Assembly (NCBI GenBank): GCA_964187785.1
Contig: OZ076409.1
Coordinates: forward strand, 50,036,001-50,100,000
Source of the DNA: Amphiscolops sp. MND2022
Taxonomy: Eukaryota
DNA: 64,000 bases
Direction: 5' to 3'
How positions within the stretch are numbered: the first letter of the stretch is position 1; every line of letters begins with the position of its first letter. The position numbers and the translations under genes are program-made. The notes under the pieces are model-generated. The model did not search any database. It saw only the letters and a list, made by a program, of their open reading frames with translations, and was not told the origin of the DNA. Positions 1-64,000 of this stretch are shown here, one piece after another.

Positions 1-2
1 AA

Positions 3-2225
3 GAATCTATAACACAAGAAACACTTGTTCATCTTTTTCAAAATCCTGATTCTCCTCAAGAACAATCATCACAGCCACCACAATCACAAATCTCTGATAC
101 GCGACACCCAAATCCGTCTGAAACACATACACTTCCCAATACATCAGAATTTTCTGACGAAACAGTACAAAATCCACAAAGTTTTACAATAACTGAAGAC
201 TCCAATCTTATAACAATTCCTACCCATAATATCACCCAAAGGACTACAAATCAGAATCAAGACAACCCTTCAAATATCATTACAGACAATACTTCTGTTT
301 TATCTCCATATAATACTAACATTACACAACCCTCTCAGACACAAATAATACCTCCTCGAAATTATGATCCACCTCCTATTCCATCTCAATTCTCAGCTCA
401 AATAAATACTCATGTCTCTCCTCAACCAAGCTCATCAAATACACACTCTATTACACAGAACAATAATACAGTACATTTCCAAACACCAACTCCACCTTCA
501 TCTTCTGAAATACAAACTTCAACTTATACTCCAGCTCAAACTAACCCAGTACAAACTACACAGCCTACCTTAAATATTAACACAATTCATTCTAACCCGC
601 TCTCTAACTATACTACAGCCAGACATCTGTCTCGACCTCCATTACAACCTATATTAACTGACCCATTATCATACAATCTCACCAGTACCAATCCAAGTCA
701 TACCCAACAATCTCAAATAAATTATAACACACACAACCAATTAAACACTCTTTCTTCCCAGCATACATCTAATACAATCCCTTCTACATTACAAACCTCT
801 CACTTTCAAATATCAAATCCTCCTTCAACAACAATTAGAACTAACCCTCACTTTCATAATACTTCAACTATCCCTTCAACTAATATTTCGAATCATCCTA
901 CATACAATACAACACCTCCATCTACTATGTCTCATAACACTATGTCACATCCAACATATATTAACTCTTCTACTTCTATATCAGAACCCATTAAACCTTT
1001 TGATGGACTCGATCACAACTATACACCTGAAGAATATTTACAACATATTGAGGCACGTGTTACATTCTCCTTAGGTTTACAACCTACATCAGAACATGAA
1101 TATAAATTTTGGCACGCTCGCCGCATGGCTTTCATACAATGCTCTTTAACAGGTACAGCACTAAGCTGGTACATCCGTTTAAACGACACTTATAAACATG
1201 ATTGGCACGCTTTCGTACAAGCTTTCAAAAAACAATTTTCCTCACAAAAGAACGCTTATTACGCTCAAGTTGAAGCCCTTAATTTAACAAAGAAAGATAA
1301 TGAAACAGTACGTCATTTTGCACTCAAAGTTCAACAACTGGTTGAAAAAGGCTGGTGTAATGAGAATGCATCTACTATAAACCTTAAATGCAATGAAATC
1401 TTTACAAAAGGACTTCCAAAAACCCTTAAAGACTTTGCAAATAAAAGACAAGTAAAACACACCTCCACTGTCTTAGAACCTTCAATTCCTTTCCATACTT
1501 TGGTAAAACTTGTTGACGCTGAGGATATTGCAAACGACAAAATTAGAACACATGATCTTGCACTTGAAATCAATAATATTACAAAACAATTGAACACTCA
1601 AACCCTAGATCACCCATCTCAAGAACAACTTATGTATACACAACCCAAAGACCCAAATAACAAAAATAAACCTGCATATAAAAAATACTGCTCATACTGT
1701 CATAGAACAAATCACTCCATTTCTGCTTGTTTCAAAAAACAACGAGATGACGAAGATAAACGAGAAGCATATGCTCGATCAAAATCTCCACAAAAATCAT
1801 TCGTTCAGTACTTTCGTTCTCCTTCAAATGACAAAACAAAACACTATGATAATCGATATCGAAGTCGAAGTACTTCACGAGATAACTCTTATAACCAAAA
1901 ATATTCACAAGATCGATACCGTTCTACATCTCGAGATAGAGACCGATTCCGTTATGATAAAAGTACTACTCCTCCACATTACTCCAGATCAAGATATGAT
2001 ACATATAAACGTGATTCTCGATCTTACCGTTCTCCTTACAGATCTTCTTATAGATCTCCATATAGACAAAATTCGCGTCCTAGATACAGATCACGCTCCT
2101 ATTCAAGAGATGACAAATTTAACAAATACACAAATTCATATAGACCAGACCACCTTCTAGACCAAGAAACTCCCGATTTTCCAGATCCCGATCACATTCA
2201 AATTCCAGAAATAAAATCAATATAG
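3..2225 (+). CDS. gag: Gag of element 1 (5'-incomplete; frame open from position 3)
   Basis: No stop from 3 to the ATG at 927 (S/T/P/N/Q-rich). Capsid-like segment IKPFDG...LTGTALSWY, zinc knuckle CSYCHRTNHSISAC (CX2CX4HX4C), R/S/Y-rich C-terminus. Confidence 0.9.
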   Translation, partial: ESITQETLVHLFQNPDSPQEQSSQPPQSQISDTRHPNPSETHTLPNTSEFSDETVQNPQSFTITEDSNLITIPTHNITQRTTNQNQDNPSNIITDNTSVLSPYNTNITQPSQTQIIPPRNYDPPPIPSQFSAQINTHVSPQPSSSNTHSITQNNNTVHFQTPTPPSSSEIQTSTYTPAQTNPVQTTQPTLNINTIHSNPLSNYTTARHLSRPPLQPILTDPLSYNLTSTNPSHTQQSQINYNTHNQLNTLSSQHTSNTIPSTLQTSHFQISNPPSTTIRTNPHFHNTSTIPSTNISNHPTYNTTPPSTMSHNTMSHPTYINSSTSISEPIKPFDGLDHNYTPEEYLQHIEARVTFSLGLQPTSEHEYKFWHARRMAFIQCSLTGTALSWYIRLNDTYKHDWHAFVQAFKKQFSSQKNAYYAQVEALNLTKKDNETVRHFALKVQQLVEKGWCNENASTINLKCNEIFTKGLPKTLKDFANKRQVKHTSTVLEPSIPFHTLVKLVDAEDIANDKIRTHDLALEINNITKQLNTQTLDHPSQEQLMYTQPKDPNNKNKPAYKKYCSYCHRTNHSISACFKKQRDDEDKREAYARSKSPQKSFVQYFRSPSNDKTKHYDNRYRSRSTSRDNSYNQKYSQDRYRSTSRDRDRFRYDKSTTPPHYSRSRYDTYKRDSRSYRSPYRSSYRSPYRQNSRPRYRSRSYSRDDKFNKYTNSYRPDHLLDQETPDFPDPDHIQIPEIKSI

Positions 2226-2269
2226 TACAACAACAAGAACAAACTGATCCTATCAAATTTGAAGTATAC

Positions 2270-5200
2270 ATGTATCACCCAACAGCAATGGCAAATGCTG
2301 TCACGCCTACAAGTTGGTTTTATACTCTATATGTACACACTCCATCAAGTATAGTACAAAGAGACAACCCATCTAGATTAGAAATTGCATTCCTCCTAGA
2401 TAGCGGTGCTTCCATTTCTGTACTCAATTATCCAACATACATCACTCTTACAAAACTTCTCGATATCAGACCAAATCACACCTCTGATGTTGGACCAACT
2501 AGAAATTCCAAAACACTAACTGTTGCAAACCAAACTGAAGTTCCTATTTTACATTATGCAAATATCATTCTGAACACTACTATTGACGAAAACTCTCGAT
2601 ACTTTTCAGTACCCTTCGCAGTAGCTGATATTAAATACAATATCCTTGGTACACCATTCTTCGAAGACAATATACAAAACATAAACATACAAGACTTTAC
2701 ACTCGAATTTAAATACCAATCAAAAACACACCCAAATTATGCAAAATTTACAACACTTCTATCAAAAGATTATCCATACTTCTTTTACATTTATAGAATT
2801 AACTCAAAAACTCAAATACGTTTAAAACCCAAATCTTCCAAAATTGCACACTTTCCGATCAAAAATTATCATAATCTTCATTTTACAACTACACCACAAA
2901 ACCACTTCTTTCCTTCAGTACCTCATACCTATTTTGCTACCAAATTCCGTACGACTTTCAATTTTATTGAAGTTTTTACAGATGACAAGCCAGATATATG
3001 TGCAACTATTATTCAAAACACTTCAAAACATATTGCAACGCTACCTACAGGACATATTGGCTACATTGAAGTTCCAATTACTAATGAAAAACCTAAATTC
3101 TTCCAAGTTAACGACATTAATACCTTAATACATAATGTTACTCATACTTATCATCCTGATATTACCGAACCACTTCCGCAGACCAATTATATTGTACAAT
3201 ATGATGATCCTACAACCCCTCCCCCACAATTCTCTCTACATCAAATTTATATGACAAATGACCACATTCCAAACCAAACTTCTCCTCTATATAACGTTCA
3301 ACCTACTTCTCATACCTCAGAAAAACGCATTTTTCCTTCTCTTCCATATACTTCTGAAAATCTGAAATTTATTAACAAATTTAATTTCCAATTTTCTGAT
3401 CTTACAGACTCAGAATACATTACTCTTTGCAATATGCTACTCAAATATAAAACATGTTATGCAACCCATAAAAACGATGTTGGAAAAATTTCAACACCCT
3501 TTCGTATACGACTTAAACCAAATGCTCAACTTATGACACAACGTCCTTCCAAAGTTCCTATTCATTATCGAGACAAATTAAATGCACTTCTCAAAGAACT
3601 TGAAAAATATAACATTATTAAACAAATTGGCTCTTCTCCTCAAGACAAACCCGTTTATGGCACAACTTATTTAAATCCTCTTATTATAATCCCCAAGGGA
3701 GATACAATAAAATGTGTATTAGACGCCCGACATCTTAATTCCAATACAGAACAATCTGATGAATCTTGGCCTATTGAACCTCTTGCTCCACAACTAGCAC
3801 GCGCAAACAAAAAGTACAAATCTGCTATTGACCTTATGTATGCCTATGCACATACACCTCTTGACGAAGATACTATAAAACTTACTAGCTTCTCTTCAGG
3901 AGACAAACTTTTCGCTTTCATACGAGGCTTTTATGGTCTCAAAGGACTACCAAATTTCTTTACAAAACAAATGTCTACATTCTTTAAAACTCTTATAGAA
4001 CAAGGTTTCGCGCTTGTCTACATTGACGATATATTACTTTTATCCGACTCTAAAGAACACATGTTTCAACTCATAGAACAATTACACATTATCAGTACAA
4101 AAAATAATCTTAAACTAGCCCCTGAAAAATCCTTTTTCATGCTCCTCAAAGTCAAATTCCTTGGACATGAAATTGGTTACAATACAATTAAACCAATTCA
4201 TTCAAAAATTGCAGCTATTCATAAGATCCCTTCTCCAACTGGCAAAGTTGCCTTAATGAGTTTCATTGGCGCACTCAATTTTTACACCAAATTTATTGAA
4301 AAACTACATATTAACCTCAAACCGTTTTACGATCTTTTACATGAAAACACTCCTTGGAAATGTACAGACGAACACGAAAGTCTATTCCAAAAACTTAAAA
4401 TGTCTCTCACTTCTGAAACAGAATTAACAATACCGAACACAAAACATCCATTTTTCATTACAGTTGACGCTTCCCTTATTGGATTAGGCGCTGTCTTATT
4501 CCAGTTAAATGAACAAAACAAAATGAAAGTCATATCGTACAACTCTCGTATACTTAACCCACAAGAACAAAAACTCTCCACACTTGATAGAGAACTCCTT
4601 GGTATAGTACACGCACTTCAAATCTATGAATTTCTTATCATAGGTTCTCCACATCCAATACACATTTTCACTGATCACAAACCTTTATTACATTGTTTTA
4701 CAAAGAAAGGTAATCTCAGCCCTCGTTTCTATAGAGCTCAAATGCAATTGACAAAATTTTCAAAACTCAAAATAATTCACACCCCTGGAAAAAATCTCTC
4801 TGTTGCCGATATGTTGAGTCGCTCATTCACAAAAGCTGAATTACAACTTAATCAATTAAAACATAAACACCTCCCACCACAAATCGATTTTGCACTTTTA
4901 CAAGATAACACCCTCAAACCTGTACATTACTTAATAAAACATGAAGAAATTTTACCTCATCAAAAACATGACTCTCATCCAATCCTTGCTGATTATGGTA
5001 CAGATCAATTCTCTATACGTATCAATGATAAAGGAAATGACATTATTGTAAAACCCTTACAATCTTTCTCCTTCAAATCTGTAACTCCTTTTCAAACCAA
5101 ATTTAAGACACCTACAAAAAAGAATAACAAAACCCTTCATCAACAATCTCTCTTACTCAATGATACTGACGTTACAAGTGATGACGAAGATCATATTTAC

Positions 5201-7279
5201 ACCAGAATTCCAAAATCTGACTCTTCCTTCTCACAAGATACTACACTACAAACAGAAAATTATTCTACTCTTAAACAACCAAGTCACAACACTTCACAGA
5301 AATCAATTTCTGCAATAAATGTACAACCAAATTTACCATCTCTCACACACTGTCAACAAATTATACCTTTTTATGATACATCATTTTTTAAGTACAAAAA
5401 TTATTTTCAAGGTTTCTTCCTTCCAGATGATTACTCATTGGACATAAAAACTCTCCAACAACAGCAATCCCAAGATCCGGTTCTTAGAACTGTTTATTCT
5501 TGGTTACTAAACAATGAAAAACCCGAATTTATAACACCTCTTATCACTGGTACTCCATTTCTACATGTATATTACAAAAGATTTTCACAACTTTTCATCG
5601 ATGAATCCACTAATCTCATTAGTCTGTATATTACAAACCCTACTGTTAATAACCAATCCTCTACTCCAAATTTTGTACAAGATACTATTCGCATATGCCT
5701 ACCTTTCCGACTGTTTAACACTGTCTTTAACAAACTTCATGAACATTCTCACACTGGTATGAAAATCACCTACAATACATTCAAACAATACTACTATATT
5801 CCATTCCTTGAGAAATGGCTTTCCATTTTCATACATGACTGTATTGAATGTCAACGTAATAAGCACTTCAATATGAAAATTCAAACTGCTCCTACACAAT
5901 CATTTTCAGAACATGCTCCATCTTTCAACTATAGAATCTCAATGGACACTAAAGGACCTATTAACCCTCCTTCTCATAACAAATCCTATATACATGTAAT
6001 AATTGACGCTTTTAGTCACTTTGTTGTTACAGTACCCATCAAATCAAACAACGCAAAGACTGCTATCAAAACTCTCTTACACCACTGGATTATTAAATTT
6101 GGACCACCCATATACCTTGTCACTGATCGTGGATCAGAATATGTTAACAAAGAAATGGCACACCTTTGTACACTTATGGGAATTCGTCATTCTCCTAGAA
6201 CAGCTTATTCTCCTTGGACAAATGGCCTTGTTGAAGTACAAAACAGAAATCTTGGTACTCATCTTCGAATGTTCCTACATGACACACCTAAAGATTGGGC
6301 ATTTCAAGTCCATATGTACGCTTATGCACATAATTCACAACCACTTTCAGAACTCAATGTTTCACCTCACGAAATTGTTTTCCATACTAGTCCCAGAATA
6401 CCCCTCGCATTTGATTTAAACCTTAATCGAGATACCACCAAGACATGTATTTCACGCTATTGCTCTCAACTCCCTGAACACTCTCACTATGATAAATCAG
6501 ATTTAAACCCATTTTTCTATAAGACACTTTCAAAACCCATTCCCCAATGGTTTCTCGCTGTAGAAACTGCTATGTTACAAATTTATTCCACAGTCTATGA
6601 AAACACCCTACGAAAAATTAATTCACACGCATACATTACAAAAACTTACCACGAAGGTAAACCCCTTCCTATTGGTACCTTTGTTTTAAAACGCAATTTT
6701 ACACATGTTCACTTTTCAGACAAACTCAAACCCCTTCGGATTGGACCATATAAAATTCTTGACAGACTATCAGACGTCACATATGCACTACTTGCACAAG
6801 ATGGCTCTACAGTACACGTTCATAGAAATCATTTAATCCCATATTACCCTAAAGAACCACTCTTATATCCACATTTGCGTAATTTTATGCGCTTTTCAGA
6901 CACAACTCAAAACCAAATTCCACAAATTACCAGATATGCAAACAGTGATTCTTCCCCGTTTAATTCTGATGAATCTTTGTCTGAGGAAGATTCTCAAACA
7001 TTTATGACACCACCATCATTTAGTACATCCAATCAAAATACACCATCTATAACATCCAATGACAAGTCTTTAACTTCCTCAACCAATGACAACTCCTTAT
7101 ATAGACATATAATTAATACCCCTCAAACTAATGTCCCTAGTGACAGATCGAGACACCCTTCTAACAACCAAACAACTTCACTTCCTCCTCTAATTGACAG
7201 AACCACAAAAACCACTTATAAACTACGACAACAACCCAAATTAGATTATAGACTTTTTATTACACCTTCAAAACTGTAA
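2270..7279 (+). CDS. pol: Pol polyprotein of element 1 (protease, RT, RNase H, integrase)
   Basis: LLDSGAS (aspartic protease), VYIDDILL (RT), TVDASLIGLGAVL/FTDHKPL (RNase H), HEHSH..CIEC, SMDTKGP, VTDRGSEY, NGLVE (integrase HHCC and DDE), IGPY (GPY/F). Uninterrupted 1669 aa; frame also open upstream to about 2147. Confidence 0.97.
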   Translation: MYHPTAMANAVTPTSWFYTLYVHTPSSIVQRDNPSRLEIAFLLDSGASISVLNYPTYITLTKLLDIRPNHTSDVGPTRNSKTLTVANQTEVPILHYANIILNTTIDENSRYFSVPFAVADIKYNILGTPFFEDNIQNINIQDFTLEFKYQSKTHPNYAKFTTLLSKDYPYFFYIYRINSKTQIRLKPKSSKIAHFPIKNYHNLHFTTTPQNHFFPSVPHTYFATKFRTTFNFIEVFTDDKPDICATIIQNTSKHIATLPTGHIGYIEVPITNEKPKFFQVNDINTLIHNVTHTYHPDITEPLPQTNYIVQYDDPTTPPPQFSLHQIYMTNDHIPNQTSPLYNVQPTSHTSEKRIFPSLPYTSENLKFINKFNFQFSDLTDSEYITLCNMLLKYKTCYATHKNDVGKISTPFRIRLKPNAQLMTQRPSKVPIHYRDKLNALLKELEKYNIIKQIGSSPQDKPVYGTTYLNPLIIIPKGDTIKCVLDARHLNSNTEQSDESWPIEPLAPQLARANKKYKSAIDLMYAYAHTPLDEDTIKLTSFSSGDKLFAFIRGFYGLKGLPNFFTKQMSTFFKTLIEQGFALVYIDDILLLSDSKEHMFQLIEQLHIISTKNNLKLAPEKSFFMLLKVKFLGHEIGYNTIKPIHSKIAAIHKIPSPTGKVALMSFIGALNFYTKFIEKLHINLKPFYDLLHENTPWKCTDEHESLFQKLKMSLTSETELTIPNTKHPFFITVDASLIGLGAVLFQLNEQNKMKVISYNSRILNPQEQKLSTLDRELLGIVHALQIYEFLIIGSPHPIHIFTDHKPLLHCFTKKGNLSPRFYRAQMQLTKFSKLKIIHTPGKNLSVADMLSRSFTKAELQLNQLKHKHLPPQIDFALLQDNTLKPVHYLIKHEEILPHQKHDSHPILADYGTDQFSIRINDKGNDIIVKPLQSFSFKSVTPFQTKFKTPTKKNNKTLHQQSLLLNDTDVTSDDEDHIYTRIPKSDSSFSQDTTLQTENYSTLKQPSHNTSQKSISAINVQPNLPSLTHCQQIIPFYDTSFFKYKNYFQGFFLPDDYSLDIKTLQQQQSQDPVLRTVYSWLLNNEKPEFITPLITGTPFLHVYYKRFSQLFIDESTNLISLYITNPTVNNQSSTPNFVQDTIRICLPFRLFNTVFNKLHEHSHTGMKITYNTFKQYYYIPFLEKWLSIFIHDCIECQRNKHFNMKIQTAPTQSFSEHAPSFNYRISMDTKGPINPPSHNKSYIHVIIDAFSHFVVTVPIKSNNAKTAIKTLLHHWIIKFGPPIYLVTDRGSEYVNKEMAHLCTLMGIRHSPRTAYSPWTNGLVEVQNRNLGTHLRMFLHDTPKDWAFQVHMYAYAHNSQPLSELNVSPHEIVFHTSPRIPLAFDLNLNRDTTKTCISRYCSQLPEHSHYDKSDLNPFFYKTLSKPIPQWFLAVETAMLQIYSTVYENTLRKINSHAYITKTYHEGKPLPIGTFVLKRNFTHVHFSDKLKPLRIGPYKILDRLSDVTYALLAQDGSTVHVHRNHLIPYYPKEPLLYPHLRNFMRFSDTTQNQIPQITRYANSDSSPFNSDESLSEEDSQTFMTPPSFSTSNQNTPSITSNDKSLTSSTNDNSLYRHIINTPQTNVPSDRSRHPSNNQTTSLPPLIDRTTKTTYKLRQQPKLDYRLFITPSKL

Positions 7280-7380
7280 TCTAGTCATTCTATCTGTTGG
7301 CTTACTCAAACCTAGTCACTCCGGTTGAATAAAGGTTGAATAAATGAAATAAAACTCATAACAAGTTATCTTACAGATAA

Positions 7381-8637
7381 CCTGTTGAAAACGCTTCAAC
7401 AATCCTGGATCCTCCCTCTGATATCTCTCCATCAGCTCCAAGTATTCCTTCTACACCTGAATCTTCAGTATCAAACACTACAAACTCTAGTAATGTAACT
7501 CCTACTACTCCTTCTAAAAGACCCAGATCATACATCTCTGAAACCACTTCTTCTTCACTTCTTCACAGACCACCTATAACCGAAATTCCTATAAACACTC
7601 GTCCCCAACAAACTCCTATTAACACTCCTATTATACATATACCCAACCCTGAAAGTGTTGAACAATACGTAACATACAAACACCCTACAGCTATCAAAAC
7701 TGTTAGACTCCAACCTCAACTTAATCTAGTACAAATTCCTGATACTGAATATACGAAACTACCTCCACTAAAATTACCTTCAGAACTTAGCACTACAGAA
7801 CTTAGCACTACTTCTTCAAAACTTTATCCACCATTAAAACCTCTTCGAAAACCCTCTACATCACTCTCAATTCTATTAGACAATAATACTTCTGACTACA
7901 CTCCATCACAAGACACAAGCTCATTTTTTGTACCTAAACATAGATATAATCTTCGTGACCTTCCTTCACGTAGACTTAGTACAGACACTTCCACACTCAA
8001 TTTTTCCGCTCTTTCTAGCAATTCTGCATTACGACTTGTAAGACAACACGCTCAACCATTGTCCTCTGACCCATCATCTTCAGAACTCTTTCAATCTCCT
8101 TATTTTACTTCTGGTTTTGAAACCGCTTCATTACTCTCATCAAACCCACAAACTGCATTTCTATCAGGAGATCTCTTTTCACAAGTAGTAATCCCTACTC
8201 CTGTTCCTGCACATATTAGACTACCTGAATACTATACTGCAGAACATTCTAGACCTCCAACCCCAAATTTTGCTGATTATCCACTTCGAGTCGATGGTAT
8301 AACTATCTACGACCCACAAAACGATCCTCGATTTCCAATTCTTGCAGAACGTTTTATTAATAACAACGATCTCTTATCTCACAAACGTAAAGAAACAGAA
8401 CTAAAACGTCTTCAGACACCAAATTTAGAACTTAAATTTGAAGTCAAAGTCAAATTTCAAGGATTAAATCCTCATCCAATATTTCACGTTTCTAAAATAG
8501 AACATAAAACCTCTCCTGCTCCTTTTGAAGTAGTACATATTGAATTCGAACGCGATCTTACTATACCCACTATCACGTATGGCAACATTGTCTTCTGTAA
8601 CCCATACTCTGGTCTCAAATATAAAACATCCTTTTAA
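7381..8637 (+). CDS. Element 1 accessory ORF A: ~418-codon ATG-less frame, Ser/Thr/Pro-rich N-half
   Basis: Frame of the listed 8059-8637 ORF stays open back to the TAA at 7378-7380 and contains no in-frame ATG; overlaps the env start. Confidence 0.6.
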   Translation, partial: PVENASTILDPPSDISPSAPSIPSTPESSVSNTTNSSNVTPTTPSKRPRSYISETTSSSLLHRPPITEIPINTRPQQTPINTPIIHIPNPESVEQYVTYKHPTAIKTVRLQPQLNLVQIPDTEYTKLPPLKLPSELSTTELSTTSSKLYPPLKPLRKPSTSLSILLDNNTSDYTPSQDTSSFFVPKHRYNLRDLPSRRLSTDTSTLNFSALSSNSALRLVRQHAQPLSSDPSSSELFQSPYFTSGFETASLLSSNPQTAFLSGDLFSQVVIPTPVPAHIRLPEYYTAEHSRPPTPNFADYPLRVDGITIYDPQNDPRFPILAERFINNNDLLSHKRKETELKRLQTPNLELKFEVKVKFQGLNPHPIFHVSKIEHKTSPAPFEVVHIEFERDLTIPTITYGNIVFCNPYSGLKYKTSF

Positions 8638-11287
8638 ATCTTACACAACCTCTTATATAACAACTATAATTCTTTTCTTACATTTCTTTAACTCTACCTT
8701 TTCCATACCTATAGCACTCCCTGACACAGAAAACTATCTTCCATCAGATGACCCGAATATTACAAATCTCATGGTTTCTCATTATGATTGTGCAAAACAA
8801 CACAATCTCAGACAATTTAATCTACTTAATGTAAAACAATGCACTGAAGCTCCTTCTGACATTAAACATGCAAGTGTTAAAGCCCGTGTATATGTCCGAG
8901 CAAAAGCTAAACGTATCAAAGCTTTCAAATGTGTTGCTTATGCAAAGAAAGAAAGGAAAATATGCTTTCAAGGATCTGTCAAATACCGTCGTGTTGATCG
9001 AACTGTATGGAATCATAATACATTACCGCTTCCTGTTACTCTTGACCCGGTAGAATGTAAAAACATAATAAGACATTTAAATGGTACAAATGATAAAATA
9101 TTGAACAACCTTAACTACAACAAAACATTTACTTTCTTAGAAGACCATTATTTTCAAGAACGTTTAGAACAATATCAAAATCCTTTCACTGTATATCAAT
9201 TGAACAAAATGTATACAGGTACATTTACATTTATGCCTGCTGATAAAAACTGGATATATGACCCTACAAAAAACCCTTATCATAACTGTCCTGCTCATCA
9301 TCAATTCGAAGTCAACTTAGTTAGTTGGCGACTAGAAGTTTCCGAAATAGAACTTACATATGATGACACATCAAATGATATGATAATAGATGGACATACA
9401 TTACCCTGCTATTTTGCAGATGGCTTCTGTAAACCCACTACAAAAACTCCTTTTACTCTTGTTTGGTTTAATGATGATTATTGTCTAATTTTTACCTTAC
9501 AAGACTTTATTGGACGTATGACTAAAATTGAAGATAGATATTGGATTGAAACAGACTCTTTTGTACATTCTCCACATTCAGTAAAATCTCAAACTGCTTC
9601 TGGCATAAAAGGTACAGAACATCCTTATGTTCATGCTCCCCATACACAACATCCAAATAACCCAAGTCTTTCAAGATTTGAAGTTTTTCCTACAGCACAA
9701 ACCTTTTGTGGTAAACCAGACCCTCTCTATTCTACACAATACTCAGACCTTTTTGTTACATACACTGATGGTTTTAATATGCATACAGGACAACCTAATC
9801 CTCATTCCATAATTGATGAGTATATCTCTGGTAAAATAGTATTGGACACTTCAAAAAACAAATTTGTGTTTCCTGCATTAAATGTATCAAACAATTTCGC
9901 TACCATTGATTATGATGCCCATATAAACACCAAAATTGATTACACTATTAATCATGTTTTTCAATCAATGACAGTACAAGAACTAAATACTCTTCATACA
10001 ATATGTGAACTAGAACGAAATCAACTTCTTACAATACTCGCTATGTCAGTACAAAATCCTCAACTTGCTGGTTTCCTTTTAACCGGTAATAGAAGTAACT
10101 TCTTATACGTTGAAGGCTCAACCGCCTGGCTTTATGACTGTCCTCATTTTTTATCTCCTTTATACAAAGCAGATAGATGCTTTGACCGTATACCCATACA
10201 TTTTAAAGATACCTTAATGTACGTTGATCCTATTACAAGACAAACTTATGATTATGCTACACCAATTACATGCGATAATAATCCACGTAACATTATTGAA
10301 CTCGACCCTGATTCAGATGATCAAGACTTTTACATTCTTGGACCTGAACCTATCAAACGTAAACCTCCACTAATGTTTACACCCTCACAAATCAAAACTA
10401 CAATACGCCCTAATACTTTTACAGCCCAAGATGCTGGTATATATTCAAATGCAGAACTTGATCAATTTTGGAACCGTATTTTATTTTCTAAACACTCTGA
10501 TTCTACACTTCAATTGCTAGGTAAAGCTCTTAGTTATTCATTCATTTCATCTAATACTCCAAATTACGATGCAGATTCCCCTCAAGACTCTGGTAATCCT
10601 TACAATACATTACGAATAGGACTACATGATAAACTCTTGAATTTAACTCCTCTTTTCACACCTACATGGTTCTCTGATGCTTTTATTGCACTTTTTGGAT
10701 ACCCTTGTTACATTCTTACACAATGTGGCATATACTTTTCTACATTTCTTTTTGTACAAGCTACTCTTACACTTATTGTTAAACTTTACAAAACAATATC
10801 TATTAAATATAATCTTAAAAATAATATTACTTTACTTAGTTCTATTGCACATGGTTTTTTTAATGTTCTTACAGCACGAATGGTCAGTGACCTACATGAG
10901 ACTCAAAACAAAAAACCCAAAAGTACACTTTTCAAATCCAAATCTTTAGATAACTTTATTGACACTTCTCCAAATTTAATTAACCATTCTACAGATGTTA
11001 CTTCCCCTCCACCTTTTTATACCAAACGATCTAACAAAATTCAATTTCCTAAATTTAACTTCTTTCCGAAACGACACCACAATTCTCACCATAAAACGAC
11101 TCCACTTCCTTTCTCTTCTATCCAACATCCCCCACTTCCTAATTATACTCATAAAAACTTTCACTCGAATGACAATCTAACTCCTCAACATGACACTTTA
11201 ATTAACAATCCTGTCACTTCTACTACGGATACACCAATTAAAATCTATTCACGAATAAACTATCCTTTTCCTCCTCCATCTTCTTGA
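8579..11287 (+). CDS. env: Envelope glycoprotein, chuvirus-type/class III (gB-like) fusogen
   Basis: ATG 8579, hydrophobic signal (ITTIILFLHFFNSTFS), YDC..C start, Cys-rich ectodomain with N-glycosylation sequons, segment INTKIDY..ICELERNQL..NPQLAG..EGSTAWLYDC..CFDRIPI..YVDPITR..C resembling chuviral glycoproteins, C-terminal hydrophobic span (AFIALFGYPCYILTQCGIYFSTFLFVQATLTLIV), cytoplasmic tail with PPFY. Confidence 0.85.
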   Translation: MATLSSVTHTLVSNIKHPFKSYTTSYITTIILFLHFFNSTFSIPIALPDTENYLPSDDPNITNLMVSHYDCAKQHNLRQFNLLNVKQCTEAPSDIKHASVKARVYVRAKAKRIKAFKCVAYAKKERKICFQGSVKYRRVDRTVWNHNTLPLPVTLDPVECKNIIRHLNGTNDKILNNLNYNKTFTFLEDHYFQERLEQYQNPFTVYQLNKMYTGTFTFMPADKNWIYDPTKNPYHNCPAHHQFEVNLVSWRLEVSEIELTYDDTSNDMIIDGHTLPCYFADGFCKPTTKTPFTLVWFNDDYCLIFTLQDFIGRMTKIEDRYWIETDSFVHSPHSVKSQTASGIKGTEHPYVHAPHTQHPNNPSLSRFEVFPTAQTFCGKPDPLYSTQYSDLFVTYTDGFNMHTGQPNPHSIIDEYISGKIVLDTSKNKFVFPALNVSNNFATIDYDAHINTKIDYTINHVFQSMTVQELNTLHTICELERNQLLTILAMSVQNPQLAGFLLTGNRSNFLYVEGSTAWLYDCPHFLSPLYKADRCFDRIPIHFKDTLMYVDPITRQTYDYATPITCDNNPRNIIELDPDSDDQDFYILGPEPIKRKPPLMFTPSQIKTTIRPNTFTAQDAGIYSNAELDQFWNRILFSKHSDSTLQLLGKALSYSFISSNTPNYDADSPQDSGNPYNTLRIGLHDKLLNLTPLFTPTWFSDAFIALFGYPCYILTQCGIYFSTFLFVQATLTLIVKLYKTISIKYNLKNNITLLSSIAHGFFNVLTARMVSDLHETQNKKPKSTLFKSKSLDNFIDTSPNLINHSTDVTSPPPFYTKRSNKIQFPKFNFFPKRHHNSHHKTTPLPFSSIQHPPLPNYTHKNFHSNDNLTPQHDTLINNPVTSTTDTPIKIYSRINYPFPPPSS

Positions 11288-11551
11288 ACTCTCTCTCAGT
11301 TCTTCTGTAACTCTCTTCCAGAACACTCGCCTGATATTTCTTCACAATTGCTACTCCTCCAACACTTGAAACTCTTGCAGAAATTCATCTTCCTCAGTCC
11401 AATAATACTTCTCTCATAATAACCATCTTCAAAAACTCTTCAACTAAAGTTGACAAATCCACTCGTTAGTGTAATTTATAGTACTTTAACTTTAAAGTGC
11501 TAAGGCCTCTTGGAATAGATAACACTGTGACTGTTGATGCTTTCTCAAACA

Positions 11552-12880
11552 ATGACACAAGCACAAATTGATCTACAAACACAGCTTGAACAAGCAACCC
11601 CAACAGATCTTATAACAAGACCTCTTTCAAATGATTCTCCTGTTCTCTATATTGACACTTCTGACAAAACACCTCCAACTTTTCTTGAACCAATGGAGCA
11701 CACAAAAGTTGAAAATGAAAATCCAAAACCTACTCCTCCACAAGATGATACTGATCATACACAATCGACACCACCTCCTCCAAAAAAGCGATATGAAATA
11801 ATGAAAGATCCAATCTTTCTTTCATCACCAATATATCCTCCTTCAATACCTTCAAAAATTTCACTTTGCACGAATTGCGATGATCATTTGATCTCAATTC
11901 TTTCCACTGACAATTTCGTCTTTAAAGCACAACTAACTTCTCTATATATGCATCCTACGGACTACTCATTTCGCTTATATGACAAAAATCAAGACTTCTT
12001 CACATCCATTGCTTCCAAAATAATGGGTCCATACCAATATTGGCTCGAGAATGGAGTTAAAATTTTCTCTCTCCAATTCAATTTTCTTAGACCTTCTATA
12101 TTCGATCTCAAAACGGATGAATCGGATCCATCCTTTCTCTCTATAGCACAAAAAGCTTCTCATCATCAGACATATACTAAATTTCTACAATACACGAAAC
12201 CACAAAATTATATTTTTGTCAAATACAAATATACATCACCGTTCACAATGACAAATATGTACACTCTCAATCACTCCTGTATAACAGGCTACCTTCGGAA
12301 CTATGACCCTATAAAGCAATACTTCTGTTTGCTTCCATATAACAATACTTCACGTCCACTTATTGTACCTCAAGAATATCTTATACATTACGATGATTTT
12401 TTGTTGCCTTGCAACATCCCTACTCAAATTGCAAAACCTCTTACTGTCATTAAACACCTCGTTTCTTCTCCACTTGACGATAAAGATAGAACATACTATA
12501 CAGCACTCTACAAACAAACGTATTCCTACAATGAACTTCTCTTTATATCTGCCAAAACTATCTCTTTCATGGTACAAGCTGAACAAAAAACTGAACATAA
12601 ATCACACACTTCGCCCATCAAAAACACTCATGACAAACTTTCCTCTGTATTAACCAATCGAACACTTCGAGACATAACAAATTTACTGGAACCCTATAAA
12701 CGAAACTCCTCTGAAACTCCTATCACAACACTCACACATATACTACACTGTTGTGACAGAACACTGAAACTCCTTCAGACACTCGATTTAGACTCTCAAC
12801 GCATCACTCAATCATCCCAAGCAATCCAAACTGCTTTGGAAACTATAACTACTCTTTTTAATTCAACTAATCTTCATTAA
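11552..12880 (+). CDS. Element 1 accessory ORF B, unknown function (~442 aa)
   Basis: Long uninterrupted ORF after env; Pro-rich N-terminus with PPKKR basic motif; same compositional bias as the element. Confidence 0.7.
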   Translation: MTQAQIDLQTQLEQATPTDLITRPLSNDSPVLYIDTSDKTPPTFLEPMEHTKVENENPKPTPPQDDTDHTQSTPPPPKKRYEIMKDPIFLSSPIYPPSIPSKISLCTNCDDHLISILSTDNFVFKAQLTSLYMHPTDYSFRLYDKNQDFFTSIASKIMGPYQYWLENGVKIFSLQFNFLRPSIFDLKTDESDPSFLSIAQKASHHQTYTKFLQYTKPQNYIFVKYKYTSPFTMTNMYTLNHSCITGYLRNYDPIKQYFCLLPYNNTSRPLIVPQEYLIHYDDFLLPCNIPTQIAKPLTVIKHLVSSPLDDKDRTYYTALYKQTYSYNELLFISAKTISFMVQAEQKTEHKSHTSPIKNTHDKLSSVLTNRTLRDITNLLEPYKRNSSETPITTLTHILHCCDRTLKLLQTLDLDSQRITQSSQAIQTALETITTLFNSTNLH

Positions 12881-13289
12881 ACTCCTCTACAGGTAATATA
12901 AAGTTTTAAATTTTCTTCTCTGGTACATTCTATGGTACATCTGTGGCACATTTTATCAGGTATTTTCATTTTTATTTAACGAAAATCCTTACTTCTGAAT
13001 GAAATCTCAGGACTGTTTTTTAAGTACACTCATTTTTCCTACAGTACATGTCAAAAACTAAATATTTTTTACTCAAAACACTACAATACAAGACATACAA
13101 GACAATATAAAATAACACTACATATGGTACATTATAGCACCCATTTTTGTTGTACATCTTTGACTTGATATTGTCATTCTTCTTACACTTCCTTTGTTTT
13201 AGAAACATCCATTCTTCCTTCTCCTTCATCCAAATTCTTTCAGAACATCCCAACTTCTCTTTCTTCGTATTCTTCAAACTCTCGTCATA

Positions 13290-13742
13290 ATGGCTCCAAA
13301 TGCTGAAAGAAACGACATTCTAACAATGACTTCAGAATTTTCGAAAGTACATAGTCTTAAAGCCGCCATATTTCATACCATGGCCTTCAAACTCTCGCTT
13401 GAGATTCACAAAAACAAAATTACGCCAAAATGTCTCATCGCTTTCTCAAAAGTACTCTACAATGTCACGCAAATAAAGAAAAAGAAAATCACTTTCGAGC
13501 AATACTCGCGAATCCATCTTCAAGGACCTAAAATTGCCATTTGTGAAACGGCATCTAATGTTGTTTTCGTCCTCAATTCGTCCTTTACTTCAAAGGATCA
13601 GTACTTTCGTGCTGCTATCCAAGAAGCTACAGATGCTTTTAATAATATGTTGCAAGATTTCGGGTATACTCAACAACTAGAACTTTATGACCCGATCCAA
13701 CACCAACCTCATCCTCCATCGCAAAACTCTCTCTTTCAATAA
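13290..13742 (+). CDS. Element 1 accessory ORF C, unknown function (150 aa)
   Basis: ATG in good context (ATAATGG), preceded by a pyrimidine tract and candidate acceptor TTCTTTCAG ending 13243; contains IKKKK. Confidence 0.55.
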   Translation: MAPNAERNDILTMTSEFSKVHSLKAAIFHTMAFKLSLEIHKNKITPKCLIAFSKVLYNVTQIKKKKITFEQYSRIHLQGPKIAICETASNVVFVLNSSFTSKDQYFRAAIQEATDAFNNMLQDFGYTQQLELYDPIQHQPHPPSQNSLFQ

Positions 13743-13979
13743 TCTCTAACACCAACTTCTACTTACTTCTATTTCACTCTTTGACTACATTTCGTCTCCA
13801 AATTCTTCATCTTCTTTCGATGATGCTTCGAAATGTGGTTGATGATTACTTCAAAGAACTCCTACACATGCTGAAACTCTTCACTTCACCCACCCACGAT
13901 GGTCAACAACATCCATCTACACTTTGGGTTCATCGACGTTGCCAAAAATTGTCCTCGTCATCAGTCTCCACCCTTCAAA

Positions 13980-14105
13980 TGCTGACTTCTTGACTGGTCT
14001 TCATCCTCCAATGCTGACTTCTTGACTGGTCTTCACACCTCAATTGCTGACTTTGTGAACTGGTCTTCTTCACACCTCAACTGCTGACTTCGTGAACTGG
14101 TCTTC
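13980..14105 (+). repeat. Four tandem ~32-36 bp units (TGCTGACTT..ACTGGTCTTC) in element 1 3' region
   Basis: Imperfect direct repeats read from the sequence. Confidence 0.8.
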
Positions 14106-15209
14106 ATACTTCAATGGCCAATACAAATTTCAAACTGAACTGTATAATCACTTATAATCAATATAACCTGTAACCCATTTTAATCAAATCATAATATAGA
14201 CTAGTGCTATATACTCGTATCTAAATTTTAGTGCTATATAATCTTATCTAATCGTAGTATACTAGTGCTATATACTCCTATCTAATCTTTCACGCTATAT
14301 AATCTTATTTAATCTTAATCTTATCTAACCATTGTATAACTAACCCCCATTAACCATAATCCTTCCCAAATTCTAACCATAATTATTCTTGTAACCACAA
14401 TATTATCTACTTCCATTGTATTGTGTATAGAACTTTAACATTATCTTACATAATTATCCACTTCAAAATACATTTTAATCCCCGTCTTTTTACAGAACAC
14501 AAGACCTACTTACAGCACAAGAAATTTTCTAAGATTTTTGGACAAAAATTTTTCTTTTACAAAACATGTCCTACAACTTTCCTTTAACCCTCAAAAGCAT
14601 TCCCAAAAAATTTTCTAAAATTTTCTTTCGAACTCTTAAAAATTGTCACTTGTAAAATATGTCACTTCTAGTTTTCAAATGTTTGAAACTTGAAATAGCC
14701 AAAGTTTTTTTTCAACTCTTGCTTCTGCTCTACTCTTCACTTTTGTTGAAAATGAACTCTCACTCCAACCTTGACTTTTCAAAACTTCTTCACTTTTGGT
14801 TCACATACCCGCCAATGTTGGTTCACAATTCATTGACAACTTCACGCTTTAATTCCTCAACTTGAAAAGTTTTCAATGCTGACTAACTCATGTTGATGAA
14901 ACAAACTTTTTCAACAAGCCGATGGCTGATACGTACGAAAAAGAAACATGAAAGAATAAATAGTTGTCAACAATAACTTCAAAGAACTTGTCAGTCAAAG
15001 AAACTGAAAGAACTTGAACCTGTTTGAACCTTTTTGCACCAATTGAATCGTCTATGACGTAAGAAGTCAAATCGTCTTAGGTTGTTCTCACTCCTTAAGT
15101 ATGGTACTCTACAAAACAAAACTCATGCAACTGTAATACAACATATATGAAACAAACCCATGCACATAACAAAAACTTCTAGAACTCCTCAAACTCAAAA
15201 GTGCATATA

Positions 15210-15653
15210 TGTAAATTTTATTTTTAAATTCCCGGTTGATTGTGATGCCATGATGCATGTCCTCAAAGATTTTATAAATCTGAAATACTCTGAACTCTTA
15301 ACAAAAGAATTTAGTAAATCTAATTGAATCTAGAAACCAATTATTCTAGAAGAAACTTCTTTTAATATATCCTGTACCAAGCTTCCCCAATTCATCCTGT
15401 TGATGTCACATTGTAATTGATGAAACCTACCCTAGTTAATAGAATATATCTACTTGGAGAAATTGAGAATTCTTCCTAGCAATCAGTCTTCTTCCAGCAC
15501 TTCAAGAACTGAGATCTCAGAAATAGATTGTACTCTGAACTAGCTAGCTACCAAGTATCAGATAAAAGATAAGACGACTCTGCTGTTAAAATCTTAGACT
15601 TCTTATGTCAGTTCTAACTCGTATAAAAGAAACAACTACAAAAACTTTTAACA
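15210..15653 (+). repeat. Putative 3' LTR of element 1
   Basis: Begins TGTAAA, ends TAACA, composition shifts near 15210 and host intron sequence follows; no second copy in window to confirm. Confidence 0.35.
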
Positions 15654-15687
15654 GCTCAACAGTAGAATGGTAAAACCAATCGCCTAC

Positions 15688-15900
15688 CTGCGGATGTTCC
15701 GTATACTTCTATTTCACAAAACGCCATTATGTGATTCCACGAGAACAAAGAGATGCTATTGGCTACTCTCATGGTTCCAGTGCATTGAACTGAAGTCCAC
15801 TCTCCTGCTTTCGACTCTCCCACGTAGCCACAAGAAGAGCAGCCGTAGCCTTCCGAACACAGAATAATTGAAACATTTTGCATCAACCCAGCGAACATCT
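15688..15900 (-). CDS. Host gene exon: C-terminal half of F-type lectin/discoidin-like domain
   Basis: Acceptor CTCTTTTCAG, donor GTAGGC, phase 1-1; encodes EMFAGLMQNVSI..WTSVQC..MAFCEIEVYG, matching the LCEVEVYG-type end of FTP/F5/8C domains. Confidence 0.8.
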
Positions 15901-16338
15901 CTGAAAAGAGTTGAAGAACCCGTATTCTATTGAAGAACTCACGTTCACTGCAAAGCCAAATAAAACGTGAAAAATATCAACTCTTCGAGTTTTTCTTTGA
16001 AGTTGAAACAGTTATGTTCGCTTCATTTTCTGTAATACTTAATAGTTAATACTTCCAAATTTTTGAAAATATATTTATGTCCTAAATTGCGTGCCAAACT
16101 CTCTGAAGGTTGTTGAGTCTGCGATCGGCTCGAAAGTTCGAAAAACATTCGCTCAATTATTATATCTGAATAAAGATATGCTGCACAAATTCTCATATTA
16201 CTTAAATGTTCAAAAATTTGACAGACAACCGATGCATTGAACTTGGAAACAATACAGAAGTCAGTTTTATCAAGTTTTTGGAAAAAAACTTCGATAGTTG
16301 TTCAAGAAATATGACATTGAATCTTCCGAAGCATTCAC

Positions 16339-16593
16339 CTGATCCTTGGACATTCAGAATAAATACTTTGTTTACAATTGAGAAAGGAATTCTGTATGAG
16401 GCAATGACATATCCCATTTCGGCGTTTCTCGACATAAAACACTGATTCATCGAACGTGCAAGAACTCCATCGATCGTATTCTCTACTTTTGTCTCTGGAA
16501 AATTGGAGGCTGTTCCAAAGTTGTATGTCAACGCTTCCAAAATCTGAATCTTGGAGAATGCGCTGTTGATGGTCGTGGTTGTTGCGGTACCTG
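16339..16593 (-). CDS. Host gene exon: Thr-rich linker plus N-terminal half of F-type lectin-like domain
   Basis: Acceptor TTTTTGCAG(CAG), donor GTGAAT, phase 1-1; AGTATTTTINS..ENTIDG..QCFMS..VNKVFILN; splices in frame to both neighbours. Confidence 0.8.
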
Positions 16594-16939
16594 CTGCAAA
16601 AATTATCAGAATGTTTCTGAATTTTTTGAAAAAATGAGAGCTTTATGCTTGTTTTCTTTAGTTTTCATTTCAACGTTGTTAACTATAGATAAAATTGCTA
16701 AAATATAGTAGTTTTTCAATTTGTTTTGTTATAATTTTGATCTATCGGGCATTCTTTGTCCGATAGGGCATCCTTTGTCCGAAGTCATTATATGCTTTTT
16801 TTGCGGAGAATCAGTTAGTCTAATCTAAGCTTTCGCGTACACGATTCCGGAAAGAGTTCATTTTTTTGAAGTTCTTGTATGTTTATTTTTCATTCTTGTG
16901 GTGGTTCGTATACATGTGATTGAAAAATTGTAAACTTAC

Positions 16940-17068
16940 CATATGAAGTCGCACTTTGATCAATTACTGTGGCGGTGCAGTCAATTTCATCTGTGCCAGT
17001 AAGACAATCTTCGACACCATCGCATCTCAGAGAAGAGCAGATGTAGATGCCATCGTCACATAAGAATC
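16940..17068 (-). CDS. Host gene exon: LDL-receptor class A repeat
   Basis: Acceptor TCTTTGTTAG, donor GTAAGT, 129 nt phase 1-1; FLCDDGIYICSSLRCDGVEDCLTGTDEIDC fits the LDLa CDG..DC....DE..C signature. Confidence 0.88.
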
Positions 17069-17152
17069 CTAACAAAGAGCAAACGAAGATGAAAACTGAC
17101 AGTTTAGAAGCAAATGTCTCGGATTTTCAAACTTGAGGCTATAGTTAGGTGC

Positions 17153-18180
17153 TGTCATGCCTGATGCATGAAAATACAAACAGCGATGTAGATAACTATC
17201 CTACATACAAAGGTGAAGGAGTAAACCGACGAACTGAGAACGAACACTGAAGAAGAAAAGAAATGTAGTGAACCAAACCACATCACAAAACTTGAACGCG
17301 AATTTACCAAATGCATCATCGTTATAAAATCTGCAAACAACTTTGCTATATTCACCCATATTTCGTACATGTACTGCATATACCTTGTAAACCAAACTCG
17401 CAACATTTTAGTTGGCTACGAAAGTAATGTAGGTGATGTACCATCATCAGATTTTTCGTTTCAATATTATTAGTCACGTGATTAACAGATGCAATATCCA
17501 TTCACTCATATGATGCTAGTAGTGTAACCACATTATAATACCAAGTATTGAGTCATGTAACTATAGCAACGCAATTCAACGCAATTGCATTTTTGTTTCA
17601 ATGCTACGCAAAAATTGCGCAATTACCAACCAAGGTGTGAACGAACACTAAGATATGATTGGTTGATGTGGTCACGTGACCAACGTCGCCATAATTGACA
17701 CCAGCCAATATAGTACCACCAGTAGATTTTGTGTAGTTATTACGTACAGTTGCTTACCACATTAGTTCTCGATATTGCAAAATTCAACATTTCCAACCTA
17801 CTACTATCAACATTCAATAAACTCTTAAAACTCCATTTATTCTTCACAATGGTCAATACTCGTTCCCAAGTAAGAAGTTCTATCCCAGTGTTTATGAGCG
17901 GGATGGATAAGCATGACAGAAGTAGCAGATACAGAAAGTGAATGTAGTGTACCTGAAGTCCTTTCTAGAGACCAAATTGATGAGTTAGACAATGGAAACC
18001 TTATCCGTACTGATAACAACTCAGAGCAAAGATCGATTGATCAGCGCTTTTCAGACGTGAATAAACAAATTAGCGATCTTACTGGATTAGTTCTAGCATT
18101 AACCGAAAAGTTATCCTCCAATGTTGAAGAAGGGAACAATCAGAGTACAGCGTCAGACAAGACCTGTGCACGTTCCGACA
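17153..18180 (+). repeat. 5' LTR of element 2
   Basis: TGTCATG..CCGACA, 1028 bp; about 20 substitutions and 1 indel versus 31176-32202 by manual count; AATAAA at 17816. Confidence 0.97.
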
Positions 18181-19374
18181 TGGTGACAGGAGTCTCTCCA
18201 ACCAACTACCTGACGAACCCACACCCGACACTTCAGTCTACATCCAGATACCCTCAGCCACCCGCCGACCAGTTCGACGACATAGTCAACGAAATCCACC
18301 ACCTGAGAGACACAATGACGGATACAGTGCAACATCCCAAAATCTTGCACACACAAGTCCCGCTTTTCAGAGGAAACCGGGAAAAATACATTGAATTTGA
18401 ACACTTGCTGCTCAACCAGCTCAGACCACATCAACACAAACTGTCCGAAGAGCAAAACTCACGTACTTCCAGAGCTTGCTGCGAGACGACGCCATCGAGT
18501 TCTGGCAATCGCTGAAAATGACAAGCCAAACCACACTCGCCCAAGTCCTTCGCTACTTCAAGAAAGAGTACGCGAAAGAAGATGTGAAGGAAGTAGCGAA
18601 ATACAAATTTGACCAAATGCGCTACGACCCAACAGCTGAGACGTTCAATGACTTCCTAAACAAATTCAAGAAAGTGGCGAAACAAGCATTTGGGGACAAA
18701 TCTAGTGATATAACGGTAACATTCCTGTTCGCCAAACTCCCCGTCCAAATGCAAAACGAATTGGCTATGGCTGGGAAACACGATGCATCCATGGAGGAAA
18801 TCCGGACATTTGTCCAACGCAGATGTCAATACACCCAGCTCATACCAAATACGACAGCGCAACCATTCAACCAAATCAGCGCTCCACAACCCAACGTAGC
18901 AGCACCGCAGTCATCCAACTCCCAACCAACCCAAAACAGGGAGACAAAGCGCAAATTTGACGAGCAATGTCGCCACTGCGGAATCACCGGACACAAATGG
19001 GCCGAATGCCGAAAGCGCCTCAGAGAGGAAGCGCACAACAAAACAACTACTCACAACCAACAACAGCCAACCCAACCCACCAATACCCAGGACGTCAAAC
19101 CCAAATACAATCCCAAATTGGTGTGCCAGATATGTGGCAAGTGGGACACTCCGCCCGAGACTGCTATTACAGAAAAACGACGACGTCAGCCTACCGAAGC
19201 GTCCCGTATTCTAAGCAGTCGACAGAGGAGAACAAGCAATTCCGCCGAGATTTTAGGCAGACCAACAACAGGATCTACAACACGAACGAATTGTCCCACG
19301 CCACCAACGACGAAACCGACAATGCTGAGGAAATGGAGAGACACGATGACGTAGAAGATCCAAAAATCTTCTAA
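17849..19374 (+). pseudogene. gag: Gag of element 2, frameshifted
   Basis: MVNTRSQ start within LTR, VPLFRG/LRDDAIEFW capsid-like region, knuckles CRHCGITGHKWAEC and CQICGK/VGHSARDC split over several frames. Confidence 0.85.
18181..18193 (+). promoter_or_regulatory. Primer-binding site of element 2 (TGGTGACAGGAGT)
   Basis: Directly follows the LTR; TGG start; identical 13-mer in element 3; one mismatch from the complement of a typical tRNA-Leu 3' end (inference). Confidence 0.8.
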
Positions 19375-22300
19375 AGCCACGTCATCCTCAGCAATCATAC
19401 AAAAGTGCGCTATTAAACCAACAACCACAAACTACGACTCCGACTCGCCTACATACTGGAAACCACACGGGTTGGCAGTCCCGTCCTCCAACTTACACTA
19501 AAGAGACTACAAACTTTGTCATCACCAGACACTCGACTGACACTTATACCATTAAACCGAGATAGATGAAGCCAAGACCCGAAGTCAACAACATCAATCA
19601 GCTCCCCCCAATGACACAGTCCTCGATCAACCAAATGCTGATACAACGACCACATCTGCCAAATCACTGAAACCACCAAAAAAACCGAAGTATGAAATAC
19701 GTCAGCTGAGTGCCACCCTCCAACTCAACAAAAAAGACAGGATACTCTATGTACCACTTCAATTCCGTGCATATGAGAACTTCGGTCTACTCGACACCGG
19801 AGCAATCCAAAGCGCCCTCTCAGAAGCTGAACTCCGTCGCATCCTCACTGCTCACCCAGCAGCCCTCCTTGAAGAACTCCCCGCCCCGGAGTTCAAGGTA
19901 CAGATCGCCAATGGTAACGTCGTGCCTGTGAGAAAACAAGTCCTCCTACGATTTTTCATCGGCGGTAAGATCTTCGAGGAGACATTCATGGTCCTCCCGA
20001 CAATGGGGAACATCCTCATAGGAATGTCTTTCTTTAAAAAGTATTCCGTCACCCTAGATCTGGCCAACAACATCGTCAAATTCCCGGACATCACACTCCA
20101 ATTGCGACCAGTCAACGGGAGTTTCAAAAACAAGCTGCTAGAACTGAAGACCACACAGAAGATAGTGCTCCAGCCCAATCAACAAGTCTTCGCACCAGTA
20201 GTGATTGAACGTGATCTTGGTGACATCACCGGTACGGTTGAAGGACTACCAGCCTTTGAACGACGCACACAACTACTGGTATCACCGGCTCTAAGCGAAA
20301 CCCAGTTGGGCCGGACTCATGTCCAGATCACCAATCCGCTAGATTACCAGATAACAATCAATGTGGGCACGGCTGTAGCATCATTCAAAATATTGACGCC
20401 GAAACAAGCAACCAACCTGCAGCCAATGACCAATCACCAACTGAATCTGATTTCACAGTACCCAGAGGAAGCCGAAGCCGTCCTGAACCAGATTTTCCAG
20501 GACCCTACTGCCAAATCAGACAGACGATGGTATCCTACCCCTGAGACATGCGACGACCCGTCAAAATTGAACAAAATCGAGAAACGTATCTATGAGGAGA
20601 TCGTCAAACTCAGGGAACAGGAGAAACTTGACCCAAAGACGAGCAATGAGCAGCGGCATGAATTTCTGGCAAATTTTCAGTGGGAACAATCAATACTGAG
20701 CCCGCACGAGAACAGCAAGTTGAGGCCCTATTGGTTAAATACCATGACATCTTCGCCAGGCATAGATTAGACATCGGGATCAACACTGAATTCAAGATAA
20801 AGTTGACTCCTAAGCACGATGAACCAGTTTATGCACAAAGTTTGCCTACACAAACGAACTTGAAAGACGACCTCCTAGTTGAATTGGCGTTGATGCAGGA
20901 GTACGGGATAATCACAACATTGCCGTACAGCAAATATTCATCACCCATCTTCGCCCAACGGAAACCGAGTGGAAAACTGAGAATCCTCGTAGACCTTAGG
21001 AGGATCAACCACCTACTGAAGAATGACTACAACCAGCATAACCACCCAGTAACGACGATGGCCGATGCAGCACAACACATGGCTGGAAAGCGATATTGCT
21101 GCAAACTGGATTGTTCGCAAGCGTACCACTGCTTACAGATGGCAGATGAACAGTCAATTCAGTTACTCGCATTCAATTTCGGAACATTTGCCTTCCTCAG
21201 GCTAGCCCAAGGATTAAACCGGTCCCTGTCAGCCTTCAATAGTAATGTTCGAGAGTATTTGGACCCCTTGGTCAAGACTGACAAGTGTGCCCAGTACGTT
21301 GACGACATCGGCATTGCAGCCAGCACTGTCGAAAAACTAGTCGACAACATCGAGGCCGTCTTCACCAAAGTCAGGCAAGCAGGACTCAAACTTTCGATGT
21401 CGAAGTGTGCATTTGGTCATCCTGAGATCGAATTCCTCGGAAGAAGCATCATTACCAAAGGCATCGGGCCCATTGAAAAAAAGATTGACGACTTCCTGAA
21501 AAATATCAAACTGCCGACTTCAGTGAAATCACTTCAACGGTATATTGGGTTTGTGCAGTTCTACCGGCAGTACATACCGAGGCTAGCTGAGGAATTAGTG
21601 CCCCTATACAAGTTGTTGCAAAAAGACGTCAAATTCCAACTCACGCAAGTTTACAAAGACGCGATATTTGACATCAACGAAAACTTGGCGAATGCTGCTA
21701 AGATGTCATTGAGGTTACTACCACTTCCGGACAAACAGCTAGTGATCATGTGCGATGCTAGCGAGCATGCAGTTGGATACGTTCTCTTGATTGAGGACTA
21801 CACTGAGACGAGTGACGGACCGACGAAGTCATACGCACCAGTAGCCTTTGGTTCACAAGGTTCACCGAGGTCCAGATGTCACTCACGATGTACGCAAAAG
21901 AGTTCCAGGCTATGCACTTCGCCTTCGACGAGTTTGCCATTATCTTGTGGGGCGTGAAGAAACCAACCATAGTCATGACGGACAACAAAGCCCTCACAAG
22001 ATTCTTCCAGTCAAAGCGGATACCACCCAAGTTGTGGAACTACTGCGACCAAGCCCTCCAATTCGACTTCGTCCTGGCCCACATCCCTGGCGTCGAGAAT
22101 CCAGCAGCCGACTACCTGTCCAGGATCGACATCAACCCAGCAGACAGGATCCACCTCAAGCTGCACAATGAGAAACCGGTCTTCAAGGTGGAAATCGACC
22201 TGGCATTCAAGACGCCCAAACAAGACGATGACGAGGAGGAGTACATCCCGGACGACAATGATGTACCAGACGTCACCACGTCATCGAACACAACATTGCA

Positions 22301-24298
22301 GACGTTAACGACGATGTTCTCACAACAACACCGTGAAAGTGAGGAACAATACAACAGACGTATCGAGGGGATCAGGTCCAAAATAAAACCATTCGTGACG
22401 CCCTCTGACCCAGCTCTTCTCTTCACTCGATTCCACCGACGGGACCAGGTCCACACGGTAAATCAGGTATGCCCTTCGGGGGTTTCAGAAATTGTTAGGC
22501 TCAAGGCGAAAGTAGTGACGTACAACGTGTAATTAGGAGCCTTACTGTCCAAGAAACTTCTCCGAACCACGTGAACTTCGAAAGTACCTGTTTTCAAAAA
22601 CTGTTCAAGAACCGTAAAAGACTTGAAGTGGTAAACAACGTCTTGTACAGGCAGTTTTCTGATAATTTAGGACACCTAGCTTACCGACAAATTGTAGTTC
22701 CTCCAGAAACTACTGAAGCCATACTCAGGACGATGCATGGCGACCCCATGCAGGGACACCCTGGCGATTCCAAAATGCTAAGTGAACTAAGAAAAAGGTA
22801 CTACATTCCAAACCTAACCGAAAAAGTTCAAGAGTTTGTAAACAACTGCCAAGAATGTATTAAAGTAAAATCTGCAACACCGAATACCTTAGTGCCTCCA
22901 CTCGAACCAATATATGACCCCTGCAACGGCCCTGAAGATATCCTTGAAATCGATCTCGTAGGTGAGTTACCGCGATCTAATGGGTACTCACACATTCTGA
23001 CGGCCTGTGACTATTTCTCGCGATATCTGTTTGCCATTCCGATCCGTGAACCTGATACGAAATCCATCGTTGACGCCCTGCTAGACATTTTTACGAAACA
23101 CGTATACGTGCCAAAACACATCATCACTGACAAAGGCTCCGCCTTCACATCACAAGTCATAACTGAGCTGATGGACAAAGATGGGATCAAAGTCTCCCAC
23201 GCGACAATCAAACATGCCCAAATATTGGGATGATCGAAAGGTCGCATTAACGTTTGAAAGAGATTCTGAAAAGAAACGTTTCCGTAGACCGCCCACAATG
23301 GGACCGATACGTCAATCTCGCTGTGATGGCACACAACACGACATACCACCAGACTCTAAAATGTTCTCCAACTGAAGTCTTCCATGGCCGAGTACCATAC
23401 AACGCACTAGATCTGAAATTCAGCAACCCCCTCAATCCGCCTCGAAACGCTGTTGACGCGAAGACGTTAGTGGATAACCTGAATGCGAAATTCAAAGAGA
23501 CACACACCAACATAATCCTTGCTTTCCATAAGTACAAGGCGTACTATGACAGGAAAGCGCAAGCGTCACCCTTAAAAGTAAACGACTTTGCCTTTTTACT
23601 GAACCCCAAAATTGGCAAGCAATCCGAAAAAAATCTCTTTCAACTCTTTCAAATGGGAAGGGCCTTACAAGGTGTTCAAAGTCCTGTCACAGTCAAACTA
23701 TATCATCAGAAAAATTGGTACATTCCGAACACAATGTGTACATAGAATGGGGCTTCGCCCATTCGTACCACACGATCCCATTGAAGACATACACGACGAT
23801 ACATCCCAATACTATAGCGACCCTGACGCAATTGATGATTAATCAATATTCAACGATAATCTGCCTGCACTCGAAACGCCACCGTCAGCTGGAAACACAG
23901 TGGAACTAGACACAAACGAAATTGACACAATCGACTCTGAGCATGGAACAATCTCTTACGAACGGAAAAGAGTTCACGAGGTACCACCTCTGCATAACCC
24001 TCTACCTGAGACCGTTCACACCGATCGTGCGCACCGATCTGAAGCTGAAAAACAATCTAATGAAACAGACACACCGTTTCCTGACCACGAGCCTGAACAA
24101 CAAGTCCAGTCAAATAATGATGCGGAATCGACCACATCATCTGCCGAAACGTCTCAACCAATTACACGAAATAACATTACCCGATACAGCCGTCGCGAAG
24201 CACCCGTGCCTACAACGTTTGACAACTTTCTTGTTCATGAACTGCAAGCAAAGCCCGCACTCTTAAAATTCATGCAACGCAAGTTTGCAAGCCAATAG
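19370..24298 (+). pseudogene. pol: Pol of element 2, multiple frameshifts and stops
   Basis: LLDTGA (protease, ~19790), QYVDDIGI (RT), MCDASE/MTDNKAL (RNase H), HGDPMQGH..CQEC, EIDLVG, ITDKGS (integrase), EGPY. Confidence 0.92.
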
Positions 24299-25849
24299 AG
24301 AGAAAAAAATACATGCAATCAATACAATGTAGTTTACTCCGCCACATGCAACTATCATACCATCGAATTCTTCTAATTACTTTCCACCATTCAGTGACGA
24401 CTGATACTCACTGTCCTACATAATTTAGTTTACCGGCAGAGTAAAGTGTTACTCTCTACCGAGACAGCTGAGCGCGAAATTAAAAACATGTAATGTAGTC
24501 ATATACACCACATCACTCCAACCAGAAACTGTTAAGTACATGTAAAACACGTACAAACGAACTAGTAACTTATGCAATTCACGGAAATTTTCAACCACAC
24601 AAATTCAAAGGAATTGCTCTGCAATTCTACCCCCACCAACCCTGTATCAGTTAAACTAAACTGTTGTTAAACACGTCACAGTCCACAGTTGAGAATGTAA
24701 AAGAAACCGCTGACTCGTTTAAGTTACGTTGCCAGAATCTAGACTCACACTTCCGCCCTGACAAGCCATGATGTGGTTCGGATGTGTGGGTGCGTCATCA
24801 AAAGCGCGTCTGTGTGGTTGTGCAAACATTCAGATGAAGCTTGCTCTTTAGCAAGTGGATTCGGTGTTAGTTTTGTATGGGTTTTTGCGACGGCAAAAAC
24901 CTTCCCAATCAACGAAAACAAAAACACTTTCCCTGGACAGTAACATGCAGTCGTCACCCTCATTCGACTTTAAGTCGTGACGCTGTTGTTCTTACTGGTG
25001 ATCCGTAGGCTTCGCCTCGCGTCAGAAAGAACAACGGTACAAAATACATGTAGTCACTATCACCACATGACCGAAATTCGGAACAAGGGATGGATCACAT
25101 CACCCCTTGCCAAAAAATGTAACGGACATGGGGAAACCCATTTACCATTAAACTGACGTTAACATTTGACACACGTCACGAGTGATGACGTCTCGTGACA
25201 CACATCAGCGATGACGACGTCAGAACTAACGCTCATTTTTACAACTAAAATGATACATGTAAAGCGCAAAAAATGATTGACACCTTAGAAGGACACTTAA
25301 GCTCCTAAACACCCGTTAAAGCACACGCACTTAGAGTATATATAGCATGCAAGACCTTAGTTCGATCATTGGGAAGGAGCGGTGCAGCTCCGTTCATTCA
25401 CCTTGATGTAAACACAGGGCATCAATACCACTTTCCGAGACCTGTGGGTAAACCTCCGTGAATGAAACTCTGTCTTAAGTGGTGGCTACGCAAGTAACCA
25501 CCATGCAATCTCACTGGAACAAAAAACAACTCTACTCAGCTTCCTGACAAAATGAAACCAGCTAACGAAGCTCTCATGTAAAAAATTTGTATAACGTAGG
25601 CAACATGTCAATTAACCATCTGCTCATTCATAAAGTCTAAGATGAACCAAAAAATCAGTCAGCACTACTGAATGTATGTAAAACAACGCATGAAAAGCCC
25701 ACACATAAATCTTCAAGCATCTGATGCGAGGATAACACAAACAACAAAACAATAACAGGCAATACATACAAAACACAAAACCAAAACCAAAACCAATGCA
25801 AATTCATCAGCCAAAAGTTTGACAAGAACACATACAAAGTTTGATCTCT

Positions 25850-28800
25850 TTAGGACTCGTCAGAAGATTCGACTCTTGTAGTGCGTTTTCCCCGGCGACT
25901 AGGTTTAGTTAAACCGTCATCTGACAACTGATCCTCCTGATCGGCCGACCCACTAGCAACTACTGACAACACTAGGGTTTTGCCACTTTGAGGTTTCCCA
26001 CCAGTTCGACGTCCTATAGATGACGGTGTTCTCCTCCCACTGTTTCTGCGAGCGGCACCACGAGTCTTCGACGGTATGGCAGATTTAGAGATAGTAGACG
26101 CAACCACATTAGTATCCTTACTCGGCGTTTTTAATTTCACGTCGGACTGACTACGAGGCCTTTTAGACTTAGTTCCTGATCCTGAGGGCAGCGCAGTGAG
26201 TTTAGGAGAAGCACGGATAGGGCTAACTGCCATGACTTTCATCACATTCAGCTGTGCAAGTATAGTCAACCTGTACTCATCCACAACAGGCACTACAGGT
26301 ATCTCGGGTCCTTTGTCCAACAACGCCACGCAAAACGATAAGCTTTGATCTAACCCGACCTTCAGTAATTGGTCCCAGGGCTTGGCCCGAACACTATCGG
26401 ACAGACGAGAGACTTGCATGTCCGTCGTCTCAGCAATACGCGATAGGCCACGTAAATCACGGCGTGGTTTTCCATGAAGGAATGTCCGTACCAACTACGA
26501 ACTATGTGTAAGCTTGAAGCAAGTTCATCGGGGTCCAAAGCGGTAGCGACGTCATCAACAAAATCAGCTCGGTAACTACTGACAACAACCACACTGAACA
26601 TTAAGTCTACTATTTGGCGCAATTGAATACACCGACCCCAATGAGGATAAGAGAGCCACATAGCTATCACATCTTCTACAGCGGGAAGCTCTTCTGCAGA
26701 AAATGACCATCGCTTCTTAAAGAATTGCGTGACTTCTCTGTACTGCTGCTGTACTACACCGCTGTCATCCAAATCGACTAGTCCGTGGGCAGTCAAGACA
26801 GCACAAGTCTCCACTAATGAGTCCACACGACGATCATCCGAACCTTGGTGTATAAGCACTGGGTCAAAAGGTGTCAAACTCAGATGCTTCGGCCAGGTTC
26901 GTTGCCATAATCCACTTACCCCACGACACAAACCCACTAGCATCTTCTGTACTGCCTTGTAGAAGAAAGACAGTTGGGAACTGATGTCGTACCAGAAATA
27001 TTGCCCGAAGTGCATCTTGTACAAACGAGCATCGACATCCGCACAATCAGAGTCAATGACTTGAAGCAGGGCAGTAATCTCGTACTCTGCAGGAATGCTG
27101 GTAACTGGGTGAATGAACCTCATTGAGCCGCGCAGGAAGTGAGCTAGTTCCCTCTCCACAACAACGCCTTAGTCACGACCACGTCCACACAGTCGAGGAC
27201 AATGCTTCAAAACTGCAAACAAATTAAAGTACAATATTGACTTTAGTACCGAAAATGATTTCTCACTACTACCACGGAAAAGGTAACACACACACAAAAA
27301 AAGAGCGACTAGAAACTTCCTTTTAAAAATAAAAAAACACTGGGTTTTTTTTCTCCCCTTATGCAAATTGCTGATTCATACTCACTCAAATCCAAAACGA
27401 GCCGCAAGATAGCAAACCGAGGACGGATCATCGCGTCTTCGAACACCTGGACTTCCAGTGGAGTAATTGGTCGTAGTTCTGAGGTGACGTTTGGACGGTG
27501 CGTCCCGAAATACAACGATAAATCGTTCCAGTACTCCACAATTTCTGCACAGACTGATGCTAACTGAGTGATGTCCCCCCCACCGACGCGTACATACTAG
27601 AACAACAGAAATAAATTTGCGTTTCATAACCAACACCAAAACAACCGTTCAAATACATAAGCCTTATGCTACACTTTTCAACTACAAAACAAAGAAAAAA
27701 AGAGCAAAGGTTGGAAATAGCAATTTCAAAAATACTTGTACTACTTTATAACATATTCACCTGTCGTAACAATGGCAATCGATCCAAGAAGTTCTCCTGG
27801 ACTACAGGCAGCATTCTCACGCGGAAGTATTCCAATACACTGAGTGGGTGCAGTCCTGAAAATTCCACCCGGAATTGCCTCTGCACCTCATTGAAGACTG
27901 ACTTTGCCGTTAAGAGTTCAACCACGAGAGGCGTCTTGGGAGCTACCATGCCCGCCACTGCTCTCCCAACGTGTGTCTTTCCTTCGACCGCCACAGTTTT
28001 TAGCAATGTTCTGTCCTTCAGACAGGCAAGCAAGGGTATCACATTGCCCAGCATCCTCTTCTCCCATCCAGTTCCATCAGCCACAAGAGCGAGTACCACA
28101 GACTTCACACCATGATTGCCGATGATGTGAAGCTCGCCACGCCACTGCAATCCACTCCGACGAATGCTGACGCCAATACATGAACTCGCCTCCACAAGGG
28201 TATCCAACTGCTTCACAATGTACGGATAACACCCGTACACTACCAGACTCTAAATAACAAACAACGTCCTAAACGTAACGACATTAAAACTACAAACTAA
28301 CACATCATACATGATTTAGCAATGCAGCACGACTCTCTACATGTTGAGGAGATATTAACTAAAACAACCTGACAACGCGCGTAGTCCAGCGTCCGGCACT
28401 CGAAATGCAGTTCATTTGCCATGCAATTTGGCCCAGCATCCACTGAATGGAGAACCCCCTCGAAAGACCTCGTAACCAAGAAGCTGGATATGAAATTACT
28501 CAGCCACAGATAACCCACACAATTGTCCGCCAAATGTGGTCGCGCCCCTTTTGTTGCCTCAGCTTCTTCAATAGCCATGCGCTCTTCTACTGTCAAGTTC
28601 AGGTCCGTTTCCATAAAAACTGGCGGTTCCGTCGAACGAGCAAGTCTGATCCGGCGATCCTCATCTGCAGATACAGGCCTGCAGGACTTGTCTAGGAGCG
28701 GTCTGTGGGTCATTATCCGATATTTTTGCTCCAAACGGGTGTGCTCCACCCCCTTCCAAAGATCCCACAGAGATGAGATCCCGCGTCCAGCAATGCTTAG

Positions 28801-30253
28801 GTCCGCCCGGCATAGCAGACAACGAGCGTAACCATCAATCACTCTCTTGTTGCGGGGGAAACCAACGAAGGTCCCCACAACACTCGACACAAAAAAGGAA
28901 GGTTTCAGCGTTTTGATCTTCTTAGTACGCGCTGCAACAAACAAGTAAACCCGAACATGTTGGAAAAGCTTAAAAAAAACTTTTAACTCTTAGTATAGAG
29001 ATGTCTTTGTCAACACTAAAACCTTTCCCCCTTAACCCCCCCATGATCTTATGAGATTCTTACCAGGTGTAACACCAGTCGACTTCGCAACACTGGCTGG
29101 GCCGACCACAGCACTCTCGCCGAACAATGATGGCGCGACTGACTCCTGCAGACTGGCAACTGAGGGAGTCACAGGGACAACCGATCCAACTGACACCACA
29201 CCTGCAGGCAATGTCGGAGTCACAGGCACATCGTCTCCAGAGACGGCAACGCGCGAACCACTGACAGGTCTCAATTGCGATACTGCCGAAACCAATCGCT
29301 GAATGAAATCGTCCACACTACCGCGCCCACAGTGCCTAAACGACCCAGGGTGGATTCAACTGTTGCCTTGACAACACCAGCCAACTCCTTTTCCAACCGA
29401 GTAATCGCAGCCACTACAGTGTCGACACTCAAAGCGGAACCACTCGTAACACCTGGAATACATTACAAAGGGTAAACAATGCTGTTACCATACATACGTC
29501 ACCCCTAACAATAACCTCTCAGACAATACAACTATGTTAGTGAAACTCAAAGGACACCTGTCATACGGTATTACCAACAGAAGACTGCAACGATGCCTGT
29601 CCTACGCCATTATATACAGAAGATACCAAGCTGTACACTTACCACTCTGAGCGTAGCAGAAATCCCTGAGCCCAGATTCGCACGCACCCATGCTCGCTGC
29701 ATCAACTGACGGCTCAATGGACTGTAGCATCCGCCGTAACATGGCCACAATATCGTTCATATTCAAAGACTCTACAACAAAACGGGGACGTGTCTTAACA
29801 CCAACGTTTCAACCGTCTACCCAAGGTAATAATTACCGGGAAGAGCCTACAGAGTGCCGCTAGTTAATCATACCCTGCATTAACGATTCTATGCACGCAC
29901 GCACATTACCTTGATGAGCTTCGAAGGTAACCACAAATAATAAGTGCCTACCCTTATCAGAAGATTATCAATACAAAGAAGACAAATACATTTTTTTTGG
30001 AAGTACTCACGGAATTCACTGGAGAGTATGCTATTTCTAGTAATGTGGTAGCACCTTCCACATTGGCCTCATCTACTCGCCGAGCGAACTGACAACATAA
30101 CGGCCGAGTCGCACCCTCCAGTAATTCGTCCACTGATGCGACGAGCTCCTCCTCGTCCGACGAATGGTCCAAACTAGACAGCTCCGCTAACACTCCTTCC
30201 GCCACTTGTACTAATGATGAAACTTCTCCTTCCGATAATTCTTCAGCGGCCAT
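25850..30253 (-). pseudogene. Antisense multi-exon gene of element 2; zinc-finger, hAT-transposase-like protein (~1130 aa), slightly decayed
   Basis: Exons by GT-AG and phase matching: 30253-30011, 29771-29643, 29452-29064, 28931-28369, 28249-27761, 27596-27386, 27212-25850. The exon 1-2 link needs a small unresolved exon. Lesions: frameshifts near 29316 and 26490, TAA at 27169-27171. Motif CLLC-x16-L-x5-H. Confidence 0.75.
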
Positions 30254-31175
30254 TTTTAACAAACAATCAATAACAATCAAACAATAACTAATGTCAAAGC
30301 ATACAAACAATCTCTGGAACAAATTTGCGATCTACCAGGTTTCAGCAGCTATCGTTATACAGAATGAGGATTGATCACCCTTATCATCTGGGAATGATAG
30401 CCTACTACCCACGTCAAAGAGGAATTTGAGAAAATATTACTCGAAGCACACCCATTTCGACAACTCTACCAATCAAAGAACCACAAAGTTCGAATTTCAC
30501 AGATCGCTATATTTCTCCCGAGAAAGGAAAATTCAATGCACAAAATTTCCTAATGTACTTCCCCGCCTGAACGATTCGAAAATGACCATTTTGATTAGCT
30601 CACTTCCACCTGGTATACCGCTCAATAGCTTACAGCAATTCCAACTGACAACAACTCAATCGTGACGAAAGGTTTAATTCATTCACTCGGGTTTGGCATC
30701 GACGAAGATTTGTTTACAAAGCGCACAATATTTCCACTACCACTTACTTCCGAACAGTTACCGAATAAGCCGAGTAATTATGTCACGATGCCACGTAAGA
30801 TTGATTTCCGGCTACCTCACTCTACTCGAACTCGCTTACTGCAATCAACGCGCACAATTGGATGACGTGGCTACCCTCGCCACATCGACTCTATATTTAC
30901 TCTTTACTGAGGTGGAACTTTCAACACGCGACTAACATTTCCTTCCTCTTGCTTACCATATCGAGATGAAATAACAATCAATCCGACTATTGCCAGCTAG
31001 GAAGCCAACTTGTCACTGCCAACGTGGTTGCTATGGCAACATCACTGCTATCTTCAATCAACAAATATTACGAGTTCAAGTTTGCAAATTGGAAAGCAGC
31101 GTACAAACTATCTCACGATTAGAAGAGACTATGCACCATCCCCGATACATGTTCTTTTTCAAAAAAGACCCGGAG

Positions 31176-32202
31176 TGTCATGCCTGATGCATGAAAATAC
31201 AAACAGCGATGTAGATAACTATCCTACATACAAAGGTGAAGGAGTAAACCGACGAACTGAGAACGAACACTGAAGAAGAAAAGAAATGTAGTGAACCAAA
31301 CCACATCACAAAACTTGAACTCGAATTTACCAAATGCATCATCGTTATAAAATCTGCAAACAACTTTGCTATATTCACCCATATTTCATACATGTACTGC
31401 ATATACCTTGTAAACCAAACTCGCAACATTTTAGTTGGCTACGAAAGTAATGTAGGTGATGTACCGTCATCAGATTTTTCGTTTCAATATTATTAGTCAC
31501 GTGATTAACATATGCAATATCCATTCACTCATATGATGCTAGTAGTATAACCACATTATAATACCAAGTATTGAGTCATGTAACTATAGCAACGCAATTC
31601 AACGCAATTGCATTTTTGTTTCGGTGCTACGCAAAAATTGCGCAATTACCAACCAAGGTGTGAACGAACACTGAGATATGATTGGTTGATGTGGTCACGT
31701 GACCAACGTCGCCATAATTGACACCAGCCAATATAGTACCACCAGTAGATTTTGTGTAGTTATTACGTACAGTTGCTTACCACAATAGTGTTCGATATTG
31801 CAAAATTCGACATTTCCAACCTAATACTATCAACATTCAATAAAATCTTAAAACTCCATTTATTCTTCACAATGGTCAATACTCGTTCTCAAGTAAGAAG
31901 TTCTATCCCAGTGTTTATGAGCGGGATGGATCAGCATGACAGAAGTAGCGATACAGAAAGTGAATGTAGTGTACCTGAAGTCCTTTCTAGAGACCAAATT
32001 GATGAGTTAGACAATGGAAACCTTATCCGTACTGATAACAACTCAGAACAAAGATCGATTGATCAGCGCTTTTCAGACATGAATAAACAAATTAGCGATC
32101 TTACTGGATTAGTTCTGGCATTAACCGAAAAGTTATCCTCCAATGTTGGAGAAGGGAACAATCAGAGTACAGCGTCAGACAAGACCTGTGCACGTTCCGA
32201 CA
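31176..32202 (+). repeat. 3' LTR of element 2
   Basis: Copy of 17153-18180; preceded by a short purine-rich AAAAAAGACCCGGAG; followed by GGTGC. Confidence 0.97.
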
Positions 32203-32407
32203 GGTGCTACTTCAGAAAATCGTGAACTAACCGAGACAAATTTTTAAAATAAAAGTGTTTTGTAAAATTGAAACCATCAACGGACGAGAGATAAAAAGAT
32301 TTTAGCCTGAGACAAGTTACCATGTTCATGCTTACCAGAGATGTACGTTTAAGAATTCAAAATTTGCTATATGTGTTTTGTGATTGACCTATCTGCTTTT
32401 TTAGATA

Positions 32408-33266
32408 TTTTTAGTCGGCGCTTCATGAAGAGAAACGCGAGTATACGAGTGACTTTTTTTCAATCCACACGAACTGACCAAAATAGTTCTACCAAAAGGT
32501 CCACAAAATCTTAAGGGGCCAAATTGTACCATTTGGCTCAGGGAACTGAACTAGAAGAAATCTTCCTTTTTAGCGTATCATACAATACCGGACCAGACTA
32601 AAGAGTCCCCTTTCAAGTTTTTTTCGGCACTGTGAAAGTTTTCGAAACTTTTTAAATGTTTCCGAAGGGTTCCCCTTCAATTTTTTAAAATTTTGCAACA
32701 CAGTGGATAGTAAAAAATTCCAAAGTGTCCCTTTTACATTTTACGGCAATATGAGTCTATTTAAAAATTCTCATTATTCGTCTGAAAACATCTATTTCGG
32801 TTTTAATATCTCCAAACGATCCCCTGCCCTGTTAATTTTTTTTTATTATTTTGCCCTTTTTTCTATAAATTTCCACCTAAACGTTTATTTCAATACTATC
32901 CGAATTTTTGTTATATCCGAAATAAGTTGGAACTCACTAAAGAGGCGAGTAGGTTAGAAAATATTGCGCTATATCCAAAATTTTGACGTTGTATCCGAAT
33001 TAGATTGCATTTCTCTGAGGGGACGCGAAGGTTCGAAAACAATCACTCCCACTTGTTGCTACATTCTAATTACCCCTAAATTGAAGGAAGGTTGTGATGA
33101 AGCGAAGGACTTCGCGCAAAAAACCGTGCGCGGGTCCTTTGTCCAGCAGTCCAGCCCTATTTTTGGGTTTTTGGGTACTGAGGAGAGAATAATTGAAGCT
33201 TCTTTGAAGTCCTTTTGCTATTTTTGATCTTTAAGCGGGCGCCGCTTATGCCGTTCCTGGCTTTTT
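32408..33266 (+). mobile_element. Non-autonomous interspersed repeat (HINE/Helentron-like family), degenerate copy
   Basis: Starts TTTTTAGTCGGCG, has internal G(G)TCCCCTTTC units, ends GGCGCCGCTTATGCCGTTCCTGGCTT; same terminal motifs as copies at 34375 and 36184. Confidence 0.45.
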
Positions 33267-33324
33267 ACTTTTACTGTTTCTGAATTGTGAAGTGTAAGGT
33301 TATGTAACTTTTACCTACACTCAC

Positions 33325-33371
33325 CGGTCAGTGCAAGCGTAACATCACTAGTCGGTTCCGAAAAGAAATCC
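33325..33371 (-). CDS. Candidate upstream 47-nt exon of the LDLa/lectin host gene
   Basis: Acceptor TTTTTGCAG, donor GTGAGT, open reading (DFFSEPTSDVTLALT) ending in phase 1, compatible with the LDLa exon at 17068. Confidence 0.4.
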
Positions 33372-33419
33372 CTGCAAAAATGTAAATAAGGTTCCAGAGT
33401 TTTTGAAGAACACGCTAGT

Positions 33420-34150
33420 CCCTAGTCTGAGAGAAAATGAAATCTTTCACTTACCTTGTAAGTTTCTTACGAAAAATGTTATTCTTGCAAGTTTCTTGCA
33501 AGCCGATGCCAGTCTTGCAAGAATCTTGCAAGATAATGCAAACCTTGCAAGATGATAAATTAGAATGCCAGTCTTGCAAGAATCTTGCAAGACAATGCAA
33601 GTCTTGCAAACCAATAAATTAGAAATTTGCAAGACATCACAGTTATGATAACGTAGGATATCAGGACGCATTACTAAAATCACACTTCTAGAGATATAAT
33701 TTTTCTAGAGTTTGCATTTTTGGGTCCTTCACAGTTTAAGAAATGACACTCCGTATCTATCTAGCCGTCGTCATTGAGTCAATAATAAATTGACAAAACA
33801 GAGGTGATTTAAGCCAGATTTTCGTCTAGCAACATATTAACATCCTATTTAAAAACATTCTGGAAGAAAATGTCTGGAATCGCTTTTTTGATAGCAAGAG
33901 ATTAGAGACTAGTGGAGTTGATACTAAGGTGATGTTCAATGGAATTAAAGGTTCTTCGGGTTCTTCCGACACCTCTTAGTTTAAGTTGAAGCATGGAAAT
34001 ATCTTGAAAGGTTGATACTTTCCTAGCAAGTCTTACAAAATGTCAATTCATTTCTTGCGAAAATCTTGCAAGAATAATGCATTGACTCGCAAGATCTTGC
34101 AAAACGTCTTGCAAGATATTTTCAAGAATTAAATTTTTTTCAACCTAGGG
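33420..34150. mobile_element. MITE-like element with imperfect terminal inverted repeats and subterminal CTTGCAAG arrays
   Basis: Left CCCTAGTCTGAGAGAAAATGAAATCTT versus reverse complement of right end CCCTAGGTTGAAAAAAATTTAATTCTT; many palindromic CTTGCAAG units near both ends; no ORF. Confidence 0.6.
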
Positions 34151-34374
34151 GTTTGAAAACAACTGGCAACTGGCTCGTTATTATCAGCAGTAACTGACTG
34201 GAATAGGATGACATCACTGAGACCGGCCCTCCTTAACGGGACTTGAAAGAGGAAATTGGGTTCTGTCTGTACAATGATTACGCTTTCGTCCCTATCATCT
34301 AAAAGTTCTAAGTGCCTTTGATGCTGAATATTCAAAATGCCTACTTTCACATTCTCGAACACATTTCTAATAGA

Positions 34375-34776
34375 AACAAGACGGGAACGTCTAAAGGCTC
34401 AAAACTTGCAAGTTTTTATAATTGTGAAAGGGGGACCCTCTGAGCTTTTCGAAGGTCCAGTTTGTTGCAAAATATCAAAACATTTGAAGGGGGACTCTTT
34501 GGGAACAAAAACATTCAAAAAAAGTCGCGAAGCACGGAAAAAAATTCAAAGGGGGACCCTATAGTCCCCTCCGGTTTTGTATCTTACGTTAAAAATTGAG
34601 TACATGAAAGAGGTGACCTTTTGCACCAACTTAGATGCGTTTCCGCTTGACGCTCCAGTAGTTTAGTGGTTCCGTAAAAAGTTTCCACTACGCATTTATT
34701 CTGTTGTCTGATGAAAAAAAACTAGTCACTATAATTGTCGGTTTTTTCCTTTTAAAGGAAAAGTTGCCGACTAAAA
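34375..34776 (-). mobile_element. HINE/Helentron-like repeat, reverse copy
   Basis: AACAAGACGGGAACGTCTAAAG is the reverse complement of the 36803-36824 end; GCCGACTAAAA is the reverse complement of the family start. Confidence 0.5.
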
Positions 34777-36183
34777 CTGAGGAAGAAAAAATCACGCGCA
34801 TAAAAAATACGAACAGGTGGATTCGTAAATAAATGAAAGCAATTGATTTCGTAAAATAATTAAGCTAACTATTATATAAAGCGAGAGCCAGAGTGGCAAT
34901 GCGGTGTTTTCGTAACCTGCTACAAGAAAACATAACCTGCTACATGTTTTCGTAACCTGCTACAAGAAAATATAGTACACCTCTTTTCCATGAATATTGA
35001 ACTTCTTATAAATCTTTCTGTTCTGTGCGGTGTTATATGTAATGCTGGAACGTCTGGTACTAGCTTATCAACTTGTTTTGTAATTTATACGCCCATTGGG
35101 CAATAAATTAATAATGATAAATTGTTTTCTTTCTTTCAGCAGCAACAGAGTCGCACCGAGGAAGTGACGGCAAAATCCTACTCAAAGAACATCTTTTTGC
35201 GAACTCAAAACCAATTCAAAGCTTTTTTGTGTGAAAACTGAGATTATCACAGTAAGTAAGTTATTTATTCATTCAGTAAATTTTTAAAAGGTACCAGAAA
35301 AAAGTTCCAGACTGTTACAGTGGCTTCGTAAGTAGTTTCATTTTGTGGTAGAGCAACGCATCTAGCAACACAGTTTACCACGCTAGACGGTAGAAAAACG
35401 CTTCGGGATTTTTGGAAATAGATATCTTTCGAATTTTTTATATCACCAAAATAACGACTCTTTTGATTTTTTGTTTTCCATTAATGAAAAACAAACGAAA
35501 TCCACTTCAAATATTTTTCTTTGCGCTTTTTGAATTTTATAAAAGAGCCACTTGACTGTAATTGACAACTGCAGATTTTGGAAGGATTCGTCGAGACATT
35601 TCACAAGTTCTCCGTCAGGAAAAAGGAATTCAATGAGAAGCGCCAATTCCACACCCCCTATCCAAGACGTAAGAAACATCGACAGAAAGCACTATATGCA
35701 AGCGATTCGTATAGGTTGTGATCAAATTACGTTACCTAAGGTACAAAAAATGAAATAGTCGCCAACATAGTTCGGAAAGTACAAAAAAGTTGACAAGTTA
35801 TAAATTTGAAATCCTACTTTTTGCCAAGCCGTGGGTGAAAAAAACACAAAAACAAAATGTGCAATGCTTGAAAGATAAAAGTTTTCCCCTTCTGTATAAT
35901 TTTGAATTCATAAAAATGTTTTGTGAAAAACTAAAGTTAAAAAGATTCTCTAAGAAGACATGATTACAATTTTCTTTGAAGAAAACAAGATTTTGTCTTC
36001 ACCTGGGCATTGATATCGGGCATTAATGTTTCTCGAAGCACGCAATATGCCCTACACAAGTTTTAATAAATTTTCTTTTCATTTTCGGAACCGCTAATTT
36101 TAGTCAAGAGCCTCGTGTTCACCGGAGAAACGAAACAAAAAGAATTATTATTCTCCAAGAGACCAAGTTTTCCCACTTTGATA

Positions 36184-36824
36184 TTTTAGTCGGCGTTTTT
36201 AGTCGGCGCATTTTCCTTTAAGGAAAAAAGCCCGACTATTACAGTGGCTAGTTTTTTTTCTTTTTTTTTCGTCAGACCACAGAGCTCATCGCGTATGTAC
36301 CACTTTTTACAGAAACTCAGGCCAAGTTCGACCAATGCAAACTTACTGCAAAGGGTCCCCCCTTTCGTTTTTTACCTTTTTTACGTAACCTACAAAACCG
36401 GAAGACTCCAAAGGGTCCCCCCTTTCAATTTTTTTTCGGCACTGTGCGAATTTTTTTTTCGAAAATTTTTAATTTTTCAAAAGAGTCCCCCCTTCGGATT
36501 TTTTGATATTTTGCAACAAAAAGTATGTTAATGAATCCCAAAGGGTCCCCCCTTTTCATTTTTCGGCACTATGCGACGTTTTCGAAGTTTTCTCAAAAAA
36601 AAATTTTCAAAAGAAATTTTTTCAAAAAAATTTTCAATTTTTTTTTTGTTTCCAGTCGAGTCGGGAAAAGTGATTTTCCAGTCATATCGAGCATGCAAGG
36701 CACACTTTGGGTGTCTCGAAAGTGTTTTCAAAGCTTTTCATGAATACATCCTGGGCATATTTAGAAAACTCTGAGCTTTTTGAGCCTTAGATATAGCGCC
36801 GACTTTAGACGTTCCCGTCTTGTT
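36184..36824 (+). mobile_element. HINE/Helentron-like non-autonomous repeat
   Basis: 5' TTTTAGTCGGCG and 3' subterminal inverted CGCCGACT (36797-36804), end CCCGTCTTGTT, internal AAAGGGTCCCCCCTTT units. Confidence 0.55.
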
Positions 36825-38009
36825 ATACTAATACAGTGGCTAGTTTTTTTTTCGTCAGACCACAGAGCTCACCGTGTATGTACCACTTTTCGTGCACTGC
36901 CATAGTCAACTTTTGCCGTGAAGTTTTACAGTTTTGAAAACATTTCCACTACTTCATCACAGCGATCACTTTGTTTTCACGCGTCAGTTTCTCAAATAAG
37001 TACCTTACGTAAACACCGTTAGTCAAATAGCACGCTGAATATGACGCTACTTTGAAACTTTTAATGTGAACGAAGTTTATTTGCATTGAAACTGCGGAAA
37101 AATTGATGAAGGTCTCAGCTGCTTTCAAAATTAAACAGCGTCTTGATGAAACCTGCAAAACTTCGCAGCTCGGATTTGCCGTCAAATTTAGGATGCATCT
37201 TATAGGCAGCTTGATAAAATTAAAGTGCATCAGTGAAGTTTTATTGCATGGACGTTTCCTTGAGAATTTTATAAAACCATGAAAAATTAGCTTGGTAGCC
37301 TACAAAAACTTGTAAAAGTTCAAGCAGTTCCAACCAGGGTGTGCACTTTTACCATAAGTACTCAGTACTTGATTTTGAACGCTTCCAAAGCCTCTAACAT
37401 GAAATACAAAACCATTGCGAATCAGAAAGGTCCCCATTTTTAAATTTTTGGCACAATGAGACTTTTCCCGCACACGTTTGGGATTGGGAAACTTTTTTCA
37501 AAAAATTTTAATTGTCTTCAAAAGGCCCCCTTAAGTTTTTTGGAAATTTTGCAACAGAATGAATTTTACAAAAAGCCCAAAGGGCACACTTTTCACAATT
37601 TTTGACATTGTGAGATTTTTCAAAGAGATTATTTTTCATCTTAAAAATTGGTTTTCTTGGCGGACCAGCTTGCTATATCTGAACCAGCTTGTTTCTTTTA
37701 AAACTCGATTATTCGGCACTATGCGAATTTTTTCCAATTTGTTTTCATCGAAGCTCCCTCGACTTTTACTAGGAACAAAACGTTTTGCGAGCATAGAAAA
37801 CTCATTAGGGTTTTTGGCACTCTGCGACTTTTTCCGGAACAACAAATTGTTTTTTTCGGTTCCTAATTGGGAAAGTGGTTTCCGAGTCTCATCGAGCATG
37901 AAGGGCACCCATGTAGGTGTTTCGGAAGTGTTTTCGGAGTTTTTCATAAAAGCGTCCTGGGCATATTCCAAGAACTCTGCACCTTTTGAGCCTTAGATTT
38001 AGCACCGAC

Positions 38010-40311
38010 TGTCGCGACCCGCTCCCGGCCGCTGTTTCTCGTGTTGCCATACCAAGTTTCGGGAAAGGACATGGACATGGCTACAGCGAGCACTAAAACT
38101 TTAGTTTAATTCTACTTACAGTACAGCTAAACAATTCGTAGCCAGTTTTTCAGATAACAGAGTTTACGTAAGCGTTACGGAACACTTTTGGAAAATGACT
38201 TTACACTAGCTAAATTTTCCGGTTTAACATTTTACACGTGATCATTTTATTTCCGGTTGAATTTCTGAAATTCACATGCCAATATAAATAGCAAAACAGA
38301 GACAGATTACGTAACGGAATATTAGATTTTCTTTTTCCACCCTGAATTGAAAAGATCAAAGATAATTAACTCCGTAATCACAACGAATCTCATACAATCT
38401 GAAATGAACATAACATGCTGAATAGTACAGTGGATTGTTTTCCAGTATTAAAGTAGTTGTCAAGGTTCACTTAAATTACTGTCAACCAATTTAGGCGAAT
38501 AATTACAACGTTATGACAGCGTCACTCTACTAAGCTAGTAGTTGGCGTTTCAATTTTTACGGACCAATAGCGTCATCCCTAAGCCCAGTTATTTGAGCTC
38601 AGTACAATTAGACTCGAGCTTAACCTAAAACGAATGTCACCATACCAACACCGACTAGCTAAAAGAAAGAAAATTAACGCCTACGCGCTCCGCTACATCT
38701 CCGTCAGCCACCACCCAGCTACCACTAGTCTTAGTTTATAAGGAGCGACTACGGAGTGAATTATACTATTGTAAAGCTGTACCTAAACTTAAAACGTGCT
38801 GAGTGACTACGGAGTAAATTATAAAGTTGTCAATACGAATTAGAGATTCGAGCTAACTTTTGAACGGGATTTCTTTAGGAAGCAATAAACTAAGTGATTT
38901 TTAAGAATAGAAATTACACCACGAAAAACTGTACTGAAAGGGAGAGTGTGAAATATGTATTTGTGTTCTAAATGCTATTCTACAGCGTACTCTTAATCAT
39001 AACTGCAAAAATTGTGTCTACTTTACGTTACAAATGATTTTCTTTAGAGACTCAAAACTCAACATTCCGTCATGATTGTGATCTAGTGTTTGATGATAAT
39101 ATAAAATACAACGTAAGGTTGCCGTTTCTGTACACTTTTGTAACGATTTGATAAATTCTGAATTGATCTGTATGATTGTTATGCAATTACAGTGTTGTCC
39201 TGATTCTATTTAGTACGCGCTGTGCCCGTACATTTCTGTCAGACTTCAATACCATTGTGCAAATCATGTAATTTGTTGCTATCAAGTGTGTCTTTTGGAA
39301 AATCATAAATCCATGTTTTTATTTCAGAAATGTTCAGTTTACGTTTGTGCCTATGATAACCAAACCAGATTGTGTTCATATTTAAAGTAACAGCGGAATG
39401 TTGTCTCAGCAACATTTGTTCTTGTCCCCATCGGTATTCAGAATTTTACATTTCCGAAACTCTTTGCTCCGTTCTAGTTACGTTGTCATTATTTAAGTGT
39501 CTTGAAACTCAAGTTTCCCAATTTGGAATTCGACTAACTGATAGCGCCGGCGTGCCTTCGTCGATGAAAATGTCAACTGGACTTTTATTTTGCCACAAAT
39601 TCGAAGTTCAAACAGGAGATAGAATTGCCTGAACAAAAATGATTTCAACAAGAGTTACTGAATAACGACGCAACTAGGAATTTCGATACCTGATTTTATG
39701 ATGCGGGACTGAATAATTTGAATCAATTGGGTTTTTGTGTGAACAAACCCGATTTATACGATAGCTAGGAATATTTAGGTGGGGAACAAATGATGCTGGG
39801 AAAGTATATATAGTTAAAGAAAATTGTTAGTTTTAGTTGATAATTTTGCTGTCTTGTGAATTCTTATTCTCCGTAATCGAAACGAAAAGCGTCTTCCTTG
39901 ACTTAACTACTTCCAATGACCATTTTCCATCATTTCATTTAAAATGACAACTAGAAGTCAGGAAAGCTGTAGCTGAGTTACCTTCAGGAGAGTTTGAAGC
40001 TCCGACTTCCGAAAGCAATCTAGTTGAAAACCTCGTAGCTGGACCGAGTAAATCACCCAAAGTTAACCTGAGAAGTTAGATGAGATAAAACATCTCAAGA
40101 AAAGAAATTTTGTCTGATCTCACTAAAATTCGCGCTGATAATCAAAACGAAATGTTAAAGCTCATAGCATCTATGACTTCAAAATCTCTGGACCACCAAG
40201 CATTAGAAAACTCTGACTCTGAACCCGAAAAAATCTCCGTACCTCGAACGTCCACCCCTGTAAAAACTAAAACGACTACATTCAAAACCTCCCCGATAAA
40301 TAGTCGTAACA
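38010..40311 (+). mobile_element. Solo LTR (2.3 kb) of a family related to element 3
   Basis: TGTCGCG..CGTAACA flanked by CCGAC duplication (38005-38009, 40312-40316); termini resemble element 3 LTR; GTATATATAG at ~39804; decayed gag N-terminus MTTRSQ..AGPSKSPK..NQNEMLKLI. Confidence 0.9.
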
Positions 40312-40696
40312 CCGACTTTGGTATCGCATTACCGTGACAAAGCTTTTGACCGAGAAATTTGTGATGTTTCCGGTATAGTTTTGGAACTTCTCAAGGCTAC
40401 ATGACCAGCCCATGTCTTTTGTTTCTCGATGCTCCGCAATTTTTGCAAAAAATGCGACTGATGGTCTTACTCCAGCTTTTGAGTCAATTTCGCAGTTGAG
40501 TCTATTACTGTTGTCAGATTTGTCTTAACACATTGCATCGAAGACTTTGCATCAGTGTGACAAGTGTTAATTAACACTTGTGACACTGACCCAAAGTCTT
40601 CGAAGTAATATGTAATGACAAATATGACAACAGTAAAAAACTCAACTTAAGGCGCATTTTGTAAAATTTGTTTTCGACTATTTTAGCGAGTAGTTT

Positions 40697-43600
40697 TTTT
40701 ACGCAGCACAGAGCTCGTACTGGAAGGTGTTTCACAGATTTTCGGATAATCCGCCATTTGCCCAGTTTTTTGGGCAATAAGCGGACGCCGACTTCAGACG
40801 TTTTATAATTCTTGCTTCTTGGCATTTCTAGACAGAAATACGCTTTATACTAATACATTTTCACAATACGATCATTATGTTCTCTGAATTTTAAAAATTC
40901 CCTGAATCTTGCATTCCCAGTGCTGCACCGTATTATGTGGTACAAAAGCGTATTCTATGTGCATTTTAGAGATGTTTCATCTACTCCGAAACGTGTCATC
41001 GTTTCTATAGTATCTTGCTCTCTTTTTCTAAAAGTTACATAGTGCTGAGACTTTTTCCAGGGCAAAGAAATATCTATTAAAATTTTTGTAATCTACCGAT
41101 TTTTGAGTTCTCGAACAATTTTGTCGAAAAATGAACGCTGCTGTTACCTTCAGGAGTTTGGACTGCGGCCGATGAGGAAAAAGCAGCCACCGAAATAACC
41201 CAAAAGAATGGTTGCAAGCAGACACTTCTACTCTTCTCAAGAGATATGAGCATGTTCAGAAATATTTGGTACGAAAGAACTTTTGCGCATAAAAATGTCA
41301 CCGACAGCTGACAAAAACGTTTTAATGGTAAAATAAGTCAGTATGTTAGCGACAGCTAAGTTTTTCAAAGGAACAAATAGAGATACAATGTTCGATCGAG
41401 CCTCTAGCAGTTTTCAAAGATTTTGGATTCCCAATTGACACTATTAATAAACTGCAACCAATTTGCAAGAAAAATTCAAATTGTGGCTGAAGTATTTGCC
41501 TTCGAAATTAGCAGATGTTTTTGGAAAAATCGATGTGCTCGTGTATTTGTATTTTGTCTATCTAATTAGGCATCCACAATCCATTTTATAAATTTCAATA
41601 GGAATACAATCTCGCGAAAAAATAACACATAGACTTTTCGGAAAACATGATTAAATTTTGTTGTGGAATGAAATCAAGCTATTGTATTCCAGTGTTGTAC
41701 CAGTTCTGTCAGCCTGCAACTAAGTATTTGTATATTTAAAACATTTTTTTCAAACATTTCTAGGCAACATACCATATAAATCGTTCTCCGAGAGTTAAAA
41801 CACAATTAGAAACTTTATGATGACCATGGTCATCATAAAGTTTCTAATTGTGTTTTAACTCTCGGAGAACGATTTATATGGTATGTTGCTTAGAAATGTT
41901 TTAAAAAAATGTTTTAAATATACAAAAAAGCGTCCCACAAATACAAGGGTAGGACGCCGGGAGGTAGAGAAACATCACCGTTGTTGTTGGGCGACACTCC
42001 GTTGTAGTTATCGCAGCTGACAGACTGCGACATCATTATATTCTATAATCATCTTTATTGCAATAACCAGTCTGAATTACAAATGCAGCTTAACCTGCAG
42101 GCGTCCTACCCTTGTAATTGTGGGACGCTTAGTCCATTCGCCTACAAACTTCTCCGAACCTATTCTACTTAATTTACAAATATTTTTAAAACGAGATCTG
42201 GCATTTTAGTATCTTACTGTTAATAGTCATGCAGTCTATATTAATATTCATAAAAACCACAAATGTTTTGCTAAATCTAGATGAAATTATTAGGCAAAGC
42301 AGTATTGTAAATCATCATGTTTTTTTTAACGCAGCACAGAGCTCGTTCTGGAAGGTGTTTCACAGATTTTTGGATAATCCGCCATTTGCACAGTTTTTTT
42401 GGGCAATAAGCGGACGCCGACTTCAGACGTTTTATAATTCTTGCTTCTTGGCATTTCTAGACAGAAATACGCTTTATACTAATACATTTTCACAATACGA
42501 TCATTATGTTCTCTGAATTTTAAAAATTCCCTGAATCTTGCATTCCCAGTGCTGCACCGTATTATGTGGTACAAAAGCGTATTCTATGTGCATTTTAGAG
42601 ATGTTTCATCTACTCCGAAACGTGTCATCGTTTCTATAGTATCTTGCTCTCTTTTTCTAAAAGTTACATAGTGCTGAGACTTTTTCCAGGGCAAAGAAAT
42701 ATCTATTAAAATTTTTGTAATCTACCGATTTTTGAGTTCTCGAACAATTTTGTCGAAAAATGAACGCTGCTGTTACCTTCAGGAGTTTGGACTGCGGCCG
42801 ATGAGGAAAAAGCAGCCACCGAAATAACCCAAAAGAATGGTTGCAAGCAGACACTTCTACTCTTCTCAAGAGATATGAGCATGTTCAGAAATATTTGGTA
42901 CGAAAGAACTTTTGCGCATAAAAATGTCACCGACAGCTGACAAAAACGTTTTAATGGTAAAATAAGTCAGTATGTTAGCGACAGCTAAGTTTTTCAAAGG
43001 AACAAATAGAGATACAATGTTCGATCGAGCCTCTAGCAGTTTTCAAAGATTTTGGATTCCCAATTGACACTATTAATAAACTGCAACCAATTTGCAAGAA
43101 AAATTCAAATTGTGGCTGAAGTATTTGCCTTCGAAATTAGCAGATGTTTTTGGAAAAATCGATGTGCTTGTGTATTTGTATTTTGTCTATCTAATTAGGC
43201 ATCCACAATCCATTTTATAATTTTCAATAGGAATCCAATCTCGTGAAAAAATAACACAAAGACTTTTCGGAAAACATGATTAAATTTTGTTGTGCAATGA
43301 AAAAAAGCTATAATATTCCAGTGTTGTACCAGTTCTTTCAGCCTACAACTAAGTATTTGTAAATTCAAAACATTTTTTTCAAACATTTCTGAGCAACATA
43401 CCATATAAATCGTTCTCCGAGAGTTAAAACACAATTGGAAACTATATGATGACCAGGTTAAGCTGCATTTGTAATTCAGACTGGTTATTGCAATAAAGAT
43501 GATTATAGAATATAATGATGTCACAGTCTGTCAGATGCGATAACTACAACGGAGTGTCGCCCAACAACAACGGTGAGGTTTCTCTACCTCCCGGCGTCCT

Positions 43601-43808
43601 ACCCTTGTAATTGTGGGACGCTTAGTCCATTCGCCTACAAACTTTTCCGAACCTAATCTACTTAATTTACAAATATTTGTATAAACGAGATTTGGCATTT
43701 TAGTTTTTTACTGTTAATAGTCATGCAGTCTATATTAATATTCATAAAAACCACAAATGTTTTGCTAAATCTAGATGAAATTATTAGGCAAAGCAGTATT
43801 GTAAATCA
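40697..43808. repeat. Tandem duplication (~1.6 kb offset) with internal palindrome and inversion
   Basis: Identical ORF pairs 41028/42657 (offset 1629); ~200-bp palindrome centred 41826/41827; 41929-42098 is an inverted copy of 43455-43622. Confidence 0.9.
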
Positions 43809-44474
43809 ACCGAATACTTCAAAGGAAACGGGTTCGAATAGACTATTCCTCTAGTCAATTCGACAAGCAGTCCCCCTTGGTAATCCACCAATCAGATATC
43901 AGCTTTCCTCTGGACTTGAATTTGTAACTTGATTTGTTGCTACTTTTATCACATACCTAAGGTGACATAATAACGACGTCATCCCTCAGGGTTTATCTTG
44001 GGTATCATTACTTCCATTATTCTGACTGTCTGTTATGCAAAATGTACTAGAAATAGGTTGTCCCAAGGGAAGGAGGACACAATTTGATGAACCTTATGCT
44101 GAACAACACTTGCGTTTGATGATAGTTGCCATCTTGAAAATACTATTCGTTACTAATATTCTCCTCTTAGTAAATCAGGTTTGTTGATTTATCAAGATCT
44201 GTAATACAATATTTTTTGAGCAATCAATTTTTTTGCCTTCAATGCATCTTACAAGAAAGCAGAAAGCCAGAGGGAAAACTCTAGGCAATCGGACGTCATC
44301 TTAGGAAATAACTCCAAGAATGAATTAGCTGGCAACCAGGAAAATGGAAAAAAGAGAAGTTGACTTAGAGACAAAAGATCCACCACAAGATATCAACCCT
44401 CTTTGTGAAAAGTTTAGGTTGTGAAGGCAAATCGTAGAGAAAATAGTGAATTAACAATTAAGACATCAACAACA

Positions 44475-45040
44475 ATGGTGAAATCAACTGCCAAGTTACA
44501 AGGCAACCAGATGAAATCAAAGCAGACTTGAATTCGCGTTTTAGAGGAAAAAGACACAACAACCACTAAAAAAACTTAACTTTGTTTCATTCAGAATACT
44601 ATCATAAAGCCAGGAAAAGATATTCGGCAAATTGAGGGCTCAAGGTCCGGCTACATAGGAACACCGAATCTGGAAAAAGTAAGAAACCTTGGGAAGTCCA
44701 AATCGAATACGAATTCGCGTAATCAGCGCCACTACGTAACTTACGATTCTGAAGGATCCCAGGATAGTGATATTGCTTACGACATGGTGACATGTGCCAA
44801 CCCCACCCCTCGTTGAGTTTTTGAATTTCTCACTGGAGGGCCCAAGCAATCCCGAGAACATCTCGCCATGTTGAGTCTCAGAACACTACTCTAACAGTCC
44901 CAGAGACGACAATCCAAAATACACTTTCTGATCCCATCAACCGTCTTGCAGACGTGTTAGTCGGCTTGATCAATAAACCATCAGCCTAATCACGCACCGT
45001 ACGCCCATTCAGCACGACTACACTGAGGTTCAATGACAAA
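44475..45040 (+). mobile_element. Decayed fragment of a further Gypsy element (LTR end, PBS, gag start)
   Basis: ..TTACGACA at 44784 followed by TGGTGACA as in elements 2 and 3; downstream DPINRLADVLVG gag-like remnant; boundaries uncertain. Confidence 0.45.
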
Positions 45041-45044
45041 CAAA

Positions 45045-47037
45045 CTCTTCTTGCAAGTCAGCAATTTCCCTTTGTTCCGCTTCTCCTCTCAGTTGCTCCA
45101 GGCGAGTTTGCAGTTCTTCTTGCTCTTTCAAAATGTTTAGCTCTAAATCGAGAAATCGTCTTACACTTGATGTTTTTTGAAATCACAGAGGTTTTGTTGC
45201 TTTTGGTTTTGTCACCTTGCGGGAGTATGCTCAATTCTTCTATTGGCAGCGATCTACCTCTGTTTTTGGATCTTCGAATGTTGTGACCATCGTGTTCCTT
45301 TTGCGTGTCATCAAGTTCCGAAACCTTTGTAGATCGTATTTCATTTTTACAGGATTTGTCTACTGCCGCGTTCGCACGAAGTTTGCTAGTCTTTATTCAG
45401 GTTCTTCAAGACTTCGCAAAAGGGCACCCTCGTCTCCTGACTTCAGCAAACCATCAATGTTCGTTCTGATGTCAGACCTTTTCGGCAGCAGTTCTTGACA
45501 TGCTGCAGCATATTCTGCTTTGTAGACTTCTTCGCCTTTTGCGAGTTTATCATCGCGCAGCCTTTCGTTCCTATGCATTCTTTCATCAACAGAATGTTTA
45601 GTTTCCTCAAGATCCTAATAGTTTTGTATCTGCTTTTCACCTTGCAATGCTGACATCAGCATTTCACCCTATCAATGCTGGAGTTTTGATGCTGCCACTC
45701 AACAAAGTGGCCCTGCATCCCTTCGTTCACTGCTGAGAACATTTCGGGTGTCTCAAGCCGGTACTTGACTTTGATTGCCTTTTCGACTGCCTTAATGAGC
45801 CGTTCTCGCCTGTTTAGGGCATCTGTTCGTCATAACAGTAGCTCTGCTTTTTGTTTATCGTCATCATCGCTAGTTAGGTTTTCATCAAATGCTTTAACAG
45901 TCTTTCCGTGCTCGACAGCTGCATTCCAATAACTCAACATTTGGACTTTTTCTGCTGCATTTTTCAGAAAGTTTTCAATTTTGTTGATATTAAACTGTTG
46001 TGTTGGTTGAGCCACTTCTTCACTTTTCCATTTAATTTAGTTCCAATGTCACAAAAGCACACACGCCCAGAATCACAATAGCCCAATCTCCCAGAGACAC
46101 AAAATCCCAATCTCCCAGAGACACAATAGACCGATTCTCCTAGAGACACAATAGTCCAAACTCTCCGGGTCACAGTAGCACAATTTCACTGGGACACAAT
46201 AGCCTAAGTCTCCTAAAGACACAGTAGTCCAAACTCTCAGGGTCACAGTAGCACAATTTCAGAGAGACACAATTGCCCCAATAACCTAGGTTAAACACAA
46301 TGTTGTACCTAGAAACAATAGCACAGGCTCCGATATTCAGACACCTGTTCTTCTTGGGCAATCTTGTCAGTTGTCCACCAACGAGTCGTCTTCATCCTCG
46401 TCTTCTTCCGGTCCGGGTCGAACTGATGACGTCCGGGTCGGCGTACCAAATGTAACGGCTGCATGCCCTTAGCCTGTGCTGAGGCTTCACAAGCTTTACG
46501 CCGCCCTGATCCGTTGCTTAGTACTGTCGACCATCACTAAGCAAATCCTGGTTTTCTTGTTTTGAAGTACTGTATCTTTTGGCTGGTGGGTCCGATGTGC
46601 CCCGTAGGATCTCCTGCGATCCCTCTTTACACTTGTTTGGGTCAGCTGATGCCTTCGACACACTTCTCTCACTGTATTTTCACGCGCTTCGGCTCTCCAA
46701 CTATGAGAGTAGCTACTTAGTCGTTCTGACTCTAGCGGAAAATTGTGAAGATTTAGAAGTTGATTAATTAGTCAATTGGTCATAAGACCCAACTTGACTA
46801 TAGCCATTCAGTCGTGAGAATCTCTCTAGTAATGGTCTAGATCCGGTTTACCTAAATCCGGTCTAAATCTTCAGTAAATAGAGTAAATATAAATAAGTAT
46901 AAATAAATGACAGTTAGAGCATAATATGAAGTTATTGATTAAGTAAACAAAGTATGTGGTGGTTTTGGCATGTTGATTAGGTGGGTTAGAAGGTATGTTT
47001 GTACAATGTAAATATCAATAAGTTCAACAGAGTTACA
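45045..47037 (-). mobile_element. Truncated reverse-oriented LTR element: LTR 47037-46451, PBS, repeat-rich leader, decayed coiled-coil ORF
   Basis: On minus strand TGTAAC..GTTACA termini (587 bp), then TT and TGGTACGCCGACC; ~22-bp tandem repeats 46060-46320; broken ORF from 46015 (MAQPTQQF..). Superfamily (possibly BEL/Pao) not resolved. Confidence 0.6.
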
Positions 47038-47191
47038 TTTCCTTCAAGGTCGTATAAGAAATTCACATAATAACTTGCATAGCAAAAATGAGTTTCCATG
47101 GGGTCCGGCCTAGGTCACTTTCGGTGTTAATTGCCCTGAACCCTGGGGAGATACGGGGTTGATTGCATCGAGTGAAAAATTAAGTTAGCAC

Positions 47192-49556
47192 TGTCACAGT
47201 CCGCTCCCGGACTGGTTTGCGGCTGCAGACGAGTAGGATACGGACGTGGGCACGGCTGTACAGCAAAATTGGCAAACAGGTATTTCAGATACTGACTCAA
47301 ACTGTAGTTAATGTTTAAAATAAACTGTGACTGAAAATGAAAATACGTCTAGTGTGCGCAAATCTAAAAATGAAAATGGAAACAGAGAAACACTTAGCCA
47401 AAATGATTTCATACATTTCCGGCAGGACGTTCCCATAACGCTGAATTAAACAATTTACACCTGAAAATTAAATTAAAAGATGTCTTAGGAAAAGATCATA
47501 GACTAAACTAAACAAGAATACAGGCACAAATTATCTCCAAACAGAGTACATTAGCTGGATCTAAAATGGAAAAACACTTTGAAATATATATATAGAGCGA
47601 TTACGCCTCGTCAAAATAAGGCTATTTAATTGCGTTTGAACAGCAATTAAAGTGGTTTAGAACGCACAGATTGCGCAAAGCAAACAATACGGCAGTGAGA
47701 ACTTGGCTACATGTATATTTGTCGTCTATAGAACGCAGACAAGTTTTGAAGGTATACTGAGTGACGTCACTGCCTCGCCTATGCATACCAAACTTCATTC
47801 CAATTATCCGCCTATATCAACCACTATGCTAGGAAATCATTCCAATTTACCGCCTGTGTGACGTCACAATACTAGTAACTAGCTGCTAACTTGTCTCAAA
47901 ATACGCGTCAACGGTGTGGCAAACTTGGCAGAGCTTAGTATTGCCAAGAAAATGCGTCACAGTGACGACGACAAGTTTATGAAATCAATTGGAAATAGGA
48001 AAACCTGTCAAAATAACAGGTTTTATCCTCATGTTTAATTCGCAGCTTCATAAGGAATATGATAGTGGCTTTTCTTAATCCGTATTGCAGACGTTTCGTC
48101 AATGTCAAGCTATCTGAAATTTCACACTTAAAACATATCTGATATAGGTGTAGTATAAAATCCAGTTAGTGCGTTAATTAGTCGTCATTGCACTTTTTGA
48201 CAATAGAGGAAACCTACCCGGGTATCTTTTAGATGAGATTTCACATGAAGTTAAGCAAAAGTCACAGTTTATACTCACGTTCAGTGCGGGTAAAACATAT
48301 TTTGTACCCAGAAATGTATTTTCATAAGTTTGTACCTTTTACTTTCAATTTGCCAAATATGTACATGATAATTGTTGATGCGATCATTTCCTTATCTACG
48401 TTCCCCTAATGGGTTTGGGAAATGTCGTGCTGATGACGGAATTGTAATTGTGAAAGTGCTAACTGTTGTTATACTATTGGTTTTGTAAAATGTGACGCAA
48501 TTGATGCGACAAACCAAGCTTTGTATCTGTTTTTCTTTATTTTGTTGGAATTCATGAATGTTAACTTTATTTCTATAATTGCGTTATTCATCCAAAATAT
48601 TCTCCTAGCATCGATTAAATAATCCTAGTTTGGAATTAGTCATTGCATTTTTATCAAGTTGAAATTCAAAATCAGGTATTAGTTGTTCACGTCAGCGTCA
48701 TCCTAGCGTCAATTTCCCGCGAACCGAAGCAGCAAAACAGGGAATTATTTCCGGTTTGATAGACTGAAGTAATATCTACTTCCTGCTCGGGAGGAAGCAA
48801 AAGGACGCCGGAATGAAATGATATGAATATGTGTGATGACTAATACTAAAAGTAGAACATCGTGTCTCAAATTTTGTCGAATTGTCGGCGCACTTTTGGG
48901 ATTTTGATGATTTTTTCACCGAAAAAACAGGAAATGACTAATTATTTTAAAAAATTTGGGAATATGTACGTGATCAAATGATGCTAGGAGGGTATATATA
49001 GGAAGTGCAAATTTTTCTGAGGGACTCAGTCTTTTACCAGTGCTGCAACCTAGTTGTCCCAAACTTGTTGTTCTCAAACTACTCTCATTCTTCTAACTCT
49101 GTTGAAAATCAGAAAGTAAAATTGAATCCTTCAAGAATAAATCTTTCTTCAACAACATGTCTACAACACGAAGCCAAAAGAGAAAGAATATCCAGCGAGA
49201 AGTTGACGATAATGTAAGTGAAGGCTTTGTTTCGCCAATAAATGCGGAAAATTCTCATCCTTTAGATCAAAACGTAGAATTAGCAGGTCCTTCGAGGCCC
49301 AAGTCCCCCAGAGTAGAAAATAGTTTCTTGGAAAGCATAAGGTCCTCCCTGAAGGAAGAAATAACGTCCGAGATTAAGACTCTTTTGCTCGAGTCCCAAA
49401 AGGAAATGTTGAAACTCTTGAGATCTGAAACGAGAGAAAACGTAAGAGACCATGTATCAGAAGAACTAGAAAATGAAACAAGAAGCTTCTATTTTCCGAC
49501 GAAAACAGTGCGAATTAATTCTACCCAAAACGAAGATCATAGCATAATTCGTATTA
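47192..49556 (+). repeat. 5' LTR of element 3
   Basis: TGTCACAG..CGTATTA (terminal CA mutated relative to 3' copy CGTAACA); GTATATATAG near 48993, AATAAA at 49136; about 1% different from the 3' LTR by manual count. Confidence 0.96.
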
Positions 49557-50600
49557 TGGTGACAGGAGTTTTAAACGACTCCACCAATCAACCCAAGAGA
49601 ACAAAGGTCCGATCTCAAAGCCAACCCCCGTCAAAAGAACGCCCAGCAATAACGCGAACTTTGTTCGCCCCAGAACAAACTAACACCACGATGCTACCCA
49701 TGCCAAAAGCTCTAACGGCGTCACTTCCAACCTTTGACGGGAAATCTGAAAAATTCGAGCTCTTTGAAGATCTCTTTAGGAATAATATCAAAATGTATCC
49801 GCACCTTACGGAAATACAAAAGATAAACTACTTCCACTCCCTACTCCGGGGAGACGCCTTACAAGCATTTTGCAACATTGAAGACTCGAAGAAAGACTCA
49901 CTAGACGAGATTATAACGATATTCAAACGACGATTTGGGGACTACCTGTCGATGGCAAAGGCTAGATGCGAATGGGACGCACTAAAATTTGACCCTTCGA
50001 CACAAAAACTCCACGAATTCCTGGATGTACTACAGAGAACTGCAAAAGAAGCTTTTGGGAACAGAGGCACAGCAATTCATAGACAAGGCTATATACGCCA
50101 AAATGCCAGACCACGTCAAGAAAATACTAAACCGCGCATACCTCGAAGACAAACCCTATAACGACATAGTACTCCACCTGGAAAGGGAAATGCGTCTCAA
50201 TGGACTAGGAGCGCCAGACGAGGTAACGCTAGTGCCCTTAAACAAAATTGAACCTGCCCAAACAAAAACTGAACCTAAACCAGTGGAAACTACCGCCCAA
50301 ACCACTAAAAAAGGGTATTGCTTCTATTGTAACAAATTCGGACATCATAAAGCCGAATGTCGTAAAATGAAGAGAGACAAATGGATGCATACCCGAAGAA
50401 ACAATGGACCAACCAACCACAGTGCAGGCAAACCACCCAAATGCGATACCTGCGGCAAACCCCACAAAACAGAGGATTGTTGGAACGGAGCCAATGCTGC
50501 CAACGACCCACGACCTAAGCGTCACAACACACAAGAAAGTAAAAGGGACACCCCCGTCACACAATCAACAAACCAACCCGATGATGAATCAAAAAACTAA
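49157..50600 (+). pseudogene. gag: Gag of element 3 (one frameshift near 50050)
   Basis: MSTTRSQ start in LTR, LPTFDG..LRGDALQAF, two knuckles CFYCNKFGHHKAEC and CDTCGKPHKTEDC. Confidence 0.9.
49557..49569 (+). promoter_or_regulatory. Primer-binding site of element 3 (TGGTGACAGGAGT)
   Basis: Directly follows LTR; identical to element 2 PBS. Confidence 0.8.
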
Positions 50601-50645
50601 TTACGCCGCGCCTGCGCTTTGGGGAAACAGTAGACGCGAGGGCAT
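50591..50645 (+). promoter_or_regulatory. Putative -1 ribosomal frameshift signal (A AAA AAC plus downstream GC-rich stem)
   Basis: TCA AAA AAC TAA ends gag; the -1 frame from 50597 is open into the 50747 protease ORF; CGCG/CTGC..GTAG/CGCG can pair downstream. Confidence 0.7.
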
Positions 50646-53600
50646 ATTCTCCACAAGAACCCCCAACAACGTATACCAACGACACAACTGTAGAGTGCTC
50701 AGGCACCCCATCAGAAGCATGGCTGAGACAACAAGCAATCGCATCTATGAAACGACACCCGCCACAAGAGGATCAAAAAGTAACACCTCCAAACGATCAG
50801 GATTACAGAAACGATTGCCGACATCACAAAAAAACACCCTCTCAACCAATCATCACCACCAAAGAACCCGCTGCTCAGACCCAAGGACACCCAGTTGAAA
50901 ACGTCCACGACGTCTGCACTTCGCCACAAATGTCCGAGAAAGATACATACGGCTCCACCGGGTCACCTATCCTCCACGACAACTTCCCCACCTTCCTCAA
51001 CTCAATTAAAGAATACGTAACTGAAAAAGACGGTAACACTTATATACCACTCCACTCAACAATAGTCCTCAAGAACAGAAGACGAATGCTTTACTTGCCA
51101 TTGGAATTTGGGGAATTAACAATGGATGGCCTTGTCGACTCAGGAGCGTTTATCAATGCCATGTCATGGTCCGATTACAACGCCATTAAAATGAACAGCG
51201 ATAATTGTGTCATAAAGGAGTACCCACCTTACCTCTCAAGATCTTACAATACCTTTCAAGATCGAATGTGCAAACGCACAACTAGAGCAACCTATCACCA
51301 CTGCAGACATTCAATTCAATATTGGAACATACACGTTCACTGACACCTTTGTCATACTATCAAAGACGTCATTCCCCATAATCGGACTGAACTCCATGAG
51401 AAACCACCAAGCAGTAATCGACACAGCCAATGGGACCATCACCTTCCCTCACGTCGAAATGACACTAGCCATGACAGATGAAAAGAAAAATTGTAACCCC
51501 AAACCACTCCAAATTATGGCTGAAGGACATCAGACGTTGCCACCACAACAAACAACAACCGTTAATGCAATAGTCATAACCACCAATACAATCGACATCA
51601 CAGGAGCAGTACAACCGCTCCCACAGTTCGACGAAACAGCCACCATCATCGTTGCACCAGCACTAGCCACAGCTCACAACAAACGAATCAACCTCCGAAT
51701 AGCCAACTTGACAGATTTCCCGCACACCATAAAAAACCACACCAAATTGGCAGAATTACAAATCCTGAGACCGGAGGACACTAAACAAATACGACCTGTA
51801 GACGTCGCAACGCTGACCACCTTACAAGATCCAGATGACACGCACATGTATGTAAATGAGCTCATGAAATCCCCAAACGATGAAAAAAACAATGAAAACC
51901 TCTGGTTCCCAACACCCGAAAACCCGGGAAATGAAGATGAACACACACCAATACAAAAACGAATATTAAAGGAAATCAGAGAACTCATAAAGAAAGAACA
52001 ACTTGATCCCACCAAAGATCCAGAATCAAGGAAAAAATTCCTCGACATGTTCAAATGGGAAGGATCACAGATTGAGGGAAACGACAAGAAACAGCTGGAA
52101 CAAACGATAGTTGAATACAACGACATCTTTGCACGTCACAGACTCGACATCGGCATCAATAATAGCTTCAAAGTAAAACTGACGCCAAAAGATGAACGAC
52201 CCATATACACACAGAGCCTGCCAGTGCCGATCAATCTCAAGGAAGACCTAACAGTCGAATTGGCACTCATGCACAGATATGGCATAATCACGACACTACC
52301 ATTTTCAAAATATGCCAGTCCGATTTTTGCACAACGCAAACCAAACGGTAAACTACGGTTACTGCTCGACCTGCGAAAAATCAACGCACTGATATCTGAC
52401 GATTACATCAACAACAACCACCCAGTCAGCACCCTGTCAGACGCAGCCCAACACTTAGCTGGGAAAAAGCTGTTCTGTAAACTAGATTGCTCTCAAGCAT
52501 ACCACTGTCTGCAAATGGCTGAACAGAGATCAATCGAAATGCTGGCATTCAACTTCGCAAGCAGAACGTTTGCATATAAACGCTTGGCACAAGGACTGAG
52601 CAGAGCATTGTCAGCATTCTCCAGCTTCATGAGAGAATACTTGGACAAAGTAATCAAAGCCGACTAATGCGCGCAATATGTGGACGACATTGGAATAGCC
52701 GCCAACTCCGTGACGCAACTGATACGGAACATTCGAGCCGTCTTCGAATGCATCAGACAAGCAGGACTTAAACTATCTATCGACAAATGCCATTTTGGAG
52801 TGACTGAAGTTGAATTCCTCGGAAGAACAATCACCCCGCAAGGAATCGCCCCCCAAGACCATAAAATACAAAAATTCTTGGCAAACGTACGATTTCCGAA
52901 ATCAAAAAAACAAGTACAAAGATACATTGGCTTTGTCAATTATTATCGCAACTACATCCCGCGATTATCTGAAAAATTACTCGGATTCTATGAGCTACTG
53001 AAAGCAGATAAACAGATCAAAATCACTGAAGAACTACTCGACCATTACAAGGCGATCAACGCAGCGCTGTCGCAAGCCTGTGGATTGACTCTCAAACAAC
53101 CAATTACAGGACGACAATACGTCTTAATGACGGATGCCAGTTTTCGAGCTTCGGGCTACGCATTAATGTTCGAAGAGGACATTGACAAAAAAATCAATTC
53201 CAAAAAGAAGACATTTGCCCCAGTTGCATTCGGATCGAAAGTATTTTCCCCAGCTCAACTGAAAATGTCTGTCTATTGTAAAGAATTCTTGGCAGTTTAT
53301 CATGCCTTCCTTGAATACAGCCACATCCTATGGGAAGCAACCCTACCGACCCTAGTGATGACAGACAACAGATCAGTAACAAGATTTTTTCAAACAAAAG
53401 CGATTCCACCCACACTATGGAACGCATGTGACTACGTCCTACAATTCAATTTCCATATCATGCACGTAGCGGGAACGCAAAATACTGCGGCAGACTTCCT
53501 CTCAAGAATTGACCTCAACCCCAAGGAACGAGTTGAACTGAAGATCCGCGATGATATCACAATACGACCGATACAAGCCAACCTCCAATCGACAGGCGTC

Positions 53601-55553
53601 GCAGATGAGGAACAACTATTTTTCCTTCCAGATGAGACCATCGAAACCGAAGAGGAAATCCTACTACGGAAAGAACAAGCTAGACAAAACGCGCACGATG
53701 AAGCGCCAGTGAAAATAAAAATGGCCATCCAAGAAACCACACCAATACCAATAAACAAAGCTTCATATACCTTTGGCGCAATTAAAGAAGATGCACGCAT
53801 TAGAGTCGAACAAGATTCAAACTTAGTCCTCAAGGCAATCAAAAGGAAACTGACTTGTGAAGAATACGACAAACATCTTCTACAAACTGACCCGACAGCC
53901 AAACGTCTTCTAGTCCACGAAAACAGACTAATAGTCAAAGATGGCATCCTAATACGTAAATATTACGGTGAATGTGGCCAAGTTACGCACCACCAAATAC
54001 TCATCCCTGAGCACTTGATCACAGAACTTCTGAAAGCAATCCACGGACAAATGGGAAAACACCCAGGAATAACAAAAATGATCCAAGAGTGTAGATCTAA
54101 ATACTACTACCCAGGACTAGCGAAACGCATCAAACAATGGGTACAACAATGTGAAGACTGCATCAGATATAAACGAATCAGTAACGCCCAAATCAAACCA
54201 AAAATGATCAACAACACAGAACACGTCCTAGGACCGGAAGACATCCTAGAGATTGACATACTACCTAACCTACCAAACTCTGCGGGATACCAGAATATCG
54301 TCACAATGATAGACGTGTTTTCGCGATATCTATTCGCCTATCCAACACAGAACACCACAGCGAGGACGATTGGCCGATGCATTGTCGATGTCATGACAAG
54401 GCACGCATATCTGCCGACATTAATCCTATCGGATAAAGGCTCCCAATTCCGATCAGAAGTTGTTGCAGAAATAATGCAAATACTAGAAATACAAATCAGT
54501 CATGCTTCCACTAAACACGCTCAAACAATCGGAATACTGGAAAGAACTCACGCCTCAATCAAAACGGCACTGAAAATATCGACGGGCGAACGACGCTCAA
54601 TGTGGCACAAATATGTCCAAATCGCAGTGATGAACTATAACACAACCTACCACGAAACGCTAGGCTGCGAACCTTCCACAGTATTCCATGGACGAATACC
54701 GTACAATATACTAGACCTAAAATTGGGCATCAGACCAAAATGGAAAACTTCATCCAACTCCGACCTAGCCGAACAACTACAAAAACAGATTAACGAAGTG
54801 CGTGCGACGGCAAAGGACAATATTATGTTGTCCTATCTCAAATACAAAAAGTACTATGACCGCAAAGCATCTGCAGCCCCACTGAAAATAAATGATTATT
54901 GCTACATACTCAACCCGAAAGCCGACAGCCAATCGACAAAATTTGCATTCCAAGATTGCATTTGGACAGGACCGTATATAGTGATAAAGGTACTCTCAAA
55001 TAACAACTATACGATCCCAAAAATAGGCACGAGATACACACAAACGCTACATCGGATTATAAAACGCCCTTACATGCCAGAACAACGTCTGCCTGACGTC
55101 ACAGTACGGACAAACGAATATCTCCCAGATCCGGACGTCAAAGTGCCACACAACGAATGGTACGCTGTATCGTGGGAAATGGATTTTGGCAAACAAATAG
55201 ACGAACACAAAGCGACAAGAAGTGCAGAAAACAATCAACAGATAATCACACAAGAAGTGGCGAACACGAATGACGACACAATGACGCAACAATTACCAAA
55301 CAATCAAAATGACGACACACATGACGTGGCACCGACGTCTCCAGATTGTTCAAACCTCACTACTGACGTAGGGGATAATCCATATATACGACGTTCCCCA
55401 CCCACTGAAAGTCAACCTATTCCCCCAAAATCACCGCCTACAGTTGTCGGTTATAATCCGAGGCAAACAGGAAAATACAATTTACGACCTAACCCTAAAC
55501 CTAACGCTAATCCTGACTTCAGAAGACTTGACGCTATCACTCTGACTCAATAG
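50597..55553 (+). pseudogene. pol: Pol of element 3 (frameshift near 51230, TAA at 52665)
   Basis: LVDSGA (protease), QYVDDIGI (RT), MTDASF/MTDNRS (RNase H), HGQMGKH..CEDC, EIDIL, LSDKGSQF, LERTH (integrase), TGPY. Confidence 0.95.
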
Positions 55554-55794
55554 AAAAGCAAATATCAGGAGTCCAGACCGAACCGATCTGACTATTTTCA
55601 ATTCATGGCATACTACGACCATTCTTTTTTCTCCTTTGATCGTCAACATTTTTGATTCTTCAAAACAAACTATTTTTTATCAGAAAAATGATATCTGATA
55701 AAACTAATAAGAACAAAATAACAAAACGCCCGAAGACGCAAAGAAATTATACAACGAATCAACAAACAGTTTACAAATCAACAACGGCCAAATT

Positions 55795-58700
55795 CTATTG
55801 TTTCTTTGTTGCGGCATCAGAACTCTTCCGAGTGGCCCTCTTCACAGGCACTTTAGATGAACCAGCAACTTGCTTCGACCCTGCTCCAGTGTCCTTCTTT
55901 CGACCCAATAACGAGCCAACACTGCTATATAGATGTCCCTTCTCAGGAGTTGTAGCGACAGAAGAACCCACAACAGATGATGATGGACTCTCCGAACATG
56001 ACACAGTTGACACACCGCCCCCTTCAGTAGCTAGCATTTTTCGTTCCCGCCTATTGGCATGACGCAGAACAGAATATGACTCCCCCTTCTTACGACTAAG
56101 GAAGGCATTAAACAACTCCAGATATCGCGCAACAAATGACTCCTGACCACCGCAGCAGATACGCCCCCAAGGATCATAGGAAGCCAAGTTCATGAAGTCC
56201 TGAGCCCCATTTATAGCATCCCGGACGCTATCCATCGTGTGTTTCGTAAAGAAGGCCTTCTGCTTGTAATTCGATGACAAAACACAACTCTGCACCCCAC
56301 GAATACACGACGTAACAGTCCAATACGGAACAGCACAACCTGAAAGGTCAATGTCCACGTCAGGGTGTTTCTGCCGGGGCTTCAAGACAACTAGACAGCA
56401 CAATTCAAACACCCGGCACAGGTTTTTGCGGGCCAGAAATGAGTAATCTCCCAGCAGATAAGAGACGACATCAGGAATATTCTCAGCGATCTCACCACTG
56501 GCGGCATGACAACCTCGGACGTCCACAACAAAGGTACGGAACTCTTCAACAGCTGACTTGCACTCTATGTCCGAAATAACCCCACAACGCTCCAAATGCC
56601 GAGCCAATCGGTTAAACATGTCAAACACATGCTTGTCATCACCTTCCAATAGGAGTTCGGGGCAGAAACAATACAAGCTACTCGAGAATCCAGACGACGC
56701 TGCCTGTTGTGCTAAGATCAACTCCACAAAACGATCGATAAATTCGCGACAACGATCTTGAAAGTCACGACCTTCACCCCCTTTAAATTCACGCAGCATA
56801 GCACCGAAATCATAGGTTTGCCAGATTTCGGCTGTGGGTATCGCGTCATACTGAGACAACTTAGACACGTCCATATACTCTTCCCATGCATTGACATTCG
56901 GCAGAGATGAAACACGACGACTCCGTGACAACAGACAATACACTAGTTGACATAGTTCCATATAGGCATGTAAGCCATAATCTGCGCGTCTTTGCTGCTG
57001 CTTCTTGAAACAGACTGCGTCTAAACACATCAACCCGTCTACATCTGCCTTCAACTAAATAAGACGACACACAGACGACAACTTACAAAGTTCCAAGACA
57101 TGTTTGAGCAGACCCAGACGGAACACATTCGTATTCTCGGAGAAAACCAGCCAGTCCACACCTCGCATCTGAAACAAATCGAACCACATCAAATCTCACT
57201 AGCAAAACAATCCAACTTTGCCAACCCCACAAGACTCCAAAGAAGGAAACAAAACGAGGGACGGATACACAAAAAAAAACACAAAACTTACTATGTCAGT
57301 AGAACTCTTCAGGTGCCGAGCCCCAGTGTAACGAACATACTCCTTGACGAATTTCCACACAAGAATCAGCTCCGTGACGAAGCCACACAAGTCAGCAAAG
57401 GGTACCCGCCCAGCGACAACACAACGACGAACGACGGTCACGTCCTCCATCCACGGCTCTTGGAGTGCCCCACGCAGACGTAACACCAGAAAGTCAACCA
57501 TCGAAGTCACCTCGAGCATGCCGAAGACCTCTTGATGAGCCTCACGGAAACATTGCAGTAAGGCCTCCTCAGAAAATTCCTGACCCAAAACGAACTGCCG
57601 ACCATCAACTCGGTTGTCACTAAGTACGCGCAACAAAGACACACTCCCTCCTTGACATGACATGGGCAATTGGCACGACACGATACTGTCAACCACACGA
57701 GACAAACCAGCCAGCTCTGAGTTCGGGACTTTCTGTCCAGACGCCTCAACATGGACACAGACACAAAACAGCTCATGCCCATCCCAAGTCTGCACATAAC
57801 AGCTATGCGACGTCCCATCATCCACGAAAAACACACTGTAGTCGCGGAAAGCAGCCACGCGTGCGATCATTGATCGAAGTACACGAGGGAACAGGGCTTG
57901 ACAGATCAGCGACTAAAACAACAAATTACCAACGCTCAACACACGGAAATCCCAATACCTACAGACTCATTCAAATACCAAAATTTGCTTCAAGCCAACC
58001 ATACAACTACGATACACCCCCCTACAAAAGCACAAAAAAGAATATAAAATACTAACCAAGGACTCTTCTCGACTCCACTTTAGACTATACAGAGGATTTT
58101 CCGGCCCCAAAGTAGCACGAAAACAGCCCCACAACTTTCTCAATAAAGTATAGCTGCCACCACTGCGCAGGAGTTCCAGCAAACAATTCACTAATGTCAA
58201 CAAGGGAACCGATGAATCGACCTGAGCACAAGCTGGCAACAGATCTTCCGGGAAACTGAACCCTTCGGCTTTCCCCTGGCAGGGACGACTTCGATAATCC
58301 TCCAATTGCGCATCTGTCAGCTCCATTGGATCCATCAGCCGATTGAACACAGGCAAATTATTTTGAACGCGGTAAGTGACGTCCAATTTCCAATGCCGCT
58401 TGCCAAAGCAGTGCCGGCTAAATTCCAACGAACCACGGGACTCCATTGAAACGTCGCGGTGACAAATCATGCAGAAAAAATGTTTGTCACAGCCAGTACT
58501 GGACCCGCTGACAAACAACTGGTAGATAGGGTTATCGCCTGTCATGTCGCGACGAAGTCGTTTCCGCATACTGTACACCCGTTTTCGTTGCCGCTGAGGT
58601 GACGAAATCTCCTCTAAACTGGCCTCGACACGACTCACGAGTTCTTGAAACCCTACAAACACAAAACCAACTTTAATCGAAAAAAAAAGACCACCAGTAT

Positions 58701-59898
58701 GCAATCCCAAGAACACGACTCGGGATATAAAACTACCCAGAATTTCCCTCATTTCAACTACTAACAGAGAGGATGAACAAGAAAAAACTCGCAATTGAAA
58801 CTACTCCAATACAACAATACTCACGAGCAACAAAAGGCTCCACTGTCCGACTCTCCAATTCAGAAGCCACAATTTCTCCCAATCTAGCAGCCTGCTGTGG
58901 CGTACAAGGCAAGGACGCATCAGGAACAGCCTCATCATCAGATGTCTCAAGCTGGAAATCGCTCCGTTGCAGTACTGAACCAGTCTTGTCCACCCGACGT
59001 CGTTTAGAAGCCGACTGAACCATCGCATCATCACTGGTTGATACCACAGTAACTACAAACACAACACCCAAAGCCCAATTACTCAGGAACGTCACTGTGA
59101 CCTACCCCACCCCACACAAGAACACATATCCTATAGAAACTATCAATCTGCAAACAAGAACTTACCATGTTTAATGACGGGCGATGTAGTCTGACTCCCA
59201 AATGTTCTCTCAAACCCAGGCAAATATGAGGTAAATCGTGGGGAAGGCGTTTGCTGGGCACTACGGGAATTTCCCACCTCTACAGTTTTTCCTGGCTGGG
59301 GGGGGGAGGAGCCTCACCTACGTGAGTCGGAGGAGTACAGTCATCGACGACAGGAGACTTGGGTGGAGACAGCCCCGCCGTTCCTTCAGGAGCCCCAGTA
59401 ACTTTATCCTCGACTCTGCCAGAAATCTATTTAGACAAAGGGACATCAAGATCATCTTGCGGTGACGCAGGCGGATCGGGCATCCCAGAAACAGTCTCTA
59501 AAGTAACGACAGTACCACCCTCTAGGGGTATAACCCCAACGGAAGAAAGATCAGCTGGTAGTGGAGCAGTTTCAAGACCAGAAAGAGTGTGAATGGAGGT
59601 AGGAGTGACGTGAGCAGCACCCTCTAGGGAAGAAACGAGAACCGCTCCTGGCACTAAAACGAAATCCCACATTCGACGCGTCAGAAAATCTAAGCTATGA
59701 AAACACAGAAAAGGCCTATCTGTCAAAAGTATATTTCATGAAAGCTTAAAGGAAAGTAGGGATAACAAACTAACCAGGTGCCGGCCGGACAACTCGATTA
59801 TCAGTCTCACTGTCACGAACATCACCATCCGAAAATGCAAACTGCGTCTCGTTACCACTCACAGCTCCTGGATCAATACGACCACGGGACGTAGACAT
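55795..59898 (-). pseudogene. Antisense multi-exon gene of element 3; zinc-finger, hAT-transposase-like protein (~1100 aa)
   Basis: Exons: 59898-59775, ~59653(or 59689)-59166 (TAG at 59427 and a homopolymer frameshift or tiny intron near 59290), 59052-58825, 58652-58057, 57912-57292, 57054-55795; all GT-AG with matching phases. Motifs CMIC-x16-H-x5-H, YSVFFVDDG, KRRR. Confidence 0.8.
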
Positions 59899-60346
59899 TG
59901 CAAAGCGATGAATCTGAAAAGTCAGAGATGAAAACAACAACCGAAAATCTGAAGTCATCAAAACGGTGACAAAACATAAAGTTGGCTTATAACCAACGAA
60001 AATGGCGTCGACATAACGTCGACAAAAAGGTTATCAGGGTTAAGAAATTAACCCTATTTCCTAAAATGACGTCATCAAAACGGTGACAAAATCAGAAGTT
60101 AGCTAAGCTAACGAAATGACGTCAGCATAACGTTGACAAATTTGGCAAATTGACAAATATTTTAATTTGTAGCCAATAAAAACTCGACGTCGTTATAGCG
60201 ACAACAATAAAGACTGAAAAGGATAAAAATGATTAATTAACCAATCAGAATAGAGGGATTTATCACAATATTCGCCTTAATCCTAAATAATCCTAAATTC
60301 ATTGTGGAACAACCAAAACGAAGAAATCAGCTGACAAAGAAAGAAG

Positions 60347-61105
60347 ATGAGCAATCTCCTTGACATCTATGAATTAATCGACATATCCTCGTCAAGTGAG
60401 GAAGAAGGTGAAATCGAAAGAGCATCCACCCCGCTACCAAGAGACAGTCAGGTAAACCCCAGGATAATCATTGAAATTCCCCACTCGTCAGCAGAGGCGA
60501 CGGCAGACGATGAAGAATACCTCGACTTGTCATTAGACTCACTGGAAACTGATTGTAAAAGAATGAAGCTGAGCGATTCTTATACCAGCTTCGAATCGGT
60601 GGAATCTGGGGAGTATCCTCATTCAACTGACTCTGAAGAAGCGCCGGCAGACTCCCCTGAAAGCCCTGATGAACAAGAAAAGGGGGAAGATAACAGCAGC
60701 CTAAATTCTGGAGTGTTCGTTGTGGAAGGGCATTACACACACAGCTCTAAATCAGTAACGAGCACGAACGTTGCAGACTACTTAGAACATGTTACTCGAG
60801 AAGATGCAAGCTCCTTTTTCGACACTCCACCGGGACCATTAAGAAGGGTAAATCGTCGGCCGATAAGCCCACTGAACGACCTGGAAGAAAAAAGGACAGC
60901 AGCAACAAGTTCTAAAAGGAATAACAACTACGAACAGTTCCAGCATCAGCCGTTCCAGTTCGGCCAACCCGGGAGAGCCTTTCGTCCCATGACAGTGGCC
61001 CTGTCACAGTCCGCTCCCGGACTGGTTTGCGGCTGCAGACGAGTAGGATACGGACGTGGGCACGGCTGTACAGCAAAATTGGCAAACAGGTATTTCAGAT
61101 ACTGA
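60347..61105 (+). CDS. Acidic Ser-rich 252-aa ORF of element 3 ending inside the 3' LTR
   Basis: Intact ATG-to-TGA ORF; last ~34 codons lie in U3 (61002-61105); CCAAT boxes upstream at ~60173 and 60241. Confidence 0.7.
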   Translation: MSNLLDIYELIDISSSSEEEGEIERASTPLPRDSQVNPRIIIEIPHSSAEATADDEEYLDLSLDSLETDCKRMKLSDSYTSFESVESGEYPHSTDSEEAPADSPESPDEQEKGEDNSSLNSGVFVVEGHYTHSSKSVTSTNVADYLEHVTREDASSFFDTPPGPLRRVNRRPISPLNDLEEKRTAATSSKRNNNYEQFQHQPFQFGQPGRAFRPMTVALSQSAPGLVCGCRRVGYGRGHGCTAKLANRYFRY

Positions 61106-63356
61106 CTCAAACTGTAGTTAATGATTAAAATAAACTGTGACTGAAAATGAAAATACGTCTAGTGTGCGCAAATCTAAAAATGAAAATGNNNNNNNNNNNN
61201 NNNNNNNNNNNNNNNNNNNNNNNNNNNNNNNNNNNNNNNNNNNNNNNNNNNNNNNNNNNNNNNNNNNNNNNNNNNNNNNNNNNNNNNNNNNNNNNNNNNN
61301 NNNNNNNNNNNNNNNNNNNNNNNNNNNNNNNNNNNNNNNNNNNNNNNNNNNNNNNNNNNNNNNNNNNNNNNNNNNNNNNNNNNNNNNNATATAGAGCGAT
61401 TACGCCTCGTCAAAATAAGGCTATTTAATTGCGTTTGAACAGCAATTAAAGTGGTTTAGAACGCACAGTTTGCGCAAAGCAAACAATACGGCAGTGAGAA
61501 CTTGGCTACATTAATATTTGTCGTCTATAGAACGCAGATAAGTTGTGAAGGTATACTGAGTGACGTCACTGCCTCGCCTATGCATACCAAATTTCATTCC
61601 AATTATCCGCCTATATCAACCACTATGCTAGGAAATCATTCCGATTTACCGCCTGTGTGACGTCACAATACTAGTAACTAGCTGCTAACTTGTCTCAAAA
61701 TATGCGTCAACGATGTGGCAAACTTGGCAGAGCTTAGTATTGCCAAGAAAATGCGTCACAGTGACGACGACAAGTTTATGAAATCAATTGGAAATAGGAA
61801 AACCTGTCAAAATAACAGGTTTTATCCTCATGTTTAATTCGCAGCTTCATAAGGAATATGATAGTGGCTTTTCTTAATCCGTATTGCAGACGTTTCGTCA
61901 ATGTCAAGCTATCTGAAATTTCACACTTAAAACATATCTGATATAGGTGTAGTATAAAATCCAGTTAGTGCGTTAATTAGTCGTCATTGCACTTTTTGAC
62001 AATAGAGGAAACCTACCCGGGTATCTTTTAGATGAGATTTCACATGAAGTTAAGCAAAAGTCACAGTTTATACTCACGTTCAGTGCGGGTAAAACATATT
62101 TTGTACCCAGAAATGTATTTTCATAAGTTTGTACCTTTTACTTTCAATTTGCCAAATATGTACATGATAATTGTTGATGCGATCATTTCCTTATCTACGT
62201 TCCCCTAATGGGTTTGGGAAATGTCGTGCTGATGACGGAATTGTAATTGTGAAAGTGCTAACTGTTGTTATACTATTGGTTTTGTAAAATGCGACGCAAT
62301 TGATGCAACAAACCAAGCTTTGTATCTGTTTTTCTTTATTTTGTTGGAATTCATGAATTTTAACTTTATTTCTATAATTGCGTTATTCATCCAAAATATT
62401 CTCCTAGCATCGATTAAATAATCCTAGTTTGGAATTAGTCATTGCATTTTTATCAAGTTGAAATTCAAAATCAGGTATTAGTTGTTCACGTCAGCGTCTT
62501 CCTAGCGTCAATTTCCCGCGAACCGAAGCAGCAAAACAGGGAATTATTTCCGGTTTGATAGACTGAAGTAATATCTACTTCCTGCTCGGGAGGAAGCAAA
62601 AGGACGCCGGAATGAAATGATATGAATATGTGTGATGACTAATACTAAAAGTAGAACATCGTGTCTCAAATTTTGTCGAATTGTCGGCGCACTTTTGGGA
62701 TTTTGATGATTTTTTCACCGAAAAAACAGGAAATGACTAATTATTTTAAAGAATTTGGGAATATGTACGTGATCAAATGATGCTAGGAGGGTATATATAG
62801 GAAGTGCAAATTTTTCTGAGGGACTCAGTCTTTTACCAGTGCTGCAACCTAGTTGTCCCAAACTTGTTGTTCTCAAACTACTCTCATTCTTCTACCTCTG
62901 TTGAAAATCAGAAAGTAAAAATTGAATCCTTCAAGAATAAATCTTTCTTCAACAACATGTCTACAACACGAAGCCAAAAGAGAAAGAATATCCAGCGAGA
63001 AGTTGATGATAATGTAAGTGAAAGCTTTGTTTCGCCAATAAATGCGGAAAATTCTCATCCTTTAGATCAAAACGTAGAATTAGCAGGTCCTTCGAGGCCC
63101 AAGTCTCCCAGAGTAGAAAATAGTTTCTTGGAAAGCATAAGGTCCTCCCTGAAGGAAGAAATACCGTCCGAGATTAAGACTCTTTTGCTCGAGTCCCAAA
63201 AGAAAATGTTGAAACTCTTGAGATCTGAAACGAGAGAAAACGTAAGAGACCATGTATCAGAAGAACTAGAAAATGAAACAAGAAGCTTCTATACTCCGAC
63301 GAAAACAGTGCGAATTAATTCTACCTAAAACGAAGATCATAGCATAATTCGTAACA
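61002..63356 (+). repeat. 3' LTR of element 3 (contains assembly gap)
   Basis: Copy of 47192-49556, ends CGTAACA then AGCAC. Confidence 0.96.
61189..61388. other. Assembly gap (200 N)
   Basis: N run; flanks match the 5' LTR, where the equivalent stretch is 47379-47589 (~211 nt). Confidence 1.
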
Positions 63357-64000
63357 AGCACCTCTCGTAGATACATGCCAAGTTTCAGGGTGACTGAATG
63401 AGTGGTTCGTCGAAACGGGGAAGGCCCAATTTGCCTCAGTCTCATTTCTGCAGAAACTTGTAATTTTCCAACTAAATCTCGACAAAATTTCAAAGCGTTT
63501 TGAGTTATAGGTTTAATCAGTCACGTTCCAATTTGAGTTTCTGAACTTGCCATTGACTGGCGCCAACACTACTCCTCCAACTACGTTGTCCATGTTACTT
63601 GCACAGGAAGGGGTGCAAACAGGGTGAGAATTTCAACTATCGTTTGCCAATGCGCCAAAAGTTCCTGACAGAGAGCGTGCAGAGCCTCGAGGTCAGTTTG
63701 ACAAGCTCTCATGACCCGGGAGCAAACAAGTATATTATCTTGTTAACAGAGCTTGTTAAGAAAGCTTGTTAACATTGCCATGATAGTGAGAGAAGTTACC
63801 TTTGCAAGTTTTGGCGTCAGTAGAATCCATTCATGATCAGAGCTTGACCCAAGGGACACAATGAGATGTTCTATGACAGAAAAGAAAAGACGCTATGATT
63901 CCTTTTGTGCATCAAAGAAGGTAATGACAACTCTTCAAATTGGGAAGGACACTGTACTCCGAAATGGCTGTAAGAACTTTTGTCAAGTAGCTGGACAGGT

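Follow-up and report, generated by a model that had tools for sequence, protein, structure and literature searches.

Results

Organization of the element

The window, a stretch of 64,000 nucleotides of Amphiscolops sp. MND2022 (contig OZ076409.1, positions 50,036,001 to 50,100,000), carries an envelope gene (env) hosted by a Ty3/gypsy element of 18.1 kb that begins upstream of the window. The two LTRs of this element are identical, and the genes between them are arranged as follows:

5' LTR, upstream of the window (7552-7969 of flanking piece L011), 418 bp
PBS TGGTGCGACC, upstream of the window, with the gag start
3..2225, + strand, C-terminal part of gag with Retrotrans_gag (PF03732, E=8.9e-9) and a Cys/His knuckle
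2144..7279, + strand, pol frame with protease, RT, RNase H and integrase (H2C2, rve, C-terminal SH3/p58)
7405..8637, + strand, ORF X, ~410 aa, overlapping the start of env by 59 nt
8579..11287, + strand, env, 902 aa, class III fusogen fold of the gB/Monjiviricetes type
11537..12880, + strand, ORF Y, 447 aa, accessory protein of no known family
13290..13742, + strand, ORF Z, 150 aa, fast-diverging accessory ORF
15241..15658, + strand, 3' LTR, 418 bp, TG...CA, 100% identical to the 5' LTR
15659..15662, + strand, target-site duplication ACAG; the same 4 bp precede the 5' LTR

Pfam domains in pol follow the order RVT_1, RT_RNaseH, Integrase_H2C2, rve and SH3_Tf2-1, and a protease motif, LLDSGAS, was read by eye. 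In the PDB, the RT-RNase H part matched Ty3 best (E=1e-36), followed by the 'enzymatic polyprotein' 8r0s (3e-26), foamy virus (6e-17) and HIV-1 (3e-5); no BEL/Pao RT was found among the matches listed. Judged by its sequence, pol is of the Ty3/gypsy (Metaviridae) type, with the domain order PR-RT-RH-IN and an RT nearest Ty3. A single RNase H is present, ~300 aa of spacer precede the integrase, and gypsy-type integrase tail domains match pol below the Pfam cut-off. The gag-pol of the copy in the window contains two frame breaks, one upstream of the window and one near position 2147, and this copy cannot make a full Gag-Pol. In sister copies gag-pol can be a single frame of more than 2600 aa; it is open over the retrieved stretch in 4 of 10 sampled copies, which had been picked for an open env.

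Copy number and selection

The 150 candidates scored for the env family, the best of 7278, were all 99-100% identical to a 177-aa piece of env, and by hand count ~97 of them lie in frames of at least 913 aa. Among sister copies, no more than 2 bases separate the two LTRs (0-2 in 9 of 9), and a 4-bp target duplication flanks each of the 9 whose two ends were retrieved. The element family has been amplified recently and has reached a high copy number. Recent copies with an open env are numerous in each of the eight families examined (A-H). Gypsy elements without env in the same window also have LTRs that are 98-99% identical.

For two within-family pairs, dN/dS was 0.043 and 0.061 in pol, 0.064 and 0.095 in X, 0.12 and 0.072 in env and 0.12 and 0.064 in Y. 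The env values span 0.05-0.12 overall, which indicates strong purifying selection; the ectodomain stands at 0.048 and the tail at 0.35. ORF Z is open in all 10 sampled copies of family A (dN/dS 0.022). Pol, X, env, Y and Z are all under purifying selection.

The env product has a class III fold

The AUG of env lies 1299 nt downstream of the pol stop (7279), and no stop interrupts the frame. The following features were located in it:

aa ~27-47, predicted signal, from hydropathy only
8987..9001, + strand, RRVDR in the predicted first fusion-loop hairpin, from an alignment, with the loop position inferred from the strands of the model
10004..10243, + strand, core CELER...DPITR (aa 476-555), a long central helix followed by a beta region
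aa ~712-740, membrane anchor, from hydropathy; the membrane-proximal and TM block is conserved

Hydropathy windows of 19 residues score 1.4-1.6 when they start at aa 27-30, and a second hydrophobic stretch (windows starting at aa 701-724) is followed by a tail of ~160 aa, which suggests a type I membrane topology. The ectodomain has several N-glycan sequons and 14 Cys; in an alignment of 73 sequences, every one of the 14 is present in 94% or more of the rows that have no gap at its column. Near-invariant columns include C476, E477, R480, A497, G498, C521, C534, P539, P551 and R554. A search of the protein for a furin-type R-x-K/R-R site found none.

Env matches PF24664 in Pfam (E=1.5e-24, 86.4 bits, cut-off 27). 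A single-sequence fold of the whole ORF reached a pLDDT of 33 and was set aside, and an AF2 model with a pLDDT of 71 was used. Foldseek against BFVD placed the G proteins of chu-like, xinmo- and qin-like viruses on top (E 3e-26 to 7e-22, TM 0.39-0.44), chu-like virus G being the best match (E=3e-26); env is 11-15% identical to its best viral structural matches. Against the PDB, every match listed was herpes gB (best E 1.5e-10). The global fit to gB is modest (TM ~0.3, rmsd ~20 A), and domain IV matches with an rmsd of 3.5 A across 156 residues. In VIA-align the top three matches were gB (Z 8.0-8.9), followed by rabies G (Z 7.2). The long central helix corresponds to model residues 388-432. By sequence, neither phmmer nor hmmsearch with an env profile found a relative of env in the PDB. 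The ESM Atlas returned chuvirus, rhabdo and gp64 clusters at 0.86, which is a lead only. The fold is class III and not the class I fold of F-type errantivirus env.

Env is almost certainly a class III envelope gene of the gB/chuvirus type, and its product is probably a working fusogen. The motif R-R-x-D-R is kept in the predicted first loop of families A, H, B and C, and families D-G have CG-x-x-x-H-[AS]-S instead. Loop 1 is charged with some aromatics and loop 2 contains W/I/Y; in the model, the loop tip has a pLDDT below 50. A predicted first fusion loop that is charged rather than hydrophobic, as in A, H, B and C, would count against a fusogen.

The first-pass annotation had described an intact, uninterrupted gene of ~902 aa downstream of pol in a Gypsy element and had assigned it to chuvirus/gB-like class III fusogens. 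The AUG-started ORF was confirmed, the Ty3-type pol and its Pfam domains agree with a Gypsy host, and PF24664, Foldseek and VIA-align bear out the fusogen class; the structural search returned chu-like virus G and herpes gB, and neither a class I/II or cellular best match nor a lack of fusogen matches was seen. 'Intact' holds for env and fails for the element with its broken gag-pol, and env does lie downstream of pol but not directly, as the conserved AUG-free ORF X stands between them. The residues of the proposed core, CELER..P..A..G....C..C...P......P.TR, are near-invariant, but the string abbreviates aa 476-555 and is not to scale. The annotation's further proposal that the lineage may be infectious has the strong selection on env in its favour and, against it, the broken gag-pol of this copy and the charged predicted first fusion loop.

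Accessory ORFs X, Y and Z

ORF X combines a Ser/Pro/Thr-rich N-terminal part with a conserved C-terminal domain of ~140 aa. In-frame stops part it from pol, and the spacer length varies by family. Homologues occur in families H (65% identity), C (47%) and B (40%), so that ORF X is found in four families (A, H, B and C) that are 40-65% identical and related rather than independent. A blastp search of families D-G found no homologue; the 1200 nt ahead of env contain 1 AUG in G, 4 in D, 6 in F and 9 in E. Neither ORF X nor its homologues matched Pfam at the cut-off, and its profile gave chance-level PDB matches only (E 0.08 or worse). One short motif stands out:

7945..7956, + strand, YNLR in ORF X, resembling the foamy virus Gag nucleosome-binding site GGYNLRPR

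YNLR is kept in A, B, C and H amid a poorly conserved region of ORF X. The likeness comprises four residues only, and a similar motif ends pol. On this sequence resemblance, nucleosome binding by X is a tentative proposal with somewhat less than even odds.

Homologues of ORF Y were found in H (68%), B (40%) and C (40%). Searches of Pfam, the PDB and the ESM Atlas with ORF Y gave no usable match, its profile reached chance level in the PDB (E 0.08 or worse), and the 120 homologues listed of 502 carried no name or domain. ORF Z is 55-65% identical in family H; it showed no clear homology to the ORF at the same position in B or C and, like ORF Y and the homologues of both, matched nothing in Pfam at the cut-off.

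A conserved CUG at the predicted start of ORF X

An in-frame AUG is absent from ORF X in 21 of 22 copies from the four families. A candidate start codon lies where X homology begins:

7402..7410, + strand, predicted CUG start of ORF X, ATC-CTG-GAT, with A at -3 and G at +4

The pattern A-n-n-CTG-G is kept at this point in 21 of 22 copies of the four families, while the codon before CTG varies (ATC, ATA, AAT). CTG is rare in these elements, at 0.5-3% of Leu codons. One copy of family C has CTT in place of CTG and a stop in X as well. Between B1 and B2, all 6 changes in the 11 codons downstream of the CUG are synonymous, and 4 of the 8 codons before it differ non-synonymously. Family H was retrieved after the CUG had been predicted, and 3 of its 3 copies have it as predicted.

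From the CUG to the env AUG there are 0-3 AUGs in any frame, compared with 6.6-11.8 expected (Poisson P 0.001-0.01, codon-shuffle P 0.002-0.047). This depletion is partly compositional: G is scarce on the plus strand, and AUGs are few in the disordered gag region as well (4 in 958 nt). A hairpin 3' of the CUG was not significant (z -0.9 to +1.1). A splice acceptor at 7370-7376 (cttacag) was rejected: an in-frame stop follows it, and sister copies have not retained it. Taken together, the sequence pattern makes it fairly likely that X starts at the CUG and that env is reached by leaky scanning.

Discussion

A model for env expression and spread

Our preferred reading, to which we assign a probability of about 0.6, is that env is the gB/chuvirus-type envelope gene of a young Ty3/gypsy family, likely encodes a fusogen and is likely translated by leaky scanning past an X that is predicted to start at CUG. 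A 3' RNA, either spliced or internally started, would present X first. A minority of ribosomes would start at the CUG, and most would scan ~1.2-1.3 kb of AUG-poor RNA to the env AUG, passing 0-3 short uORFs on the way. Env would then enter the secretory path and coat Gag-Pol particles, and the copy in the window would depend on its sister copies for full Gag-Pol. Coated particles might infect further cells within that host, probably germline cells, as Drosophila errantiviruses do, and X may bind nucleosomes through YNLR.

It is tempting to speculate further that the clade parallels, among invertebrates, the complex retroviruses. On that view the enveloped Ty3/gypsy lineage would have three or more accessory genes, a single RNA would yield, through leaky scanning, both a nucleosome-binding protein initiated at CUG and a functional class III fusogen, and cell-to-cell infection would account for the high copy number in the host germline. 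In this full form the proposal is somewhat unlikely.

Env might also be kept for a role other than entry, such as blocking the entry of related elements or cell adhesion, while the family spreads inside germ cells. The RRxDR charge in the predicted first fusion loop of the A/H/B/C subclade would fit such a role, the env-less Gypsy elements of the window also have near-identical LTRs, and the transmission route of most such elements is given as unknown (PMC13524379). However, the ectodomain is under constraint as strong as that on pol, the full fold is kept together with 14 of 14 Cys, and the reading frame has stayed open across the eight families. We consider a non-entry role unlikely and favour a fusogen.

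A second alternative concerns X. Its expression could depend on an upstream AUG exon joined to it by splicing, or on read-through or a frameshift from pol; env would then have an RNA of its own, and the CUG would be conserved as an RNA or DNA signal or for another reason. Retroviruses and the gypsy element of flies usually have spliced env RNAs. In families A and B, ATCCTGGAT is an interrupted palindrome; yet C (ATA-CTG-GAT) and H (AAT-CTG-GAT) do not keep the palindrome, whereas A at -3, the CTG and G at +4 stay. Splicing could use in-frame AG sites 5' of the CUG in family C, but the interval from the upstream in-frame stop to the CTG is free of AG dinucleotides in A, B and H, and splicing leaves the depletion of out-of-frame AUGs unexplained. 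The in-frame stops between pol and X and the family-specific spacer lengths speak against read-through and frameshifting. These routes are decidedly unlikely, and initiation at the CUG remains the better account of X.

Origin of env

Env of the gB type has been reported from Ty3/gypsy elements across metazoans, where it is about as common as the F-type; some of these genes were found with the chuvirus-like glycoproteins of mosquito BEL/Pao elements as baits, a Pre-Cambrian origin was argued for and baculoviruses as the env source were argued against (Chary and Hayashi, eLife 2026, PMC13524379). The independent env capture that the first-pass annotation offered as a novelty is thereby not supported, since the class is already published as ancient and widespread. 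A relatively recent capture of a chuvirus glycoprotein by this lineage on its own is very improbable: chu-like virus glycoproteins do rank above herpes gB structurally and the A/H/B/C envs form a long-branch clade (FastTree env tree, with a long-branch warning), but env is 26-31% identical to the env of other Gypsy families with the same PBS in this genome, compared with 11-15% for the viral matches, and the RT and env trees (8 rows, families of the Amphiscolops genome only) share the groups (A,C,B) versus (D-G) and F+G.

Significance

Env is one more lineage of a published class, and the value of the locus lies in its copy number and its layout, gag-pol / X / env / Y / Z, which by sequence appears to be what is new. 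How gB-type env is expressed and whether such errantiviruses move between cells are stated to be open (PMC13524379). The Amphiscolops genome contains at least eight gB-env families, all of them young, and at least 150 near-identical env copies in one of these families alone, which makes it a good place to look for RNA, protein and particles. If X starts at the CUG, a conserved gene of this class will have escaped gene finders that require an AUG, and it would be worth re-examining other elements for AUG-free frames beside env. A literature search by title and abstract, mostly covering non-subscription papers, returned no earlier CUG-started or leaky-scanning ORF ahead of a retrotransposon env.

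Comparison with known systems

The closest known systems are the HSV/gB-type 'errantiviruses', which are env-carrying Ty3/gypsy elements (PMC13524379). Both have a Ty3/gypsy pol, gag-pol-env within LTRs, many near-identical copies and a gB-type ectodomain with conserved Cys between signal and membrane anchor. Compared with the elements as described there, the Amphiscolops element is 18 kb long, has three extra selected ORFs (X, Y and Z), an AUG-free X with a conserved CUG, a gag-pol that can be one frame of more than 2600 aa, and a charged first loop in env. The main text of that paper gave 0 matches to 'accessory', 'splic' and 'subgenomic', and its master table 0 matches to the PBS strings GGTCGCACCA and AGTCGCACCA. 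Troyka elements, also considered, are described as having no envelope (PMC12440569).

In mosquitoes, recently active copies of Anakin likewise have a class III glycoprotein of the chuvirus-like kind between their LTRs (PMC7642597); Anakin belongs to BEL/Pao, whereas the Amphiscolops gag matches Retrotrans_gag and the pol is gypsy-type with a Ty3 RT. The G proteins of Jingchuvirales, xinmovirus and qinvirus (PF24664) and herpesvirus gB share the fold and the cysteine/central-helix core with env at 9-15% identity, but the Amphiscolops gene is retrotransposon-borne and has a tail of ~160 aa. In prototype foamy virus Gag, the chromatin-binding motif GGYNLRPR includes Y537 and R540, and its Y-N-L-R core lies in a disordered, basic context like that in X (PMC12125541); in Amphiscolops the motif sits in a separate accessory ORF and binding is putative. 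Finally, rice tungro bacilliform virus initiates ORF I at AUU, and its later ORFs are fed by leaky scanning across 900 nt without internal AUGs (PMC5902531). ORF I-II-III of this virus and the X-env region have in common a non-AUG first ORF, a long AUG-poor stretch and tolerance of short uORFs. The mechanism was shown experimentally in the plant pararetrovirus, whereas in Amphiscolops it is predicted, would start from a CUG and would feed env.

Structure and amplification of the element

The first-pass annotation had placed the envelope gene in a Gypsy element, and this assignment holds: pol has the domain order PR-RT-RH-IN, among the solved structures Ty3 is the best match to its RT-RH (E 1e-36, against 6e-17 for foamy virus and 3e-5 for HIV-1), the primer-binding site TGGTGCGACC follows the 5' LTR, and a target duplication, ACAG, lies on both flanks of the ~18.1-kb element. 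Its features are as follows (window coordinates, except for L011, a stretch upstream of the window).

L011:7552-7969, 5' LTR, 418 bp, identical to the 3' LTR
7381-8637 (+), open frame of ORF X, between pol and env, 418 codons, no Met
8579-11287 (+), env
11537-12880 (+), ORF Y, after env, 447 aa
13290-13742 (+), ORF Z, after env, 150 aa
15241-15658, 3' LTR

Gag and pol can be joined in a single frame of more than 2600 aa in sister copies; it is open over the fetched stretch in four of ten sampled copies of the element's own family (A), which were picked for an open env. The reading frame of the studied copy is broken twice, before the start of the window and again near 2147, which makes the copy non-autonomous. 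Within gag, an overlapping frame of ~180-200 codons (1609-2160) stays open in many copies of family A, at 203-246 codons, and has similar-sized counterparts in families B and C; it may be a composition effect only. At the end of the pol frame, just before 7279, the integrase tail closes with YKLR/YNLR (residues 1692-1695) in families A and B, as it does in the third Gypsy element of the window. Short non-coding tandem repeats (13990-14110 and 14197-14317), variable in number among copies, precede the 3' LTR. The stretch just 5' of this LTR (15216-15240) ends in CCCGGTTGAT and is not purine-rich, and its CCGG-like core recurs in families B and C; the plus-strand primer may therefore be atypical.

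The family is amplified. A search of the 1.07-Gb genome with a 177-aa piece of env turned up 7278 candidates. The best-scoring 150 of them, which are matches and not copy numbers, are all 99-100% identical without an internal stop, ~97 of them in frames of at least 913 aa (hand count). In all nine sister copies fetched at both ends, the LTR pairs differ by 0-2 bases and the target duplication is 4 bp. The COX1 of the host genome marks it as an invertebrate: conserved Trp/Lys/Met positions are TGA/AAA/ATA, and AGR codons occur in frame.

At least eight element families with a gB-type env (A-H) are present in the genome. H, C and B, with env identities to A of 78%, 60% and 54%, have the X-env-Y layout in common with it. 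D, E, F and G (env 26-31%, pol 33-40% identity to A) have the same primer-binding site and different ORFs downstream of env. RT and env trees, which left out H, both separate (A,C,B) from (D-G) and pair F with G (support 84/75 and 93/92 for RT, 100/100 and 83/91 for env). All five ORFs are under selection: within families, dN/dS is 0.043 and 0.061 for pol, 0.12 and 0.072 for env (ectodomain 0.048), 0.064 and 0.095 for X, 0.12 and 0.064 for Y, and 0.022 for Z (family A). Together with the matching trees, the env and pol values indicate that selection on env has matched that on pol in strength and that the two genes have moved together.

Env has a class III fusogen fold

An uninterrupted env of ~902 aa related to chuvirus and gB fusogens had been proposed, and both points are borne out. 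The ORF starts with AUG and encodes 902 aa with no stops. A hydrophobic stretch lies near each terminus, the C-terminal one followed by a tail of ~160 aa, and from this hydropathy Env is predicted to be a type I membrane protein. It matches the Monjiviricetes fusion glycoprotein family PF24664 (E=1.5e-24). An AlphaFold2 model of residues 58-704 (73-row alignment; pLDDT 71, pTM 0.49) contains long beta hairpins and a central helix of 45 residues. With Foldseek, its best viral matches were glycoproteins of chu-like, xinmo- and qin-like viruses (E 3e-26 to 7e-22, TM 0.39-0.44, identity 11-15%), and every PDB match listed was herpesvirus gB (best E 1.5e-10, TM ~0.3). VIA-align placed three gB chains at the top (Z 8.0-8.9), with rabies G next (Z 7.2) and Chandipura G and thogotovirus envelope proteins below it. 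Each of the 14 cysteines of the ectodomain is conserved. The class III assignment is sound. Against a plain fusogen reading sits the predicted first fusion loop, poorly modelled at its tip, which is R-R-x-D-R in A, H, B and C and CG-x-x-x-H-[AS]-S in D-G; the former may be a cleavage site or a membrane-binding loop of another kind.

ORF X probably starts at a CUG codon

X, Y and Z had no Pfam or PDB match, and Y found nothing in the ESM Atlas. In ten sampled family A copies X is full length in eight, Y in seven and Z in all; of the 150 genome matches scored for the C-terminal part of X, ~130 lie in frames of 417-418 aa (hand count). Across 22 copies from four families, only one, a family A copy with a late Met, has an AUG in the frame of X. 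The stretch from the 5' end of X to the env AUG holds 0-3 AUGs, all frames counted, versus 6.6-11.8 expected (Poisson P 0.001-0.01; P 0.002-0.047 under a stricter codon-order shuffle), a deficit that the same analysis did not find in env or pol; those left in A, C and B1, a member of family B, open uORFs of 1-16 codons. An in-frame CTG near the 5' end, flanked by A at -3 and G at +4, is found in every X family (A and B, ATC-CTG-GAT; C, ATA-CTG-GAT; H, AAT-CTG-GAT), and A-n-n-CTG-G occurs in 21/22 copies; in the remaining copy, from family C, X is also interrupted by a stop. CTG is a rare Leu codon in these elements (0.5-3%), and in A, C and B2, likewise a member of family B, the predicted start is the only in-frame CTG of X. 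Coding constraint between B1 and B2 begins at this codon. Family H was fetched after the prediction had been recorded, and its three copies all agreed with it.

In A, B and H the interval that separates the CTG from the in-frame stop upstream of it contains no AG, so a canonical splice acceptor is ruled out there; family C does carry AGs in this interval, which counts against the CUG reading. So do the G-poor plus strand, the AUG-poor disordered gag region (4 in 958 nt), the relatedness of the four X families and the lack of any hairpin found to assist the CUG. A CUG start of X is nevertheless likely. In family G, ~1170 nt ahead of env (L072:780-1945 and L074:784-1950, two loci) contain no AUG and no long open frame, so an AUG-free env leader may predate ORF X.

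Remainder of the window

Two further Gypsy elements, both with broken gag-pol, are present.

17153-32206, second Gypsy element, ~15 kb, LTRs ~1030 bp, 97.9% identical
47188-63353, third Gypsy element, ~16 kb, LTRs ~2.4 kb, 98.8-99% identical

After pol, the second has minus-strand ORFs (25850-27168 and 28297-28989) without a Pfam match, and no env was seen in it. The third has three minus-strand ORFs (55795-58800) and an acidic plus-strand ORF (60347-61105). Nested repeats at 40494-43808, which include long perfect hairpins (41727-41926, 40494-40647) and inverted arms of 170 bp, resemble non-autonomous DNA transposons. Open frames adjoin the insertion site (15656-15976 and 16202-16642, both minus strand) and have no Pfam match; one ends with a CEIEVYG motif, which we take to resemble fucolectin/F5-8-type domains.

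Comparison with known systems

A 3' RNA probably yields a little X from the CUG and, through leaky scanning, mostly Env; Env is probably a membrane fusogen, on particles that would move between host cells, and X may tether to chromatin. In the boldest reading, to which we give a probability of roughly 0.3, the clade would be an invertebrate counterpart of complex retroviruses, with at least three accessory genes, a CUG-started nucleosome-binding X and a working fusogen from one RNA, and cell-to-cell spread to high copy number in the germline. X of A, B, C and H retains R/H/N-Y-N-L-R, whose Y-N-L-R, a lead of four residues only, matches the core of GGYNLRPR, the site by which foamy virus Gag anchors to nucleosomes (PMC12125541). 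The nearest precedent for the start arrangement is RTBV, in which translation of ORF I begins at AUU and scanning ribosomes cross 900 nt without internal AUGs (PMC5902531).

PMC13524379 describes 1512 env-carrying Ty3/gypsy elements with copy numbers up to hundreds, gB-type env being roughly as frequent as F-type and in some cases found with chuvirus-like BEL/Pao baits, and argues for an ancient origin. Since gB-type env is widespread and ancient on this account, the present env is a new member of a published class, and the independent capture proposed earlier, if recent, is unlikely. Anakin (PMC7642597) is a BEL/Pao element, whereas this one is Ty3/gypsy. The non-insect prefilter described in PMC13524379 allowed a pol-env gap of at most 1000 nt, extended manually for some groups; here the gap is 1299 nt. 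Its main text makes no mention of accessory ORFs, splicing or subgenomic RNA. Searches of the open literature listed no report of a retrotransposon env preceded by an ORF that starts at CUG; supplements or the sequence repository of PMC13524379 may hold relatives. The kind of envelope was already known; what is new here is how the accessory genes are laid out, with X predicted to start at CUG and env predicted to be reached by leaky scanning.

Follow-up and report, generated by a model that had tools for sequence, protein, structure and literature searches.

The window analysed here (64,000 nt of Amphiscolops sp. MND2022, contig OZ076409.1, positions 50,036,001 to 50,100,000) contains an LTR retrotransposon, Gypsy element 3, assigned to Ty3/Gypsy by its RT-RNase H-integrase order, TG..CA LTRs and short target-site duplication (TSD). 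The 5-bp TSD AGCAC was found at 47187-47191 and 63357-63361, and the LTR pair is 98.8% identical across 1965 nt past the N gap. The top PDB match of its pol was Ty3 Gag-Pol (E 3.6e-37). The gag start ATG (49158) lies within the last ~400 nt of the 5' LTR, and no polypurine tract was seen directly upstream of the 3' LTR. A Pfam scan of 18 frames from the window matched only gag, pol and env above cut-off, and an Rfam scan of 47000-64000 gave no match. In the stretch from pol to the 3' LTR, where a prior reading made from the sequence alone had placed it, the element carries a gene in antisense orientation, accompanied by a non-coding array and a second accessory ORF (Table 1).

Table 1. Features of Gypsy element 3 and the related gene of Gypsy element 2 (positions within the window)
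Feature	Position	Strand	Remarks
Distant homologue in Gypsy element 2 (family 2)	25850..30331	-	broken in the element-2 copy
5' LTR	47192..49556	+	2.36 kb; TSD AGCAC before, PBS-like TGGTGACAGG after
gag-pol, Ty3/Gypsy type (RT, RNase H, integrase)	49106..55553	+	several frames in the element-3 copy
Antisense gene, exon 7 (last)	55795..57020	-	~325 conserved codons form a helical region, followed by a basic Ser-rich tail; acceptor AG 40/40
Exon 6	57087..57168	-	82 nt; AG 40/40, GT 39/40, open in 39/40
Exon 5	57292..57912	-	dN/dS 0.08-0.14; no conserved acidic residues
Exon 4	58057..58652	-	C-x2-C-x16-H-x5-H finger at 58473-58393; 596 nt in 29/37 copies
Exon 3	58825..59052	-	acidic/Ser-Pro-rich, with KRRR; length a multiple of three in 28/28
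Exon 2	59166..59653	-	broken in element 3: in-frame stop 59429, frame break near 59300
Exon 1	59775..59898	-	holds ATG; donor GT in 30/39 copies; projection poor in distant copies
Conserved non-coding array	59940..60200	+	a near-palindromic 22-nt motif present four times, palindromic spacers
Second accessory ORF	60347..61105	+	~250 aa, acidic; head-to-head with the antisense gene; ends within 3' LTR
3' LTR	61002..63356	+	200 N at 61189-61388; TSD AGCAC after

The antisense gene comprises seven coding exons. The sequence-only reading had described six minus-strand exons with GT-AG sites and a product of ~1100 aa; the gene, its strand and its splice sites apart from the last junction were borne out, but exon 6 had been missed. 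In element 3 the proposed last junction, 57292>57054, is in frame, yet just 14/40 copies retain its AG; the last acceptor is 57020, with exon 6 in between. The other two junctions singled out earlier are kept in other copies: 58825>58652 (GT 37/37, AG 38/39) and 58057>57912 (GT 39/39, AG 38/39). The exons of element 3 do not join into one open frame as had been supposed, exon 2 being broken. Exons 3-7 are open over 916 codons. Of the 20 other copies in which exon 2 was mappable, 11 have it as an open frame.

Across ~40 other family-1 copies, splice sites are kept and exon lengths fixed, while intron lengths vary. The dN/dS values of the core (exons 4-7) were 0.02-0.24, far from 1, with 0.02-0.15 for exon 4, 0.03-0.24 for exon 6 and 0.05-0.12 for the exon 7 core; they were 0.22-0.34 for exon 3 and 0.15-0.57 for the exon 7 tail. 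Plus-strand frames over exon 5 contain 3-10 stops. By these codon-level comparisons, the antisense gene is shown to be protein-coding and under purifying selection, in agreement with the accessory gene first suggested. We infer its splicing from this conservation and from intron-free homologues.

Two further Gypsy families of the same genome (families 2 and 3) carry homologues at the same place, with pol identity among the three families of 37-51%. The gene is split by introns in two families, and exons 4-7 form one frame in the third, which confirms the exon joints; in the single-frame homologue P0103, exon profiles match end to end at 59-248, 253-445 and 496-865. A 661-aa frame at locus L071, a candidate intron-free copy, was rejected as a fusion with a pol piece. 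Gene and pol stand tail-to-tail at 39/40 loci of family 1 (the exception, L046, is rearranged), 20/20 loci of family 2 and 7/7 copies of family 3, counts that refer to loci picked via the gene and leave gene-less elements outside. By this comparison of loci, the gene is a fixed component in each of three related Gypsy families. It combines the features of antisense ORFs (aORFs), namely antisense orientation, location after pol and before the 3' LTR and conservation at the protein level. A database search for longer homologues of exon 7 found none among 5465 candidates.

The second accessory ORF occurs in 40/40 copies (dN/dS 0.08-0.64) and has no Pfam match. The array adjoins two CCAAT-type boxes, and two of its four motif copies hold the core TGACGTCA. 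Its first motif has 803 exact matches in the genome, compared with 0 for the control. The array is the sole stable stretch among 38 folding windows from the pol end to the LTR, with a fold z of -7.4 on the genomic strand and -4.8 on the opposite strand. Several stem positions alternate between G-U and Watson-Crick pairs on the genomic strand, and two-sided changes occur in 2/59 pairs only. The array is a candidate internal two-way promoter and/or a candidate stem-loop array on genomic RNA; its CRE- and CCAAT-like motifs suggest that the antisense gene may have its own promoter. Families 2 and 3 lack the array.

All protein motifs quoted in the sequence-only reading are present in element 3. 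Among them, the segment YSVFFVDDG has acidic residues that are not conserved across families. The zinc finger, taken there as BED-type, fits the BED signature Cx2CxnHx3-5[H/C] (PMC3606216). The signature was matched in 18/21, 12/13 and 19/21 sequences of three sets, and the finger is the best-conserved part across families; zf-BED was not matched in Pfam scans of the alignments. The 34-column finger scored 33.5 against a hAT profile, whereas 20 shuffled profiles reached at most 26.4. Searched against 30 frames, the finger profile of family 2 matched one hAT transposase encoded in this genome at E 3e-4.

Evidence beyond the finger was weaker. The full-length profile was colinear with hAT from the finger to the third strand (E 0.019), but seven of eight segments outside the finger scored at or near control (middle 13.7, shuffled maximum 13.3; C-terminal 14.6, shuffled maximum 19.3), against a profile that is mostly Ac-type and does not fairly represent Tip and Buster types. 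An Atlas search gave 0.82 to a Dimer_Tnp_hAT cluster, below its threshold, and no usable match with exon 5. Pfam gave none above cut-off for members of four alignments, nor for 70/150 listed matches, and PDB sequence searches with the gene product found nothing under E 0.17. Predicted models were poor (pLDDT 47 and 53). The predicted order in exon 5 (helix, three strands, helix, strand, helix, strand, helices) would be RNase H-like, at low confidence, and its confidently predicted helices 131-198 align with Hermes 280-347 (Z 3.3-3.6). In the fold search, Hermes appeared at rank 13 (E 0.36) amid other RNase H folds. The top structural matches were unrelated KA1/XisI-like sheets and helical bundles (Z 5-6; best VIA Z 5.4 and 6.2). 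The Foldseek comparison proposed earlier gave no match at E <=0.001, and hAT was not among the rows of a wide VIA search, which does not imply its exclusion.

The product appears catalytically dead, as had been anticipated: across three families, no acidic column stands at the expected strand ends, so that no DDE triad is kept, and no CxxH or ERxFS column is kept. The terminal ERxFS motif had likewise been reported missing; the region gave no Pfam match to PF05699, and an ERxFS-like string occurred in one of 150 listed matches. The hAT origin once proposed draws on the finger and the weak colinear match and is plausible rather than demonstrated; the middle and C-terminal parts do not exceed the shuffled controls. 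We put at slightly better than even the chance that the gene's source was a hAT-like transposase, captured a single time in the families' ancestor and stripped of its DDE triad.

Two other readings of the origin were weighed. A BED-type finger could have been joined to a body from elsewhere (a different DDE family, for instance Mutator, P or Kolobok, a gene of the host, or a fold not yet recognised) in a protein that still has a regulatory role. The finger as the sole part that beats controls, the missing Pfam and PDB matches and conserved motif columns, and the best structural matches all agree with this; however, finger, helical linker, helix and three strands come in the order and spacing seen in hAT, hAT or Hermes is indicated by three weak and separate leads, and the profile used was mostly Ac-type. 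A non-hAT body is rated as rather unlikely. Alternatively, the gene could be a DNA transposon nested in or passively carried by the Gypsy element, with no role for it. Its outline is transposase-like, and true hAT elements are numerous in the genome, where PF05699 gave 150 scored matches. Neither TIRs nor a convincing 8-bp duplication was found around the gene, the only candidates being A/T-rich chance 8-mers; the gene keeps one place and orientation in three families with strongly diverged pol, and it is under strong purifying selection despite having no catalytic triad. These observations largely refute the nested transposon, to which we give only a very slight chance.

Comparison of family-1 copies showed that the antisense gene is exchanged between elements. 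Loci L052 and L056 are 92-96% identical over the LTR start, second ORF and array and 89-97% at the pol end, compared with 46-70% over the gene. Distances in integrase show no correlation with those in exon 7 (Spearman 0.06 over 136 pairs; 0.01-0.09 for the gene against integrase), and the two trees conflict. An exact L052+L056 pair was rejected by the AU test for integrase (p = 0.014) and for exon 7 (p = 3e-47) alike, and so was L056+L063 (p = 2e-8 and 0.002); because the tested pairs are rejected in both trees, the case for exchange draws on topologies and identity profiles rather than on the tests by themselves. Judged by these comparisons, the gene is swapped as a unit, or cassette, beside the conserved hairpin array. 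Gene distances follow the array loosely (Spearman 0.50-0.54) and the LTR start hardly at all (0.15-0.22), so that diverged alleles have almost identical cis sequence next to them. Since the gene covaries weakly or not at all with the LTR start, second ORF and integrase, the idea that it and the second ORF form a toxin-antidote pair was set aside as unsupported.

As a whole explanation we tentatively favour a spliced antisense nuclear regulator of hAT-like descent that serves its own element, while holding it to be somewhat short of an even chance. An internal promoter opposite gag-pol would give rise to a spliced nuclear protein of ~1100 aa, with a disordered acidic N-terminus, BED-type finger, alpha/beta core, long helical region and basic tail. 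By an established logic, the gene's introns would survive retrotransposition because the packaged genomic RNA is the other strand. A hAT-like transposase would have been captured once by the ancestor of the families and would have lost its DDE triad. By analogy with Spm TnpA and VANC, which do this for DNA transposons, the protein may bind element DNA sequence-specifically and keep the element expressed against host silencing, a function that we rate as nearly an even matter. Conflict, whether the opponent is the host or a sister element, would account for the deep, swapped alleles, and template switches in the conserved flanks would move them. Precedent exists in TnpA, which is reported to have arisen from a transposase, and in the regulation of elements by their own transposases (bioRxiv 10.64898/2026.08.24.746577). 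The broader statement, that an animal Gypsy lineage domesticated a whole hAT-like transposase into a dead antisense regulator, retained in families with as little as 37-51% pol identity, whose deeply diverged alleles are traded as a cassette with signs of conflict, is possible but doubtful.

Two further functions deserve comparison with this DNA-binding regulator. The product might act on RNA, in a Rev- or CERV-like manner, binding the genomic RNA at its stem-loop array to promote export or packaging. The greater stability of the array on the genomic strand, its G-U/Watson-Crick switches there and its isolation as a stable stretch would suit such a factor, as would Cer1 of C. elegans, which encodes a spliced export factor (PMC10309623). 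However, families 2 and 3 keep the gene without the array, two-sided changes are rare and palindromes fold anyway, and BED fingers are known DNA binders (PMC3606216); we regard the RNA function as improbable. An integration or competition factor, either a chromatin or DNA tether or a self/non-self factor against sister elements whose swapping alters the target or exclusion group, seems hardly more probable. Deep alleles kept and swapped on near-identical backbones would reflect frequency-dependent conflict, and the finger and basic tail are suited to contact with DNA or chromatin, but a separate antisense transcript offers no obvious route into the particle and the gene does not covary with integrase.

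For the preferred DNA-binding regulator, several observations concern its possible target and opponent. CpG depletion in the Gypsy elements is slight (o/e 0.8-1.5), and the opponent may therefore be something other than DNA methylation. Alleles 40-50% apart adjoin near-identical cis sequence, unlike the prediction for a strict lock-and-key anti-silencer. The motif cluster, as a candidate binding site, exists in family 1 only.

The usual picture of an animal Gypsy element is gag-pol, to which env may or may not be added. A literature search found no case of an antisense gene at the pol/3' LTR position in an animal Gypsy element. Such genes are already known in plant and fungal Gypsy elements. 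The parallel with plant aORFs drawn in the sequence-only reading is sound: aORF-3R of Retand and Grande has the same position and orientation and is kept in most copies, and the Grande aORF has its own internal promoter and a nuclear product for which DNA binding was proposed (PMC7264820, PMC11963269). The gene described here differs in its animal host, length of ~1100 aa, six introns, cassette exchange, head-to-head second ORF and BED-type finger, with no TRP28 match in Pfam scans; introns go unmentioned in the available text of the Retand paper. In fungi, brtn of Boty-like Gypsy elements (Botrytis, Sclerotinia) is a non-plant antisense gene lying between the 3' LTR and pol (PMC7264820, PMC8365987). 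Even in plants, the origin and role of aORFs are described as open (PMC7264820).

With hAT transposases (Hermes, Ac) and ZBED proteins the product shares the BED signature, a similar length, weak colinearity to the third strand and the predicted alpha/beta and helical order. It differs by its retrotransposon-borne rather than host-borne location and by having no PF05699 match, no TIRs and no DDE triad, which ZBEDs keep (PMC3606216). Spm TnpA and VANDAL VANC are element-encoded accessory regulators, as the product may be, but of plant DNA transposons, and they act on DNA methylation. CERV of Cer1 is encoded on the sense strand; HBZ of HTLV-1 is a small bZIP protein. CERV nevertheless resembles our case in being an accessory protein of an animal LTR element, spliced and nuclear (PMC10309623), and HBZ does so as an antisense nuclear regulator (PMC11963269).

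The exchange of such a gene between elements as a cassette, beside a conserved hairpin array, is new here. If the hAT origin is true, the route from transposase to regulator would extend from hosts and DNA transposons to retrotransposons, and one transposon class would have been domesticated by another. Origin, target and selection are open to testing, thanks to young copies, several natural alleles, a natural form with few introns and sharply bounded cassettes. As indicated by the exact motif matches in family 1, hundreds of copies belong to families whose large antisense gene, with its predicted splicing, would escape annotation based on ORFs.

Gypsy element 3 was identified as claimed by the sequence-only reading, with a matching target-site duplication, LTRs and a Ty3/Gypsy pol. 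Its gag-pol is split over several frames, and no polypurine tract was seen before the 3' LTR. A genome search with the last frame of the antisense gene yielded 7242 candidates, 100 of which were scored (51-100% identity); 10 kb was fetched around 40 of these scored matches (20 close and 20 distant, chosen by us) and around one more locus. The gene lay tail-to-tail with pol in 39/40 fetched loci, and a plus-strand ORF was found upstream of it in 40/40.

Coordinates of features in the window
Feature	Coordinates	Strand	Remarks
Gypsy element 3	47192-63356		2.36-kb LTRs, TSD AGCAC, Ty3/Gypsy pol
LTRs of element 3	47192-49556 and 61002-63356		start within second accessory ORF, end ~130 codons into gag
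Array	59940-60200		four near-palindromic 22-mers, palindromic spacers, CCAAT-type boxes
Second accessory ORF	60347-61105	+	conserved, acidic, head-to-head with antisense gene
Element 1	1-14000		unrelated Gypsy
Env-like frame of element 1	8534-11287	+	
Orphan frames of element 1	7381-8637, 11531-12880, 13203-13742		
Palindromes and inverted repeats	40494-43808 and 34420-36561		between Gypsy elements

The minus-strand exons and motifs named in that reading are present in the sequence, but its six-exon model overlooked an 82-nt exon within the last intron (AG 40/40, GT 39/40), and its last acceptor was kept in only 14/40 copies. Since this exon and the acceptor that follows it at 57020 (AG 40/40) are both conserved, the gene has seven coding exons. 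In gene order from the first donor, splice sites were kept in 30/39, 20/21, 24/24, 25/28, 37/37, 38/39, 39/39, 38/39 and 40/40 loci, the denominators being those loci, out of 41, where the exon end could be projected from protein matches. Donors varied among GTAAGT, GTGAGT and GTTAGT; exon 4 measured 596 nt in 29/37 copies, and intron 4 ranged from 101 to 160 nt with all three phases represented. The joined frame of the element-3 copy is open over exons 3-7 but broken in exon 2. Exons 2-7 were all open in 6 of 17 fully mappable copies and exons 4-7 in 17/36. Three copies were rearranged: L046 holds the gene in an inverted duplication, L038 has an additional last-exon piece, and the last exon of L071 is fused to a piece of pol.

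Selection was measured by pairwise Nei-Gojobori comparison between seven subfamilies of our own definition, using pairs with unsaturated synonymous sites and open exons only, which biases the values towards intact copies. The dN/dS was 0.02-0.15 for exon 4, 0.08-0.14 for exon 5, 0.03-0.24 for exon 6 and 0.05-0.12 for the exon 7 core (0.02-0.24 overall), with 0.22-0.34 for exon 3, 0.15-0.57 for the exon 7 tail and 0.01-0.05 for the integrase. Most distant subfamily pairs were saturated, at dN 0.12-0.48. Plus-strand frames across exon 5 contained 3-10 stops. The antisense gene is protein-coding, under selection and fixed in place.

The gene is also exchanged between elements as a unit. Copies L052 and L056 share 92-96% identity from the LTR start to the array and 89-97% at the pol end, versus 46-70% over the gene, and in the pair L052/L065 identity changes at these edges too. 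Among distant copies, the distances of exons 4, 5 and 7 were mutually correlated (0.95-0.98), compared with 0.01-0.09 against the integrase. In trees of 16 of the 17 chosen copies, L063 grouped with L032/L047 by integrase and with L056/L057/L070 by exon 7, while L067/L068 joined L059-L066 by integrase and stood apart by exon 7. Given these identities and conflicting trees, the alleles are older than the backbones bearing them. Template switching is an established mechanism, and the alleles likely moved by it at the conserved flanks.

A broken homologue occurs in element 2 of the window, whose family (family 2) gave 143 scored genomic matches; the gene was antisense beside pol in 20/20 fetched loci, with splice sites kept. 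Exon profiles of families 1 (that of element 3) and 2 matched in the same order (E 4e-5, 6e-6, 1e-3). In a search of 1.84 billion proteins, the merged last-exon profile matched 740 with an E-value no higher than 0.001; ten of their clusters were checked and consist of ENA or JGI records, some identical to the present genome. Starting from one match, P0103, 28 proteins (526-890 aa) were collected in which a single frame spans exons 4-7; the exon profiles fell end to end on P0103, and the remaining gap fits the 82-nt exon. This family 3 is present in the genome (54 matches), with the gene antisense beside pol in 7/7 copies, one having a 2052-nt LTR pair. The pol sequences of families 1 and 3 are 51% identical and share 37-38% with family 2, and identity between all three and the env-bearing element 1 is 23-26%; these values would fit one old acquisition of the gene. 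An intron of phase 0 separates exons 4 and 5 in both family 1 and family 2 (in the latter GT 20/20, AG 19/19), while exons 4-7 form one frame in family-3 loci L144-L148, L151 and L152. Because family 1 is the nearer relative of family 3, the latter probably lost this intron, which, if true, would require reverse transcription of a spliced antisense RNA. A gag-start-like frame was also seen inside a family-3 LTR, and a PBS-like sequence, TGGTGACAGGAG, is common to elements 2 and 3 (18180 and 49557), their pol identity being only near 37%.

The proposed derivation from a hAT transposase is plausible, the finger giving the clearest match. The finger, C-x2-C-x16-H-x5-H, is the best kept part of the protein, conforms to the BED signature (PMC3606216), and scored 33.5 against the hAT profile (shuffled and reversed controls ≤26.4), whereas the seven remaining segments were at or near control level. 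The family-3 profile aligned to hAT over 186 columns, from the finger to the third strand (E 0.019, probability 2.4%); with the larger merged profile, only the finger was retained. The exon-5 model has the strand/helix order of an RNase H core at pLDDT 53. Foldseek ranked several RNase H folds, Hermes included, every one at E 0.16 or worse, and although the confident helices of the exon-5 model align to Hermes 280-347 (Z 3.3-3.6), unrelated folds reach better Z. The exon-7 model is confident at 110-210 only and matched helical bundles. Neither DDE, CxxH nor ERxFS is kept in the protein, in line with the claimed catalytic death, and the gene has neither TIRs nor an 8-bp duplication of a nested DNA transposon around it. 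We lean towards a hAT-like origin and stop short of placing the protein in the hAT family.

The region 59900-60340 is more conserved than the exons: mean p-distance was 0.15 in the array versus 0.23-0.30 in adjoining exons, and repeat-unit number differs among copies. Motifs upstream of the antisense gene resemble CRE and CCAAT boxes. Folding of the array on the genomic strand gives z -7.4; pairs switch between G-U and Watson-Crick, but two-sided covariation is slight. The array could act as a promoter in both directions, as a signal on the RNA, or in both ways. It is absent from families 2 and 3 and is therefore not a universal target of the protein. Where the second accessory ORF lies, family 3 carries an ORF (L150:5176-5970) without a sequence match to it at E 0.001.

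The gene would be transcribed antisense and spliced, giving a protein predicted from KRRR and the basic tail to be nuclear, with a putatively DNA-binding finger and a presumed service to its element. Our tentative preference is for a hAT-derived regulator keeping the element expressed, for which TnpA and VANC offer analogues (bioRxiv 10.64898/2026.08.24.746577; PMC13547354). Against such a regulator, highly different alleles adjoin nearly identical cis sequence and CpG depletion in the elements is slight; CpG transitions make up 5/23 differences between the two LTRs. A regulator of other origin is rather unlikely. An integration or exclusion factor is improbable and an RNA export factor slightly more so; a passenger without a role for the element is very improbable. 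Within the literature searched, which included PMC6431247 and PMC12992720 and had Repbase and most subscription papers outside its scope, neither an animal case of such an antisense gene nor a BED or hAT-like antisense gene or cassette exchange was found.

The host genome (1.07 Gb) is that of an animal, as its Wnt genes show, although Wnt matches are few (7 pieces), and it has DNA-methylase-like genes. Element 1 carries plus-strand frames after pol, and the env-like one among them has a match (E 1.6e-24) to the family of Monjiviricetes fusion glycoproteins. The long palindromes and duplicated inverted repeats are probably small non-autonomous DNA elements.
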